Source of the DNA: Clostridia bacterium | GTDB lineage: Bacteria > Bacillota > Clostridia > Christensenellales > UBA1242 | Length of the DNA stretch: 64,000 nt | Assembly (NCBI GenBank): GCA_017541375.1 | Contig: JAFXZE010000007.1 | Coordinates: forward strand, 128,989 to 192,988 | Direction of reading: 5' to 3' | Program-made: the position numbers and the translations under genes | Shown here: positions 1 to 64,000 of the stretch, in pieces | Layout: each line of letters opens with the position of its first letter | Numbering within the stretch: the first letter of the stretch is position 1 | The notes under the pieces: generated by a model | Told to the model about the DNA's origin: nothing | The model's database searches: none | The model's input: the letters and a program-made list of their open reading frames with translations, nothing else

Positions 1-18
1 ACAAAGGAAGTGAATAAT

Positions 19-267
19 ATGCTTATGTCTCTTTTGTGTGTTTGGGAAGATTTAATGGAAAGATTGCAACAAGACAATGTTATAGTTGGGATTGCTCTTT
101 GCATTTTGGGGATTTCATTGGCTTGTTTAGCAAGAAGAATTGCGTGCTTTTGCCGAAAAACTGATTCTGTTTCAAATGAAGACGGAATAATGCTGACAAT
201 AAAAGTGATAGGATTGGTTTTGATTGTAGTAGCTGCAATAGTTTTGATTATAAAACAACCTTCATAA
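19..267 (+). CDS. small hypothetical membrane protein (two hydrophobic helices)
   Basis: ORF 10..267. ATG at 19 lies 8 nt after AAGGAAG. Hydrophobic stretches VIVGIALCILGISLACLA and VIGLVLIVVAAIVLII. Followed by a hairpin plus T-run. Confidence 0.4.
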   Translation: MLMSLLCVWEDLMERLQQDNVIVGIALCILGISLACLARRIACFCRKTDSVSNEDGIMLTIKVIGLVLIVVAAIVLIIKQPS

Positions 268-285
268 TATTAGACAAAACAAACA

Positions 286-322
286 AATATAATACAAATT
301 TTGTGTATTATATTTTTTTTTC
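286..322 (+). terminator. rho-independent terminator
   Basis: 11-bp stem aatataataca/tgtattatatt (286-296 / 304-314), 7-nt loop, then a run of T. Confidence 0.6.
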
Positions 323-371
323 TCATAAATTTAGTTATATTGAGCGTGATATACTATAACGAGGAGAAAAA

Positions 372-1205
372 ATGGAGATTATTTTAGAATACGCAATAAT
401 AGATAATTTCGTTATAGATTGGATTTTATTAAATATTTCTTTAAAAATATTAAAGTTCCCAATTTGCAAAAAAAGAATAGCTCTTTCTTGCTTTTTGGGC
501 ACTATTTTTGCGTGTGTTTCACCATTAATAGCCCTAATTGGGGCTTGGGGAGTTGCGGCTAAATTGTTAGTAGCATATTTTATGTGCATAATAATTTGTC
601 TATCATTTAAGGCGGGCATAAGACTCTGGATAGCGTTTTCAGGGATTACATTTTGCTTTGGTGGATTATTGATAGCTGTTTTTTCATATTTAAATATCCC
701 CACCAATGTTGGTTTAATAAATACATACATTTCTCCATTACCAATGGGAATAATCTTAGGGGGAGGAGTTTTATTTAGTATTCTAGCATCAAAAATGGCA
801 AAGATTGTTAGAAAAAGAAACCAAGTTCAAGTTTTAGAGTTGAACATTCGCTTAAATAATAAGAAAAAAATGGTGATGGGATTTGTAGATACAGGGAATC
901 TTCTTCATTCCTCATCAGGTCGAGCTGTGGTGGTAGTTGAAGAAGACTTACTAAAGTTTTGGCTGTCAGATGCGCAGCGTATGGCTCTGTTTTTAAAAAA
1001 ATTTGACAAAACAGACCTAAGTAATATAGAACAAATAGCAGTAAATAGTATGGGAGCTACATATATGATGACTATTTTCGATGCTGATATAGACATTAAT
1101 GGTAAATCTATGCCTATTTCTTTGGGGATTTCTACTCATAAGTTAGGAAATAAAGATTACAAAGCAATTGTAGGTAGCGAAATTGTGGAGGTATGCAATG
1201 TTTAG
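372..1205 (+). CDS. spoIIGA: sporulation sigma-E processing aspartic protease SpoIIGA
   Basis: 277 aa. Hydrophobic multi-pass N-terminal half. C-terminal half carries GFVDTGN (D-T-G aspartic protease signature). Stop overlaps the sigE start by 8 nt, in the classic spoIIGA-sigE-sigG order. Confidence 0.85.
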   Translation: MEIILEYAIIDNFVIDWILLNISLKILKFPICKKRIALSCFLGTIFACVSPLIALIGAWGVAAKLLVAYFMCIIICLSFKAGIRLWIAFSGITFCFGGLLIAVFSYLNIPTNVGLINTYISPLPMGIILGGGVLFSILASKMAKIVRKRNQVQVLELNIRLNNKKKMVMGFVDTGNLLHSSSGRAVVVVEEDLLKFWLSDAQRMALFLKKFDKTDLSNIEQIAVNSMGATYMMTIFDADIDINGKSMPISLGISTHKLGNKDYKAIVGSEIVEVCNV

Positions 1206-1914
1206 CTCATTATTTAAATTTTTAAAAAGAATTTGTGGGATAAATTATGATAAAGCAAAAGAACAAATGATGCTATATTTAAGCAACAACGAGGCTTTAC
1301 CCAGTCCAATGAGCGCGATAGAGGAAAAAGAATGTGTAGAGCGAATGTTGAGTGGCAATATTGAAGCGAAAGCAGAATTGATAGAAAAAAATTTGCGTTT
1401 GGTGGTATATATTGCAAAAAAGTTTGAGAACACTGGAGTGGAACTCGAAGATTTGATATCAGTCGGCTCCATAGGCCTAATTAAGGCTGTAAATACGTTT
1501 AATAATACAAAACAAATAAAACTTGCCACTTATGCTTCGCGTTGTATCGAAAATGAAATTTTGATGCATTTACGAAAAACAAGCAAACAAAAGAATGAAA
1601 CATCTTTAGATTCACCTCTTTCGTTAGATGCTGATGGAAATGAACTGCTACTGAGTGATGTGATTGGAATAGATGCTGAAGAGATATTTAAAAATATTGA
1701 AGCTGAAGCTGATAAAGGACTGATATATAAAGCTCTAGAAAAGCTTAATAAGCGCGAACAACAGATTGTTTCCATGAGATTTGGGCTAAATGGAATCCAA
1801 GAACAGACTCAAAAACAAGTTGCAGATAATTTAAAAATATCACAAAGTTACATCAGTAGAATTGAAAAAAAGATATTGAATAAAATGAAAAAAGAAATTT
1901 CCAATTTAAGCTAA
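1198..1914 (+). CDS. sigE: RNA polymerase sporulation sigma factor SigE (pro-sigma-E)
   Basis: ATG at 1198 preceded by GGAGG. Short pro-sequence, then EALPSPMS, NLRLVVYIAKKFENTG, KLATYASRCIENEILM and ISQSYISRIEKK, which match B. subtilis sigma-E blocks as I recall them. Confidence 0.93.
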   Translation: MFSSLFKFLKRICGINYDKAKEQMMLYLSNNEALPSPMSAIEEKECVERMLSGNIEAKAELIEKNLRLVVYIAKKFENTGVELEDLISVGSIGLIKAVNTFNNTKQIKLATYASRCIENEILMHLRKTSKQKNETSLDSPLSLDADGNELLLSDVIGIDAEEIFKNIEAEADKGLIYKALEKLNKREQQIVSMRFGLNGIQEQTQKQVADNLKISQSYISRIEKKILNKMKKEISNLS

Positions 1915-1975
1915 TAAATCATGAATAAAAGTGTTATTCAATGCCCACACTACACATAAAGTGTGGGAGGAAATA

Positions 1976-2749
1976 ATGATAAATAAAGTAGTAATTTGTG
2001 GAGTTGATACATCTATATTACCAAAACTTAGTGCAAATGAACTCTACGAACTTATGATTAGGCTAAAAAAAGGTGATGAGAACGCTAAAAACGAATTTAT
2101 CTATGGAAATATGAGGTTGGTTTTAAGCGTTGTACAGAGATTTGTAAGTAGAAACGAAAACCTAGATGACCTTTTTCAGGTGGGATGTGTCGGATTAATA
2201 AAGGCAATTAATAATTTTGACCTAAATCTAAATGTGAAATTTAGCACATATGCTGTGCCGATGATTGTGGGGGAGATAAGGCGATTTTTACGTGACAATA
2301 GTGCTATTAGGGTATCCCGTTCACTACGAGATATTGCCTATAGAGCGCTGGTCGCTCGTGAAAAATTAGAATCGAAATTATCTAGAGAACCCAATATTGA
2401 AGAAATAGCAGAAGAACTTAATTTACCCATAAAACAAGTTGCATTTGCGATTGATGCTATAACTGAACCCTTATCATTATCTGAACCAATGTATTCTGAT
2501 GACCCTGACGCTATAGAACTTGGAGAATGCATAGCCGATATTTACAATTGTGATGACAAATGGTTAGATAATGTTTCGATAAAGGATGCTCTAGAAGGCT
2601 TGAATGAACGCGAAAAACAAATTCTCATCTTGCGATATTATTTAGGAAAAACCCAAATAGAAGTGAGTGAAGAAGTAGGAATAAGTCAAGCTCAGGTAAG
2701 TAGATTAGAAAAAAACGCATTAAAATATATAAAAAAATTCTTCGACTAA
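1976..2749 (+). CDS. sigG: RNA polymerase sporulation sigma factor SigG
   Basis: ATG at 1976 preceded by GGGAGG. Blocks VVICGVDTSILP, NMRLVLSVVQRF, FSTYAVPMIVGEIRRFLRDN and ISQAQVSRLEK. Position directly after sigE. Confidence 0.92.
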   Translation: MINKVVICGVDTSILPKLSANELYELMIRLKKGDENAKNEFIYGNMRLVLSVVQRFVSRNENLDDLFQVGCVGLIKAINNFDLNLNVKFSTYAVPMIVGEIRRFLRDNSAIRVSRSLRDIAYRALVAREKLESKLSREPNIEEIAEELNLPIKQVAFAIDAITEPLSLSEPMYSDDPDAIELGECIADIYNCDDKWLDNVSIKDALEGLNEREKQILILRYYLGKTQIEVSEEVGISQAQVSRLEKNALKYIKKFFD

Positions 2750-2767
2750 GTGATTATTTTTTGTGGG

Positions 2768-2791
2768 TATATAGCAAAATTTTGCTATATA
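2768..2791. terminator. perfect 24-nt palindrome after sigG (probable terminator hairpin)
   Basis: tatatagcaaaa/ttttgctatata, a 12-bp stem with no unpaired loop as written. No clean T-run follows. Confidence 0.45.
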
Positions 2792-2868
2792 GTGTTTAAA
2801 TTTTGAAAAGTTGTGTTTTCCCCTATATATATGTTCAAAAATGAAGTATATATCATATATATAATATA

Positions 2869-3171
2869 ATGGAAATAAGTTTTAGTGAATTGAGAGAAAA
2901 GAGTGTAGTAAATCTTATAGATGGCAGACGGCTAGGGCATATCATCGATATAGTAATTGAACAATGTAGCGCAAAAATCTTGGGGGTGGTTGTTCCTGGA
3001 GTAAAAACTAATCTTTTTCGAACAAGGGAAGATATATTCATTCCATATAAGTGTATAGTAAAGATAGGACTTGATACTATACTAGTGGAACTAAATCCAA
3101 TGTCGAATTTATCAAAAAATAGTGTTAATCTTTTAGAAGAAAAAATCTCTCCTTCAGGAAAGATTAGTTAA
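2869..3171 (+). CDS. YlmC/YmxH family sporulation protein (PRC-barrel)
   Basis: 100 aa. EKSVVNLIDGRRLGHIIDIVIE...ILGVVVPG is typical of the YlmC/YmxH family. Confidence 0.8.
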   Translation: MEISFSELREKSVVNLIDGRRLGHIIDIVIEQCSAKILGVVVPGVKTNLFRTREDIFIPYKCIVKIGLDTILVELNPMSNLSKNSVNLLEEKISPSGKIS

Positions 3172-3174
3172 TAG

Positions 3175-3199
3175 AAAACATAGCTTGTGCTATGTTTTT
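3175..3199. terminator. bidirectional terminator hairpin between convergent genes
   Basis: aaaacatagc-ttgt-gctatgtttt. The A-run and T-run flanks are part of the stem ends. Confidence 0.55.
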
Positions 3200-3941
3200 A
3201 CTTTAGTAGTTTTTGTAAAGCATTTGCATTTAAGATTGTACTTGAAATAAACTTGCCCTTATAGAAATTTGCCCAATTATTCATAAAGCACGGTGCGTTT
3301 TTTGCCTTTTCTAAAGAGTCAATCTTAATAAAATTTAGTTTGATATTATTATTTTTCGCATAATCACTTAATTCATTTACTTCATATTCTACATAAGGGC
3401 ATTCGTTAGCATAGTATATCGTAAAATCTTTGCTGTCTATTTGCATAGAATGGGCATTTTTACTAAAATTGGGTGGAGAAGAGGTATTAAATTGCAGAGC
3501 GAGTAGCTCGTATTCACCAATTTGATCCACTATTTTAAACCCAAAATGCTCAAAAAACTTTTTTTCACCTAAAAAAGGTTTTTTCTTAGTAGTTACGACT
3601 GTGCAAATGCCATCCATTTTCTTATTTTTTGCATCATTTATGGCATATTCGAGCAATTCTCGTCCAATTCCTTTTCCCTTAAAACTTCCAGCAACCCATA
3701 AACAATAGATATACATATAGTTTTTCCCAATTACAGGTGCCCAAGCAGTTTCAATTGGTTCATATTCAATAAAGATTTTACCACGAGCATTTAGTTTTCT
3801 AAAGATATGACCATCTTTTAGTTTCGATTTAATCCACTCTTTCTTCTTATCAACACCCGCTTGATGCTTTGGGTCTCCAATAGCGCAACAAATATGCTCA
3901 CTGTCGATATTATCGTTATCTAAATTTATGTATTCATTCAT
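3198..3941 (-). CDS. GNAT family N-acetyltransferase with YoaP-like C-terminal domain
   Basis: 247 aa. HICCAIGD near the N-terminus. GNAT acetyl-CoA motif FKGKGIGRELLEYAI. Extra roughly 90-aa C-terminal domain, as in YoaP-type enzymes. Confidence 0.7.
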   Translation of the reverse strand: MNEYINLDNDNIDSEHICCAIGDPKHQAGVDKKKEWIKSKLKDGHIFRKLNARGKIFIEYEPIETAWAPVIGKNYMYIYCLWVAGSFKGKGIGRELLEYAINDAKNKKMDGICTVVTTKKKPFLGEKKFFEHFGFKIVDQIGEYELLALQFNTSSPPNFSKNAHSMQIDSKDFTIYYANECPYVEYEVNELSDYAKNNNIKLNFIKIDSLEKAKNAPCFMNNWANFYKGKFISSTILNANALQKLLK

Positions 3942-3943
3942 AA

Positions 3944-5707
3944 CTATTTAAACTCTCTTTTACAAAATATAATATAACTAATGAATACTGCGGCTAATAG
4001 GGTAATCGAGCTAGTAATTATGCTTACAGTAAACGAACTATTAGGGTACATCGGGGTAGCGAACAATGATGCAAAGTTTGTAACTCCATTTCCTATAGAA
4101 GCTCCTCCGTAATAGTTAAATAAATCAATTCCAGCAAAAGGCATATAAGCACAAATATAAGAATTAGCTAATAAGATAGGAGTAATAAATACAAAGAACA
4201 AAACTACCATAGAAACAATTATGGTTGCTACATTATTTCTAAAAATATTAGCAAAAGCAGCTGTCATTATGCTGTAGAAGAATATTTTTATCATCAAAAA
4301 TAGTATGTACACCAACATAAACAATGGAGGCGCTATTCTAAATCCTGCACTAGCATTAAATATAGCTAAAATAGGCGTAGAATCAAGCCCATAGACTATC
4401 CATCCTGTTACAAACAGTATTATAGCACACAACAGTAATAAGGCAATACACATTATCAGTGTGGCGATAATCTTTGCTGATAAAACTTTATGGCGAGCAA
4501 AAGGGCGGGTGAGTAACACTTTGAGTGTTCCATTTTGATTTTCTCCGGCAATTTGCCCTGCGATAGTGAGCATAGCTAGTAGAATTATCACGATGCTGCA
4601 CCCCTGTAATCCATAAAACATCAGGTCATAAGCATCTGCGGTTTGACCAGAACTTATAGTGAGATTGAAGGGAGTAGAAACGCTATTGGGGGTCAAATCC
4701 TTCTTTAGTAAATATCTATTTCTTGTGATTTGTTCTTTTAGTTGATAAACATAAACATCTTGATATCCCACATATTTTTGGGCAAAAGTATCATTCATAC
4801 CTTTTATATTTTCATATTTTATACTATCATTGACTAAGCTAACAAATTGATCAGATATGTATAGATAATTTGATAAATTCGTTTTAAATTCATCAATTGA
4901 TACTGACTCATTATCTTTGTCAAGATTGGCTTTTGTGATGATATCTTCTTGGGTAGCCTTAGAGTTAGTGTAGATAGTAGAAAGAGTTTCGATACTACTA
5001 TCAGAAAGTTTGATATCTTTGATGGTTGTAGTTGAAAATTCATATAGCTTTTCAAACATTTGGTCTTGCGATGCTACATTAGCTATTGAAATAAATGAAT
5101 CTAAAGAAGAAAGATCCTTGTTATCCGCACGAAAAACCGATATTGTTCGAGAAAGTAGAGCGGAAAAGTTGTTATAATCATTTACTTTTACAAACAGACG
5201 CAAATTATTAGTAGAAACCGATGCTTTTAGTTTGTCATTTACTGTTTTAAGATTATCGATAATTTGTAAACGATAATTATTAATAGAAGATATATCAGGA
5301 TTAGTTTTTGTTTTTTCAGTTTCAATTGCTTTTAAATATCCTGATTTATATAAATATTGCACTCCTATAGCTCCATTTGTCCCTGTATTATTACTTAATA
5401 ACGTGCTTATAGAGTTTACAATAGATTCTTGTTTAGACATTGTTTCAAGAGTGGTGTAAGCACCGTTCATATTTGAATCGGAGATATTTTTATTGAGGGT
5501 AGGGTGGTTACAAAAGTTTTCATAAATTGCATCTTTGCTGCTACCTTCAAGTTTTGAATAATAACTATCATCAATCCTATTTACAGGGTCAAATGTTATG
5601 CAAGAGAAAAATAGTACTACAGCGAGTAGAGCTGTTATTATATAAATAATTGGGCGCATTACAATTTTGTATAATTCGCCATTCACTAAACGACCAAATT
5701 TTAGCAT
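3944..5707 (-). CDS. ABC-2 type transporter permease with large extracytoplasmic domain
   Basis: 587 aa. One N-terminal TM, a roughly 330-aa Ser/Asn/Asp-rich soluble region, then about six C-terminal TM segments. Start overlaps the stop of the upstream ATPase gene by 1 nt. Confidence 0.65.
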   Translation of the reverse strand: MLKFGRLVNGELYKIVMRPIIYIITALLAVVLFFSCITFDPVNRIDDSYYSKLEGSSKDAIYENFCNHPTLNKNISDSNMNGAYTTLETMSKQESIVNSISTLLSNNTGTNGAIGVQYLYKSGYLKAIETEKTKTNPDISSINNYRLQIIDNLKTVNDKLKASVSTNNLRLFVKVNDYNNFSALLSRTISVFRADNKDLSSLDSFISIANVASQDQMFEKLYEFSTTTIKDIKLSDSSIETLSTIYTNSKATQEDIITKANLDKDNESVSIDEFKTNLSNYLYISDQFVSLVNDSIKYENIKGMNDTFAQKYVGYQDVYVYQLKEQITRNRYLLKKDLTPNSVSTPFNLTISSGQTADAYDLMFYGLQGCSIVIILLAMLTIAGQIAGENQNGTLKVLLTRPFARHKVLSAKIIATLIMCIALLLLCAIILFVTGWIVYGLDSTPILAIFNASAGFRIAPPLFMLVYILFLMIKIFFYSIMTAAFANIFRNNVATIIVSMVVLFFVFITPILLANSYICAYMPFAGIDLFNYYGGASIGNGVTNFASLFATPMYPNSSFTVSIITSSITLLAAVFISYIIFCKREFK

Positions 5708-6651
5708 TACATCACACCTCCCGAACTATTTTTGCCCCTAAATTGTTTTATAACATCTAGATAGATTTCCTCCAAAGATTTGGTGGTAACGTCGGCAGAA
5801 AAAATTGTTAATCCTTGGCGTTTTAGTGCTGATATTACAGCCCCCATTTTCACACTATTATAAGGTAAAATTATAGAATTACCAGCTAACTCGGGAGAAA
5901 CTTTAAATTGTTGATATATAATTTTACAAGCATAATTAGGGTAATCTACTTGAATTTGGATGCTCTTACTTGTGCTATTTTGCTCTTTTAAATCAGCCAA
6001 AGTACGCAACTCTAATATAGCGCCGTTATCAAATATGGCAACTGTGTCACAAATTTGCTCCAATTCACTTAAAACATGGCTACTGATAAATATGGCTATA
6101 TCGTTTTTTCTTGCTATTGAGCGCAAAATTTGTCTTAAATCAATAACGCCATTTACATCTAAACCATTGGTTGGCTCATCAAGAACTAGAAATTTGGGTT
6201 TATCTAGCAAAGCTTGGGCTAGATTTAGTCTTTGTAACATCCCTAATGAATAGGTACTAACTTTATCATAAATTCTGTTTGTTAATCCAACCATCTCAAT
6301 AAGATCGTACAATTCACTCGCAGAACATTTTTTAGTTAGGCTAGCAAAATACTTTAGGTTTTGCATACCAGTCATATATGGATATAGTTTACAGTTTTCC
6401 ATGACTACACCGAGGTTATCCATAGCTTTTTCAAATTGCTTTGAGAGGGAGTATCCACAAATGGTTACAGTGCCTGTGGTAGGTGGAGTAAGCCCACAAA
6501 GAATTCTAATCAAAGTCGATTTTCCAGCTCCATTAGGTCCAATAAAACCAAAAACTTCTCCTTCATATATTTCAAAAGAAAGGTTTTTAATTATTTGTTT
6601 TGAGCCATAGTATTTGCTAACATTTTTAATTTCTAGTACAGTATTACTCAA
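5707..6651 (-). CDS. ABC transporter ATP-binding protein
   Basis: Walker A GPNGAGKST, signature YSLGMLQRL, Walker B FLVLDEPTNGLD, H-loop SSHVL. Confidence 0.92.
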   Translation of the reverse strand: MSNTVLEIKNVSKYYGSKQIIKNLSFEIYEGEVFGFIGPNGAGKSTLIRILCGLTPPTTGTVTICGYSLSKQFEKAMDNLGVVMENCKLYPYMTGMQNLKYFASLTKKCSASELYDLIEMVGLTNRIYDKVSTYSLGMLQRLNLAQALLDKPKFLVLDEPTNGLDVNGVIDLRQILRSIARKNDIAIFISSHVLSELEQICDTVAIFDNGAILELRTLADLKEQNSTSKSIQIQVDYPNYACKIIYQQFKVSPELAGNSIILPYNSVKMGAVISALKRQGLTIFSADVTTKSLEEIYLDVIKQFRGKNSSGGVM

Positions 6652-6788
6652 TTAATCAAACCTCCTATAATCCACTTTTTTCACTGAATTATAACATAAT
6701 AATTTTTAAAAGTAAAGATAATAATTGACTTTGATAAAAGTTTTTGTTATACTCTTAGGGTAATTACATAAAATAGGTGGGGCAAGAT

Positions 6789-7832
6789 ATGGGGAATAAT
6801 AATATAGATTACATTTATGAACGCCTCCCAACAAAAAGCAAACCTAAGGGATATACTTTTTCATCAGTGACATTAATGCTTAGTTGTTGCTTTATGGCGG
6901 GGTTTGATATATGGTGCTATTTGGGCTTGCTAAATATCAGTCGATGGATACTTGTCGTATGTGCAGTAGCAACATCATTTTTGGCCGTAGCTTCTGTGAT
7001 TTTCTTCTTCAAAAAGAGTGCAGGTTGGCTCAAAACCGTGTTTGTCTTCTTGATATTGGAGAGTTTACTTGAATGGGGATACTTTCTTATCGCTCAATTC
7101 GGAATATTAGAGTATTTAACAAGTACAGAAAAACTTCAAGAAGCGCTCAGTGAAGTCGGTTGGTGGAAATATCTATTATTCTTTATATTGCAATTTTTAC
7201 AAGTAACTTTTATTCCATTGCCCGCAATGGCAACAACCATAGCAGGAACGCTAATGTTTGGGCCGGCAATGGCTACTATACTGAGCTTTTTTGGAATAAT
7301 GTTCGGTTCAATTTTTGCCTTTATGATAGGAGATAAATGTGGTGAAAAAGTTGTAAAATGGATTGTAGGCGAAAAGCAAACGAGAAAATATTCTCAAATG
7401 CTGTATGATAAAGGGAAATACATGTTTTTCTTAATGATGCTATTCCCACTTTTTCCAGACGACATTCTATGTTTGGTAGCAGGAATGACAACAATGTCAT
7501 ATCGCTTCTTCCTGACAACCATCATTCTTACTCGTCCTATAGGTATTATAATGACCTGCTACTTGGGCTCAGGAGAGATTATTCCATTCACTGGATGGGG
7601 ATTGGCTGTGTGGGCAATTATTGTGGCATTCATGATTTTTGCGTTTTGGTTTACTTATCATTATAAAGACTGGATTGAGAAAGTTTTAACCAGAATGGGT
7701 AGATTTTTTACAAAGAAATTTGGTTCTCCTCGTGATAAGGCGTTTATTTATTTAAATATAAACCCAAATCAAAAGTTGTTGCCTCCACCTACGCTTCCAT
7801 CAGATGAGGTCAAAAAGAAAAACAAAAAATAA
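6789..7832 (+). CDS. TVP38/TMEM64 (DedA/SNARE-associated) family membrane protein
   Basis: Multi-pass membrane protein. LQFLQVTFIPLP ... FPLFPDDILCLVAG resembles the TVP38/DedA core. ATG at 6789 lies 8 nt after AGGTGG; the ORF track starts at GTG 6777. Confidence 0.65.
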   Translation: MGNNNIDYIYERLPTKSKPKGYTFSSVTLMLSCCFMAGFDIWCYLGLLNISRWILVVCAVATSFLAVASVIFFFKKSAGWLKTVFVFLILESLLEWGYFLIAQFGILEYLTSTEKLQEALSEVGWWKYLLFFILQFLQVTFIPLPAMATTIAGTLMFGPAMATILSFFGIMFGSIFAFMIGDKCGEKVVKWIVGEKQTRKYSQMLYDKGKYMFFLMMLFPLFPDDILCLVAGMTTMSYRFFLTTIILTRPIGIIMTCYLGSGEIIPFTGWGLAVWAIIVAFMIFAFWFTYHYKDWIEKVLTRMGRFFTKKFGSPRDKAFIYLNINPNQKLLPPPTLPSDEVKKKNKK

Positions 7833-7890
7833 GCATATACTATCAAAAAAATGTAAGTATATGCTTATTTTTTATGACTATATGGCAGAT

Positions 7891-9660
7891 TTATGCACGA
7901 AATGCCTTTATGGAGTTTAGTAAAACTCCTATTATCCAAGAAATAATAAAGTTTATTGCAACTATACAAGGTATTAACCAACCTAGATAAAAATCTACAT
8001 TAAACATTTCCTTCATTCCGAAGCAGAAACAAATTGCTATGCTAAATATGGCAAGCAGTGCTGCATATATACATCTAATGCCAAAATTCTTCCACCAATG
8101 CACTTGTGGGGCATAAATCTTTTTATTTATGTCAGATGAGTAGATAAAAATACTACTAAATAGATATATAATTCCAAAAATCCCAAATACAAAGTAGAAA
8201 TAGTCGTGATTTGATAAATAGTATCCTTTATCTAAGCTTATTTGATAAACTAATAGCATTTCTACAAAGAAGATAATAGTCATAAGAATAGCTCTAAAAA
8301 GGTTAAAACGGTTTAAGTAAATAAATTTCTTTGTATTTATTTTAACAAACATCTTTTTGTCGTATGGATGAATAACTATATTCTCTTGTCTTATGTGGTT
8401 ATAATTCACATTTTTTGACACTAGTTTTTGAATAGGCTTATTAGTTTTAGAGTTTTTTACTTTTTCGCTTAGATTATATCTAGAGGCTACCTCATCCAGT
8501 GCATTTTTTTCATTGCTAGACTGTAATTTATCAAGATTTTTATCTTTGCGTCCAAAAGTAGGGGAGGCTGGTACTCTTGAAGAAGTATTTTGCTTACTTT
8601 TACCTTTTTTAAACACTGCAGCTACTTCGTCTGTGTATTTTGAACGACGACTAACAGGTTTCTCTTCCTCCGGCTCAGGAGCTGAGGCTATGATTGGTTT
8701 TTGAGTTTTGTTAAATTGAGATGTGGGCATAGAGCTAATACTAGATTCTATGATTTTAGTTCTTTCATCCTTTTCATCCTCATCAATGAAACTTTCCGCC
8801 TCCAAATCACCCAAAATGTCTTTATAATCGATATCATCAGCTTTTTCATTTGTAATTTCTTCATCAAAATTAAATTTAGGCTCAGACTTGGAGAGGGGAG
8901 GGAGTTCGTCATTTGATGTATTAGTTTCACTTTCTTCAAAATCAGCTTCAGTAATTGACTCATCTGGGATGTATTCTTGAGCTTGTTCTGTAAAACTTAA
9001 ATCATTTTCATTGTTGTCATCTTCGTTTTCATCAGCATATGGATTAAAGTCTTCGATTCCTGAAGAAGAGTCGTTATAAAAATCTTCCTCATCGTCTTTT
9101 TCACTTTCTTCACCACTTACATCATCCATTGGTTCAATATTTTCGTTAATTGAGGCGCTTTCAGGCATTTCAATATCTGAGATGCATTCATTTGGCTCAA
9201 TTTCCTGTGAGACTTCATCCTCATTATCCTGAGTGTCATCTATATCAAAAGGTGGTGCATCATCTATGTCTGGTTCTGTATTATTAAAATGAGACAAATC
9301 TTTATCATCAGTTTTTAATAATTCTTCGGCAGTAGGGTGAGGCAAGTCGGCATCTTCGTTTCCTTCTAATTTAGGTTCATTCTTTTGTTTCTTAAATTGC
9401 TCTACAGAAGTCATCAAGCTTAATTCTTCTAAACCTAAATCAGTAATTTTATAATAATGCCGCCTTCCGCCTTCCTGACCGTCTTCCCAATATGATTCAA
9501 CAAAACCTTTTTCTTCCAGCCTTCTAAGTGCGCTATATAGGCTTGGTTGTTTTACTTCTACATCGGGTGATGTTTCATTAATGCGTTTTATCATGTCAAG
9601 TCCATAGTGTTCGCCTTCGTTTAACACTTTTAATATAAGTGTATTTAAGTTGTCGGCCAT
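7891..9660 (-). CDS. PadR-type winged-helix regulator fused to a long acidic low-complexity region and a C-terminal multi-pass membrane domain
   Basis: ATG at 9660 preceded by AGGAGG. N-terminus LILKVLNEGEHYGLDMIKRI...PSLYSALRRLEEKGFVESYWE is the PadR wHTH. A roughly 230-aa Asp/Glu-rich tract follows. The last roughly 150 aa have 4-5 hydrophobic helices. Confidence 0.7.
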   Translation of the reverse strand: MADNLNTLILKVLNEGEHYGLDMIKRINETSPDVEVKQPSLYSALRRLEEKGFVESYWEDGQEGGRRHYYKITDLGLEELSLMTSVEQFKKQKNEPKLEGNEDADLPHPTAEELLKTDDKDLSHFNNTEPDIDDAPPFDIDDTQDNEDEVSQEIEPNECISDIEMPESASINENIEPMDDVSGEESEKDDEEDFYNDSSSGIEDFNPYADENEDDNNENDLSFTEQAQEYIPDESITEADFEESETNTSNDELPPLSKSEPKFNFDEEITNEKADDIDYKDILGDLEAESFIDEDEKDERTKIIESSISSMPTSQFNKTQKPIIASAPEPEEEKPVSRRSKYTDEVAAVFKKGKSKQNTSSRVPASPTFGRKDKNLDKLQSSNEKNALDEVASRYNLSEKVKNSKTNKPIQKLVSKNVNYNHIRQENIVIHPYDKKMFVKINTKKFIYLNRFNLFRAILMTIIFFVEMLLVYQISLDKGYYLSNHDYFYFVFGIFGIIYLFSSIFIYSSDINKKIYAPQVHWWKNFGIRCIYAALLAIFSIAICFCFGMKEMFNVDFYLGWLIPCIVAINFIISWIIGVLLNSIKAFRA

Positions 9661-9812
9661 ATATCCTCCTAAATTCTCTTTTAGTTTATAAAATTTTATA
9701 TTATTTGTCAAATAATTTTGCTAATAATCCAAAATTTACCTCATTTTTTGCTTTTTTAGTGCGTGTATTTGCTAAATAAAACTTAATGTGCTAAAATAGA
9801 ATTGGTGATAAA

Positions 9813-19777: not shown

Positions 19778-19883
19778 TTTATCCTCAATAAAGTTTTTCC
19801 ATATTATACTATAACTCTCAAAATTTATCAATAAAAAAACTATAAAATTTGTCGAATTGAATATACTATAAAGAGAGGAAAAC

Positions 19884-22139
19884 ATGAGTAAAATACTAAG
19901 AATACTTTCACTTTTGGGTGTGCTATCTATATTTATGCTTATTAGCATGTGCATATTTGTTGTAATTTGCCTAATTAGCACTAGCTCAATTTCATTAGAT
20001 ATTGATAAATTAAATAGCATCACAACAAAGATGCATATATTAGATTCTGATGGAGAAAAAATTGCACAAACAAACAATCAAGGCTCCCGCAACATAGATT
20101 TAAGTGCTCTTCCAGCTTTCGTTCCACAAGCCTTCATTAGTACAGAGGACAAAACTTTTTACCAGCATAATGGTTTAAATTATCCAAGAATTATAAAGGC
20201 TAGCCTCAAAAACATGATTAGTGGCTCTTTAAAAGAAGGAGCCTCAACAATTACACAACAACTGATAAAAAACACTCATCTAAACAGTGAAAAAACACTA
20301 AAACGCAAAGTTATCGAGGCTATTTTAGCAATTAAGCTAGAAAAGAAGTATTCTAAAAATGAAATTTTAAACACATATTTAAACGCCATCTACTTTGGAG
20401 CAAATGCCTATGGAATAGAAAATGCTTCATGGAAATATTTCAACCATTCAGCCACACAGCTTTCCATAGCAGAAAGTGCATTATTAGCCGGTATTATAAA
20501 ATCCCCTAAAACATATTCACCTATAACTAATCAAAATAACAGTTTATCAAGGCGTAATTTTGTCCTAAAAGAGATGTTAAATCAGCATGCTATCTCAAAA
20601 GCTGAATACAATCAAGCGATCAATACTCCGATACAACTTAATCTTTCATCTTCTCAAAATGATGAATTATATTCGTTAGTTATAGATGAAGCTATGGAAA
20701 AACTAAACTATAGTGAAAAAGATATTTCCACCATGGGATTGAAAATTTACACTTATTTTGATAGTAATATGCAAAAAGCTATTGATAAATTGATTTTAGA
20801 CGAACAAATAGAGCATTCTTTTGTAATATTTGATAATAAAACAAACGGAATAGTTGCCTTAAAAGGCAATATAAAAGCCAATCACCAGGCAGGCAGTACG
20901 ATAAAACCTCTACTATGCTATGCTCCAGCTTTTGAAAAAGGAATACTTTCCCCCGCAAGTCCTATTTTAGATGAGAAAACAACTTTTAGCGAATATTCCC
21001 CTCACAATGTAGGCGATAAGTATTATGGTTGGGTTAGTGCTAGATTTGCGTTGAAAAACTCTCTAAATATTCCAGCAATCAAAGCTCTAAATTATGCCCA
21101 AATTGATTATTGCATAGATTTTGCAACCAAATTAGGGTTAAAATTCACTCCTAACGACAATCATTTAGCCCTAGCACTAGGTGCAAGCGAATATGGGCAG
21201 AGTTTACTTGATATAACAAATGCTTATGCCTGTTTTTCTCGATTAGGAGAGTATGATTCACCACATTTTATCAAAAGAATTGAGTCTAACACCGGAAAGA
21301 TTTTATTTAGCGGTTCTCCTCAATTTAAGCAAATATTTAGTGATGCAACGGCATTTTTAATTAATGACATCCTTCAAGATGCGGTGGATAGTGGAACTGC
21401 TAAAAAATTGAGTAGTTTGGATATGAAACTATGCGCAAAAACTGGTACTGTTGGAAGTAGCAATAATAAAACAAATACAGATGCATGGTGTATATCATAT
21501 AACCCCCAATTCACTCTAGGCGTTTGGTGCGGTAATGCTTCTCAAATTTCTGAGCATAACCTCTCCCCTACTCAAAATGGCGGTACAATTGCAGCTACCC
21601 TTAGTTATTTAGTTTGGGATAAACTAAATAATGAATCTACTTTTATTCAAGAATATTCCCCTCCAAGTAGTGTAAAACTTGTAAATCTAGATGCCATATC
21701 AAAGCAAAATCAGAAATTGGAACAAGCATCAGAAAATACTCCGCCAATGTATATTGAAACTGATTATTTTAATAAAAACTATATTCCTAAAACAATAAGC
21801 GATAGATTTATTATTCCACCTACTACAGAACTAAAAACTACTATTAATGAAGACTCTATAGAATTTTATTGGGAAGGATTGGAGTATTTAAATTATGAAT
21901 TATGGTACAAAAATGATAGGTATAGCTACAAAATTTGTTCACTTACCGGCAAAAATAAAACACTATCTTACATATTTATGCAACCATCTACAACTACTGA
22001 ATTTTGGCTTATAGCCAAATTTAATATAGATAATTCTCCTGAAAGTAAAAGTAACTCAATTACTTGGAAAGCGGAATCAAGTAAAAAACTAAATAAAAAA
22101 ATTCTACACAATTGGTTAAAAAAGAGCTTAGAAATTTGA
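19884..22139 (+). CDS. class A penicillin-binding protein (glycosyltransferase/transpeptidase)
   Basis: N-terminal TM. GT51 motifs EDKTFYQHNG and GASTITQQL. Transpeptidase motifs STIKP (SxxK), SLN (SxN) and KTGT. Confidence 0.9.
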   Translation: MSKILRILSLLGVLSIFMLISMCIFVVICLISTSSISLDIDKLNSITTKMHILDSDGEKIAQTNNQGSRNIDLSALPAFVPQAFISTEDKTFYQHNGLNYPRIIKASLKNMISGSLKEGASTITQQLIKNTHLNSEKTLKRKVIEAILAIKLEKKYSKNEILNTYLNAIYFGANAYGIENASWKYFNHSATQLSIAESALLAGIIKSPKTYSPITNQNNSLSRRNFVLKEMLNQHAISKAEYNQAINTPIQLNLSSSQNDELYSLVIDEAMEKLNYSEKDISTMGLKIYTYFDSNMQKAIDKLILDEQIEHSFVIFDNKTNGIVALKGNIKANHQAGSTIKPLLCYAPAFEKGILSPASPILDEKTTFSEYSPHNVGDKYYGWVSARFALKNSLNIPAIKALNYAQIDYCIDFATKLGLKFTPNDNHLALALGASEYGQSLLDITNAYACFSRLGEYDSPHFIKRIESNTGKILFSGSPQFKQIFSDATAFLINDILQDAVDSGTAKKLSSLDMKLCAKTGTVGSSNNKTNTDAWCISYNPQFTLGVWCGNASQISEHNLSPTQNGGTIAATLSYLVWDKLNNESTFIQEYSPPSSVKLVNLDAISKQNQKLEQASENTPPMYIETDYFNKNYIPKTISDRFIIPPTTELKTTINEDSIEFYWEGLEYLNYELWYKNDRYSYKICSLTGKNKTLSYIFMQPSTTTEFWLIAKFNIDNSPESKSNSITWKAESSKKLNKKILHNWLKKSLEI

Positions 22140-23285
22140 AATAGTAACTATCTCTTCTGATTCTAAACTCTTTTTTATTAATGTTTCTATATCCAATTTT
22201 TCTTCTTCACGAAGTACTTTTTCAATTTTAGGTTTCGTTACAGGGCTTTTGGGTAAAAACACTGTACAGCAGTCCTCATAAGGCATAATACTTGTTTCAT
22301 AAGTATCAATTTTTTGAGCAATAGCTATAATTTCTTCTTTATCAAATCCAATCAACGGTCTAAATACAGGAATATTTACCACAGAATTGGTTATCCCTAT
22401 GCTTTGTAAAGTTTGACTAGCTACTTGTCCTAAGCTTTCACCCGTTATAAGAGCTCCACAGTCGTTGTTTTGAGCAATAATTTGTGAAATACGCATCATC
22501 ATACGCCTAAGTAAAGTAATCATAAAGTCGCCATCACATTTTTTGTGTATTTCTTCTTGAATATGAGTTACAGAAACGATATGAAGCTTGATTGTATTTG
22601 TGTATGCACATAGTTTTTTGGCTAGCATTTCCACTTTATTGCGAGCCAATTCGCTAGTATAGGGATAGCTATGAAAATGTATAGCCTCAATTGTTAAACC
22701 ACGCTTAGCAAGAAAATATGTAGCTACAGGACTATCAATTCCACCACTTAGTAATACCAAACCTTTCCCCGCGCTTCCTAAAGGCATTCCACCTACGCAT
22801 TTTATATAAGAAGTGGAAATGTATGTATATCCATTTTCTCTTATATCGACATTCACATCCACCTCTGGAGTAGTTAAATTCACCTTAGAATTAGGATTAT
22901 TCTTTCCTATTATATCACCTAAGATAATATTCAATTGCATAGATTTTATAGGAAATATTTTACTTGCCCTGTTTGTACTCACTCTAAATGACTTATTATT
23001 TAGTTTTATCGATTCACAAAAAGAGCAAATATTTTCTTTGCTCGTTTCTATTCTTTCCGCCACAGATAAGGAGTAAATACCAAAAACTTTGGTCAATCTA
23101 TTTACTATTGCTTGCTCCTGTTCTTGATCATAATCGCTTATTTCTAGTCTTCCGCTTATGGTGTGTAGTTTGTGTTTAAGTCCTGTAAGAGTATAAACAA
23201 TATTATCCTTAAGTTTTTTCTCAAAGGAACCTCTATTTTTACCTTTTAAAAATATTTCATCATATCTAATTAAAATTACATTCAT
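22128..23285 (-). CDS. thiI: tRNA 4-thiouridine synthase ThiI
   Basis: 385 aa. THUMP-like N-terminal region. PP-loop LLSGGIDSPVA. Confidence 0.9.
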   Translation of the reverse strand: MNVILIRYDEIFLKGKNRGSFEKKLKDNIVYTLTGLKHKLHTISGRLEISDYDQEQEQAIVNRLTKVFGIYSLSVAERIETSKENICSFCESIKLNNKSFRVSTNRASKIFPIKSMQLNIILGDIIGKNNPNSKVNLTTPEVDVNVDIRENGYTYISTSYIKCVGGMPLGSAGKGLVLLSGGIDSPVATYFLAKRGLTIEAIHFHSYPYTSELARNKVEMLAKKLCAYTNTIKLHIVSVTHIQEEIHKKCDGDFMITLLRRMMMRISQIIAQNNDCGALITGESLGQVASQTLQSIGITNSVVNIPVFRPLIGFDKEEIIAIAQKIDTYETSIMPYEDCCTVFLPKSPVTKPKIEKVLREEEKLDIETLIKKSLESEEIVTISNF

Positions 23286-23288
23286 ATT

Positions 23289-24413
23289 TTATCCTATCAA
23301 AGTTGAAATTTCTTTTTTTACTGCATTTACAAAGTCAATTACTTCACTTTCTGTATTAAACTCACTAAAACTAACTCGAATATTTCCAAGGAGAAGTTCA
23401 CTAGCCAATTTCATCTCATTAAGAACACGATTGCCAATTTTTTTTGAACTGCAAGCACTTCCTGTGGAAATGCAAATATCATATTTTTCTAAACTATGCA
23501 AAAGAACTTCTCCTCTTATCATGGGGAAAGAGATACTTACTATATTAGATAGAGCTAAATCAGAGCTATTTAACACAAATTTTAACCCACTTTCATCCAA
23601 CAAAGTTAGCAATTTTTTCTTTAATCCATCGATATGCTTGCGTTTTTTATCAAAATCAGCATACATCAATTCACTAGCTAAAACAAAACCTAATATCCCT
23701 GCGGGATTTTCAGTACCAGAGCGCAATCCATTTTCTTGGCCGCCACCAAATATAATAGGTTTTAGATTAATTCCTGACTTTACATATAGCGCCGCCACAC
23801 CTTTTGGACCATGAATTTTGTGAGCACTCATTGTGTACATATCTACTTGCCAATCTAGTAGATTTTCTTTTATTTTCCCCCAAGCTTGCACCCCATCAGA
23901 ATGAAAAATACAGCTTTTATTAATTGATTTAACAACTTTACCTATTTGTTTTAGATCATTTATTGCACCAGTTTCGTTGCTTACATGAATAACCGACACT
24001 ACCCCTACCTCAGCGCTCATTTTAGCTTTTAAATCCTCTATGGATAGCGTACCATCTTTATTTATATCTATAAAATCAACCTCAAAACCTGAATTAACTA
24101 GATTTTTCGCAGTTTCAAATACTGAGGGATGTTCTCCTTTTGATATGAGAATCTTCTTATTTTTTCTACTAGATCCTATCAATGCTAGATTATTAGCTTC
24201 TGTAGCACTTCCCGTAAAGATTATATTGTCATTTTGGTTGCCTTGCAAGAGTTTAATCATTCGTTGCTTACCATCCAATATATCATTCTTTACTTTTACT
24301 GCATAGCCATAAACACTAGAGGGGTTAAAAAAGTGATTTATGCTATATTCATGTATGAAGTCAGCAACTTCTGGCCTAATTTTTGTGGTTGCGGAATTGT
24401 CAAAATAAATCAT
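23289..24413 (-). CDS. cysteine desulfurase (NifS/IscS/NifZ-like), ThiI partner
   Basis: 374 aa. PLP lysine in SAHKIHGPKG. Active-site loop SSGSACSS-like (STGSACSSK). Directly upstream of thiI. Confidence 0.85.
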   Translation of the reverse strand: MIYFDNSATTKIRPEVADFIHEYSINHFFNPSSVYGYAVKVKNDILDGKQRMIKLLQGNQNDNIIFTGSATEANNLALIGSSRKNKKILISKGEHPSVFETAKNLVNSGFEVDFIDINKDGTLSIEDLKAKMSAEVGVVSVIHVSNETGAINDLKQIGKVVKSINKSCIFHSDGVQAWGKIKENLLDWQVDMYTMSAHKIHGPKGVAALYVKSGINLKPIIFGGGQENGLRSGTENPAGILGFVLASELMYADFDKKRKHIDGLKKKLLTLLDESGLKFVLNSSDLALSNIVSISFPMIRGEVLLHSLEKYDICISTGSACSSKKIGNRVLNEMKLASELLLGNIRVSFSEFNTESEVIDFVNAVKKEISTLIG

Positions 24414-24424
24414 TCTTCCGCCTC

Positions 24425-26797
24425 CTAGCCTCGAAGTTTAGCATCAAACTTTGCTGTGAGTTGACGAACAATATTATCAAAAGTAATGTTTACTTCATCT
24501 TGAGTCATAGTTACATCAGGCTTTCTAAAAGTTAGTTTAAATGCCACATTTTTCTTACCTTTATCGATCTCATTTCCGATATAAACATCAAATAATTCAG
24601 CATTTTCTAACCATTCTCCACCAGCACGATTAATAACATTGACTAATTCCCCTACAGCTACATTTTCATTAACCAACACTGCTAAATCCCTCATAGAAGC
24701 TGGATGTTTAGGAATCGGCTTTATTTTTTTTGATTTTTTAAGAGGTAAAACGCTCAAATTTAATTCAAAATAATAACAATCAGTATTTATATCAAAGTTT
24801 TTGAGTACTTGTGGATGAATTTTACCAATTAATCCAATCGTTTTATTAGCCCATTTTAAGCTTGCAGTCATGTTTGGATGCATAAATGATAAATTAATAG
24901 GCTCATAGTTTAGAGTTATTCCAAGATTATTGGCTACTATTTCTAGTGTTGATTTTACATCAAAAAATGTAACTTTCTGCGTAGTAATGTAACTTAGCAT
25001 ATTTTGCTCTATAAATAGATTTTTGTCATTACGTTTGTTGACAAACACTTTACCAACTTCAAACAACTGAAAATCTTTATTTTGCCTATTTAAGTTAAAT
25101 CTCACTACATCTAACACACTACCAAGCATTTCTGTGCGCATTATGCTATAGTCTTTACTTAAAGGATTGGCTATAGTGATTACATTACGCAATTCACTTT
25201 CTTTTTCTATAAGTAGTTTATCAAGCTCCGTTGGTGAGCGGAAAGTGTATGTACGAATCTGATGAGCGCCTAGTGCTAACATGCTACGAGTTGCAATATT
25301 TTCTTTGTTTTGCTCTCCATCAACTCCACCAATAGTCGCTGATACTCCTTCACATTTTTGAGGTTGAATTTTATCAAAGCCGTAAAATCTAATTATTTCC
25401 TCAATCAAATCCACATCACGCTCAATATCAGCTCTGATAGCAGGTACTTCACAATTTATTACATTATTTTTCTTTGTCGCTTTTATACCTAAACTCTTTA
25501 GAGTATTTATAGCAAATTGAGCAGGAATCTCAATACCTAGATTATCTTTTATAGAGTCTAATGACACACAAATAGTTCTTGATTTTGTCTCTACCTCTCC
25601 ACAAATTACGATTGGCTCTATTTCGCCTAGCTGAAATTCTTCAATCAAATGAAGAGCTCTATTTAATCCTCTAAGCGCAGAAACGCTTTCTACTCCACGC
25701 TCAAAACGAGCACTAGCATCAGTACGCAATCCTATTGCTCTCGCGCTTCGCCTTATACTTACTCTATCAAATATCGCACTCTCTAACACTACCGTGTGAG
25801 TATTTGGATTGATTGAAAATTCTTTTCCTCCCATAATGCCAGCCAAGCCAATTACTTGCTTGTCATTTGTAATAACCACATCATCTTTACTTAGTGTATA
25901 AGTCTTGTCATCTAGCGCTATTAATTTTTCGCCTTCTTGCGCTTGTCTTACAAATATCTTTCCACCCAATTTTTCATAATCAAAAGCATGAAGTGGCTGT
26001 CCCATTTCCCACAAAATATAATTTGTTAGGTCAATAAAATTATTTTTGGGATTTATACCTATTGATTTGAGGCGTTTTTGAATAATAGCTGGCGAAGGCG
26101 CAATATTTACGTTTTTAATTACACAACCTAAATATACTCCACAATTTGGAGTATTTACATCAATATCAAGTTTTACTGCTGTTTTCTTAGCCTCAACAAA
26201 ATCGGTCTTGGGCTCGATAAACTCTCTTCCCAGTCCTGTAGCAAGTTCTCTAGCAAGTTCTACGACACTTTGGCAATCTGGTCTATTAGGCAGTACTTTT
26301 AGGTCAAAAATTACATCATTTAAACCTAAAAAATCCGCAATATCTTGCCCAACTACAGCACTCTCATCGAGTATCATGATTCCATCCACATCAGCTGTTG
26401 GATAAATCGCCTTAGTTACTCCTAGCTCTTCGCCTCCACAAAGCATACCTTGTGAAATTTCGCCACGCATAACAGTTTCTTTTATCACCGCACCATTTGG
26501 AAGATGTGCTCCATCAAGACTTGCGGGCACATAAGCTCCCTCAAATACATTTGTTGCAGCAGTGAGAATCTGAACCTGTTTTTCTCCTATATCTATAGTA
26601 CAAATTTGAAGTCGTTCAGCATTAGGATGACGAGTTAATTTCACAATTTTGCCCACTTTTACATGGTCTAGTCCCTTACTCATCTTCTTCATTTCTTCGA
26701 CTTCGTATCCGATTTCAATAAATTTATCTGCAATATCCTTTGTACTTAGCCCTGACAAATCTACAAAATCTTTCAACCAATTTAATGTAACAATCAT
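24425..26797 (-). CDS. pheT: phenylalanine--tRNA ligase beta subunit
   Basis: 790 aa. MIVTLNWLKDF start, tRNA-binding domain, B3/4, B5 and FDX-ACB C-terminal layout. Confidence 0.95.
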   Translation of the reverse strand: MIVTLNWLKDFVDLSGLSTKDIADKFIEIGYEVEEMKKMSKGLDHVKVGKIVKLTRHPNAERLQICTIDIGEKQVQILTAATNVFEGAYVPASLDGAHLPNGAVIKETVMRGEISQGMLCGGEELGVTKAIYPTADVDGIMILDESAVVGQDIADFLGLNDVIFDLKVLPNRPDCQSVVELARELATGLGREFIEPKTDFVEAKKTAVKLDIDVNTPNCGVYLGCVIKNVNIAPSPAIIQKRLKSIGINPKNNFIDLTNYILWEMGQPLHAFDYEKLGGKIFVRQAQEGEKLIALDDKTYTLSKDDVVITNDKQVIGLAGIMGGKEFSINPNTHTVVLESAIFDRVSIRRSARAIGLRTDASARFERGVESVSALRGLNRALHLIEEFQLGEIEPIVICGEVETKSRTICVSLDSIKDNLGIEIPAQFAINTLKSLGIKATKKNNVINCEVPAIRADIERDVDLIEEIIRFYGFDKIQPQKCEGVSATIGGVDGEQNKENIATRSMLALGAHQIRTYTFRSPTELDKLLIEKESELRNVITIANPLSKDYSIMRTEMLGSVLDVVRFNLNRQNKDFQLFEVGKVFVNKRNDKNLFIEQNMLSYITTQKVTFFDVKSTLEIVANNLGITLNYEPINLSFMHPNMTASLKWANKTIGLIGKIHPQVLKNFDINTDCYYFELNLSVLPLKKSKKIKPIPKHPASMRDLAVLVNENVAVGELVNVINRAGGEWLENAELFDVYIGNEIDKGKKNVAFKLTFRKPDVTMTQDEVNITFDNIVRQLTAKFDAKLRG

Positions 26798-26809
26798 TTT
26801 TCCTTCCCT

Positions 26810-27931
26810 TTATTTTTTGTTAATTTCCTCAACTATATCGGCATAATGCTCTTTTACCACAGCAGGCAATTGTTCTATATCTAATTTTTCATTGTCACCT
26901 TTTTTAACAATCAACAAATCCTTTATGGCTTGTTTTATTTTTTTATCATTTTTAGCATCTTTTGCGTATGGAACAATATCTACTTCACCCGCTTTTATTC
27001 TTTCCACAAAATAAGTAGCTAAATTTTCTATTTTTTCTACACCAATTACTTTTACTTCGTTTGGTGAAACAAATTCTTGACTAGCATTCTCAGATTGCAT
27101 AAATCCAGAATTTTCTACTTCATATACAAAGCATGATTTATTTTTTAATACATCCTTTGATGCATCTGTGTAATATTCCTCAAAATAAGGTTTTAGACCA
27201 TTTATAGTGTTTTCTAATCCCAAACTACCATAATATTTATTATCAGAAAAATACTCTAAAATACCTAATATAGGATTGTTAGTTGCACACACATATTCCC
27301 CTTCTCCACAATTTATAGGTTTAAATTCCTTAATGTCAGCATCAGTAGAAATGATGTAATACTTTTGACTTTTAAGCAACTCTTCACGCAAAACATTATA
27401 ATACTCCATCCAATGTGCCCTAACTTCATCAGGAAGCATATCTGGAGTCATATTTATGTAACCAAATCGCAATAATCTATCTCTTATATGAGCTCGAATC
27501 ATATCTTCATATGCTCGATTATTTTCATAAAAATGAATTTTTAATGCCCCAGCTCGATTAGCTTTACGAAGATATAAACTTAAGTCGTTTATTATTACTG
27601 TTTTAATAACTTTAGTTCGTTTTGTAGATACATATTCATACTTAAAACTTGTTTTCCCAGATTCAAAACCAGAGTCTTTCAACTCATACAAGGCACTCTT
27701 TTTGTGTTTAAAGCATTCAGTAAATGCGCCTTTATATAACTCATACATCTGAGGAATATCATTTTCATCCACATCCACGATAAAATTAAAATCATTCACT
27801 TCCCCGCCAAAATAAGCTGATAATACGGGGTTTGTAGTTGCATAAACCCATCTTTGTCCATGAGTACTTACTCTAGGCTCCAACATTTTTATTGTAGTAT
27901 TCTTTGATCCATGGTAAAATTTTTTCTCCAT
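26810..27931 (-). CDS. hypothetical protein with internally duplicated domain, embedded in the pheST operon
   Basis: 373 aa. GGAGG overlaps the pheS stop region, 10 nt gap after pheS and 12 nt gap before pheT. Two homologous halves: FYHGS..IKMLEP..WVYATTNPVL..LYELKDSGF..YEYVS versus YYIIS..IKEFKP..YVCATNNPIL..VYEVENSGF..QEFVS. Confidence 0.65.
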   Translation of the reverse strand: MEKKFYHGSKNTTIKMLEPRVSTHGQRWVYATTNPVLSAYFGGEVNDFNFIVDVDENDIPQMYELYKGAFTECFKHKKSALYELKDSGFESGKTSFKYEYVSTKRTKVIKTVIINDLSLYLRKANRAGALKIHFYENNRAYEDMIRAHIRDRLLRFGYINMTPDMLPDEVRAHWMEYYNVLREELLKSQKYYIISTDADIKEFKPINCGEGEYVCATNNPILGILEYFSDNKYYGSLGLENTINGLKPYFEEYYTDASKDVLKNKSCFVYEVENSGFMQSENASQEFVSPNEVKVIGVEKIENLATYFVERIKAGEVDIVPYAKDAKNDKKIKQAIKDLLIVKKGDNEKLDIEQLPAVVKEHYADIVEEINKK

Positions 27932-27941
27932 GATTTCCTCC

Positions 27942-28970
27942 TTATCTAAATTGCTTTAATAAATTTATGTCATTTTCATATAAATCACGCATATCACTAA
28001 TGCCATATTTCATCATTGTAAGTCGCTCCAATCCAAAACCAGCTGCAAAACCTCGATAAACCTTACTATCCACATTACAGTTTTCTAGCACTTTAGGATT
28101 TACCATTCCAGCCCCCAACATCTCTACGAATCCGGTGTCTTTACACATTGAACATCCACCACATTTTCCGCCACACTTAGGGCAGCTAGCGTCCACCTCT
28201 ATACTAGGTTCTGTAAAAGGGAAGAAACTTGGACGCACCCTAATCTTGGTTTTTTCTCCCAAAATGTGTTTGAGTATTCCTTCAATAGTTCCAATACAAT
28301 CTGCCATACTCACATTTTTATCTACAACCAATATCTCTAGTTGAGAAAACATTGGAGAATGAGTCGCATCAATCTCATCAATTCGATAAACATTTCCCAT
28401 AGAAATCATTCTTATAGGTGGAGTCTGTGTTTCCATAACTCGAATTTGCATTGAAGAAGTCTGTGTGCGCAACACTGTTTCCTTATCGATATAAAAAGTG
28501 TCTTGCATCTCTCGTGCTGGATGATCTTTGGGGATATTTAGTGCCTCAAAGCAGTAGTAGTCTGATTCTATATCATATCCCGTATGAAGCGAAAAACCTT
28601 GACTTACTAAATACTCAATCAATTCTTGCTTCATCTTTTCCACTGGATGCATTCCTCCCCAAAGGGTGGGTTTTACAGGAATAGTAACATCAACCTTTTC
28701 GTTAGCCAAAGCCTCATCCATTGCAGCCTTTTCAAATTGATTAAACTTATCTTCAAATAAAGCTGTCAGCTCTTGCTTTAACTCGTTTAATCCTTGCCCC
28801 ATGCTCTTCTTTTTTTCTGGAGGCAAATCTTTTAATTCCTTCATTTTTTCTAAAACCAAACCATTTTTTCCCAAGAACTTAGCATTTGCCTGTTGTAACT
28901 CTAGCTTGTTTTGTACTTTACTGAGCTGTTCTTTGGCTTTGGTCAAAATATCTTTTATATCCTTTTCCAT
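27942..28970 (-). CDS. pheS: phenylalanine--tRNA ligase alpha subunit
   Basis: 342 aa. Class II motifs, including HPAREMQDTFY and GFAAGFGLERL. Confidence 0.96.
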   Translation of the reverse strand: MEKDIKDILTKAKEQLSKVQNKLELQQANAKFLGKNGLVLEKMKELKDLPPEKKKSMGQGLNELKQELTALFEDKFNQFEKAAMDEALANEKVDVTIPVKPTLWGGMHPVEKMKQELIEYLVSQGFSLHTGYDIESDYYCFEALNIPKDHPAREMQDTFYIDKETVLRTQTSSMQIRVMETQTPPIRMISMGNVYRIDEIDATHSPMFSQLEILVVDKNVSMADCIGTIEGILKHILGEKTKIRVRPSFFPFTEPSIEVDASCPKCGGKCGGCSMCKDTGFVEMLGAGMVNPKVLENCNVDSKVYRGFAAGFGLERLTMMKYGISDMRDLYENDINLLKQFR

Positions 28971-28989
28971 AAATCCTCCCTTATAAAAC

Positions 28990-29258
28990 TATATATAGAT
29001 GTTTTGAGAAAATAAAAATCTCCTCCCTTGCAATAGGACGAAGATTCTCCGTGGTACCACCTATCTTCTTACAAAAAAATTGTAAGCTCTTATAATGAGT
29101 ATAACGAACCCCAAACGCCTTTGCCTACTGCTATTATTTTCAGCAAAAGTGCTAAAAAGTGAATTCACTAACACCTTTTCCTAGGATATCTCACCGTCAT
29201 CCCTCTCTGTAAAGAAGTATGTTAGTTACTATTCTTTCTCACCGCATCTCTATTAAGT
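28990..29258 (-). promoter_or_regulatory. T-box leader (Phe specifier UUC) with terminator/antiterminator
   Basis: On the minus strand: AGAGA and AGTA elements, AGAGAG...GGTGA distal motifs, and specifier context GAA-UUC-A (plus 29161-29166). T-box AGGTGGTACCACGG at plus 29049-29062, overlapping the 5' arm of a terminator (AAUCUUCGUCC / GGGAGGAGAUU) followed by a U-run. Upstream promoter TAGACA-17-TATACT at 29266-29294. Confidence 0.8.
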
Positions 29259-29309
29259 TTGTCCTAGTATAACATAAAAAAAAATTTTTGTCTATAATTA
29301 AACAAAAAA

Positions 29310-30167
29310 TTATTTTTCTTTCTTTATTATTTTATACATCCTACTCATGATGGCGGCATCCATAGCTTGGGTACCACTAGACTCAGTAATAACTACCGGC
29401 TCTAAACCAAGGTCACACACAGCCTCCAGAAATGGTTCAGGCTCTGGTCCAAAACTAGTGTCTTCAAATGTAAGGTGCTTAATCTCTCCCTTAGCTCCAT
29501 ACATGATTTTGGAAAAATGTACATGCACATCTTTCATTTTATCAAATCCAATTTTATCAATGCCGAGTTGCAAAATCTTTTTAAAGTCATCTTTTGTGCG
29601 TAAAGCTCCCTGTAAAATGCAATTTATATGCCCAAAATCAAGTGTAGGAATCAAACAATCACTCCACGAACAAACTTCAAAAATTTCATCTACAGAGCCT
29701 ATTTGAGTGTATTTTCCCATAGTTTCTGGACAAAGAAAAACGCCATCATTTCTCTTTTCAAATTCCCGCACAAAATCTAAAAAATTAGTCTTTACATTAT
29801 TAAACGCTTCTTCTCTCGACATCTTCATTTGTGCTCCTATGTGAAACACGCAATGCCGTCCCCTTAGTTTTTTGAGCCCTTCCACGCTATTCATCATAAA
29901 CTTGTAATTATTCTCTCGAGAGCTGTCACTAGAATTGGCAAAATTAATATAAAATGGAGCATGTACACTAAACTCTATATCATATTTTTTCCCCTCTTCT
30001 ACAATTTTTTGTGCTGTTTTATCACTCAAAAATTGCCCTAATGTAAACGCATACTCAAAAGCATTTAGTCCTTGAGCATTTATCCATGCTGGCGCCTCAG
30101 CAGTTTCTTTATATCCCTCAGCGTAAAAAGCTTCGCTATTCCCTGATGGCCCAAATCTTATCATCAC
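29310..30167 (-). CDS. xylose-isomerase-like TIM-barrel protein (AP endonuclease 2 / sugar phosphate isomerase superfamily)
   Basis: 285 aa. IRFGPSGNS start, with alternating hydrophobic strand and His/Asp/Glu pattern (FSVHAPFYINF, VFHIG, LCPETMG, DFGH). Family-level call only. Confidence 0.5.
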   Translation of the reverse strand: MMIRFGPSGNSEAFYAEGYKETAEAPAWINAQGLNAFEYAFTLGQFLSDKTAQKIVEEGKKYDIEFSVHAPFYINFANSSDSSRENNYKFMMNSVEGLKKLRGRHCVFHIGAQMKMSREEAFNNVKTNFLDFVREFEKRNDGVFLCPETMGKYTQIGSVDEIFEVCSWSDCLIPTLDFGHINCILQGALRTKDDFKKILQLGIDKIGFDKMKDVHVHFSKIMYGAKGEIKHLTFEDTSFGPEPEPFLEAVCDLGLEPVVITESSGTQAMDAAIMSRMYKIIKKEK

Positions 30168-30171
30168 TACC

Positions 30172-31023
30172 TCACGATAACCAAATTTTCATCTTAAATT
30201 GTTTATCTTCCATTTTTCCTAATCCCAACAACTCTCCATTGCAGTAAGTTTTAAATAACTCTTCACTTTCAAGACTTAATTTTACTATTTTTCCCTGCCT
30301 CAAGTCTTGCGCAACCTGAGAAGAAATTTCTTTTTTTGCTAATTTTTCTAATACAATCTCACATGGTAATAAATTTTCTTGTGATATATCATCTAAATTA
30401 GATGCATTCTCAATAGAAAATACCCCCACACGCACTCGTTTTAGTGCTGTCATAGTAGCTCTTGTGCCTAATGCGTAAGCTAAATCTCTACAAAGTGAAC
30501 GAATATATGTACCACTGCCACAAACTATCTTAAATGTAAATACATTTTCAGCCTTTTGCTCTATTAATTCAAACTCTTGTATTGCTACTATACATGGCTT
30601 CATTTCCACCATCTTGCCACTTCTTGCTAAACTATATGCCCGCTTACCATTCACGCTTTTTGCGCTATACTGAGGCGGAATTTGACTTATTTTTCCCACA
30701 AATCGTGGTAAAACCTGCTTGATATCAGCTTTCGTTGGATATTTTTTTATTTCCTTTATCACTCTTCCTGAGCTATCAAGTGTATCGGTCTCATAGCCAA
30801 ATGTAAATTCAGCCACATATTCCTTAGTTTTTGATAGCATAAAGTCAAATAACTTAGTTGCTTTACCAATCGCTATAGGTAAAACTCCGCTAGCAAGAGG
30901 ATCTAACGTGCCAGTATGACCAACTTTTGTAGTTTTATCCAAAGCTAACTGTTTTTTTACTTTTGCTACCACTTGAGCACTTGTAAGCCCAATAGGTTTA
31001 TCCACGTTAATAAAACCTATCAT
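30172..31023 (-). CDS. truB: tRNA pseudouridine(55) synthase TruB
   Basis: GHTGTLDPLASGVLPI catalytic Asp motif. 283 aa. Start overlaps the stop of the upstream gene. Confidence 0.93.
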   Translation of the reverse strand: MIGFINVDKPIGLTSAQVVAKVKKQLALDKTTKVGHTGTLDPLASGVLPIAIGKATKLFDFMLSKTKEYVAEFTFGYETDTLDSSGRVIKEIKKYPTKADIKQVLPRFVGKISQIPPQYSAKSVNGKRAYSLARSGKMVEMKPCIVAIQEFELIEQKAENVFTFKIVCGSGTYIRSLCRDLAYALGTRATMTALKRVRVGVFSIENASNLDDISQENLLPCEIVLEKLAKKEISSQVAQDLRQGKIVKLSLESEELFKTYCNGELLGLGKMEDKQFKMKIWLS

Positions 31024-32003
31024 TTTGTTATCCCCAATATCTTTTCAGTCTGCTTTATTACTGCATTAATTGACTTTTCTAGATCTCCTTGAAGCGTGAG
31101 GCCACTAGCTCTCATATGGCCTCCCCCTTTAAAGTGAGCAGCAATTTCACTCACATCCACGCCATCTACCATAGTACGCAATGAAATGTGATACACCTTT
31201 GGTTCGGGTTCAAACACATTTATAACAACTTTTACACCTTCCACACTCTGAAGGTAAGAAACAATATATCTACTGCCACTGTAGGGCACTTTCGTTTCTT
31301 GATAATCACTATATCTTAGTACTGATAATGCAATTTGTCCATCATCAAAAAACTGCACACTATTGATTGCTCTTTTATTTATTTCAAAAGCATTTGGCTT
31401 TGTTTTAGCAAAACAATCTCTCACAATTTCATCCGCTTTAATGTCATATTTTACTAGTTTTGCTAATATTTCAAATGTAGTAAATTTTGTATTTGAGTAA
31501 ATGAAACCACCAGTATCTGAGTAAATTCCTATATAAAATATCTTAGCAAGCTTATTATTTAGTTTAAAATATGGTTCAAATGTTCTAAAAATAACCTCAC
31601 AAGCACTCGATTCACCAACCCAAATTTGATTAAATTTTGCCCATAAATCTTTATCTTCGTATTTATGATGGTCTATGACAAACGAATTGGATACATTATC
31701 AGCAATTTTAACTACTTCCTTAGGCATTCGATTTTTTTCTGATATATCCACCCCAATCAACACATCTGGGGTGAGTACTTCTGTTTTGTAATTAAACTCT
31801 CTTATAAAATCATAAAAATATTCATCTAGCTCTTTTTCTAATAACACATCAGACTTAATACCATTTTGGCGCAAAATTTCTTGCATAGCAAGACTTGAGC
31901 AAATGCTATCATAATCGGGGTTATTATGACCGGAAATAGCCACGCTTTTTACGTGGCTACAAATATCCAATAGTTTTTGAGCAAAATCTTTTCTCTTATT
32001 CAT
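31020..32003 (-). CDS. nrnA: DHH/DHHA1 phosphoesterase (NrnA-like nanoRNase/pAp phosphatase)
   Basis: GHNNPDYDS, DHH in VIDHHKY, DHHA1 GGGH in FKGGGHMRASG. Sits between rbfA and truB. Confidence 0.8.
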   Translation of the reverse strand: MNKRKDFAQKLLDICSHVKSVAISGHNNPDYDSICSSLAMQEILRQNGIKSDVLLEKELDEYFYDFIREFNYKTEVLTPDVLIGVDISEKNRMPKEVVKIADNVSNSFVIDHHKYEDKDLWAKFNQIWVGESSACEVIFRTFEPYFKLNNKLAKIFYIGIYSDTGGFIYSNTKFTTFEILAKLVKYDIKADEIVRDCFAKTKPNAFEINKRAINSVQFFDDGQIALSVLRYSDYQETKVPYSGSRYIVSYLQSVEGVKVVINVFEPEPKVYHISLRTMVDGVDVSEIAAHFKGGGHMRASGLTLQGDLEKSINAVIKQTEKILGITK

Positions 32004-32364
32004 CAGAATTCTCCTTTGGAATATTTAATGAATCGATTAATTTACTCATTTTTTCATCAATTTCAAATTCATCATCTAACTTAAAGTGTAATTCTGGAGT
32101 AATGCGCAAATCTATTCTACTTGCTAACAATTTACGAATGAACGCACTACTGTGATTGAGTATACGAAAAGTCTCTTTTACCTCTATCTTATCTTTAGAA
32201 TAAATACTAACTAAAATTGTACAATGACTCAGATCATTAGTCGTATCTACATCCATAACGGATATCAATCCCCCCAATCTCGGGTCACGCAAGTCCTCAG
32301 AAATAATCTGAGAAACCACCTTTTTTATCTCACTATTTATCCTCGCTAGTCTCTTCGGTTGCAT
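31996..32364 (-). CDS. rbfA: ribosome-binding factor A
   Basis: 122 aa. RLARINSEIKKVVSQII..DPRL. Position after infB. Confidence 0.9.
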   Translation of the reverse strand: MQPKRLARINSEIKKVVSQIISEDLRDPRLGGLISVMDVDTTNDLSHCTILVSIYSKDKIEVKETFRILNHSSAFIRKLLASRIDLRITPELHFKLDDEFEIDEKMSKLIDSLNIPKENSDE

Positions 32365-32378
32365 AATTCACCTCCAAA

Positions 32379-34973
32379 CTAATCTCTTTCCACCTCTACC
32401 ATCACAAATGCTTCTATAATATCTTCTAGAATAATGTCATTATGGCCTTCCATCTTAATACCACATTCCATTCCCGCAACTACTTCCTTTACATCAGCCT
32501 TATCGCGTTGTAATGTGGTGATAGTAGTTTCTACCAATTTTTCACCTTTACGAATAAGTCTTATCTTAGCATTCTTTGTAATTTTCCCATCTTTTACAAT
32601 ACAGCCAGCAACTGTACCAATCCTACTAATTTTAAATGTACGAATTACTTCAGCATGACCAATAACTTGTTCTTCAAATACTGGTGTACGCATTGCCTTT
32701 ATAATTTTGCTAACATGCTCGGTAATCTGGTATATAATTTTGCTTTGATAAATTTGTACTTTGTCATGCTCAGCAATGATGCTTGCCTTGGAGTCGGGCT
32801 TTACATTAAATCCTATGATAAGTGCATTAGCATTTTTCGCCAAAAGAACATCATTTTCGTTGATTGTTCCCACACCTCCGTGGATACACTCTACACGGAC
32901 TTCCTCGTTATTAATCTTATTTAATATCTCTGTTAACGCTTCAAATGAACCTTGCACATCAGCTTTGACAATACAATTGAATACTTTTTTCTCACTATCG
33001 GCAGATTTCGCCAAAAATTCTTCCATAGAAAATAGGTTTTTAGCATTAATTTTATCTTGTTGAATTTTTCTTTTACGCTCAGCCAATACATCTTTACTAA
33101 ACTTAGCATCCACAGCATATAATTGGTCTCCAGCATTTGGCACTCCATCTAAACCAAGCACAGATACTGGCGCACTAGGTGGAGCAGCTTTTACACTTTT
33201 CCCCTTATCATCAAAAATTGCTCTAACTTTACCTGTATGAATTCCTGAAATAATCGTATCTCCTACATGGAGCGTTCCGTTCAGTATAATTGCGGTAGCT
33301 ACAGGGCCTTTACCTTTATCTAGTTTTGCCTCAATTATCATACCGAGAGCATTTCTATCAGGATTCGCCTTAAGCTCTGTAACATCAGCTACTAATAATA
33401 CCATTTCAAGTAGTTTATCAACTCCCATCCCAGTTAGCGCTGAAATTGGCACAAAAATTGTGTCACCGCCCCATTCTTCAGGCAATACTTCCACTTCAGC
33501 AAGTTGTTGCTTGACTCTATCGAAGTTTGCCTCGGGCTTGTCCATTTTGTTTACTGCTACTATCATAGGAATTTTAGCTTCTTTGATATGTTTTATAGCC
33601 TCTAATGTTTGAGGCTTTACTCCATCATCACCCGCCACAACTAATATGGCGATGTCTGTTACACTCGCACCTCTGGCTCTCATTGCACTAAATGCCTCAT
33701 GACCGGGAGTATCAATAAATGTAACTAGACGATTATTTGTTTTAATTTGATATGCAGAGATATTTTGAGTAATTCCACCAGCCTCTTGACTCTGAATATG
33801 AGTTTTACGGATAAAGTCAAGCAAACTTGTTTTACCGTGATCTACATGGCCTAATATTGTAACAATTGGTGGACGAACAACGCTTGTTGCTTCATCAATG
33901 TCATCTGCTCCACCAAATTCTTCAGCAAGCTTTTCCTCATAAGATTTCTCTAATTTTTGTTCCAACACAACACCCAGCTCACTAGCTACAAGCTCGGCTG
34001 TTGGAAAATCTATAGTAGAGTTTACATTTGACATCATCCCCAACACCATAAGTTGTTTTAAAATGTCAGCAACTGACTTGCCAGTCTTTTCAGAAAGTTG
34101 CTTTACTGTGATATTTTCAGTAGAAATAACGCAATGGTCAATTGGGGCTGCCACTACCACATCCACTTTTTTCTTTGCCTTTATCTTTCGATTGGAACGA
34201 ATTCTTTCCTCAATATTGCTTTCCTCGAGAAGTCCTTTTCGCATAAGGGTTCGTTTATTATTTCTACCAGAATCCTCATAGCTAGTCGTTCTCTTGTGGT
34301 CATCTTTCTTTTTATCAAACACACGCTTATTAGTCTGTGGAATAATTACTGCTTCCACAACACTCGATTTTGGTGCTGAGCGCGCCCCCGTTTGAGGACG
34401 ATTTGGCTTGTTGTCGCCACCTTTATTAAATTGTCCTCCCTGAGGTCGCTGAGACCTATTACCATTATTCCAGTTACCAGCGCCTCCCTGTTGTCCTCTA
34501 GATTGATTTCTCTGCCCATTAGTGCCTGAGTTATTTCTATTAGTAAATTTCCCCTGTTGCACATTATTTGGTGTGAAGTTTCCTTGATTTTGTCTAGGTT
34601 GATACCCCTTTCTCTCAGCCTTCTCACGCTCGGATTTCTGGTCGCGCTCTTTAAACTGTTTGTAATTAGTTTGTTTATTAGAGTTTGATACATTCTCAGT
34701 TTGTTTTTTCTCCACTTTGGGTTCTTTCACACTGTCGACAGTTTCCACTTTTTGGGTCGATTGTTCCTCAACTGAAACTTTTTCTTCCTTTGCTACAACA
34801 GTTTCTTTTACACTCTCTTGCATACGAGAACGAACTAGCTTAGCTATCATCTCTAGTTCCGCCTGCATTTTCTCTGCATCCTTGCTCATTTGAGCTAGTT
34901 GTAGGTTATTAATCTCCGACAATGCTTTCATATTATCAAAAGTTACTCTTTTTGGTTTATTTTGCTCTGTCAA
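32379..34973 (-). CDS. infB: translation initiation factor IF-2
   Basis: 864 aa. TTG start 6 nt after AAGGAGA. Low-complexity N-terminus. G domain GHVDHGKTSLLD, DTPGHEAF, NKMD. Confidence 0.97.
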   Translation of the reverse strand: MTEQNKPKRVTFDNMKALSEINNLQLAQMSKDAEKMQAELEMIAKLVRSRMQESVKETVVAKEEKVSVEEQSTQKVETVDSVKEPKVEKKQTENVSNSNKQTNYKQFKERDQKSEREKAERKGYQPRQNQGNFTPNNVQQGKFTNRNNSGTNGQRNQSRGQQGGAGNWNNGNRSQRPQGGQFNKGGDNKPNRPQTGARSAPKSSVVEAVIIPQTNKRVFDKKKDDHKRTTSYEDSGRNNKRTLMRKGLLEESNIEERIRSNRKIKAKKKVDVVVAAPIDHCVISTENITVKQLSEKTGKSVADILKQLMVLGMMSNVNSTIDFPTAELVASELGVVLEQKLEKSYEEKLAEEFGGADDIDEATSVVRPPIVTILGHVDHGKTSLLDFIRKTHIQSQEAGGITQNISAYQIKTNNRLVTFIDTPGHEAFSAMRARGASVTDIAILVVAGDDGVKPQTLEAIKHIKEAKIPMIVAVNKMDKPEANFDRVKQQLAEVEVLPEEWGGDTIFVPISALTGMGVDKLLEMVLLVADVTELKANPDRNALGMIIEAKLDKGKGPVATAIILNGTLHVGDTIISGIHTGKVRAIFDDKGKSVKAAPPSAPVSVLGLDGVPNAGDQLYAVDAKFSKDVLAERKRKIQQDKINAKNLFSMEEFLAKSADSEKKVFNCIVKADVQGSFEALTEILNKINNEEVRVECIHGGVGTINENDVLLAKNANALIIGFNVKPDSKASIIAEHDKVQIYQSKIIYQITEHVSKIIKAMRTPVFEEQVIGHAEVIRTFKISRIGTVAGCIVKDGKITKNAKIRLIRKGEKLVETTITTLQRDKADVKEVVAGMECGIKMEGHNDIILEDIIEAFVMVEVERD

Positions 34974-34974
34974 A

Positions 34975-35271
34975 TCAATTCTCCTTATTTAATATTAATT
35001 CTATTTGTGTTGCTAAATGATTGTTTGTTATCCCCACAACCTTACAATTCTCTGTATGCAATACTTGATCTAATGTAATGTATTCCATTTTATATAAAGG
35101 GACTTTATTCTTCTGTGAAATATACATTAGCTCTTCATACATCTTTTCAGATGCTGTGCTGCATAGTAAAATCAATTGAACTCCTTCAACCTTTCTGAGG
35201 TTATCTAGTCCATACACGATCTGATTGGCTTTTTGGGCAAAACCTACATATCTACTTATTTCAATTTCCAT
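34975..35271 (-). CDS. ylxQ: L7Ae/L30e family RNA-binding protein YlxQ
   Basis: Start at MEIEISRYVGFAQKANQIVYG. About 98 aa, between ylxR and infB. Confidence 0.75.
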   Translation of the reverse strand: MEIEISRYVGFAQKANQIVYGLDNLRKVEGVQLILLCSTASEKMYEELMYISQKNKVPLYKMEYITLDQVLHTENCKVVGITNNHLATQIELILNKEN

Positions 35272-35521
35272 TTGCACATTCCTCCAATTTTGTATATACC
35301 TCATCCTCAACATTGCATCTAAAAGCTTTGTTTAAGAGTTTTTTCTTTTTAGCTAGTGCGATTACCTCTAAGGACTTTTTGATATAAATTCCCCTACCAG
35401 CAAGTTTTTTCTTGTTATCTATCTCTATTCCATGTGGAGTATTCACTAACCTAATTAATTCTGATTTTGGCAACATTTCACGTGTCACCGCGCACATGCG
35501 CAAAGGTTCTGTTTTGCCCAT
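35261..35521 (-). CDS. ylxR: YlxR (DUF448) family RNA-binding protein
   Basis: 86 aa. RMCAVTREMLPKSELIRLV...GRGIYI motif. Directly after nusA. Confidence 0.85.
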   Translation of the reverse strand: MGKTEPLRMCAVTREMLPKSELIRLVNTPHGIEIDNKKKLAGRGIYIKKSLEVIALAKKKKLLNKAFRCNVEDEVYTKLEECANGN

Positions 35522-35533
35522 ACTTTGCCCCTT

Positions 35534-36676
35534 TTATTCTATTCCTTGAATGTCCTCAAAAATGTCTACATCGTCATCTGTAAATGTAGGTGTATATTCT
35601 TGAACTTGTCTATCCTCTTCTTCCTTTACATTTTCGCTTTCACTCTTGACATCTATCTTCCATCCAGTAAGTCTTGCAGCCAAACTTACATTTACCCCTC
35701 CTTTACCAATAGCAAGGCTGAGTTTATTATCTGGCACAATTACTTTGCTAGATTTTGCTTCATCATTAATCTCTACGCTCACCACATCAGCAGGGCTTAA
35801 TGAATGCGCAATATACTCAAATATGTCATCACTATATTGAATGATATCTATCTTCTCTGAGCCTCCTAGTTCTGCAAGTATTGCATTAATTCTTGCCCCC
35901 CTGCTTCCTACACAAGCCCCTACAGGATCAACATTTGGGTCTGTACAATATACACTAATTTTGGTTCGCATACCAGCCTTACGAGAAATAGCTTTGATTT
36001 CAATCTCACCACTAGCAATCTCCGGAACTTCTATTTCAAAGAGCTTTTTTACAAAATTGGGCGAAGTTCTACTTACTTGCACCTCAGTACCATATCCTGA
36101 ATCTGTCACTTTTTTAATGAGTACTTTAATATGTTGACCAATTTGTAATTTTTCCCCAGGAATCATATCCTTTTCACTAAGTACTCCCTCAGCCTCAGTG
36201 CTACCTAACTGCACATAAACATTGCTACCAGCTTTTCGTCTAACAATAGCTGTCGTGAGTTGCTCAGTTCCATTAGGATTTAACTCCGAACTTAGATTAT
36301 TTCTCTCAGCCTCACGCAACTTTTGCATGATGACTTGTTTGGCAGTCTGTGCGGCAATTCTACCAAAATTCTTTGGAGTAACCTCCTCAGAAATTGTGTC
36401 TCCTTCCTTATATGAGGACTTTAGTTGCTTAGCTTCTTCTAGACTAATTTCTTTATCAGGATCCTCTACCTCAGCTACTACCGTCTTATATGCCACCACC
36501 TTAATAGTACCCTTTTCAGGATTTAGTGTAACTTCAGCATTCCTTGCCTCTCCAAAATGCTTTTTATATGCACTTATCAACGCACTTTTGAGTGTGTCGA
36601 TAAAATATTCTTTACTGATTTTCTTTTCTTTCTCTAGCTGATCTAATGCCAAAAAGAAATCTTTACTAGTAATCAT
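35534..36676 (-). CDS. nusA: transcription termination/antitermination factor NusA
   Basis: ATG at 36676 lies 6 nt after GGGAG. LALDQLEKEKKISKE start. S1 and two KH domains (PVGACVGSRGARI, IGKGGVNVSLAARLTGWKIDV). Confidence 0.95.
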   Translation of the reverse strand: MITSKDFFLALDQLEKEKKISKEYFIDTLKSALISAYKKHFGEARNAEVTLNPEKGTIKVVAYKTVVAEVEDPDKEISLEEAKQLKSSYKEGDTISEEVTPKNFGRIAAQTAKQVIMQKLREAERNNLSSELNPNGTEQLTTAIVRRKAGSNVYVQLGSTEAEGVLSEKDMIPGEKLQIGQHIKVLIKKVTDSGYGTEVQVSRTSPNFVKKLFEIEVPEIASGEIEIKAISRKAGMRTKISVYCTDPNVDPVGACVGSRGARINAILAELGGSEKIDIIQYSDDIFEYIAHSLSPADVVSVEINDEAKSSKVIVPDNKLSLAIGKGGVNVSLAARLTGWKIDVKSESENVKEEEDRQVQEYTPTFTDDDVDIFEDIQGIE

Positions 36677-36699
36677 TTCCAACTCCCATAATTATACTA

Positions 36700-36730
36700 A
36701 AAGTTATGAGTGGGTCGCCCCACTCATAAG
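36700..36730 (-). terminator. hairpin after the exonuclease gene, upstream of nusA
   Basis: ttatgagtgg-gtcgcc-ccactcataa, a 10-bp stem. Only a short T-stretch follows on the minus strand. Confidence 0.45.
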
Positions 36731-36800
36731 TCTTCTTGTTTGATTATAACACACAAATGCCGAAATTGCAATATAATTTGCGCAAAAATTTAGGATTTTT

Positions 36801-38348
36801 TTAGATAAGTTTTACAAATACCTTGGCTGTAGCATACGCATCAGCCAACGCTCTGTGAGCATTGTTTAAAGTAATATCCAAAGCCTTTACTACAGTACCT
36901 AATTTATAGTTACTTAAACTAGGTACTTTATCACGAGCAAGTTTTAGAGTATCAATTTGCTCATTATCAAATAATAACCGCAGCTTTTCTCCCCCAAGAG
37001 AAAGGAATTGATAGTCAAAGTCAATGTTATATGCACTAAGTACTGCTCCATATGTGAATTTATAAAAGTCTGGCAACACTTGCTCGAGGCTTGGGGCGTC
37101 TACCACCATATCATTAGTAATATGAGTAATATTGCTTATTTCTTCAGGTATTTCTTCATGGGGATTAACCAAAGTTTGAAATGTCTCGATAATCGACCCT
37201 TTTTTTATCTTGACTGCCCCAATTTCTATTATATTACATGTTTTAGCATTTAATCCCGTTGTTTCAAAGTCAAACACTACTACCTCATCATGAGTTTGCC
37301 AAAAATCTGATGTAGCATTTGATAGCGAGAACAAATCCATCTGTTTTACTTCAGTCACCGGTTGAGGAAATATATACTTATATTCGCTATTTACTTCGCG
37401 GTAAATCTTCTTGAGTTCTCTTGTTCGAATTTCACAATCATAAATTCCACTTAATTTGATGTTGATATTATCTTTAAATGATGACACCACTCCTAGTATA
37501 GCATATTCATTTCCTTCTTTGATACATTCTTCTTGGTCTTGTATATCATCATTTTTAAACCATACAACATCCATTTTTCCTGTCAAATCAACCAGTGAAA
37601 AGCTAATTTTCGTTTTTTCTTTCTGTATTTCACCATCTTGCTTTTTACTTTTCTTTATAAATGTAGATTTATGAACTCCTTCAATCTTCCCTGCTAACAA
37701 CACTTCTTCACCGTTTTTATTGGGAATATCTTTAATAAAGATAACTTGCGTATTAGATGTTTGTTTCCCGACTAACAGCTCTTTTACTTCTACATCATAG
37801 ATATTCAGTTTTTCTTCTTCTGCCAAGCATTTTTCTAAAGAATCATCAAAAGTTGGCTCATTGGGCAATTCATTAAATTCACTCATCTTTGCCACAAGCT
37901 TCACACAAAAATTCTCAAAACTCTTTTGATTTAAAAACTCTGTTAGCTTAGATTCAAACCCTTTGTTCTCTAGTACCTGTTTGGTCATCTCGTCACATTG
38001 TAGTGTAATCCAAACTCTGTCTTCTTCTTTTGATATATTGATGTCATTATTAGTAAAAATCAAACTGAGCGCCTTGTAATATAATTCAAAATAATTATCA
38101 ATCAGATTTCTAATTACATCTTCATCAAAGCAATATTTATTAAATTTTACCTTTACTGAGCAAACTTCTCCAATATCACTCTCTACCATAGACTTTATTG
38201 AAGCTTTTTGTGCAGACGACAGATTTGCACTTGCATTATAAACAAACGAAAGCACACAACTATTATCCTTTTCGACAAACTCAGCGGAATCCAGCTTTAG
38301 TTTTTCTCCATCATACCCCTCGTTTTTTATCTTTTCCAAAGTTGTCAA
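36801..38348 (-). CDS. PolC-N-terminal-like / OB-fold / DnaQ-type 3'-5' exonuclease protein, with no PHP or polymerase domain
   Basis: 515 aa. Exo I VVVFDFETTGL, Exo II AYNIDFDYQFL, Exo III HRALADAYATAKVF at the extreme C-terminus. The upstream roughly 300 aa resemble the PolC N-terminal domain plus OB (ISFSLVDLTGKMDVVWF). Confidence 0.7.
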   Translation of the reverse strand: MTTLEKIKNEGYDGEKLKLDSAEFVEKDNSCVLSFVYNASANLSSAQKASIKSMVESDIGEVCSVKVKFNKYCFDEDVIRNLIDNYFELYYKALSLIFTNNDINISKEEDRVWITLQCDEMTKQVLENKGFESKLTEFLNQKSFENFCVKLVAKMSEFNELPNEPTFDDSLEKCLAEEEKLNIYDVEVKELLVGKQTSNTQVIFIKDIPNKNGEEVLLAGKIEGVHKSTFIKKSKKQDGEIQKEKTKISFSLVDLTGKMDVVWFKNDDIQDQEECIKEGNEYAILGVVSSFKDNINIKLSGIYDCEIRTRELKKIYREVNSEYKYIFPQPVTEVKQMDLFSLSNATSDFWQTHDEVVVFDFETTGLNAKTCNIIEIGAVKIKKGSIIETFQTLVNPHEEIPEEISNITHITNDMVVDAPSLEQVLPDFYKFTYGAVLSAYNIDFDYQFLSLGGEKLRLLFDNEQIDTLKLARDKVPSLSNYKLGTVVKALDITLNNAHRALADAYATAKVFVKLI

Positions 38349-38360
38349 AACAATTCCCCC

Positions 38361-39545
38361 CTAAATAAACAAGTGATAAATATCTACAAATATCATAAAT
38401 GCAAACAAAATAATAATTCCTACCAAATGAATCCGCGCCTCGATATCTCTATTGATCGGCTTACCGCGAATCCATTCAATAGTGGTAAACACCATTCTAG
38501 CTCCATCCAACGCAGGAAACGGCAAAAAGTTAAACACAGCAAGGTTTGCAGAAATAAAGGGCAAAAACACAAACAAATTAGCAATATTTTGCTGTGAATA
38601 TGAAGCCATAGTCGAAATAGTTGTGAATGGTCCCCCCATATCAGCAAGGCTTAATCCACCTGTAATCAACAACCAAAGACTAACCAATACTTTCCATGCA
38701 AATGCAAAGGTTAGTGGCACACACCTAGCTAGAGCCTCTCCAAAATGGTGAGCATAAGGAGAAACCAAGATACCCAGTTTAAGTGTTTTTGTTTCATCAC
38801 TATTTTCAAAAACATACAAATTTACCGGCACATTTTCAATTCTTTCCCCATCACGATCTACTGTAAAATTAATAGTGAAAACCTTGCATGTTCGCTTTTC
38901 TATAGATAAATCTTCCTCACTTAACTCTTCGCCTGGGTGAAAATAGTTTTTATAAATATCTTCCGTTATCACCCTCTCTGTTGCACTAGCCTTTTCTTCC
39001 TCTGTCAAATTATTGTAGTACTGACTAACCAAAACATTACTTGTGCTATCTGTAATAAAATCCACACTTTTGCCATCTATCTGCCTAATCACATCATTTT
39101 GATAAAGATTGGGTTGTACATTTTTATCCGCCACATCTACTCGTTGAATGTCATATCCAAAGCAGAGTAGTAATATAAAGGAAAAAATAATAGCTGAAAC
39201 AAAATTAAAACAAACTCCACCAAACTGCACAATCAATCTTTTCCAAGGCTTTTGGTTATTAAATGCCTTAGGGTCAGCATCGTCCTCATCCTCTCCAGCA
39301 AATGCACAATAACCCCCCAATGGAATTAGCCTTATACTAAAAGTTTCTCCACTCTTTAATTTTTTTGAATAAAGAGCTTTTCCAAAACCAATGGAAAACT
39401 CATTAATTTTAAAACCAAGTTTTTTACCAAAAATGTAGTGACCAAACTCATGGATTGTAATCATTAAAAGTAAAACCACTAGAGCAAGAATTACATAACC
39501 AATAGTTGTCAACACACTTCCAAAACTACCTAATAATGAAATCAA
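38361..39545 (-). CDS. rseP: RIP metalloprotease RseP (site-2 protease, M50)
   Basis: HEFGHY zinc motif in TM1, central PDZ-like region, C-terminal NLAVFNFLPFPALDG motif. TTG start. Confidence 0.88.
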   Translation of the reverse strand: MISLLGSFGSVLTTIGYVILALVVLLLMITIHEFGHYIFGKKLGFKINEFSIGFGKALYSKKLKSGETFSIRLIPLGGYCAFAGEDEDDADPKAFNNQKPWKRLIVQFGGVCFNFVSAIIFSFILLLCFGYDIQRVDVADKNVQPNLYQNDVIRQIDGKSVDFITDSTSNVLVSQYYNNLTEEEKASATERVITEDIYKNYFHPGEELSEEDLSIEKRTCKVFTINFTVDRDGERIENVPVNLYVFENSDETKTLKLGILVSPYAHHFGEALARCVPLTFAFAWKVLVSLWLLITGGLSLADMGGPFTTISTMASYSQQNIANLFVFLPFISANLAVFNFLPFPALDGARMVFTTIEWIRGKPINRDIEARIHLVGIIILFAFMIFVDIYHLFI

Positions 39546-39599
39546 AATACCCCTCTCCTAACACAAAATGCAAGGTTTTCCCTGCATTTGTAATTTTTT

Positions 39600-40592
39600 T
39601 TATCTAAACAATATAAGTATTAAAAATACAAATACCATTACAGCATTCATCAACATTCCGTTACATCTGTCCATTACTCCACCGTGACCTGGAATGATAT
39701 TACTAAAGTCTTTTACTACAGCTCGACGCTTAAATAATGAACTAAATATATCTCCTGCCATGCTAAATATTCCAAAAAATATTCCGCCTATCAAAAAGTC
39801 TAACCAAGTTACCCCCACAGTAACAAACATATCGTCATACCATGCTATAGACTCAAATATGAAAAATACTATCACACTGGCAATTGTGGCTCCAATAATA
39901 CCCGCTATCAATCCAGTCCAAGATTTTCCTGGTCCTAATTTTTCTAGACTGATTTTTCTTCCTCCGATAAATCTACCAGCAAGCATTGCGAACACATCTG
40001 CACATACAGTAGTAGAAATTAGTAACACTAATCCCAACAAACCAAAGTCCACATGAAACGAGTTTGAATATACACCCGATGACACCACAAGCTCACTAAA
40101 ATGATTTATTAAGAATGCAAAGCTCATGAGTAGCGTAGGCCAAACACAAACAAAAACTGTATTAATAGCCTTTGAGAATGAATAAAATTTTAATGAACTA
40201 GCAAAATTATCTTTTACTCTACATCTATTTCCCCATTTACTAAACATTAGTGGTAGCACTAACATAAGCAAGAAAACAAATATCAGTACCCCCATTACAA
40301 TGGTGATGTAATAATAGAAATTCAAATTTAAATTGATTGATAAAATAATTGATACAAATACTATGATAGGAAACGCTCCTACAATAGTAGCCCATGTGGG
40401 TCTGTCCATTTTATGCAGCAAATTTTCCACTTCAAAAGCACTAAATATTGCTACAATGCCAATGAGCAGGTCAAATACATAAGCACTCAGCGAACGTAGG
40501 AAAAATAATCCCACCAATATTGCCACAATTATCACCGCCGAAATTATACGTGATGCCCAATTTGCCGGTGATTTATAATTATTATTTTCCAT
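39600..40592 (-). CDS. cdsA: phosphatidate cytidylyltransferase
   Basis: ATG at 40592 preceded by AGGAGGAAAA. Multi-pass membrane protein. C-terminal signature SLFKRRAVVKDFSNIIPGHGGVMDR. Confidence 0.82.
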   Translation of the reverse strand: MENNNYKSPANWASRIISAVIIVAILVGLFFLRSLSAYVFDLLIGIVAIFSAFEVENLLHKMDRPTWATIVGAFPIIVFVSIILSINLNLNFYYYITIVMGVLIFVFLLMLVLPLMFSKWGNRCRVKDNFASSLKFYSFSKAINTVFVCVWPTLLMSFAFLINHFSELVVSSGVYSNSFHVDFGLLGLVLLISTTVCADVFAMLAGRFIGGRKISLEKLGPGKSWTGLIAGIIGATIASVIVFFIFESIAWYDDMFVTVGVTWLDFLIGGIFFGIFSMAGDIFSSLFKRRAVVKDFSNIIPGHGGVMDRCNGMLMNAVMVFVFLILILFR

Positions 40593-40605
40593 TTTTCCTC
40601 CTTTG

Positions 40606-41325
40606 TTAAACTTTCCCAAATCGGCGTTTGCGCCTTTGGTAGTTTATTAATGCAAGTTGTAATTCTTGTGGTGAAAAATCTGGCCAAAGCGTCTTGGTAA
40701 AATATAGCTCGCTATATGCCATTTGCCACAACATAAAATTGCTAAGTCGCAATTCCCCACTCGTCCTTATCACAAAGTCTAGTGGTGGTAAATCACTCGA
40801 GTACAATAACTTTTCAAAATCTTGTTCTGATATTATTTCTTTATTATCCTTAATGGCCTTATTCACTGCTCGCAATATTTCATCTCGACCTCCGTAATTT
40901 ATCGCAAGATTTAATCTAGCAGTTTTACAATCCGCAGTTTTAACCAAAATTTCATCCAGAGTCTTTACCAAATTTTCTGGGAGTTTTCTATAATCCCCTA
41001 GTATAGTCACTTTGGCTCCATTTTTTACAAGGTTTTCCACCTCGTCTGTTAGATATTTATCTACTAACTTGAATATTCCATCAATCTCTTCTTGTGGACG
41101 TTTCCAGTTCTCTGTAGAAAACAAAAACAATGTAGTAGATTTTATACCCAAATCGTATATATGCTGCACAACCTTTTTTAAATTTTCACACCCAGCCTTA
41201 TGCCCTGCGTTTCGAGGTAATCCTCGCTTAGTTGCCCAGCGCCCATTGCCGTCTAAGATAATGGCAATGTGATTTGGCAAACGTTCTAAATTTAAAAGTT
41301 TATTTATCTTTATTTTCGCGCCCAC
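40606..41325 (-). CDS. uppS: undecaprenyl diphosphate synthase
   Basis: HIAIILDGNGRWA, FSTENWKRP, IRTSGELRLSNFMLWQ. Confidence 0.94.
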   Translation of the reverse strand: MGAKIKINKLLNLERLPNHIAIILDGNGRWATKRGLPRNAGHKAGCENLKKVVQHIYDLGIKSTTLFLFSTENWKRPQEEIDGIFKLVDKYLTDEVENLVKNGAKVTILGDYRKLPENLVKTLDEILVKTADCKTARLNLAINYGGRDEILRAVNKAIKDNKEIISEQDFEKLLYSSDLPPLDFVIRTSGELRLSNFMLWQMAYSELYFTKTLWPDFSPQELQLALINYQRRKRRFGKV

Positions 41326-41409
41326 ACGCCACTCCTTTCTTTTTATTATAGCCCAATTTATATTATTTAGCCAAATATACTATATGATATTATCTCCTCA
41401 ATTAAAACA

Positions 41410-41979
41410 CTATACTTCGGTAATTTCTTTCTCTTTTTGCGCTAGCATCTGGTCAGCTTTGTCTGTAAAGTTATTCAATATCTTTTGCACTTCGTTTTCC
41501 GCTTGTTTTAATTCGTCTTCTGTAATCTTTTTGTCATTTTTCAATTTTTTGAAAACATCAAGACACTCTCTACGCGCGTTACGCATTGTTACTTTTGTAT
41601 CTTCACAGAATTTTTTCACCATCTTCACGAGTTCTATTCTTCGCTCCTCAGTTGGTGCTGGTACAAACAATCTGATAACTTTTCCATCATCACTTGGGTT
41701 AAGACCTAAGTCACTTGCTTGAATAGCTTTCAACACTTCTTTCAGCTGACTAATATCCCAAAGTGAGATTGCAATTGTGCGTGGATCAGGAGCTGAGATA
41801 TTTGCCATTTGCTTGAGCGGAGTCATTGTACCATAGTAATTTACCATTATCTTGTCAAGTAACCTAGGGTTTGCTCGCCCTGCCCTTACTGTGCCCAATT
41901 CGCTATTTAAGTGATCTAGGCTTTTTTGTAATTGTGCATTCAATCCATCATAAAGTGATTTGTCATATTCGTTTAACAT
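41410..41979 (-). CDS. frr: ribosome recycling factor
   Basis: 189 aa. LGTVRAGRANPRLLD, PDPRTI, PAPTEERR. Confidence 0.95.
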   Translation of the reverse strand: MLNEYDKSLYDGLNAQLQKSLDHLNSELGTVRAGRANPRLLDKIMVNYYGTMTPLKQMANISAPDPRTIAISLWDISQLKEVLKAIQASDLGLNPSDDGKVIRLFVPAPTEERRIELVKMVKKFCEDTKVTMRNARRECLDVFKKLKNDKKITEDELKQAENEVQKILNNFTDKADQMLAQKEKEITEV

Positions 41980-42107
41980 AATTATTCTCCTAAAACTAAA
42001 TATGTATTATTTTACTTGTTTTTTCTCATTTTGGCAAATGTTTTTAACTAATTTTATAAAATTTAATTTCATTTTTATTATAGAAGAAAAAAAATAGAGT
42101 CTGCACC

Positions 42108-43577
42108 CTATTTCTGACCGCCTTCTATAACACCATCTTTACAGTGGATTGTCGCATTTATCAACTGATTATTACCTGTTTTATTGATATCGATTTTTTT
42201 CCACTGTTTTTTAGTGCCATTATAGTAGATATCAGTTATTTCTGTAAACGACCTCCAATCATATCCAAATGCACACATACCAATTTTTTTTACTCCACTA
42301 CCGATATAAACTGTGTCAAGAGCCATAGTTCCACTAAATGCCCAATTACCAATTTCTTCTACACTATCTGGAATAACTAGTGCTTCCGATGGAAAATTAT
42401 TTGGATAGAGTAAATGAAATACATTACCTGCACAAAACCAACTCTCAAAAGCAGAATCACCTATGTACTTAACATTTCGTCCCATTGATAATTTACATAT
42501 ATTAGTACATCCACTAAAAGCTTTTGCCCCTATACGCTCTACACTATTAGGAATAGTAACATTATTTAAACCTGTACAATTTGTAAAACAATTTGGTTTG
42601 ATAACTTTAATGCTTGAAGGTATGGTTAAATCCATTAATATTTTATTATTAACATACAAACTATACCCTATGTGATAACCCGCTTTATTTGTATCAGTAA
42701 CAAACGGATATTTATCCATATTACACCACGCCTCAAGACTACTTATATTAATTCTAGAAATAGCACCACATCCATTAAATGCTGGCACACTATATCCTGT
42801 ATATGGTTTTGGTAAAGGCTCATCAGTTCCTGCTATCTTTTTTAAATTATTATTTAATGTAAGTGTAGTGATATTGGTACACCAGTTAAAAGCACCCGCC
42901 CCCACTTTCGTCACAGGCAAACCACCTATTGCGTTTGGAATTTCTACTTCTGTAGCTGCGAAATTTTTGGTACCAATAATAGTAATTTCTGAATTTTCCA
43001 CCTGATAAAATAAATCACCATATACTTTTATTTTACCTGCAGAATACCATTTTATCGATATTGTCATATCATTATTTTTTTCTACAATATACTCAAAATT
43101 TTTCTGCGTCAATGGTCTATCCTGATATTGTCCGTCATTGAAATAATACCCTCCAAACACAAAGCCTGATTTTGTTTGCGTTTTTGGCAACTTTTTCATC
43201 AAATCTTCACAACTAGATGCATTTACTGCTTTACTTTTGCCATTATCTACATATGTAAATGTCGCATTTACTTTTTGTGATTTTTTTATCATAGTATCAT
43301 AATCATCAGCCTGCTCTATAAGCACGTCTTCTTTAGGTTTTATTATTGTATTTACACTTATATTTCCATTTCCGTCATCCTCAACCTCAGTAACACGATC
43401 GTATACATCATTAAAGCTTTGATTAACAACATTTTTGTCAGTCGTTTCGCCCTTTACCATAAAAACTTCAGTTTTTGTTGCTGAATTCCCTGCAATAATA
43501 ATATATCCAATTAATACCAGTAATGCAAATACAAAAACTATTATAAAAGTTAAAGAAACCGCCTTCCCTGCATTCAT
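42108..43577 (-). CDS. membrane-anchored surface protein with BspA-type leucine-rich repeats
   Basis: 489 aa. N-terminal TM (VSLTFIIVFVFALLVLIGYIII). C-terminal repeats of the form IP.SV..IG..AF.GC..L..V. Confidence 0.7.
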   Translation of the reverse strand: MNAGKAVSLTFIIVFVFALLVLIGYIIIAGNSATKTEVFMVKGETTDKNVVNQSFNDVYDRVTEVEDDGNGNISVNTIIKPKEDVLIEQADDYDTMIKKSQKVNATFTYVDNGKSKAVNASSCEDLMKKLPKTQTKSGFVFGGYYFNDGQYQDRPLTQKNFEYIVEKNNDMTISIKWYSAGKIKVYGDLFYQVENSEITIIGTKNFAATEVEIPNAIGGLPVTKVGAGAFNWCTNITTLTLNNNLKKIAGTDEPLPKPYTGYSVPAFNGCGAISRINISSLEAWCNMDKYPFVTDTNKAGYHIGYSLYVNNKILMDLTIPSSIKVIKPNCFTNCTGLNNVTIPNSVERIGAKAFSGCTNICKLSMGRNVKYIGDSAFESWFCAGNVFHLLYPNNFPSEALVIPDSVEEIGNWAFSGTMALDTVYIGSGVKKIGMCAFGYDWRSFTEITDIYYNGTKKQWKKIDINKTGNNQLINATIHCKDGVIEGGQK

Positions 43578-43834
43578 AAAATCGACCCTCCCTTTTTGAT
43601 TTTACATATTAATTATAGCAATAAAGCTAAATTTTGTCAAACGATTTAATATAAAAAATAAAAATTTATTTATTTTTTTATTAATTTTGTTATTATTTTA
43701 ATAATAAAGGCTTATTTTCTGTTTATAAAAGAAGTAATCATAGATTTTATGATTTAATATATCTAAGTAAAACCAAATTAGTTGCTAAATTCATTATTCT
43801 GTGATATTATAAAACAAAAACAAAGGAACAAATT

Positions 43835-44107
43835 ATGAAAATCTGGACAAAAATTATCAAAGGTGAGAAAATACTCAAAGACAATGTTTACACTATAGAA
43901 AAATTTAACTTAAACTATATATATGATTGGTTAGAAGAAATCTGTCACATACTTGATGAACCACTCCCCATCATACTAAATAAACACTTATCACACATCA
44001 ATGAATTCAATTCCACTACCTTTCTCCCTGCCGATTTTGTCGAAAATGTAAACTTTGAAAGAATGGTTATAGAAATTTTTGATGAAAATCCTCAAAAAAA
44101 GAAGTGA
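43835..44107 (+). CDS. hypothetical protein (90 aa)
   Basis: ORF with AAAGGAA RBS 6 nt upstream. No motif I recognise. Confidence 0.4.
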   Translation: MKIWTKIIKGEKILKDNVYTIEKFNLNYIYDWLEEICHILDEPLPIILNKHLSHINEFNSTTFLPADFVENVNFERMVIEIFDENPQKKK

Positions 44108-44177
44108 AAACATTTGCCATATCAATAAGTTTGTGCTAAAATCGAAAAAGCAAAGAAATAAAGGCTAGGTAAAAAAA

Positions 44178-44570
44178 ATGGAAAATGATAATATCGCTTA
44201 TTATATAAATTTTATTCGTAAACAACAAAATACTAGTTTCGGTGGCAGCCGAGAAAAGTGCAACCGATTTATAGAAGAAACATTACCCGATGTGCTCAAA
44301 ATGATGGATAAATACTCCGCTGAGGACAACCGCTGGTGGCTAACTGGCGGAGCAACAATGGCATATTACCAACTAAAAGAAATCAGCACCATAATCGTGG
44401 AATACACCGATTTTATGGAAAATCTATCCCGATTACTCGAGCGACCGATTCAATCATTTGAGGTTGGACAAAACTACTGGGCTACCCTTCAAGAAGCAAC
44501 TGTTGCTTATCGTGATTATGTAAAAAATGGCCCCAAGCCACCAATACAAGATGAAGAAAAAATACTTTAG
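44178..44570 (+). CDS. hypothetical protein (130 aa)
   Basis: ORF followed by a clean terminator. No recognisable motif and a weak RBS. Confidence 0.4.
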   Translation: MENDNIAYYINFIRKQQNTSFGGSREKCNRFIEETLPDVLKMMDKYSAEDNRWWLTGGATMAYYQLKEISTIIVEYTDFMENLSRLLERPIQSFEVGQNYWATLQEATVAYRDYVKNGPKPPIQDEEKIL

Positions 44571-44586
44571 TTTAATAACACTTATG

Positions 44587-44614
44587 AAAAAAGGCTTGAT
44601 AAGCCTTTTTTGTT
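44587..44614. terminator. bidirectional rho-independent terminator
   Basis: aaaaaa-aggctt-gat-aagcct-tttttt. Confidence 0.6.
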
Positions 44615-44639
44615 AACAACATCGCCGTTACAGCACGGA

Positions 44640-44685
44640 AAAGCATAATGCTTCATCCGAATAGAAGTGTAAAGCATTTCTGTTT
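44640..44685 (+). repeat. GC-rich intergenic element, copy A (short variant lacking the central hairpin)
   Basis: aatgcttcatccg (44647-44659) is 12/13 identical to copy B. It continues with aatag, as in copy C, and is preceded by the small palindrome aagcat-a-atgctt. Confidence 0.45.
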
Positions 44686-44739
44686 TTATTTTTGCATACC
44701 AGATTTACTTAATACTTTTTATCAAAAAAATAAGTAAAT

Positions 44740-45792
44740 CTACAGATCTAAATCTGAAAACAGCTTATGCAATTGATTGGCTTGATTTTCATCCATATGC
44801 GCCCCCAAATGTTCAAAAGCCTTAGGCATTGCCACACGCCCTTTGCTTGTACGCGCTATCATACCCTGCTGTATCAAGAAGGGCTCATATGCCTCTTCAA
44901 TTGTGGTTGATTCTTCCCCAGTAGCAGCTGATAGGGTGTCTAATCCTACGGGGCCGCCACCAAATTTATTCACAATGGCATCGAGTAACCTTCTATCCAC
45001 ACCATCCAGCCCTAGTTCGTCTATCTCCATCATCTTGAGAGCTTTTTGTGTAATATCAACATTAACATTATTCTCACCAAAAACTTCTGCATAGTCTCTT
45101 ACACGCTTAAGTAAACGATTGGCAATACGTGGTGTACCTCGTGATGACTTTGCTATAAGTAACGCAGCATCATCATTGATAGCAATATTAAGAATCTTAG
45201 CTGAACGCAAAAGAATTTTACTCAAATCCTCTGGTTCATAAAGTTCTAACCGCCCTAATACTCCAAATCTATCACGCAAGGGCCCCGTGAGCATACCTGC
45301 TCTAGTCGTAGCACCGATAAGCGTAAAAGGTTGAATTTTTAACCTAATACTCTTGGCCGATGGACCTTTCCCTACCACAAAATCTAGAGCAAAATCTTCC
45401 ATTGCTGGATATAACACTTCCTCAACAGGTCGACTAAGTCTATGTATCTCATCTATAAATAATACATCATTTTTCCCAAGATTAGTCAGTATTGCTGCAA
45501 GATCAGCTGTGTGTTCAATAGCAGGTCCGCTAGTTACTTTTATCTGCGCCCCAAGCTCATTTGCTATAATGTGTGATAGCGTAGTTTTTCCTAATCCCGG
45601 TGGACCAAATAGCAACACATGGTCTAGCGCCTCACCCCGGGCTTTTGCTGCCTTGATATACACCTTTAGGCTATCTTTAAACTTTTGCTGACCTACATAT
45701 TCCCCCAGAGTCGAAGGACGCAAACTATTTTCTATCACTTCGTCGATTTCCGACTTTGTGCTCGCTATAAATCTATCATCTTCGTATTCCAT
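44740..45792 (-). CDS. ruvB: Holliday junction branch migration helicase RuvB
   Basis: Walker [31 protein letters not shown]. Confidence 0.97.
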
Positions 45793-45795
45793 CTA

Positions 45796-46392
45796 TTATT
45801 TCCCCAATTCCTTAAAACATTTGGCTAATAAAGTCTCAACTGTGTCTGTGGTAGTAAAAACGCGATTTAACACATTTTGTGCTTCCATGCTACTTACCCC
45901 CCAGTCTAACAGCACACTATTGACTTGAGCATACACTTGACTTTCATTAATTTCGTGAGTTTTGATATCAACTTCTTCAAGATGTGATAAAGCATCTATC
46001 TTTTCTTTTAATTCGAGCAATATCCTTTCTCTTATCTTTGTACCCACACCTTTTATGCCTTTTAATATACTAGCATTTTGCGTAGCTATAGCAAAACTAA
46101 GGTCCTGAGCACTCACACCACTAAGGATATTTATTGCCATCTTTGGCCCAACACCATTGACTAACAAAAGTTTTAGAAAAACTTCCTTTTCAAAAGTGCT
46201 TGCAAATCCAAATAAGCTCAGTTCATCTTCACGAACATGTAAATATGTAGGCATCATCACTTCATGCCCTACTTCTCCTAGAGTATTGTAGCAAAATGAT
46301 GACACACAGACATCGTACCCTATCCCATTATTTTCGATAACTACATCTCCAAAACCTTTATAAGCAACCGTACCTTTTATAAAACTTATCAT
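45796..46392 (-). CDS. ruvA: Holliday junction DNA-binding protein RuvA
   Basis: 198 aa. MISFIKGTV start. HhH motifs LLLVNGVGPKMA and LKGIKGVGTKIRERI. Confidence 0.92.
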   Translation of the reverse strand: MISFIKGTVAYKGFGDVVIENNGIGYDVCVSSFCYNTLGEVGHEVMMPTYLHVREDELSLFGFASTFEKEVFLKLLLVNGVGPKMAINILSGVSAQDLSFAIATQNASILKGIKGVGTKIRERILLELKEKIDALSHLEEVDIKTHEINESQVYAQVNSVLLDWGVSSMEAQNVLNRVFTTTDTVETLLAKCFKELGK

Positions 46393-46892
46393 AATATCTT
46401 TCTCTCCATTTGACTAATCATTAATTTACTGGTTTGGCTATGACACAGAGCCACCGCCACAGCATCCGCAGCATCATCGGGGCGAGGAATCTTCGTTAGA
46501 TTGAGTAGAGTTTTTACCATAAACTGAACCTGACTCTTATCTGCTTTTCCTATGCCCGTAAGAGCAATTTTTATCTGCTGCGGTGTATATTCATAAACGG
46601 GCAAATCTTTATTTATTACGCTAAGCAATATCACTCCCCTAGCCTCAGCTACTGGAATACCTGTCGTAATATTTTTATTGAAATATAGTTTTTCAATTGC
46701 TACCTCATTAGGGCTATATTTATCGATGAGTTTTTGCATACTCTCATAAATCGCCTTAAGTCGCATATTAAATTCCATTTCCTTAGGGGTTGTAATTACT
46801 CCATAATCAACTACACTATTACCTTTGGTTTCCTTATCAATGAAGCTAAAACCAATTATCCCGTATCCTGGGTCAATTCCCATTATCCGCAT
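46389..46892 (-). CDS. ruvC: crossover junction endodeoxyribonuclease RuvC
   Basis: 167 aa. MRIMGIDPGYG start, catalytic acidic residues, DAADAVAVALCH. Confidence 0.92.
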   Translation of the reverse strand: MRIMGIDPGYGIIGFSFIDKETKGNSVVDYGVITTPKEMEFNMRLKAIYESMQKLIDKYSPNEVAIEKLYFNKNITTGIPVAEARGVILLSVINKDLPVYEYTPQQIKIALTGIGKADKSQVQFMVKTLLNLTKIPRPDDAADAVAVALCHSQTSKLMISQMERKIL

Positions 46893-46980
46893 AAATTACT
46901 CCTTTTGATTATCATACCAAAAAAACCTTTTTTTGTAAACAATTTTGATAACTTTATCACCAAAAATTTTGAAGCAGCAA

Positions 46981-47040
46981 GCTAAAGCACATGGCAATGA
47001 ATATCAGCTCGAGCGCTTAGCGCTCGCCGGATGAAGCATA
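46981..47040 (-). repeat. GC-rich intergenic element, copy B (full length, inverted relative to A and C)
   Basis: The minus-strand sequence tatgcttcatccggcgagcgctaagcgctcgagctgatattcattgccatgtgctttagc aligns to copy C at 38 of 53 ungapped positions (hand count). Central hairpin cgagcgc-taa-gcgctcg. Confidence 0.55.
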
Positions 47041-47050
47041 GTTACTCCTA

Positions 47051-47081
47051 ACAAAAAAGCTATCCCCTAACTTGGGATAGC
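47051..47081 (-). terminator. rho-independent terminator after the 51-aa ORF
   Basis: Minus strand: gctatccc-aagttag-gggatagc followed by tttttt. Confidence 0.7.
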
Positions 47082-47100
47082 GTTGGATAAACAAAACATG

Positions 47101-47256
47101 TTACTTTGCTTTTTTAGCTCCACGAGAGCGTTTGATAGATGATTCAGAACCACACTCAACACTCTTTTCTCTCTTGCAGCTTGGACAATTTTTTGATGAT
47201 CCACCAGCACAAGAACACAACTTTGTTTTTGTCTTTGAAGATGACCTTGCAGCCAT
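47101..47256 (-). CDS. 51-aa Lys/Ser/Cys-rich small protein (unknown function)
   Basis: ATG at 47256 lies 7 nt after GGAGGTGGAG. Sequence: MAARSSSKTKTKLCSCAGGSSKNCPSCKREKSVECGSESSIKRSRGAKKAK. Composition: 5 Cys, 10 Lys, 4 Arg, 12 Ser. Terminator immediately downstream. Confidence 0.5.
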   Translation of the reverse strand: MAARSSSKTKTKLCSCAGGSSKNCPSCKREKSVECGSESSIKRSRGAKKAK

Positions 47257-47352
47257 ATCTCCACCTCCGTTTATTTGCAAACCGGCTTGCATCATTATTG
47301 TGTGTAGTTTAATCTATTTCATACTACTATCGGAGTTGGAAAAATATGTAAA

Positions 47353-48993
47353 TTAACAAGAGAGTTCTCTATCAACTTGTGCTTCTTGTACAGCAGCCTT
47401 TTCCTGAGCTTCTCTATCAAATCCCCCACTAGCTTCCTTTTCATTTAGTTGTTCATTAGTTAATTGAAAATTATCCATACTTACCATATCAGCTTTTAAG
47501 CATGGCCCTTCACCAGAGCCACCAGTTTCATCGACACCAGTATGACAAGCGTTTTTAGGCCCACCTATGCCGATTAGCATAGCGATAATATTAGACCCAT
47601 CTAGAGTTGTAATATCAGCTCTCTGGAATAAATCAGGATTAATACTCCGATCACACAACATTTCATATTCTTGCCAAGCTCTATTATTTGAGCTTTTATC
47701 TCCCAGATATCCTTTCTGCTCTTTTGTAAGAGCTTTGTCAATTTCATCATAAGTTACTTTTGACATATCAATATCATTGTCTGCGTATAATAGTTTCATT
47801 CGCCTAGAGCCGTCTTTACCTTTAAAATATAAGATATATGCCCTAAACCCAAGCCCTTTTGTGCCTATCTCTGGATGCTCAGCAAAATACAACTCACCCT
47901 CTTCAGTGATAGCTGTATTCTTTATCATGTCTATTTTTTTAGAATAAAGAACTTTAGATATTTTTTTAAATGACGATCTAATTACCTCTTGAGGAAATGT
48001 TACAGCCTTACCCATGCTATCGAGTATCCTTTCATTACGAGGTATTCCATGAGGATTCGTACCATTTGAGTAGGGTTCGTAAAAATCCTCATCCATTCCA
48101 AAGTGACGCAACACATCTTTCATTGTGTAATTCATATTTCCCATTGCGGTCATAGCCCATGTTAAATCCACTGGAATAGTCCTAAAATTGCCACTAGCAT
48201 CTTTTAAAATAAGATTTACCCACGCATGCTCCCCAACTTTTTCTACATATTCGCAATCTACACCCATACGTTGCAAAAGTGTAGTATATGCATCCGATAT
48301 TCCAGCACAAACTCCATTAGGGCCATATTGATGATTAAGCACACAAACTAGCGAGCGTAAGAAATCACGCCCATTGTTATCTATCATATGATCATCATGG
48401 TCTTTATTTTTGTATTCATACTGTAACATATCACCAAGCTTTAAAAAACCATATAACGCCTTGTCAACATCACTCCATTCTTTCTGTGTATTCACATAAT
48501 CGGCAATTTTATCTAAACGACTGTATATAAAGGACAAATCTCTAGCTGAATGAAGCGTTAATTCTTTGTAATAACTATTATTAAATTTGTCTTGATTTAA
48601 ATAATCATAACTTGTTGTATCAGAAAACAGCACATCTTTATCTGTGATTTTAAAAAGCTGCTCAGGAGCAATTCTATCTCTTTCCCCTTTAGTACCGTCC
48701 AGTTTTCTCCCAGCACTATTATATACTATCACGCATTTTCCGGCTTTGTTTGTTTTTTTAATATCTTCAATTGTTTTATTTATCTTTTCGATATCTTCGT
48801 CAGTTAATTCACCTTCAAGATAAAAGTAATTTTCATATGAGTAGTCAAAGTTTGAGTTTTTACCATTTTGATTAGGAAGCTTGTATTTAATGTTGAGCAT
48901 TCTCTCTAATTTTTTATCTACCAAACTTTTATCCATGTCTGGGATATTTTTATAAAGTTCACTTTCTTTAAATTTATTTACTTCAAAAATCAT
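47353..48993 (-). CDS. transglutaminase-fold (Cys-His-Asp) protein, 546 aa
   Basis: NGVCAGISDAYTTLLQRMGVDCEYV (Cys), GEHAWVNLIL (His) and IPVDLTW (Asp), in transglutaminase-core order. Flanking N- and C-terminal regions are unrecognised. No signal peptide. Start overlaps the upstream stop (ATGA). Confidence 0.65.
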   Translation of the reverse strand: MIFEVNKFKESELYKNIPDMDKSLVDKKLERMLNIKYKLPNQNGKNSNFDYSYENYFYLEGELTDEDIEKINKTIEDIKKTNKAGKCVIVYNSAGRKLDGTKGERDRIAPEQLFKITDKDVLFSDTTSYDYLNQDKFNNSYYKELTLHSARDLSFIYSRLDKIADYVNTQKEWSDVDKALYGFLKLGDMLQYEYKNKDHDDHMIDNNGRDFLRSLVCVLNHQYGPNGVCAGISDAYTTLLQRMGVDCEYVEKVGEHAWVNLILKDASGNFRTIPVDLTWAMTAMGNMNYTMKDVLRHFGMDEDFYEPYSNGTNPHGIPRNERILDSMGKAVTFPQEVIRSSFKKISKVLYSKKIDMIKNTAITEEGELYFAEHPEIGTKGLGFRAYILYFKGKDGSRRMKLLYADNDIDMSKVTYDEIDKALTKEQKGYLGDKSSNNRAWQEYEMLCDRSINPDLFQRADITTLDGSNIIAMLIGIGGPKNACHTGVDETGGSGEGPCLKADMVSMDNFQLTNEQLNEKEASGGFDREAQEKAAVQEAQVDRELSC

Positions 48994-49601
48994 CTATTCC
49001 CCTCCACAATAAAGGCAGTAAACTGTCCATCATCTTCCAACACTTCGACAGTCACCCCGCTTGCCTTTAAAAAAGCTTCATTTTCTTTGTATTGAGCCAA
49101 AGATACTACAATTTTTTTCACCATAATGTTTTTCACAAATTCAAAATTATCTACTTTACATGCCCAAACATGCACATACTCTGCTTTTGGCCTAAAATCT
49201 TCATCAAGTTCCATGTTTCTGAGTATCATCCTATCCGCTGTCAAAAAATTTACCATGTCTTCAGTATGCTCACACCCATTCATATTTAACTCTTGTAGAT
49301 GTACTCTATCAAAAACAAAAGGATCCACAATAGTAAAATCGCACCTGATAAAACTAATTGTTTTGAGAGTTTGACGCAAAATTGTAGCAATAATTTGCGT
49401 ACTAAGTACACAATCTTTCACCGTCAAACCAGTTAACTCCGTAAATTTATTCAAATCCAAAAAATCCACATCAAGTATTTGCCCATTTATATCATAGTGG
49501 TCAATTGATAGATATTTTACTTGTTTAAGCTCCTCTGGAGTATAATTATCTTTTTTCCCAAATTGAAAAAATAGACTTTCTTTTATGCTTGTTGTTTTCA
49601 T
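48990..49601 (-). CDS. hypothetical protein with leucine-rich-repeat-like periodicity, 203 aa
   Basis: Repeated L..L.L..C/N pattern (LTGLTVKDCVL, LKTISFIRCDF, LQELNMNGCEH, LRNMELDEDF). RBS GAGGAGAG. Translationally coupled to the downstream gene. Confidence 0.5.
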   Translation of the reverse strand: MKTTSIKESLFFQFGKKDNYTPEELKQVKYLSIDHYDINGQILDVDFLDLNKFTELTGLTVKDCVLSTQIIATILRQTLKTISFIRCDFTIVDPFVFDRVHLQELNMNGCEHTEDMVNFLTADRMILRNMELDEDFRPKAEYVHVWACKVDNFEFVKNIMVKKIVVSLAQYKENEAFLKASGVTVEVLEDDGQFTAFIVEGNR

Positions 49602-49624
49602 ATTCTCTCCTCAAATTTTTGATA

Positions 49625-49653
49625 ATTATACTCTAAACACAAAAAAAAATCAA
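49625..49653 (-). promoter_or_regulatory. sigma-A type promoter for the LRR-like/transglutaminase operon
   Basis: Minus strand TTGATT, 17 nt, TATAAT. Confidence 0.45.
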
Positions 49654-49671
49654 CTTTTTCTATACAGAATA

Positions 49672-50949
49672 TCAACTTAATGACTCTATTAGTTTTTCAA
49701 TTAGTTGAACATTTTTATCACACTCTTTTTTATTGTCCCCCTCAACCAACACCCTGATACACTCCTCAGTCCCCGAAGGACGCACAAGTATTCTCCCTCG
49801 GAAATGAGTTTTGATTTGTCTTATAAGGTTTTTTAGTGATTTTGACGATACTATTTTTAGTTTATCTTCCACATTTATGCTTTTACTAAGGGCATAGTTC
49901 AATTTAAAATCTGCCAGATCATTCAAATCTGAATCGGTATACTTAATAATATTTGCAATGCACAACGCTGTATATATCCCATCACCTGTTGCTAAATAAT
50001 TTGACAAAATAATATGTCCTGAAGATTCACCGCCTAATTGTATGTTGTTTTTTTTCATCAAAGCTGCTACATTACTATCGCCTACATTAGCACGCAAAAG
50101 CCTAATTCCCTTTTTATTTAATTCACTACTAATAGCTCCATTTGTCATCTTAGTACCCACCACTGCTTTAGAGCTAATTCCCACTAAATCTTGATTAGTA
50201 GCTAATATATAAAGCAATATATCCCCATCAAATACTTCTCCAGTATTACCTACGGCTATCACCCTATCTCCATCCCCATCAAAAGCAAAACCTATTGTAG
50301 CATTATTCTCTTTTACAGCCCTTTTTAAGGATGATAAATGTAACGAGCCACATTTAAGATTGATATTTTCCCCATCAGGAGCAGCGTTAATCAAAACAAC
50401 ATTCGCATTGTTTTTTTCAAATATTTTCTGAGCTAATTTACTGGTTGCACCATTTGCACAATCTAACACAATCTTTATTCCACTAAGATTGAATCTACCA
50501 TTTAAATACTCTTCATAGTGAAGCACCAAACTAGGATTATACTCCAGCTTCCCACCAGCTAAATAAGACAATTTTTTCCTTGCTATTTGCAAACTTATTT
50601 TATTTTCTAAGGTGCATATTATTTTCTCTCCATTACTATCAAAAATCTTTATTCCATTATATTGCACTTGATTATGCGATGCGGTAATCATCGCCCCAAA
50701 ATCGCACTTTAGCTTTTTTGTGAGATATGCCACACATGCACTTGGACAAATGCCTACATCAATAACTTTTCCACCAGCCATCATCACTCCCTCTGCTAGG
50801 CTGTTTTTTATTACCCTACTATGGTATCTTGTATCCATTCCAATTAGCATTGTTTTACTCACAAAAAAGTTGCCACATCGAAAAGCTATATCCAGCGTCA
50901 ATTTATCACCAAACACTCCGCGAATTCCGTCAGTTCCAAAGTAATTCAT
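49672..50949 (-). CDS. glmM: phosphoglucosamine mutase
   Basis: Start MNYFGTDGIRG (50949), ATGA-coupled to the upstream gene. Phosphoserine loop TASHNQVQYNGIK (canonical SHNP reads SHNQ here). Metal loop FDGDGDR. Confidence 0.9.
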   Translation of the reverse strand: MNYFGTDGIRGVFGDKLTLDIAFRCGNFFVSKTMLIGMDTRYHSRVIKNSLAEGVMMAGGKVIDVGICPSACVAYLTKKLKCDFGAMITASHNQVQYNGIKIFDSNGEKIICTLENKISLQIARKKLSYLAGGKLEYNPSLVLHYEEYLNGRFNLSGIKIVLDCANGATSKLAQKIFEKNNANVVLINAAPDGENINLKCGSLHLSSLKRAVKENNATIGFAFDGDGDRVIAVGNTGEVFDGDILLYILATNQDLVGISSKAVVGTKMTNGAISSELNKKGIRLLRANVGDSNVAALMKKNNIQLGGESSGHIILSNYLATGDGIYTALCIANIIKYTDSDLNDLADFKLNYALSKSINVEDKLKIVSSKSLKNLIRQIKTHFRGRILVRPSGTEECIRVLVEGDNKKECDKNVQLIEKLIESLS

Positions 50950-51545
50950 GCCCCCTCCCAATATTTTTTTGCTCTATTAGCTTTTGTTATAGGGCGCACG
51001 CGTCCTATAATAAAGTCATTTTCTTGTGAATCGCTAGTCACCGTTGTTCCTGCACAAATATATGTGTAGTCTGCAAGTCTGATAGGAGCAATAATATTAC
51101 AATTACTCCCAATAAAACAGCTATCCCCTACAACAGTATGATTTTTTTTCATACCATCGTAATTTACAAATATAGCGCCACAACCAATATTACAATTTTC
51201 CCCAACGCTTGCATCTCCCACATAGGCTAAGTGGCTTATTTTAGTGTTTTTTCCTATTACGCTATTTTTTATTTCTACAAAATTACCTATTCTACACCCA
51301 CTTTCGATACTACAATCAGGTCGAATATGGGCAAAAGGTCCAATCGAAACACAATTAGATATATGAGAATTTTCTACTACACTGCAAAAAATCGTGCAGT
51401 TTGCCCCAATCTCACTATCTATTATTATACTAAAAGGATAAATAATAGCATTTGCACCAACTTTGCAACGCCCTATAAATGTAACATTATCAAAAATAAT
51501 AGCACTGTCGTCAACTTCGACAGTGCTCTTTAGTTTAGTCTTCAT
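50946..51545 (-). CDS. stand-alone left-handed beta-helix acetyltransferase matching the GlmU C-terminal domain
   Basis: 199 aa. GPFAHIRP...IGNFVEIKNS...SHLAYVGDASVGENCNIGCGAIFVNYDG..K..T.VGD..FIGSN tracks the GlmU acetyltransferase domain. Confidence 0.8.
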   Translation of the reverse strand: MKTKLKSTVEVDDSAIIFDNVTFIGRCKVGANAIIYPFSIIIDSEIGANCTIFCSVVENSHISNCVSIGPFAHIRPDCSIESGCRIGNFVEIKNSVIGKNTKISHLAYVGDASVGENCNIGCGAIFVNYDGMKKNHTVVGDSCFIGSNCNIIAPIRLADYTYICAGTTVTSDSQENDFIIGRVRPITKANRAKKYWEGA

Positions 51546-52408
51546 ATATCTCCATTATTAACTAAGTCTTTTAAAAACTCTTTAAATTGTGTCCCAATCT
51601 TTGGGTCATTAAGTCCAGCTAAAACATTAGCCTTTACAAAGCCAAGCGGATTGCCAATATCAAGTCTAATACCAGTAATATACACTCCATACATGCCATG
51701 ATTGGCTGCTAAATAATCAAAAAACTTTGTAAGTATTACCTCTTCATTTGCTGGCACAGAATCTACATCCACACAATCAAACACATCAGATGTAAATAAT
51801 CCCCCTCCAGTATAACAGACATCACTTGGGCTTTCCTCAGGTCTGGGCTTTTCTACAATTTTTTCTATTTTATTACCTAACTCGTCTTTTTTATAGGAAA
51901 CCATACCATATTTGTAACTCTCTTCTATTGGTATCTGCTTCATTGGAATAATGCTGCAACCGGTTTTTTTATAACCCTCAATTAAAGCACCTGCATAGCT
52001 TTGATTTAGCACTAATTCGTCAGGAAAAATAAGAATAAACGGTTCTTTTCCTACAAAATTACGTGCTTCTAGTAGCGCAAATCCCGTTCCTCTAGCGTAT
52101 TTTTGGCGCATAAAATACACATTTACGCCCTCAAACATCGAATTTATCACAGAGCAAAATTCTGGTTTTTCGCTTACTCTTTGTTCTGTTTCGACATTTC
52201 TATCATAATACTTCTCTAGGCTTTCCTTATCACGTCCTAATATGATAAGGATTTCCGTTACGCCATTCTCCTTTAGGTCTTGTATACAATAATCTATCGC
52301 CGGTCTATTTAATATCGGCATCATTTCCTTTGGTACAGTTTTGGTGATAGGCAACATGCGTGTTGCCAATCCCCCACACAAAATAACAGCTTTTTTCACT
52401 TTTTTCAT
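51542..52408 (-). CDS. sugar-1-phosphate uridylyltransferase, GalU/GtaB-like
   Basis: MKKVKKAVILCGGLATRMLPITKTVPKEMMPI matches the GalU/GtaB N-terminus. 288 aa. ATGA-coupled to the acetyltransferase gene. Confidence 0.8.
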   Translation of the reverse strand: MKKVKKAVILCGGLATRMLPITKTVPKEMMPILNRPAIDYCIQDLKENGVTEILIILGRDKESLEKYYDRNVETEQRVSEKPEFCSVINSMFEGVNVYFMRQKYARGTGFALLEARNFVGKEPFILIFPDELVLNQSYAGALIEGYKKTGCSIIPMKQIPIEESYKYGMVSYKKDELGNKIEKIVEKPRPEESPSDVCYTGGGLFTSDVFDCVDVDSVPANEEVILTKFFDYLAANHGMYGVYITGIRLDIGNPLGFVKANVLAGLNDPKIGTQFKEFLKDLVNNGDI

Positions 52409-52414
52409 ACAGCC

Positions 52415-52443
52415 ATTATATTATAAATTATTCTAAAAGTCAA
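52415..52443 (-). promoter_or_regulatory. sigma-A promoter placed for a leaderless transcript
   Basis: Minus strand TTGACT (52443-52438), 17 nt, TATAAT (52420-52415), then ggctgt, then ATG (52408). No Shine-Dalgarno sequence. Confidence 0.5.
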
Positions 52444-52496
52444 CAAATTTTACCGCATAATTAATTTATGCCACTATTTTATTTTTTGTGCTCTTT

Positions 52497-52566
52497 TGCA
52501 ACGACCGCGTTGCATCCGGCGAACGCCCAGCGTTCGATCTGAATAGCTTCGCCACTTGCTTTGTCT
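52497..52566 (+). repeat. GC-rich intergenic element, copy C (full length)
   Basis: Hairpins tgcaacg-accg-cgttgca (52497-52514) and cgaacgc-cca-gcgttcg (52520-52536). Aligns to copy B at 38/53 positions. Confidence 0.55.
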
Positions 52567-52606
52567 AACTACTTGACTATGCTTTGTTTTGGTTTTGTTT
52601 GTGTCG

Positions 52607-52700
52607 CTTTGAAAAACGCGATTCCATCGCTTATTTTCAAAGAGTACGCAAAATCGCTACCCACAGCCATCTATTACTAGACTTATATCGGTAGCGATTT
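52607..52700. other. two long hairpins in the 3' region of the R-M gene
   Basis: First: ctttgaaaa-ac-gcgat-tcc-atcgc-tta-ttttcaaag (52607-52642). Second: aaatcgctacc...ggtagcgattt, an 11-bp stem (52651-52700). Confidence 0.5.
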
Positions 52701-52709
52701 ATTTATATC

Positions 52710-55496
52710 TTAGTCTGATGTTTGGCTTGTTAGTTTTTGGTACATTTTGAAGAGTTCTGCCACGATTTCACTCTCGGTTATGCCCCTCTTCCAGCCATAC
52801 GCCTCTATTACTGCCCTATCGTTTTCGTTATGTGCCTTACGCAAATCATCAGGCATAGTGACTGGGTCATACAGCACCGCCAAACTACAATCTGGATGTT
52901 TTTTCCTCGCATCCAGTATGCCTTGGGCTGTACGTTTGATTTTTTCTTCTTGTTCTTTTGTAGGTGTCGGCCATGGAAAGTTGTTGTAAACAAAAGGAGA
53001 ATAATTATAATCGCTTTTAAGTCGTCCAGCAACAACTCTCATCCAAGAATTATGTATATTAGATGAGAGAATCCCAAACATATATAAGTCTGCATTAGAA
53101 ATAAAATTAACTCGATCACTCAAAATTACATCTGGTTTCATGAAGCCTATTGGTATGTATTTTCTATTTTTAGACGAAACTCTTGGTATTGCCAAATATG
53201 CAGTGTTTGGTTGTCGAATTTGAGTAAACAACATTGGTCTTTCAGAATCTTTTCGAACAGACAATGTTGGACTACTCAATCTAAAATCTCTAACATTATT
53301 AAGTCTTTCTACAATTGGTTTTATGTTCCGATACTTTTGGGGGGAAATATCGCACAACCACAAACAATATCTCACTTTATTATTAATAAATTCCTCTGCT
53401 CCAATATATCTTTTAATCAACTCATTAGTTTCAGGATATTTTTTTATTAAATTATCCTTTTCTTCTTTACTTAATATCAAAAAACCCCCATCAGTTGCTT
53501 GACTACCTTTTGAAATTGGCTGCAAAGTCGAAAATAGTTGTTTTGAACGATTTTGTATGAAAATATTAGGTGCATCCATTAAATAACCATTTATATTTTT
53601 TACTTGCTTAAAAGTTCCATTTTCATATAAAAGTTTGTTTGCATTTAAATTGAAACAACAAAAACCTATAATTACACAATGGACAGCAGCCTTATCCTTT
53701 GCTTCACTAGACCATATAAAAGACTTATGAGCAAATAATATTTCAGCATTTTTTTTGTTAAATAGATAATGCCATAAAATTGGAACAGATTCCCCCTGAC
53801 AAATAGAGTTTGTTGAAACAAACGCTGTTTTAATGTTGGTATTCTCCATTAATTCTACAGCTTTAACATACCAAGCACAAACATAATCTAATTTCCCATG
53901 TATTTTTAAATCTTTAAAAGCAAATTCCATATCTCTTACTTGTTCAGCATTTCTCCATTGATGCCCTACAAACGGTGGATTGCCCATAATGTAGTTTAAT
54001 TTTTCTTTAGGAATCACATCATTCCAGTCTATACGCAAAGCATTACCCTCCACAATATGCGCAGTGGTCTGAATGGGTAAAAAGTCAGGCACATTGGGGA
54101 TAATTCTTTGGGTTTCTTTTAGCATTTGCGACTCTGATATCCACAGTGCAGTTTCGGCTACCCTACAGGCAAAATCATTTATCTCGATGCCATAGAAATG
54201 GTCTATTTTTACACAAATCATTTCGTCCATTAGGGTCTGCTGAGCCTTGCCTATAGCATATTGAGACCTGAGTGCATCATTCTCTAATTCACGCAATGAG
54301 AGGTATGTTTCTGTAAGGAAATTACCCGAGCCACAAGCAGGGTCCAAAAATTTTAACTTACCCAACTTGTAGCGATACTCTGCCAACTTTTTGTCCCTTT
54401 GATTTTTGTTTTTGATAAATTTAATTTTCTCAAGTTCCGTCCTGAGGTCATTTAAAAATAGCGGGTCTATTACTTTGTGAATATTCTCGAGTGAAGTGTA
54501 GTGCATTCCGCCCTTTCGTCTAGTTTCGGGGTTGAGAGTGCTCTCAAACACCGCCCCAAAAATAGTAGGGCTAATTTCACTCCAATTGAAACTTTCACTT
54601 GCCTCTTCTAAAATTAACTTTTTAATCTCTTCATTGAACGTAGGCATCAAAACATCTGTATTTCTAAATAATCCGCCATTTACATAAGGGAAACTCAACA
54701 GTTCTTTTGAAAATTTGCTATCACGTAATTCTTGTGGAATATTCAAAATCTTAAACAAACGCTTGAGAGCCACATCCATCTTTTCGGCAGGATATTTCAT
54801 CAAGTAATCATGAAAAGCCCCCTTAGGGCGGAATAAATCACTATCTTCAGCATAAAAGCAAAACACCAAACGCACACAAAGTTCATTAATGTTTTTGTCT
54901 ATTGTTTTTTCATCCAAATTGGCAAATTGCTTTTGCATTTGTGATCTAAGTGCATTATAAAGTTTGCCCACGATTTCACCGGCTTTCATCGAAAGTTCGG
55001 TTTCTTTCTTTATATAATCATATTTTTCGTCGACAATAAACTTTAGGACATTGTAGTGCTTGGGTAATTCGTACAACTTTACAGATACAGGCGCAGGATT
55101 TACAGATTTTCCTATATCATATATACGAAATTCTTTAAAGTTACACACAATAATCCACCTTACTTTATCAAAATAAGGAAGATTGGCTGCATACCTCTGC
55201 GCTTGCTCAAAAGGCGTCAACAATTCGCCATCAGATTGGCGCTCTGGTTTATCTAAGTTGACACTACTATTCTTTTGCTCAATCAAAACGTGAGTTTTCT
55301 TTATAAAACCGTCTATAAATTTGGTTTGCCCATTTACTTCGACTTGTTTTTCAAAATTGATAAACTCACTTGGGTGGCGTATGGAAAAAATTTCTCCCAA
55401 CAATTCAGTCCAAAAACTATCTTTTTCGCCTTTTTCATATCCTTTACCACTCCAACGACGAACAAAATCTTCTATAGTATACTTATCTACGTTCAT
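52710..55496 (-). CDS. MmeI-like type IIL (IIG) restriction-modification enzyme: nuclease, N6-adenine methyltransferase and TRD in one polypeptide
   Basis: ATG at 55496 follows AGGAGA. N-terminal D...E-x-K (FIDGFIKKTHVLIEQK). SAM motif FLDPACGSGNFL. Catalytic NPPF (IMGNPPFVG). Long C-terminal target-recognition region. About 928 aa. Confidence 0.82.
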   Translation of the reverse strand: MNVDKYTIEDFVRRWSGKGYEKGEKDSFWTELLGEIFSIRHPSEFINFEKQVEVNGQTKFIDGFIKKTHVLIEQKNSSVNLDKPERQSDGELLTPFEQAQRYAANLPYFDKVRWIIVCNFKEFRIYDIGKSVNPAPVSVKLYELPKHYNVLKFIVDEKYDYIKKETELSMKAGEIVGKLYNALRSQMQKQFANLDEKTIDKNINELCVRLVFCFYAEDSDLFRPKGAFHDYLMKYPAEKMDVALKRLFKILNIPQELRDSKFSKELLSFPYVNGGLFRNTDVLMPTFNEEIKKLILEEASESFNWSEISPTIFGAVFESTLNPETRRKGGMHYTSLENIHKVIDPLFLNDLRTELEKIKFIKNKNQRDKKLAEYRYKLGKLKFLDPACGSGNFLTETYLSLRELENDALRSQYAIGKAQQTLMDEMICVKIDHFYGIEINDFACRVAETALWISESQMLKETQRIIPNVPDFLPIQTTAHIVEGNALRIDWNDVIPKEKLNYIMGNPPFVGHQWRNAEQVRDMEFAFKDLKIHGKLDYVCAWYVKAVELMENTNIKTAFVSTNSICQGESVPILWHYLFNKKNAEILFAHKSFIWSSEAKDKAAVHCVIIGFCCFNLNANKLLYENGTFKQVKNINGYLMDAPNIFIQNRSKQLFSTLQPISKGSQATDGGFLILSKEEKDNLIKKYPETNELIKRYIGAEEFINNKVRYCLWLCDISPQKYRNIKPIVERLNNVRDFRLSSPTLSVRKDSERPMLFTQIRQPNTAYLAIPRVSSKNRKYIPIGFMKPDVILSDRVNFISNADLYMFGILSSNIHNSWMRVVAGRLKSDYNYSPFVYNNFPWPTPTKEQEEKIKRTAQGILDARKKHPDCSLAVLYDPVTMPDDLRKAHNENDRAVIEAYGWKRGITESEIVAELFKMYQKLTSQTSD

Positions 55497-55512
55497 ATTT
55501 TCTCCTATTGTT

Positions 55513-56586
55513 TTATAGCGGAATATTAGCAAGGGCAGAAATGGATAGGTCGGCTGGATCGGAACTTAGTAGTTGATAATAGGCAATTGAGCCAATCATC
55601 GCAGCATTGTCCGTACAAAACTCCTTGGGTGGGTAAAATAGCTCGATACCTGCCTTTTTACTAAGTTTATCAAGACTAGCTCTTAGATAAGAGTTGGCCG
55701 CCACGCCTCCAGCAAGCACCAATTTTTTCTCACCAAAATCCTCGCAAGCGCGTAGCACTTTACTTACTAGCATATCCACAGCTTCAGCCTGAAACGATGC
55801 ACAAATCTGCGGAACATCGAGTTTTTCTTTGTTCTGCTCTAATTTATGTACATAGTTTATCACAGCAGTTTTTAGCCCACTATAACTGATGTCATAACTT
55901 CCGCTCATGATATCGTGCTGAATAAACTTTATCTTAGGCTCTACTCCTGTAGCCAGCTTGTCAATTTTGGCTCCGCCAGGATATTCTAATCCTAAAACTC
56001 GAGCCACCTTATCAAAAGCCTCACCTATAGCATCATCTTGTGTCGTACCGATTAGTTTAAAGTGTACATAATCATCTACTTTGATGATAGCAGTATGCCC
56101 ACCACTAGTAAGCAAACACATAAACGGTGGCACCAAAGTAGGAAAAGCTATGTAGTTTGCTGCAATATGACCCTGAATATGATTTACATTGATAAGAGGC
56201 AAATCCAGGGCAAAACTAAGAGCCTTAGCCGTAGTTAGCCCAACCAATAATGCCCCAACTAACCCAGCTCCTTGAGTTACGCCTATTGCATCAATGTCAT
56301 TTAGTGTACACTTAGCACTAGACAGGGCTTGATCCACAAGTGGAATTATATTGAGAATGTGATTTCGGCTTGCCACTTCAGGCACAACCCCACCAAAATG
56401 ACGATGTATGTCAATTTGACTAGAAATAATGTTACTGAGTACTTTTCTCCCATTTTCTACAATCGCCACACTCGTTTCATCACAACTACTTTCTATTGCT
56501 AAAATTTTCACCTTTTTTTGTTTGCGCAAAGCCACACATTTTTGCTTCATCCTCTCAATGTAATCCATAGTTTTCCTCTTATTCAA
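55513..56586 (-). CDS. tsaD: tRNA N6-adenosine threonylcarbamoyltransferase TsaD
   Basis: ILAIESSCDETS, GGHT (LTSGGHTAI), GVAANS. The exact start is uncertain, as several Met codons are available. Confidence 0.93.
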   Translation of the reverse strand: MNKRKTMDYIERMKQKCVALRKQKKVKILAIESSCDETSVAIVENGRKVLSNIISSQIDIHRHFGGVVPEVASRNHILNIIPLVDQALSSAKCTLNDIDAIGVTQGAGLVGALLVGLTTAKALSFALDLPLINVNHIQGHIAANYIAFPTLVPPFMCLLTSGGHTAIIKVDDYVHFKLIGTTQDDAIGEAFDKVARVLGLEYPGGAKIDKLATGVEPKIKFIQHDIMSGSYDISYSGLKTAVINYVHKLEQNKEKLDVPQICASFQAEAVDMLVSKVLRACEDFGEKKLVLAGGVAANSYLRASLDKLSKKAGIELFYPPKEFCTDNAAMIGSIAYYQLLSSDPADLSISALANIPL

Positions 56587-57079
56587 ATTCGTTTTCGTTA
56601 TTTAGTATGTCTCCACGTTTTTTCTCCAACACCACCGTACGAGGCACATAACCAAGTCTCTCATAAAATGCCATTGCCTTGCGATTTGGCCATACATTTA
56701 GCGCAACAAACAAGCCATGACTCTTGGCAAAACCCTCTGCTTTCCCCATAAGAAGTGTGCCTATACCGTGCTTGCGATATTTTTCACTAACGGCCAACTC
56801 ATTGATAAATAGTGCACTTTCTGTGCTGTAGGAATAGTCCTTTTTTACCGCGCGCAAAAAACCAACTACTCGCTCTTTATCTCGCACTTTTATTACAGCT
56901 GAAAGCATAAAATAATTTTTTAGCACATCAGCAAACAATTCAGGAGAAATCTCAATATACCCATTCACATCAAATACATCAGGTCGCATATTCTGCAGCA
57001 CCATTCCCACTTCTTTGTGAATTACTTTAATGTCCTCATAATCATCTAACTTTGTTTTTCTAATCCTTACATCTATCAT
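56579..57079 (-). CDS. rimI: GNAT acetyltransferase, probably RimI
   Basis: 166 aa. Acetyl-CoA motif YRKHGIGTLLMGKAEGFA. Directly upstream of and overlapping tsaD. Confidence 0.6.
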   Translation of the reverse strand: MIDVRIRKTKLDDYEDIKVIHKEVGMVLQNMRPDVFDVNGYIEISPELFADVLKNYFMLSAVIKVRDKERVVGFLRAVKKDYSYSTESALFINELAVSEKYRKHGIGTLLMGKAEGFAKSHGLFVALNVWPNRKAMAFYERLGYVPRTVVLEKKRGDILNNENEFE

Positions 57080-57082
57080 TCT

Positions 57083-58174
57083 CTATCCACCCTTTTTTAA
57101 ATACTCTATTATAAAGTCTTGAATATTTCCATCCATAACCGACTCAACATTTGGTGTTTCGTAGTCTGTACGATGATCCTTTACTAGTGTATATGGACAA
57201 AATACATAACTACGAATTTGACTTCCCCACTCGATTTTTTTGAGTTCTCCTTGCACAGATTGCACATTTTTTTGAAATTCTTCATCTTGCATTGTAATGA
57301 GTTTTGCCTTCAAAATTTTGAGACAGTACTCTTTATTTTGCGTTTGACTACGTTCATTCTGACACTGCACTACAATCCCCGTGGGAATATGCCTAATCCG
57401 CACAGCACTATCGGTCGTGTTGACACCTTGACCGCCGTGTCCACCCGCATGAAAGGTATCTATTTTGAGGTCTTTTTCATCGATAACCACATCGTTATCA
57501 TTCTCAATCTGAGGCAAAATATCTATAGAAGCAAAACTTGTATGACGACGCGCATTACTATCAAACGGTGAAATACGCACCAGCCTATGTACTCCTTTTT
57601 CTGCTTTGAGAAATCCATATACATTTTCACCATCAATTTTAATAGTAGCCCCTTTAATGCCTGCGCCATCACCTACTGTGTAATCTAACACTTCATAGTC
57701 ATATCCAACTTTTTCACAATAGCGCATGTACATTCTTAGCAACATCTCTGCCCAATCTTGTGCCTCAGTTCCACCAGCCCCCGCCTGCACTGAAAGTATT
57801 GCACCGAGTTTATCATACTTTCCTCGCAATAGTGAAGCAAGCCGCATTTCTTCAATTTTGGGTGAAATCCGTTTGATTTCGTTTTTTAATTCCTCTACTA
57901 GTTCGTCACCTTCGCTAATTTCGCTAGCCAGTTCAACAATCGCTTTGAAACTTGAATCAATGTCTTTTAAATCAGCTAATTTTTTATCTATCACGCTAAT
58001 GCGCTTCCCCACCTTTTGCACCCGCTCTCTATCTGAATAAAATTCTGGGCTCGATTGCTCCGATATCAATTTCTCTTTCTCTGTTTCTAAAGAGGAGGTA
58101 TCATAGGTGCTGTCAATAATTTTGATAGAATCATTTAGCTTCGCAATTTCACTCTTTATCTCGTCTAAACTCAT
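57083..58174 (-). CDS. prfB: peptide chain release factor 2, single uninterrupted ORF
   Basis: SPF tripeptide (RISPFDS) and GGQ (GGHGGQGVNTTDSAVRIRHIPTG). Start MSLDEIK at 58174 overlaps the upstream stop (ATGA). Confidence 0.93.
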   Translation of the reverse strand: MSLDEIKSEIAKLNDSIKIIDSTYDTSSLETEKEKLISEQSSPEFYSDRERVQKVGKRISVIDKKLADLKDIDSSFKAIVELASEISEGDELVEELKNEIKRISPKIEEMRLASLLRGKYDKLGAILSVQAGAGGTEAQDWAEMLLRMYMRYCEKVGYDYEVLDYTVGDGAGIKGATIKIDGENVYGFLKAEKGVHRLVRISPFDSNARRHTSFASIDILPQIENDNDVVIDEKDLKIDTFHAGGHGGQGVNTTDSAVRIRHIPTGIVVQCQNERSQTQNKEYCLKILKAKLITMQDEEFQKNVQSVQGELKKIEWGSQIRSYVFCPYTLVKDHRTDYETPNVESVMDGNIQDFIIEYLKKGG

Positions 58175-59298
58175 TTTTCTCTCCCCATAGCATGACATAA
58201 CTCCACTGCTCTGTCTAGCATTAAATCTCGCCCCTCTTGTAACGCAAGAACAGTGTGACTAACTAATTCGTCTGGTCTGTTCGTAGTATTATCGGGCAAA
58301 TTAAACGCATCTTTTAAATTATATAATTCTGTGGTTACCTTAAAACTATATTTGCCACATACATTTTCAAAAAACATAGTTGAGCCATAAGTGATTAGTG
58401 GTTGAGCCATATTCTCCCCTACCAACTTAAAACCCAATTCTTTCAAGCTTAGTGCCGCACATATTCCTGAAGCAAATGTACCATTATCTACTAATGCGAC
58501 TCCTGAGCAATGTTTTTCTCGCAAAACTGCGGCAATATTTTTATCAAAAACCGCACTGTCTCCTCCATCATTACTCCGCAAATCCACTACTACATTGCTT
58601 CCTTGCTTGATGACATTTACATCGGCAAGAAAGTTATCCCAATTACCGAATCCCTCTTTGCAAATACCATATCTAATGATAGGAATATTATTCAAATTCT
58701 TCACATCATAAAAATATCTATTTCCAAGCGGCTTTGGCATAGATACCGAGTTACTTTTTGTAGGAAAAGAATACTCTGTAGTATCATCAGCAAATTTTAT
58801 AGAGATGGTATCTCCTGCTTTTACCCCGAGCAATGCTAAAAACTCTGGGTCACTAAGCAGCTTTACCGCTCTATACTGGGACCATTCTTTTGTTTCACTA
58901 GGAATAAGCTTGTAAGCTTTACTGATTAGATGCTCAATATCTTGCCCACCAATACTAATAACTCGAGAAAGAAGTTTATCTTCAAAATCTTTATCGACTT
59001 TGCTTAGATAAACTCCTCTATCACATTTTATAAATCCGACATCAAGCGGCTTGCTTCTAGGATAAAAGAACATAGTATGGGAGTCACCTAATGAAGCAAA
59101 CAAACTACACAAAGCACAATTTACTTGCGTGTCATTATATGATGAAATCCTGTCTTTTAAATACTCTACTTTTTTATCAAACTCAGCCTCGCTTAACTTT
59201 AGATATGGTAGTTTTTCCTCATATTGATGTTCACCTAAAAAGGCTGGGTGATTTTGTTTTAGCATACTAGTTATGATTTCTAACTCTTGAGGCAGCAT
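58171..59298 (-). CDS. S41-family peptidase-like protein (paralogue 2)
   Basis: VVVDLRSNDGGDS and ALVDNGTFASGICAA. About 30 percent identity to the upstream gene by eye, over the whole length. ATG at 59298 follows AGGAGA. Confidence 0.68.
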   Translation of the reverse strand: MLPQELEIITSMLKQNHPAFLGEHQYEEKLPYLKLSEAEFDKKVEYLKDRISSYNDTQVNCALCSLFASLGDSHTMFFYPRSKPLDVGFIKCDRGVYLSKVDKDFEDKLLSRVISIGGQDIEHLISKAYKLIPSETKEWSQYRAVKLLSDPEFLALLGVKAGDTISIKFADDTTEYSFPTKSNSVSMPKPLGNRYFYDVKNLNNIPIIRYGICKEGFGNWDNFLADVNVIKQGSNVVVDLRSNDGGDSAVFDKNIAAVLREKHCSGVALVDNGTFASGICAALSLKELGFKLVGENMAQPLITYGSTMFFENVCGKYSFKVTTELYNLKDAFNLPDNTTNRPDELVSHTVLALQEGRDLMLDRAVELCHAMGREK

Positions 59299-59318
59299 AT
59301 TTTCTCCTAAATGCATTC

Positions 59319-60596
59319 TTATTTGATATTGTTACGCTTATCAATTAGCTTTTGACATACTTGCTTAGCTTTACTTAGCATTTTATCCTCACCCTTAATT
59401 AATGACTTTATGTCATGGGATACAGCAATGTCTGGATCTCTAGTTTGTTTTGGGAGGTCAAACTCTGCATTAAGGTCAAAGTAACTCTGACTAATTCCAT
59501 AACCTATTCTTCTTCCGCCAAACTTTATGCAAGTTTCTTGTGTATTCTCACCATATCGTGCTGCTGGTTGAGCCATCGCTTCACCCACTATAGGATAACC
59601 AATCTTTTTTAAAGCAAAAGCTGCCCAAATTCCTGCAGAAAATACTCCGTTATCAACAAGAGCACATCCTGGCAAATCCTTATCTTTTATAATGGAAACT
59701 ATATAATCAAATCCAGTAGAACTTCCCCCTGTATTTCCACGTAGATCTACTATTACGCCCTTAGCATTTTTCGCGTTTGCTCTTATCTTAGGTAAAAATT
59801 CTTTCCAATATTTTTTAGTTACTTCCAATCGTTCCATATCAAGCTTGGTAAGTTGCTTATCTTTCTTTACCTTATGCTTTATCATCACCTTTCTCACAGC
59901 CTCAACTGATGGCCAACTGTGAGGATAAACTATAGTAAGTATTCCACTTTCATCCAAACTAAGCCCAAATTCATCTGGCATACGCAATACTTCTGGAGTT
60001 GCCACCCACGCAATAGAAGGATTTTGCATGTTGCCCCCATAGAGGGAAGCATAGTCTATCACTATACCACCTTTTTCTAGTTCTACAGCTAAGGAATTTT
60101 CCTTCGCTAACCCAATAGCCTTTGCAAAGTAAGGATGTGATAAGTTTCTCAATGCAGCATATTCCTTCCACTCTTCAGTTTCTCCAGGAATCAAAGATTT
60201 AGCACGCTTGAGCACGGTTTCGATATCCACTCTATCTATACTTTTCACTTCTTTGAGCCAATAGTTATCCCTTTCTTCCTTTGGTAAAGATGCAGGCAAG
60301 CCCACCAGATAAATCTTCTCTCCTATTCTCTTAAATAGAGGTATTTTACAACCTGGCCAAAATACATTAGTGTGAGCATCTCCCAACAAGCCTAAGAGTT
60401 TTGCTAGATATGCATATGCATCAGGAACGGTGTCTATATTTGCTTTCTCGAGCAAAGCATCAGCCTTCTTTTCAAAATTCTCTTTAGTGATATTTAGGTG
60501 ATTTTGAGCATTTCTCTTAAATGCAGGATGAGTGTGCTTCACCTCCGCAATAATCTCTTTTTGTAAAATTTCCATCTCTTCTTTAGATAAAACCAT
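59319..60596 (-). CDS. S41-family peptidase (paralogue 1)
   Basis: 425 aa. RBS AGGAGG. N-terminal HPAF...LGDAHT module. VIVDLRGNTGGSS and ALVDNGVFSAGIWAA (candidate Ser nucleophile). Confidence 0.72.
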   Translation of the reverse strand: MVLSKEEMEILQKEIIAEVKHTHPAFKRNAQNHLNITKENFEKKADALLEKANIDTVPDAYAYLAKLLGLLGDAHTNVFWPGCKIPLFKRIGEKIYLVGLPASLPKEERDNYWLKEVKSIDRVDIETVLKRAKSLIPGETEEWKEYAALRNLSHPYFAKAIGLAKENSLAVELEKGGIVIDYASLYGGNMQNPSIAWVATPEVLRMPDEFGLSLDESGILTIVYPHSWPSVEAVRKVMIKHKVKKDKQLTKLDMERLEVTKKYWKEFLPKIRANAKNAKGVIVDLRGNTGGSSTGFDYIVSIIKDKDLPGCALVDNGVFSAGIWAAFALKKIGYPIVGEAMAQPAARYGENTQETCIKFGGRRIGYGISQSYFDLNAEFDLPKQTRDPDIAVSHDIKSLIKGEDKMLSKAKQVCQKLIDKRNNIK

Positions 60597-60624
60597 TTTA
60601 TTTTCCTCCTATTCTTTTTAATTT

Positions 60625-63315
60625 TTATTCTTGGTCTTTACCACAACAATTTTTATATTTTTTACCACTTCCGCAAGGACATGGGTCATTTCTTCCCACA
60701 GTCTTGTCCGCTTTTACAGCCCCGCCATTAGCCTTATCCCCACCAGAAGTAGTAACAATTTGTGGACCCGGCTCAGGTTTTGGCTGAGGTGCATTTGGTC
60801 TAGCCACAATATTTAGTAAAACTGTACAAGTAAATTCTCTAATGCCATCAATCATTTCATCAAACATTGCAAATCCTTCACGCTTATATGCTACGACAGG
60901 GTCTTGTCGTCCCCATCCTTGGACAGTGATTTCCCTACTGAGTGTACTCATAGCATCAATGTGTTCCATCCAAGATTTATCTACTTTATCAAGTAGCACC
61001 ATTCGCTCTAACGCTGCAAAAGGTATACCCAGTTCTTCAATCTCTTTTTGCTTAGCATCGTATCGCTCCATTACATTATCAAGTACTTTTTGACTCAATT
61101 CTTCATATGTAGTATCCTCTATCATTTCCTTAGTTACAAAATTGCTGCCCTTAGGATAAAGCTTGTCTTCAAGCGATCGGTTAATTTCATCTACATCCCA
61201 CTCAAAGCTTGGTTTGTCTGGGTCAATACCATTGTACACAGCTTTTTGCACTACTTCAGGGAACATTAATCTCACCTGCTCATGTACATCAGCTCCGTCG
61301 AGTATTTTGTTTCTTTCTGCGTAAATAATACCACGTTGTTTGTTCATTACATCATCAAACTCGAGCACATTTCTTCTACTTGCATAGTTTACCGCCTCGA
61401 TCTTCTTTTGAGCTTTTTCGATTAGCATGGTAAGTAATCTATTCCGTATAGCTTGATCATCATCAAGGTGCATTTTATTGGTAAATGACTTTAGCCAAGT
61501 ACCACCAAAACGGTGTACTAAATCATCCTCTAGAGATATAAAGAATACGCTTCGTCCTGGGTCACCTTGACGTCCAGAACGCCCTCTAAGCTGATTATCA
61601 ATACGTCGAGATTCATGGCGCTCTGTACCAATGACAAGCAAACCTCCCACCTCTAGCACCTTTTCTTTTTCGGCATCGGTTTCCTTTTTGTAATGAGCTA
61701 AAAATTTGTCATAATTGTCTTTTGCTTCTTTTACTTTTTCATCCTCAATTGGCAGAAAACTCGTGGCTTGATCAATGACATCTTGCTCATATCCCATTTT
61801 CACTAACTGTGCCTTAGCTAAATACTCGGGGTTACCTCCAAGGAGTATGTCTGTACCACGCCCCGCCATGTTAGTAGCTATTGTCACTGTTTTAAATCTA
61901 CCAGCCTGAGCAACAATTTCTGCTTCTTGGGCATGATGCTTTGCATTCAATACCTTATGTGGTATGCCTCGCTCTTTTAGCATCTCACTTAGATATTCAC
62001 TCTTTTCTATAGTTAGTGTACCTACTAGTACGGGTTGTCCTCTTTCATAAGCCTCTGCTATGCGCTCTACCACAGCCCTAAACTTGCCTTCCATACTAGG
62101 GTAAATGATATCTGTTTCATCCACCCTTATCATAGGAAGATTTGTCGGAATGGTAACAATGTCGAGGTTGTAAATTTTATTAAACTCAATTTCCTCAGTT
62201 TTTGCTGTACCGGTCATACCACTGAGTTTGTTATACATCTTAAAGAAGTTTTGTAGAGTAATGGTTGCAATTGTCAATAATTCATCTTTTATAGTCAATC
62301 CTTCCTTTGCCTCAATCGCTTGGTGCAATCCATTGCTATATCTTCGTCCTTCCATAATACGTCCAGTAAATTGATCTACAATCATTACTTTTCCATCGCG
62401 GACTATATAATCACTCTCTGCCTTCATAATGTAATTAGCTCGCAGAGCATTGAGTATATGTTGGTTTAGCTCAACATTACTAGCGTCACTTAGACTATCC
62501 ACCTTAAAGTATTGTTCTGCCTTTTCAATACCTTCTTCGGTAAGATGTATAGCCTTTCTCTCCTCATCAATAGAATAGTCCACATCACGCTTTAAGTCTC
62601 TAGCAAATTTGTGCGCCTTTACATAAACCTCACTCGACTTAAATCCTCGTCCGCTTATAATCAACGGATTACGAGCTTCATCAATAAGAATTGAGTCCAC
62701 CTCATCTACTATTGCAAAGTGGTATCCTCTTGCCATACGAGCATTTTTATCTCGGACTAAATTATCTCTTAGATAATCAAAGGCGAGTTCGTTATTTGTA
62801 CTATATGTAATGTCACATAAATATGCCTTGCGTTTTTGGTCTGCCGTCATATTTGAGAATGAACACCCCACAGTAAGTCCTAAGAAGCGATACACCTTTC
62901 CCATAATCTCTGCGCCAAGACCAGCAAGATATTCATTTACGGTCACTACATGCACCCCTTTACCAGCTAGAGCATTTAAGTATGCAGGAAGTGTAGCCAC
63001 AATAGTTTTTCCTTCACCAGTCATCATTTCAGCGATTCTACCTTGATGCAACACAACACCACCAACGAGTTGGTAATGAAAGTGTTTCATATTGAGCACT
63101 CGGTAACTAGCCTCTCGTACAACAGCATATGCTTCACACAAAATGTCATCGAGCGTTTCGCCATCAGCAAGTCGCTGTTTAAAGATAGTGGTCTGCGAAC
63201 GCAGAGTATCATTATCCATTGCTTGATACTTCGGTTCTAGATCTTCTATCTGCTTTACAATTTTTTCTAGTTTCTTAAGATTTCTCTTATTATCAGATGC
63301 AAATAATGAAAACAT
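60625..63315 (-). CDS. secA: preprotein translocase ATPase SecA
   Basis: ATG at 63315 lies 8 nt after AGGAG. MTGEGKT Walker A, DEVDSILIDEARNPLIIS, C-terminal zinc finger CPCGSGKKYKNCCG. Confidence 0.97.
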   Translation of the reverse strand: MFSLFASDNKRNLKKLEKIVKQIEDLEPKYQAMDNDTLRSQTTIFKQRLADGETLDDILCEAYAVVREASYRVLNMKHFHYQLVGGVVLHQGRIAEMMTGEGKTIVATLPAYLNALAGKGVHVVTVNEYLAGLGAEIMGKVYRFLGLTVGCSFSNMTADQKRKAYLCDITYSTNNELAFDYLRDNLVRDKNARMARGYHFAIVDEVDSILIDEARNPLIISGRGFKSSEVYVKAHKFARDLKRDVDYSIDEERKAIHLTEEGIEKAEQYFKVDSLSDASNVELNQHILNALRANYIMKAESDYIVRDGKVMIVDQFTGRIMEGRRYSNGLHQAIEAKEGLTIKDELLTIATITLQNFFKMYNKLSGMTGTAKTEEIEFNKIYNLDIVTIPTNLPMIRVDETDIIYPSMEGKFRAVVERIAEAYERGQPVLVGTLTIEKSEYLSEMLKERGIPHKVLNAKHHAQEAEIVAQAGRFKTVTIATNMAGRGTDILLGGNPEYLAKAQLVKMGYEQDVIDQATSFLPIEDEKVKEAKDNYDKFLAHYKKETDAEKEKVLEVGGLLVIGTERHESRRIDNQLRGRSGRQGDPGRSVFFISLEDDLVHRFGGTWLKSFTNKMHLDDDQAIRNRLLTMLIEKAQKKIEAVNYASRRNVLEFDDVMNKQRGIIYAERNKILDGADVHEQVRLMFPEVVQKAVYNGIDPDKPSFEWDVDEINRSLEDKLYPKGSNFVTKEMIEDTTYEELSQKVLDNVMERYDAKQKEIEELGIPFAALERMVLLDKVDKSWMEHIDAMSTLSREITVQGWGRQDPVVAYKREGFAMFDEMIDGIREFTCTVLLNIVARPNAPQPKPEPGPQIVTTSGGDKANGGAVKADKTVGRNDPCPCGSGKKYKNCCGKDQE

Positions 63316-63386
63316 AAAATTCAACTCCTAAAATTAGTTTCGATTATATTATATATCAAAATAAAAAAAATGCCAACCTTTTTTGA

Positions 63387-64000
63387 TTAATTTATAAAAG
63401 ATTTTACATTTTTTAAGTTGCTTTGAGTAGGAATGGAGTAAAAAGCCCTAGCAAAACCCAATACAAGCACTGCTTTTGCCCCATTTTTCTTTAATTCTTT
63501 AGCGCAAAAACTTATAGTTGAGCCCGAAGTTATGACATCATCAATTAATAAAATCGTTTTCCCTTTCAAAAAAGCTTTATATTTATTATCCACCAAAAAA
63601 GCACCTTCAAGATTGGTCCTTCGCTCAATTCCGGAAAGATTTGCTTGTTTTTCTGTATGCTTAATCTTTTGTAATATTTCATTTTCAAAATCCACATGGA
63701 TAATCTCACTCAGCTTTCTTGCAATAAGCTCAGCTTGATTAAATCCACGCTCTTTAAGTGTTTCCTTACTTGATGGCACAGGGACGACCATGTCAACTTT
63801 CCAATTTAAACTCTTTAGTTTTCTCGCCATACAATATGATATTGTATTACTGATATAAGGTTTATTGCCATACTTTAGATTGTATATTATTGTCTTTATT
63901 GCTCCATCATACACAAAGACGGCTCGTGACATATCAAAATCGAACTGATTATTTTGACAATTTAAACAGTATTTTTCTTCAGCAATCAACTTTGCTCCAC
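63387..64000 (-). CDS. comFC: ComF family protein (ComFC, phosphoribosyltransferase-like), 5' end beyond the window
   Basis: CLNC zinc-finger remnant, RGFNQAELIA, PRT motif ILLIDDVITSGST. The frame stays open to the window edge, and the TTG at 63989 is probably internal. Confidence 0.75.
   Translation of the reverse strand, partial: GAKLIAEEKYCLNCQNNQFDFDMSRAVFVYDGAIKTIIYNLKYGNKPYISNTISYCMARKLKSLNWKVDMVVPVPSSKETLKERGFNQAELIARKLSEIIHVDFENEILQKIKHTEKQANLSGIERRTNLEGAFLVDNKYKAFLKGKTILLIDDVITSGSTISFCAKELKKNGAKAVLVLGFARAFYSIPTQSNLKNVKSFIN

Follow-up and report, generated by a model that had tools for sequence, protein, structure and literature searches.

A tandem DUF6886-like protein encoded between pheS and pheT in a phenylalanine T-box operon of a Clostridia bacterium

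ORF X is a cistron of a T-box-controlled pheST operon

The window analysed here, a 64,000-nucleotide stretch of contig JAFXZE010000007.1 (Clostridia bacterium of an uncultured gut lineage, assembly GCA_017541375.1), carries a phenylalanyl-tRNA synthetase (PheRS) operon in which the two subunit genes are separated by a further open reading frame, ORF X (hereafter X). The features of this region are, from the 5' end of the operon:

29266..29294, minus strand: promoter-like site TAGACA-17 nt-TATACT with TG extension, a consensus match only (10/12), just upstream of the T-box
29031..29251, minus strand: T-box leader with UUC (Phe) specifier, Rfam RF00230
29006..29049, minus strand: T-box terminator hairpin (29014-29049) and U-rich tract, a stem-loop in the sequence
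27942..28970, minus strand: pheS, PheRS alpha subunit, 342 aa, Pfam Phe_tRNA-synt_N and tRNA-synt_2d
26810..27931, minus strand: ORF X, 373 aa, between pheS and pheT
24425..26797, minus strand: pheT, PheRS beta subunit, 790 aa, Pfam tRNA_bind, B3_4, B5, tRNA_synthFbeta and FDX-ACB
23289-24413, minus strand: iscS/nifS-like cysteine desulfurase gene, 3' of pheT in the same operon, gap 11 nt
22128-23285, minus strand: thiI, last gene of the operon, gap 3 nt after iscS
19884-22139, plus strand: PBP gene, convergent with the end of thiI

The operon order is promoter - T-box(UUC) - pheS - X - pheT - iscS - thiI, and the promoter-like site was the best minus-strand match in the region. The leader matched RF00230 with 137.3 bits (gathering score 93, E 2e-31) over model positions 1-219 of 219, and its specifier loop reads GAA-UUC-A, a Phe codon followed by a purine. 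An earlier note, made from the sequence, had already recognised this UUC-specific leader; the interval it gave (28990-29258) also includes the terminator hairpin and U-tract. The terminator stem-loop (GAGAAUCUUC.GUCC...GGGA.GGAGAUUUUU, then AUUUUCUC) lies partly within the 3' half of the T-box, as terminator/antiterminator competition predicts; its fold z-score was only -1.4, so the terminator call rests on position, not energy. With a canonical T-box, specifier and terminator upstream of pheS, the operon is laid out like other T-box-controlled aminoacyl-tRNA synthetase (aaRS) operons. As a rule these contain the synthetase genes alone, or genes of biosynthesis and transport.

X is separated from pheS by 10 nt (TAA-GGAGGAAATC-ATG) and from pheT by 12 nt (TAA-AGGGAAGGAAAA-ATG), which agrees with the 373-aa frame and the gaps described earlier, and each junction has its own Shine-Dalgarno sequence. 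Promoter-like minus-strand matches between pheS and pheT reached 9/12 at best; in the region such matches were fewer than expected (15 found vs 24 ± 5 in shuffled sequence), and no terminator-like site was found. Judged from the sequence, and in line with the earlier claim that neither element flanks X, there appears to be no credible internal promoter or terminator uncoupling it. X is an integral cistron of the T-box(UUC) pheST-iscS-thiI operon and would be co-transcribed with pheS and pheT. The exact X protein was found on 12 metagenome contigs, with pheS-X-pheT order in 6/6 of the places listed, each from a different sample; the insertion is therefore no assembly artefact.

PheRS itself is canonical in the X-carrying lineages. 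Conserved columns were intact at 82/85 positions in PheS and 109/116 in PheT, and lineage-specific substitutions in the two subunits together numbered 4 in 201 conserved columns. The idea that X compensates for a degraded editing or catalytic site of PheRS was rejected on this basis.

X combines an intact and a degenerate copy of one domain

The two halves of X are homologous (E 1e-14). The duplication proposed in the earlier note proved longer than claimed, with aa 3-176 aligning to aa 189-365 (52/186 identical, 28%), and all four motif blocks quoted there align. A relic of the event is visible in the DNA as a 27-nt repeat, 74% identical, with a spacing of 555 nt (185 codons). The copies are:

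27371..27931, minus strand: X copy 1 (aa 1-187; core aa 1-135 plus helical tail), intact DUF6886-like domain, Arr-like (see below)
26810..27370, minus strand: X copy 2 (aa 188-373 plus stop), degenerate version of the copy 1 domain

Copy 1 retains 10/10 family-conserved residues, and these include positions that are nearly invariant in 71 relatives (H7 100%, S9 97%, Y30 99%, E99 96%). Copy 2 carries H7->I, H24->E and Y30->C and retains the remaining 7/10 sites; the loss of the first His had been noticed before, to which a second His and a Tyr are now added. In the full-length model, the secondary-structure elements of copy 2 follow the same order as those of copy 1. The copies also differ in charge (pI 8.95 for copy 1, 4.82 for copy 2) and in rate of evolution. 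Copy 1 is 94% identical to its sister-lineage orthologue, with a pN of 0.040 vs 0.056 for PheS, whereas copy 2 (pN 0.232) has evolved ~6x faster than copy 1. Copy 1 is as constrained as PheS, and copy 2 is still constrained despite its faster evolution.

The N-terminus (MEKKFYHGS) has no signal peptide, and X is a cytoplasmic two-domain protein with one intact and one degenerate DUF6886-like domain. Having lost H7, H24 and Y30, copy 2 would most likely act as the non-catalytic partner in a built-in pseudo-dimer, a view supported by the independent origin of intact plus degenerate pairing in P0008 and P0011.

A non-catalytic protein as a whole, serving as an accessory subunit or regulator of PheRS with its conserved residues kept for binding, is very improbable. 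Its gene would be well placed between the two subunit genes to match co-translation stoichiometry, and copy 2 is plainly non-catalytic yet constrained. However, at least 7 invariant polar or aromatic residues in the 135-aa core, kept in ~430 PheRS-unlinked relatives, look like an active site, and PheS and PheT are nearly without the lineage-specific change (4/201 columns) that a new interface would involve.

X is probably a distant relative of DUF6886

DUF6886 (PF21820) was the only Pfam match. Full-length X scored 28.5 bits against a cut-off of 27, with an alignment covering just aa 261-309 (49/164 profile positions); each half alone fell under the cut-off (15.8 and 16.8 bits), both on profile positions 82-132. 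Among the relatives, 24/71 matched DUF6886 at E < 10. X appears to belong to a distant sister group of DUF6886, outside the core family. The ~430 representative relatives (clusters) are mostly single-domain proteins of gut Clostridia. A family-profile homologue search returned 18 proteins, all named 'hypothetical protein', a cluster look-up returned no names for the relatives, and an NCBIfam search with X gave no match. In the literature we found no mention of DUF6886 or of the pheS-X-pheT arrangement; the sole match for 'between pheS and pheT' was a cloning detail.

Fusions of family members join the domain to YjeF_N (E 5e-39, P0033), GrpB, GNAT or P-loop kinase domains. The YjeF_N fusion, with a nicotinamide-nucleotide-binding domain, was the only indirect hint of an NAD link. 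Among the immediate neighbours of 73 single-domain loci, GNATs were enriched (12/126), a neighbourhood signal that is weak and comes from paralogues not belonging to the pheST clade. These neighbours also included Antibiotic_NAT, MerR/GyrI-like/Cass2 regulators, MatE and FMN reductases. No tRNA, aaRS or macro-domain genes were found among these immediate neighbours, and the single-domain relatives have no syntenic partner, only functional-class enrichment.

The predicted fold is ART-type and nearest to Arr

The AF2 model of copy 1 was of high confidence (pLDDT 97.5, pTM 0.90). Foldseek against the PDB placed Arr, the NAD+-rifampin ADP-ribosyltransferase (PF12120; PDB 2hw2, 9iaf, 9iba), first (2hw2, probability 0.99, E 1.9e-3), with PARP16 at rank 4 (probability 0.47) and KptA at rank 9 (probability 0.14). 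With the full-length model, the three Arr entries were the top 3. Both independent AF2 models thus had Arr as best solved-structure match (probability 0.96-0.99). TM-scores were only 0.33-0.42, below the usual 0.5.

In the copy 1 model, strands 5-9 and 27-32 are followed by a helix (35-41). H7 (in YHGS) stands at the end of strand 1 and Y30 on strand 2 before the helix, which is the layout of H-Y-E-type ADP-ribosyltransferases (ARTs), and E99, at the start of strand 100-102, is a candidate match to the catalytic Glu. H7 (YHGS), Y30 (VYAT) and E99 are accordingly named here as putative NAD-site residues. X and Arr are collinear in YHG[ST], in hVY[AF][ST] with its helix, in a central hhYhh strand and in a C-terminal helix and strand. 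A permissive hhalign alignment followed the same order over 115 columns, pairing YHGS with YHGT and VYAT with VYFS. hhalign comparison with Arr profiles was not significant (probability 0.2% with a 2-sequence profile, 1.1% with a 24-sequence profile; the Arr profile was shallow, the homologues returned all being at least 69% identical).

Sequence searches gave little beyond this. None of the ART Pfam families matched, except ART-PolyVal in 1/71 members at E 0.068. PF12120 (Arr-ms), which all true Arr homologues carry, matched neither X nor its relatives, and phmmer of X against PDB sequences found nothing. Matches to NleE (E 0.016), to MGMT chains (E 1.7) and to the phycobilisome linker CpcN (E 9e-4, summed over several individually insignificant stretches) were judged to be chance.

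On the strength of structure prediction and motif collinearity, the X domain likely has an ART-type fold, nearest to Arr. The ART fold guessed in the earlier note from short motifs therefore stands in so far as the nearest structures (Arr, PARP16, KptA) are ART folds; its PARP-like or DUF3990-like affiliation does not, the nearest relative being Arr, and the profile comparison lent it no significance.

X resembles Arr in fold without belonging to the Arr family. The two share ~12% identity with no significant profile match. Additional elements of X are a hairpin with a helix (aa 50-77) and a helical tail of 50 aa, and the invariant H24, E64, Y82 and E99 of X are not residues of Arr, which uses an Asp elsewhere. 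Arr is a small single-domain enzyme encoded in a resistance cassette, whereas X is duplicated and lies in a synthetase operon. KptA/Tpt1 (an RNA 2'-phosphotransferase acting on tRNA and RNA) and PARP16 are H-Y-E-type ART folds with a YHG[ST]-type first strand like that of X, but the structural matches are weak (TM ~0.2-0.3), sequence relation is lacking and the winged-helix RNA-binding lobe is absent from X.

The tandem layout has a parallel in VIP2, iota toxin Ia and C2-I, which have two ART-type folds per chain, the degenerate one reused as partner or adaptor. These are secreted R-S-E toxins with the active copy C-terminal and a B component needed. X, in contrast, is cytoplasmic and H-Y-E-like with the active-type copy N-terminal; it has no toxin context, and its operon contains no B-component gene.

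The X domain recurs at the pheST locus of three lineages

The survey of related genomes proposed in the earlier note showed that three lineages have the X domain at the junction of pheS and pheT, in 1, 2 or 4 copies and each time downstream of the same T-box. The T-box with UUC specifier was found in the two other X-domain lineages, with an identical specifier region in L176 and L181, and L176 has a single-domain gene at its pheST locus. None of the 80 nearest PheS loci carried an X gene (0/80), which confirms that the arrangement is unusual. We know of no ART-like enzyme between two PheRS subunit genes, and none was found.

Insertion by a mobile element or prophage received no support: repeats flanking X, whether direct or inverted, do not exceed chance size, and tblastn of X against 72,556 plasmids and 50,697 phage genomes gave no match. 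PADLOC gave no match with X, and the best PHROGs E value was only 0.32.

X might still be a hitch-hiker, a member of an accessory family that settled in a permissive intergenic site and is kept since its excision would disturb pheT, with a function unrelated to Phe charging. The GC content of X is slightly lower than that of its neighbours (30.5% vs 35-37%), its single-domain relatives are dispersed and lack a conserved neighbour, and unrelated genes sporadically separate pheS and pheT in other phyla. We nevertheless regard this as quite unlikely, given that copy 1 is at least as constrained as PheS and that the locus has expanded in place from 1 to 2 to 4 domains with no decay. The Shine-Dalgarno sequence at both junctions, the absence of mobile-element repeats and the failure to find plasmid or phage homologues also speak against it.

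A possible role in charging-responsive protection

The reading that we tentatively prefer makes X a group-transfer enzyme that depends on NAD, is induced by a drop in tRNA-Phe charging and neutralises a small molecule interfering with PheRS or Phe charging. From the anatomy of the operon, uncharged tRNA-Phe would stabilise the antiterminator, X would be made only then, and its level would rise together with that of PheRS. The T-box would thus switch detoxification on exactly when PheRS is starved or blocked. The target could, speculatively, be a Phe analogue or a PheRS-directed inhibitor; no biosynthesis or resistance context for a PheRS inhibitor is visible. A small-molecule target is favoured because Arr modifies a small molecule, and by the fusions and neighbours of the family and its median pI of 6.1.

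Intact domains at pheST loci are basic, in contrast to the bulk of the family (pI 8.4-9.0 vs the median of 6.1), a property that would fit RNA or PheRS better as target. X would then use NAD+ on tRNA-Phe or PheRS, by ADP-ribosylation of an RNA end or protein side chain or by KptA/Tpt1-like 2'-phosphotransfer, and so tune or protect Phe charging. The domain lies strictly inside pheST in three lineages, KptA is among the fold matches, and the pairing of a basic copy 1 with an acidic copy 2 might create a face for RNA binding. The operon and its surroundings also include the tRNA genes thiI, iscS and truB, but their layout is alike in L176, which has the single-domain gene only, and in the sister lineage, where they follow pheT, so this synteny is not X-specific. 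The KptA match is weak, PheRS is canonical where X occurs, and the family-wide neighbours and fusions are small-molecule enzymes with no RNA-linked partners; a macromolecular target is, on balance, unlikely.

In a third possible role X would increase the supply of Phe, for instance by freeing it from a conjugate, with the Arr-like fold used for small-molecule binding and not for NAD chemistry. Genes for synthesis and uptake of the cognate amino acid are common in T-box regulons, whose non-synthetase members often serve amino-acid supply. GNAT and reductase neighbours would fit the metabolism of amino-acid derivatives, and there is no ART signal at sequence level. Such a supply or salvage function is decidedly unlikely: the conserved H/Y/E pattern and YHG[ST] match the NAD-site residues of ARTs, the YjeF_N fusion suggests a link to nicotinamide nucleotides, and X yielded neither a motif nor a fold match of hydrolase type.

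Taken more broadly, X and its 1- and 4-domain relatives might form a new class of synthetase-coupled, T-box-induced, NAD-dependent transferases whose target for covalent modification would be tRNA-Phe, PheRS or a toxic metabolite aimed at PheRS, acting as a charging-responsive layer of protection or quality control. We put this forward as a possibility on the doubtful side; such a layer, if true, has not been described for any aaRS.

The pheS-X-pheT arrangement is new, and its series of loci offers a clean natural progression from a single-domain enzyme to an intact/degenerate pseudo-dimer. T-box operons report tRNA charging directly, and the placement of X under a T-box implies that the cell wants its activity at the very moment when Phe charging fails. 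Should the Arr-like fold indicate NAD-dependent transfer, X would be the first ART-type enzyme with a functional link to an aaRS. It would then provide a handle on the ~430 uncharacterised protein clusters of gut Clostridia, and might lead to a natural PheRS antagonist so far overlooked, or to a novel modification of tRNA or PheRS, in ecosystems of the gut and rumen.

Operon structure and control of the inserted gene

The pheS and pheT genes of the window are separated by a 373-aa ORF (X), at the position and with the gaps described in the earlier note (pheS-X, 10 nt; X-pheT, 12 nt), and are followed by two closely spaced genes (pheT-iscS, 11 nt; iscS-thiI, 3 nt).

Features of the pheST operon (window positions)
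29294-29266, promoter-like site (TAGACA-17-TATACT with a TG extension), just upstream of the T-box
29031-29251, full-length T-box (Rfam, 137.3 bits versus a gathering score of 93, E 2e-31)
29014-29049, hairpin then U-rich tract, at the expected T-box terminator position
27942-28970, minus strand, pheS
26810-27931, minus strand, X (373 aa)
24425-26797, minus strand, pheT
23289-24413, minus strand, iscS/nifS-like gene
22128-23285, minus strand, thiI

The junctions read TAA-GGAGGAAATC-ATG (pheS-X) and TAA-AGGGAAGGAAAA-ATG (X-pheT), so that every cistron is supplied with a ribosome-binding site of its own. The specifier loop of the T-box is GAA-UUC-A, UUC being a Phe codon, which agrees with the UUC-specifier leader proposed earlier. 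From pheS to pheT on the minus strand, the best promoter-like matches reached only 9/12, their number in the region was lower than expected (15 versus 24 ± 5 in shuffled sequence) and a sequence scan found no terminator-like site, so the claim that neither element flanks X held. Given this lack of a credible internal promoter-like match or terminator-like site, the straightforward reading of the sequence is that X would be co-transcribed with pheST under the Phe T-box, and we infer T-box-dependent co-expression of X with PheRS. X is not an assembly artefact; the exact protein was found on 12 metagenome contigs, with the order pheS-X-pheT in 6/6 places shown, from six different samples. Inside thiI, a palindromic stem of 7 perfectly matched bp (GAGCAAA...TTTGCTC) with a T-run behind it, at 23023-23043, is terminator-like on both strands; it is probably due to chance but could attenuate the distal operon.

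Internal duplication, family membership and predicted fold

The internal duplication, previously placed at aa 3-135 versus 190-325, is real and longer than stated. BLASTP aligned aa 1-187 (copy 1) with aa 188-373 (copy 2) over practically the full length of both halves (52/186 identical, 28%; E 1e-14), a 27-nt DNA repeat at 555-nt spacing (185 codons) is a leftover nucleotide trace of the event, and the order of strands and helices is alike in both halves of a full-length AlphaFold model.

The sole Pfam match of X was a borderline one to DUF6886 (PF21820; 28.5 bits versus a cut-off of 27), aligning aa 261-309 alone, and each half by itself gave a sub-threshold match at the same profile positions. 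Searches of NCBIfam, PADLOC and PHROGs returned nothing useful, and those of PDB sequences no match. A word-indexed search of 5.8 billion proteins recovered three clusters only, including X itself; an exhaustive profile search recovered 429 representative clusters (E ≤ 1e-3), nearly all single-domain proteins of about 185-190 aa. Across 71 aligned relatives, H7, E64 and Y82 were invariant and S9, H24, V29, Y30, A31, F89 and E99 were conserved in at least 90%. No source checked held a functional name for any relative, and no paper mentions DUF6886.

Copy 1 was modelled from this alignment (pLDDT 97.5, pTM 0.90). The ADP-ribosyltransferase (ART) fold guessed in the earlier note stood at the structural level: Foldseek against the PDB placed the rifampin ADP-ribosyltransferase Arr first (2hw2; probability 0.99, E 1.9e-3), PARP16 fourth (probability 0.47) and the RNA 2'-phosphotransferase KptA ninth, with modest TM-scores (0.33-0.42). 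With an earlier, poorer full-length model, the first three matches were likewise the three Arr entries, and BFVD matches of copy 1 were uncharacterised phage and giant-virus proteins. The guess did not stand at the profile level, where hhalign against Arr profiles (based on an Arr-2 query checked against PDB 9iba, E 3e-103) was not significant (probability 0.2% and 1.1%). A permissive alignment was collinear across 115 columns, pairing YHGS of X with YHGT of Arr, VYAT and a helix with VYFS and a helix, as well as the strands at the centre and the helix and strand at the C-terminus; aa 50-77 of X are an insert. On these models the X domain quite probably has an ART-type, Arr-like fold; X does not belong to the Arr family, and its use of NAD is putative.

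Lineage-specific persistence and expansion in the pheS/pheT slot

X-like sequence was absent from the 80 nearest PheS loci (0/80) of GTDB species-representative genomes; in the ten closest, from uncultured Clostridia and Christensenella-like MAGs (PheS 59-65% identical), pheT starts 12-81 nt after pheS. Peptide-pattern scans of the GTDB r232 species-representative set revealed no carrier genome, the closest PheS being 65% identical, and the window lineage is therefore poorly represented among reference genomes. It is a low-GC (34.5%) gut or rumen lineage of Christensenellales-like Clostridia.

The domain does occupy exactly this slot in three related metagenomic lineages, with one, two (the window) or four domains. 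The single-domain protein (P0004; 188 aa, pI 8.4, 51% identical to copy 1) is encoded at L176 6001-6567 and L177 688-1254 in a fully syntenic locus (infB-rbfA-DHH-truB-AP endonuclease-T-box-pheS-P0004-pheT-iscS-thiI), an arrangement that is probably ancestral. The four-domain sister lineage, whose PheS and PheT match those of the window at 90% and 84% identity, carries two tandem two-domain genes, X1 and X2 (P0003), 75% and 43% identical to X, an order pieced together from L181 3135-4459, L182 1-1353 and L001 1-1238 (overlaps of 95-99% DNA identity). X2 was either lost from the window lineage or subject to very rapid divergence. L176 and L181 share with the window both the T-box and its UUC specifier region. 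A strain-level frameshift or assembly error breaks the DHH/DHHA1 (nrnA-like) gene into ORFs of 256 and 74 aa on contig L010 (1930-2912); the gene is whole (327 aa) in the window (31020-32003) and other contigs.

Unrelated genes split pheS and pheT sporadically in other phyla.

Unrelated pheS/pheT insertions (contig positions)
L037 (Desulfurobacteriaceae), 5978-7946, 485-aa P-loop ATPase and 176-aa ORF, a pair that looks defence or TA-like
L056 (Nitrospirae MAG), 5948-8691, scpA, 223-aa ORF and purD
L084 (Gracilibacteria MAG), 6042-6599, 186-aa lipoprotein-like ORF

Intact and degenerate copies under constraint

The ten conserved positions were traced in each domain. All ten are kept in copy 1 of X, X1 and X2. 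Their second copies have in common H7->I, H24->E and Y30->C/R/S and retain S9, V29, A31, E64, Y82, F89 and E99; the loss of His noted earlier is H7->I, accompanied by two further changes. These shared losses point to a single degeneration event before the X1/X2 split. In P0008 and P0011, two unrelated relatives with two domains each, an intact copy is independently joined to a degenerate one; this suggests that dimers are the working form of the family and that fusion into a pseudo-heterodimer has arisen repeatedly. X would likewise be a pseudo-dimer, with a basic copy 1 (pI 8.95) and an acidic copy 2 (pI 4.82).

Constraint on X is strong. Synonymous sites are saturated between the window and the sister lineage (pS about 0.70), so even copy 2 evolves well under the neutral rate.

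Divergence of the window from its sister lineage
X copy 1 core, 94% aa identity, pN 0.040
PheS, 90% aa identity, pN 0.056
PheT, 84% aa identity, pN 0.101
X copy 2 core, 61% aa identity, pN 0.232

The GC content of X is 30.5%, versus 34.5% for the whole window. There is no sign that a mobile element brought X in, with neither repeats flanking it nor plasmid or phage homologues found, and we consider it unlikely that X is a hitch-hiking accessory gene.

Compensation for a defective PheRS was rejected, as nearly all columns at least 85% conserved elsewhere are unchanged in the X-carrying lineages (PheT, 109/116; PheS, 82/85). Only PheT A93S, V255I and S750N and PheS L225C are common to all three, in columns 94-100% conserved in 48-72 other bacteria; from the sequences, these could reflect shared ancestry or co-adaptation with X. 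A role for X as a non-catalytic PheRS partner seems very unlikely.

Neighbours, fusions and possible function

Relatives with a single domain are frequent in Lachnospiraceae, Oscillospiraceae and Christensenellales and have no syntenic partner. The genes directly next to them show an enrichment of GNAT acetyltransferases (12/126) and include an aminoglycoside N-acetyltransferase, MerR/GyrI-like/Cass2 regulators, MatE pumps and FMN reductases; macro, NUDIX, aaRS and tRNA genes were not found among them. Some family proteins (P0033, P0067, P0080, P0069 and P0113) are fusions, joining the domain to YjeF_N (E 5e-39), a nicotinamide-nucleotide-repair domain, to GrpB, to GNAT (Acetyltransf_3, preceding the X-domain) or to P-loop kinase-like domains. 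Most members have an acidic or neutral pI (median 6.1). These neighbours, fusions and pI values, along with the structural proximity to Arr, indirectly favour a family-wide role in small-molecule group transfer. The gene for P0008 (357 aa, second copy degenerate; L180 1526-2599), downstream of an Rrf2 regulator, is convergent with a cysteinyl-tRNA synthetase gene (2765-4180), a second synthetase association that is possibly coincidental.

Our tentative and speculative preference is that X may act as an NAD-dependent transferase on a small molecule that disturbs Phe charging, thereby inactivating it, and that the T-box would switch X on upon PheRS starvation or inhibition. Modification of tRNA-Phe or PheRS by X appears somewhat improbable; in its favour are the strictness of the pheST linkage and the fact that the intact pheST-linked domains are basic. 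Phe salvage without NAD chemistry is a doubtful alternative.

Neither the fold class nor the DUF family nor control by a T-box is new in itself. The literature searched describes no Arr-like tandem-domain enzyme that is fixed in the pheS/pheT slot and expands there from one to four domains. What is new is thus a gene of predicted Arr-like tandem domains in the pheS/pheT slot, growing there from one to four domains, and the strongest new result is this evolutionary context, with the slot kept in three lineages.

Follow-up and report, generated by a model that had tools for sequence, protein, structure and literature searches.

Between glmM and the ruvC-ruvA-ruvB genes of a Clostridia bacterium lie three open reading frames, ORF-A, ORF-B and ORF-C, and the question raised by this locus is whether they form a single functional unit. 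An original prediction took them to be one operon encoding a leucine-rich-repeat (LRR)-like protein, a transglutaminase-fold enzyme and a Lys- and Cys-rich peptide, with the last two suggested as enzyme and substrate. The locus was examined within a window of 64,000 nucleotides, the whole stretch of DNA that was analysed.

Layout of the locus

All of the predicted features were found in the window at the expected coordinates on the minus strand, on which every feature given below also lies. The glmM gene (50961..49672) flanks ORF-A upstream and ruvC-ruvA-ruvB (46892..44740) flanks ORF-C downstream. Between them are a TTGATT-17-TATAAT promoter, ORF-A, ORF-B, a gap of 96 nt, a strong ribosome binding site, ORF-C and an intrinsic terminator. 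The window also encodes spoIIGA-sigE-sigG, and a type IIG-like restriction-modification gene is found ~3 kb from the three ORFs.

ORF-B, a predicted transglutaminase-fold enzyme

ORF-B (47353..48993) encodes 546 aa and is predicted to be a cytoplasmic transglutaminase-fold enzyme from profile comparison, Foldseek and the Pfam matches of its relatives. Searches found 77 representative relatives, and an alignment of 45 sequences was used for the triad counts. The motifs GVCAGIS, HAWV and VDLTW, already recognised in the original prediction as a transglutaminase core, contain the near-invariant residues Cys229 (codon 48309-48307; 44 of 45 sequences), His256 (48228-48226; 44 of 45) and Asp276 (48168-48166; 40 of 45, the other five having Glu). 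Transglut_core, PF01841, was matched by 21 of the 45 relatives with E-values down to 2.9e-9, and the window protein itself scored 15.2 bits, which is under the gathering cut-off of 23 bits. The best sequence-profile match of the family (E=3e-14) and the best Foldseek match (E=1.2e-5) were both to Streptococcus pyogenes TglA, 9CRN chain A, in which VC-x-G-[FY]-A, HAWN and VD-x-TW line up with the Cys, His and Asp motifs of ORF-B, although only ~130-250 residues are aligned, at ~15% identity and with a TM-score of 0.23-0.33. The 9CRN entry is titled 'transglutaminase-like domain-containing protein'; no paper on 9CRN or TglA was found in the literature searched and we know of no LRR partner for TglA. 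The Foldseek matches of the ORF-B model also included TGase 4xz7, TgpA, factor XIIIa, TG2, PNGase and 6g4h. These fold-level matches suggest that the core has a transglutaminase/papain-like fold, and the family match together with the ordered Cys-His-Asp motifs places ORF-B, as judged from sequence, in the transglutaminase-like superfamily. With PF01841, the 'transglutaminase-like cysteine proteases' of bacteria and archaea, ORF-B shares the triad, its canonical order and the motifs, whereas an N-terminal alpha/beta module, a C-terminal beta-rich domain and an obligatory upstream LRR gene are specific to the ORF-B family. The reaction could be that of a protease, a deamidase or a transglutaminase.

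The suggested analogy to the spore coat enzyme Tgl did not hold. Tgl of Bacillus subtilis, like the predicted ORF-B enzyme, comes from a spore former and modifies proteins by means of a cysteine, but at ~245 aa it is small and is produced in the mother cell, whereas ORF-B has 546 aa and a sigma-A-type promoter. Tgl belongs to a different Pfam family, PF20085, grouped with NlpC/P60-type enzymes (PMC10318531), and no match to PF20085 was found for ORF-B (E<=1) or for any of the 45 relatives (E<=0.01).

In one locus, L001, ORF-A is missing and the ORF-B homologue, P0002, is a fusion that opens with ~52 aa from the N-terminus of ribosomal protein S13. The L001 contig has 2.3x coverage and ends in an Illumina adapter, and the fusion is probably a chimeric assembly. 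An S13 origin for the N-terminal region of ORF-B, considered for the S13-like window sequence LTDEDIEKIN, was rejected since the motif, G-[ED]-[LI]-T-x-[ED]-D-[IV]-x-K-I-N, is native and common to the entire ORF-B family.

ORF-A, a leucine-rich-repeat protein

ORF-A (48990..49601) encodes 203 aa, and the LRR-like character first noticed in its sequence was borne out by structure prediction. The AlphaFold model (pLDDT 92.3) is an LRR solenoid of alternating strand and helix units. With Foldseek it matched repebodies, internalins, Skp2 and TLR4; LRR proteins made up nearly all of the best 50 matches, whose probabilities reached 1.00 but whose E-values were no better than 1e-3. Nineteen members of the family, of ~205 aa, were collected, and Pfam LRR models gave weak matches in six of 18 relatives. 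ORF-A is the founding member of a ~205-aa family without a Pfam model. Profile-profile comparison showed no homology between ORF-A and the N-terminal module of ORF-B. No 19-residue Kyte-Doolittle window in ORF-A or ORF-B had a mean hydropathy above 1.2, so neither has a signal peptide or a membrane helix, in agreement with the original prediction for these two proteins; ORF-A is accordingly taken to be cytoplasmic.

An LRR protein used for recognition together with a catalytic cysteine is the design of the IpaH/SspH LRR-NEL ligases and of F-box LRR proteins such as Skp2, on whose LRR, among others, the ORF-A model superposes. The likeness does not go beyond analogy: recognition and catalysis are divided here between two polypeptides, the catalytic fold is of the transglutaminase type and no ubiquitin system is present.

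ORF-A and ORF-B form a conserved cassette

The stop codon of ORF-A and the start codon of ORF-B overlap as ATGA at 48993-48990. Adjacent A and B genes overlapping by 4-8 nt (1 nt in L019) were confirmed with profiles in the window and in L003, L004, L015, L016, L005, L017 and L019, and the same adjacency and overlap are seen from the gene layout in GCA_016648615.1 and L020. This count covers every lineage with readable sequence upstream of ORF-B, namely the window and eight others. As judged from these sequences, A-B is a strongly co-conserved and translationally coupled cassette. Its hosts are all uncultured gut Firmicutes, from ruminant and gut lineages only. No match was found among GTDB genome representatives for the ORF-B alignment or for a DNA pattern of ORF-C, nor in JGI metagenomes for the ORF-B alignment; the ORF-C pattern found L015 and L016 in the JGI metagenomes. 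Strain variation is slight: six further contigs from this organism (L008-L013) match the region with 100% identity, and the sole differences in L002 are two substitutions and a run of N bases.

The A-B promoter, TTGATT-17-TATAAT at 49625..49653, is of sigma-A type, and no promoter of another type is recognisable upstream of the pair. A scan of the window gave eight sites against 12.9 expected, so that the scan by itself is not above chance. However, in three distant relatives, L003, L004 and L015, TTGTGT-17-TATAAT directly follows the glmM stop codon, and from this comparison the bicistron promoter is read as a conserved sigma-A-type promoter.

The genes flanking A-B differ among loci, the pair occupying different genomic sites, and in most loci the neighbours are housekeeping genes (glmM, ftsA/ftsZ, gltX/cysS). 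An LRR sensor with a protease effector is a common immune-system design, and A-B might be imagined as an anti-phage defence or toxin module with a cysteine-protease effector. The pair adjoins TraG/VirD4-like and RmuC genes in L005 and is near a transposase in L017, and the window has its restriction-modification gene ~3 kb away. Against this, PADLOC-DB gave no match for ORF-A, ORF-B, ORF-C or three relatives, and a search of viral contigs found no relatives. The mostly housekeeping setting and the place retained over deep divergence also argue for vertical inheritance rather than a defence island, and a role in defence is improbable.

ORF-C is a coding gene found in one subclade

ORF-C (47101..47256) encodes 51 aa with a pI of 10.1, 20% Lys, 10% Cys and no aromatic residues; the protein is Lys/Ser/Cys-rich and probably disordered. 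It was found after ORF-B in one subclade only, in all six of its loci (window, L001, L003, L004, L015 and L016). The orthologues, 47-63 aa long, are strongly basic, lack aromatic residues and have a high content of Cys, Ser and Lys. The N-terminus, xKSSSK[ST]K, is the best conserved part, while the middle is variable and Cys-rich; the Cys content is conserved but the Cys positions only loosely so. Searches of Pfam and NCBIfam gave no match above threshold for ORF-C or its orthologues. The absence of Gln noted in the original prediction is true of the window protein, but the L001 orthologue contains two Gln, so it is not a conserved property.

The DNA of ORF-C is unusually well conserved and its antisense -1 frame is open in all six loci, one gene caller even picking the antisense ORF in L003, which raises the question of an antisense gene or a non-coding RNA in place of ORF-C. 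The antisense openness is explained by the composition of ORF-C, which lacks Tyr and is nearly free of His and Gln. The Shine-Dalgarno sequence, start, stop and terminator are all conserved and all on the sense strand. All six loci keep the sense frame open, begin it at the matching position with either ATG or GTG and conserve the position of the stop. The window and L001 copies differ by indels whose lengths are divisible by three, though the alignment of all six sequences goes out of frame in places. Within the SSSK block, substitutions leave the encoded residues unchanged when read in the sense frame but not when read in the antisense frame. A known RNA was rejected as Rfam gave no family for the region at gathering or permissive thresholds. 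We therefore think it very doubtful that ORF-C is not a gene; its open frame, conserved start and stop and synonymous SSSK changes indicate a real coding gene.

Predicted expression signals of ORF-C

A forespore-type (sigma-F/sigma-G-like) promoter, GTATG-N17-CACAATA, is predicted for ORF-C at 47296..47324. Across the loci the pattern is G[AT]AT[GT]-N17-CA[CAT]A[AC]TA, and the boxes, the spacing and the distance to the start codon are the same in all six. The boxes are similar to the promoter of the window's own sigG gene, GAATA-N18-CACACTA, which was the only promoter used for calibration. They also resemble the mapped sigma-G promoter of Clostridium difficile sspA, which contains GAATT and CACAATAAT, although by the spacing conventions the ORF-C promoter differs from the C. 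difficile examples by ~2 nt. Chance alone would give 2.3 copies of the exact pattern in the window, where three occur, so that the forespore call, made at the level of the consensus, rests on the conservation between loci. A sigma-A reading of the same region (ATGAAA-17-AATAAT, 9/12) was rejected as it is unconserved in the other loci.

Other elements surround this promoter. Directly 3' of the ORF-B stop codon an 18-nt block, ATTT[AC]CAT[AT]TTTT[ATG]CCA (47336..47353), is present with few substitutions in all six aligned loci and is possibly an upstream promoter element or regulator site. A short inverted repeat, TGCAAGCCGGTTTGCA (47276..47291), would fall at the 5' end of the predicted transcript or close to it and is near-invariant across the six loci; it appears as a hairpin in the minimum-free-energy structure in four of them (L001, L003, L015 and L016), though not in the window or L004, and might be a transcript-stabilising stem-loop. 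The strong Shine-Dalgarno sequence, GGAGGTGGAG (47259..47268), is invariant in the six loci. The terminator, GCTATCCC-loop-GGGATAGC followed by a T-run, is at 47050..47081 with its stem at 47081-47059, and the stem sequence is kept in the five ORF-C loci that reach it. No terminator was detected in the interval between ORF-B and ORF-C, and the terminator at 47050..47081 closes both the A-B and the C units.

With its own promoter, ribosome binding site, terminator and possible stem-loop, ORF-C is probably a separately regulated spore protein. The earlier view of all three genes as one operon is thus probably not correct, since ORF-C has a forespore-type promoter and A-B a sigma-A-type one. The minor SASPs encoded by sigma-G-dependent ssp genes are likewise tiny, with a monocistronic appearance, a forespore-type promoter, a strong ribosome binding site and a terminator. 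In sequence, however, ORF-C resembles neither alpha/beta-type nor minor SASPs, and it is basic and Cys-rich unlike the known ones; tblastn with SASP queries found no SASP genes in the window or the loci. Its small size, ~10% Cys in C-x-C and C-x-x-C arrangements, richness in Gly, Ser and Lys and lack of aromatic residues are also those of metallothioneins (SmtA/BmtA and the plant PEC type). One orthologue matched PF02068 with E=0.006 and 17.4 bits, under the cut-off of 31.8 bits.

Relationship of ORF-C to the A-B cassette

ORF-C directly follows ORF-B in all six of its loci although the genes downstream differ and, in the one genome pair compared (window and L003), GlmM is 45% identical and ORF-B 28% identical. 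In the same pair the ~100 nt upstream of ORF-C are visibly well conserved. This constancy, the lack of a detected terminator after ORF-B and the 20% Lys of a probably disordered protein, Lys being the acyl acceptor in transglutaminase chemistry, would suit an enzyme/substrate trio. In such a trio ORF-B, guided by ORF-A, would cross-link ORF-C to Gln of spore proteins or cleave it, for example at germination in the manner of GPR and SASPs. However, most A-B pairs examined lack ORF-C, and none was present in the cassettes examined outside the subclade (L005, L017, L019 and L020), so ORF-C is not a general substrate of the cassette. Furthermore, the promoter types differ and ORF-B is not homologous to Tgl. 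The trio is therefore unlikely. The arrangement in all six loci may reflect simple descent. Where co-occurrence of the three genes had been proposed as a check, the A-B pair is strongly co-conserved but ORF-C is confined to its one subclade; ORF-C is outside the core A-B cassette.

The Cys-His-Asp lasso-peptide B enzymes such as McjB are transglutaminase-fold leader peptidases (cited in PMC10318531) found, like ORF-B, beside a small peptide gene. By this analogy ORF-C, with its conserved N-terminus as leader and its variable Cys-rich middle, could be a RiPP-like precursor, with ORF-B as leader peptidase and ORF-A as recognition element. However, none of the loci has a neighbouring gene for a cyclase, radical-SAM enzyme, dehydratase or exporter, and the Asn-synthetase-like cyclase, RRE domain and exporter of lasso clusters are lacking here. 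Neither ORF-B nor its relatives matched Transglut_core3, there was no NCBIfam SCIFF-type match, ORF-C has a sporulation-type, forespore-like promoter and no peptide gene accompanies the other A-B cassettes examined. A RiPP-like cluster is consequently highly improbable.

Proposed function and significance

On balance we favour a reading of the region as two nested expression units, the A-B bicistron of LRR protein and transglutaminase-fold enzyme and the forespore-type ORF-C, and regard it as somewhat more probable than the converse. The sigma-A-type promoter would drive the first unit, and the two products would most likely form a complex in which the LRR subunit picks out a protein target or presents it. 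ORF-B would then cleave, deamidate or transamidate this target via an acyl-enzyme at Cys229. In the second unit ORF-C would be made from its own promoter and would most likely be an abundant spore protein, minor-SASP-like or metal-binding. As no terminator was detected between ORF-B and ORF-C, vegetative read-through from the first unit probably also reaches ORF-C. As ORF-C has been kept beside ORF-B across deep divergence, it is possibly a client of A-B specific to this clade. A more specific form of this, in which A-B is a hitherto undescribed two-subunit protein-modifying machine and its dedicated client in the glmM-linked clade is the forespore-made Cys-rich basic mini-protein, as a new class, cross-linked via its lysines or destroyed at germination, is decidedly unlikely. 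If true, A-B acting on ORF-C would be a new pathway of spore maturation or germination, unrelated to Tgl or GPR.

No described system with the composition A-B or A-B-C was found, as had been thought from the outset; the novelty lies in the combination and not in the folds, and the function is the one inferred here. If ORF-A and ORF-B work as a pair, they would be a conserved bacterial case of a free-standing LRR subunit with a transglutaminase-fold enzyme in the cytoplasm. To our knowledge, the other LRR-guided enzymes described are mainly eukaryotic or secreted effectors. The A and B families are 'hypothetical' or unnamed in the sources consulted, and an assigned function would be a new annotation for the whole clade. 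Small spore proteins are a field dominated by the SASPs of Bacillus and Clostridium, to which ORF-C, basic, Cys-rich and aromatic-free, would bring a new type of mini-protein. Its promoter and 5' leader rank among the best-conserved non-coding stretches of these genomes.

Organisation of the locus

On the minus strand of the window, glmM (50961..49672) lies upstream of the gene for the 203-aa leucine-rich repeat (LRR) protein, ORF-A (49601..48990), and a sigma-A-type promoter, TTGATT-17-TATAAT (49653-49625), is found inside the 70-nt gap between them. The ATG of ORF-B (48993..47353), which encodes the 546-aa transglutaminase-fold protein, overlaps the TGA of ORF-A. After a gap of 96 nt, ORF-C (47256..47101), encoding a 51-aa Lys/Ser/Cys-rich protein and preceded by GGAGGTGGAG, is followed by a terminator (47081-47059 plus a T-run) and then by ruvC-ruvA-ruvB, also on the minus strand. 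All of the features listed in the original prediction were present at their places on this strand. Both ORF-A and ORF-B lack hydrophobic segments: over 19-residue windows, mean Kyte-Doolittle hydropathy peaks at ∼1.2.

Upstream of glmM (50946-52408, minus strand), a GlmU-like function is seemingly split over two overlapping ORFs, one for a 288-aa nucleotidyltransferase and the other for a 199-aa protein with hexapeptide repeats, likewise in L003 (a second locus carrying ORF-C) and in L008 (a further contig of the same organism). Between a tsaD-like gene and this glmU/glmM cluster is a 940-aa ORF (52710-55532, minus strand) which by eye resembles a fused type IIG restriction-modification enzyme. 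Elsewhere in the window, a 373-aa ORF (26810-27931, minus strand) sits between pheS (27942-28970) and pheT (24425-26797), genes that are normally adjacent; a T-box leader (29031-29251, 137 bits) precedes this operon.

ORF-C is a conserved small coding sequence

Orthologues of ORF-C were found directly after ORF-B homologues at five other loci, L001, L003, L004, L015 and L016, the last two using a DNA pattern built on the conserved ORF-C start region. The sense frame is open at all six loci, an ATG or GTG start stands at a fixed position and the stop codon sits immediately 5' of the terminator. The window and L001 copies differ by indels of multiples of three nucleotides, though across all six sequences the variable middle aligns less cleanly, and the substitutions within the SSSK block leave the amino acids unchanged. 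An open −1 antisense frame is also present, because ORF-C contains no Tyr and almost no His or Gln. The proteins are 47–63 aa long with a pI of ∼10, ∼20% Lys, ∼23% Ser, ∼10% Cys and no aromatic residues, and comparison with family models gave no match beyond one sub-threshold plant-metallothionein match. ORF-C would be a new small putative spore protein.

The L001 locus, whose contig is identical to L014, is unusual (positions 1812-1990 and 3607-3638). Its ORF-B homologue, P0002, directly follows infA-rpmJ and its first ∼52 residues are the N-terminus of ribosomal protein S13. The two parts meet in frame at ‘DLTDDDI’, which occurs both in S13 and in the B family, and the fusion may be a real rearrangement. 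However, coverage of this contig is 2.3x and its end is Illumina adapter, and the simplest reading is that the fusion is likely a chimeric assembly.

A probable forespore-type promoter precedes ORF-C

The ∼100 nt 5' of ORF-C are visibly well conserved between genomes whose GlmM and B proteins are 45% and 28% identical, respectively. In all six loci the sequence G[AT]AT[GT]-N17-CA[CAT]A[AC]TA ends 38–40 nt 5' of the start codon. Downstream of these boxes are an inverted repeat, TGCAAGCCGGTTTGCA, and then the invariant GGAGGTGGAG; minimum-energy folding pairs the repeat as a hairpin at four of the six loci, the window not among them. An 18-nt block, ATTT[AC]CAT[AT]TTTT[ATG]CCA (47336-47353, minus strand), directly 3' of the ORF-B stop and 5' of the putative −35 box, is also present at all six loci.

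The Bacillus subtilis sigma-G consensus, as reportedly set out by Helmann and Moran in 2002, is GHATR-17/18-CATXHTA. The window contains a spoIIGA-sigE-sigG cluster (372-2749, plus strand), which shows that the sporulation sigma cascade is present in this organism, and its sigG is preceded by a forespore-type GAATA-N18-CACACTA (∼1914-1950) overlapping the end of sigE. This promoter and the experimentally mapped sigma-G promoter of Clostridioides difficile sspA, TGAATT...CACAATAAT (Table S6, PMC3789822), support a forespore-type reading of the ORF-C boxes. The pattern itself is not rare, the window having three matches where 2.3 would be expected, and the argument therefore rests on how well the boxes and their geometry have been kept across loci. 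We conclude with moderate confidence that ORF-C has a promoter of its own, active in the forespore. Because the stretch from ORF-B to ORF-C showed no terminator, read-through from the A-B promoter would additionally reach ORF-C. Given the apparent forespore-type promoter of ORF-C, the original view of the three genes as a single operon is without support.

The same prediction suggested that ORF-B and ORF-C might be an enzyme and its substrate. ORF-C adjoins ORF-B at all six loci despite deep divergence and differing downstream genes, which speaks for a link. However, the expected co-conservation holds inside one clade only: all six loci belong to a single glmM-linked subclade, where descent alone may explain the adjacency, and the remaining A-B cassettes examined lack ORF-C. 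The promoters of A-B and ORF-C also differ. The enzyme/substrate relation is therefore a live rival but an improbable one and not the best explanation. The preferred reading is that of a putative spore protein with its own promoter.

ORF-A is an LRR protein

ORF-A had no match in Pfam or NCBIfam, and a profile search returned 19 proteins, nearly all of 200–208 aa and every one unnamed or ‘hypothetical’. The structural model is confident (pLDDT 92.3) and forms an LRR solenoid, with Foldseek matches to repebodies, Listeria LRR proteins, internalins, Skp2 and TLRs, confirming the fold suspected from the repeat periodicity.

ORF-B is very probably a transglutaminase-like enzyme

The sole Pfam match of ORF-B, to Transglut_core, is sub-threshold. 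A word-indexed search found only two homologues, but an exhaustive HMMER search gave 77 cluster representatives, mostly of ∼450 aa and ∼30% identity. Transglut_core was matched by 21 of 45 aligned relatives (best E=2.9e-9). The family profile matched one solved structure, 9crn_A (E=3e-14), with the VCxG[FY]A, HAWN and VDxTW motifs aligned. The AlphaFold model (pLDDT 78 overall, >90 in the core) had 9CRN, Streptococcus pyogenes TglA, as its top Foldseek match, followed by other transglutaminase-fold proteins. In the 45 sequences, Cys229 and His256 are each conserved in 44 and Asp276 in 40, the other five having Glu. The predicted transglutaminase core is thus upheld, and given these matches and the conserved triad, ORF-B very probably belongs to the transglutaminase-like superfamily as an active enzyme. 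It may hydrolyse, deamidate or cross-link its target, activities between which its sequence does not discriminate.

The Bacillus coat enzyme Tgl belongs to the PF20085 family (PMC10318531). No PF20085 match was found in ORF-B or its 45 relatives; ORF-B is unrelated to Tgl by family, and its reading as a Tgl-like coat enzyme is not supported. Three distant B-family proteins (P0012, P0008 and P0083) gave partial matches to NCBIfam NF045980, the ‘MAG6410 family transglutaminase-related lipoprotein’ of mycoplasmas, all of them far below the cut-off, and Pfam IreB matched weakly in three of the 45 aligned members.

The A-B cassette is conserved across lineages

Profile HMMs showed adjoining A- and B-family genes, with the B start overlapping the A end, in the window and at L003, L004, L015, L016, L005, L017 and L019; gene layout indicates the same arrangement in GCA_016648615.1 and L020. 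The neighbours differ: glmM in the window's clade; RmuC and trpS-like genes at L005 (666-5349), with TraG/VirD4-like and RmuC genes on the upstream side; a PBP, an SDF transporter and a Sel1-repeat protein at L017; gltX and cysS at L019; and ftsA and ftsZ at L020. At L017 the Sel1-repeat protein (502 aa, 6375-7883) is directly 3' of the pair and a transposase is close by. The sigma-A-type promoter directly 3' of the glmM stop is kept in L003, L004 and L015.

The sequences come from gut and ruminant metagenomes, and the only named records are hypothetical proteins of ‘Bacilli bacterium’ MAGs. PADLOC models matched none of ORF-A, ORF-B, ORF-C and three relatives, and searches for relatives in viral contigs, and in GTDB representative genomes with the B alignment, found none.

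Co-conservation of ORF-A and ORF-B, with their start/end overlap, is therefore borne out across lineages. Translational coupling that persists in this way classically marks two subunits produced in a fixed ratio, which suggests that ORF-A and ORF-B would form a complex with the LRR protein as a putative recognition subunit. The A-B pair is an undescribed cassette assembled from known folds.
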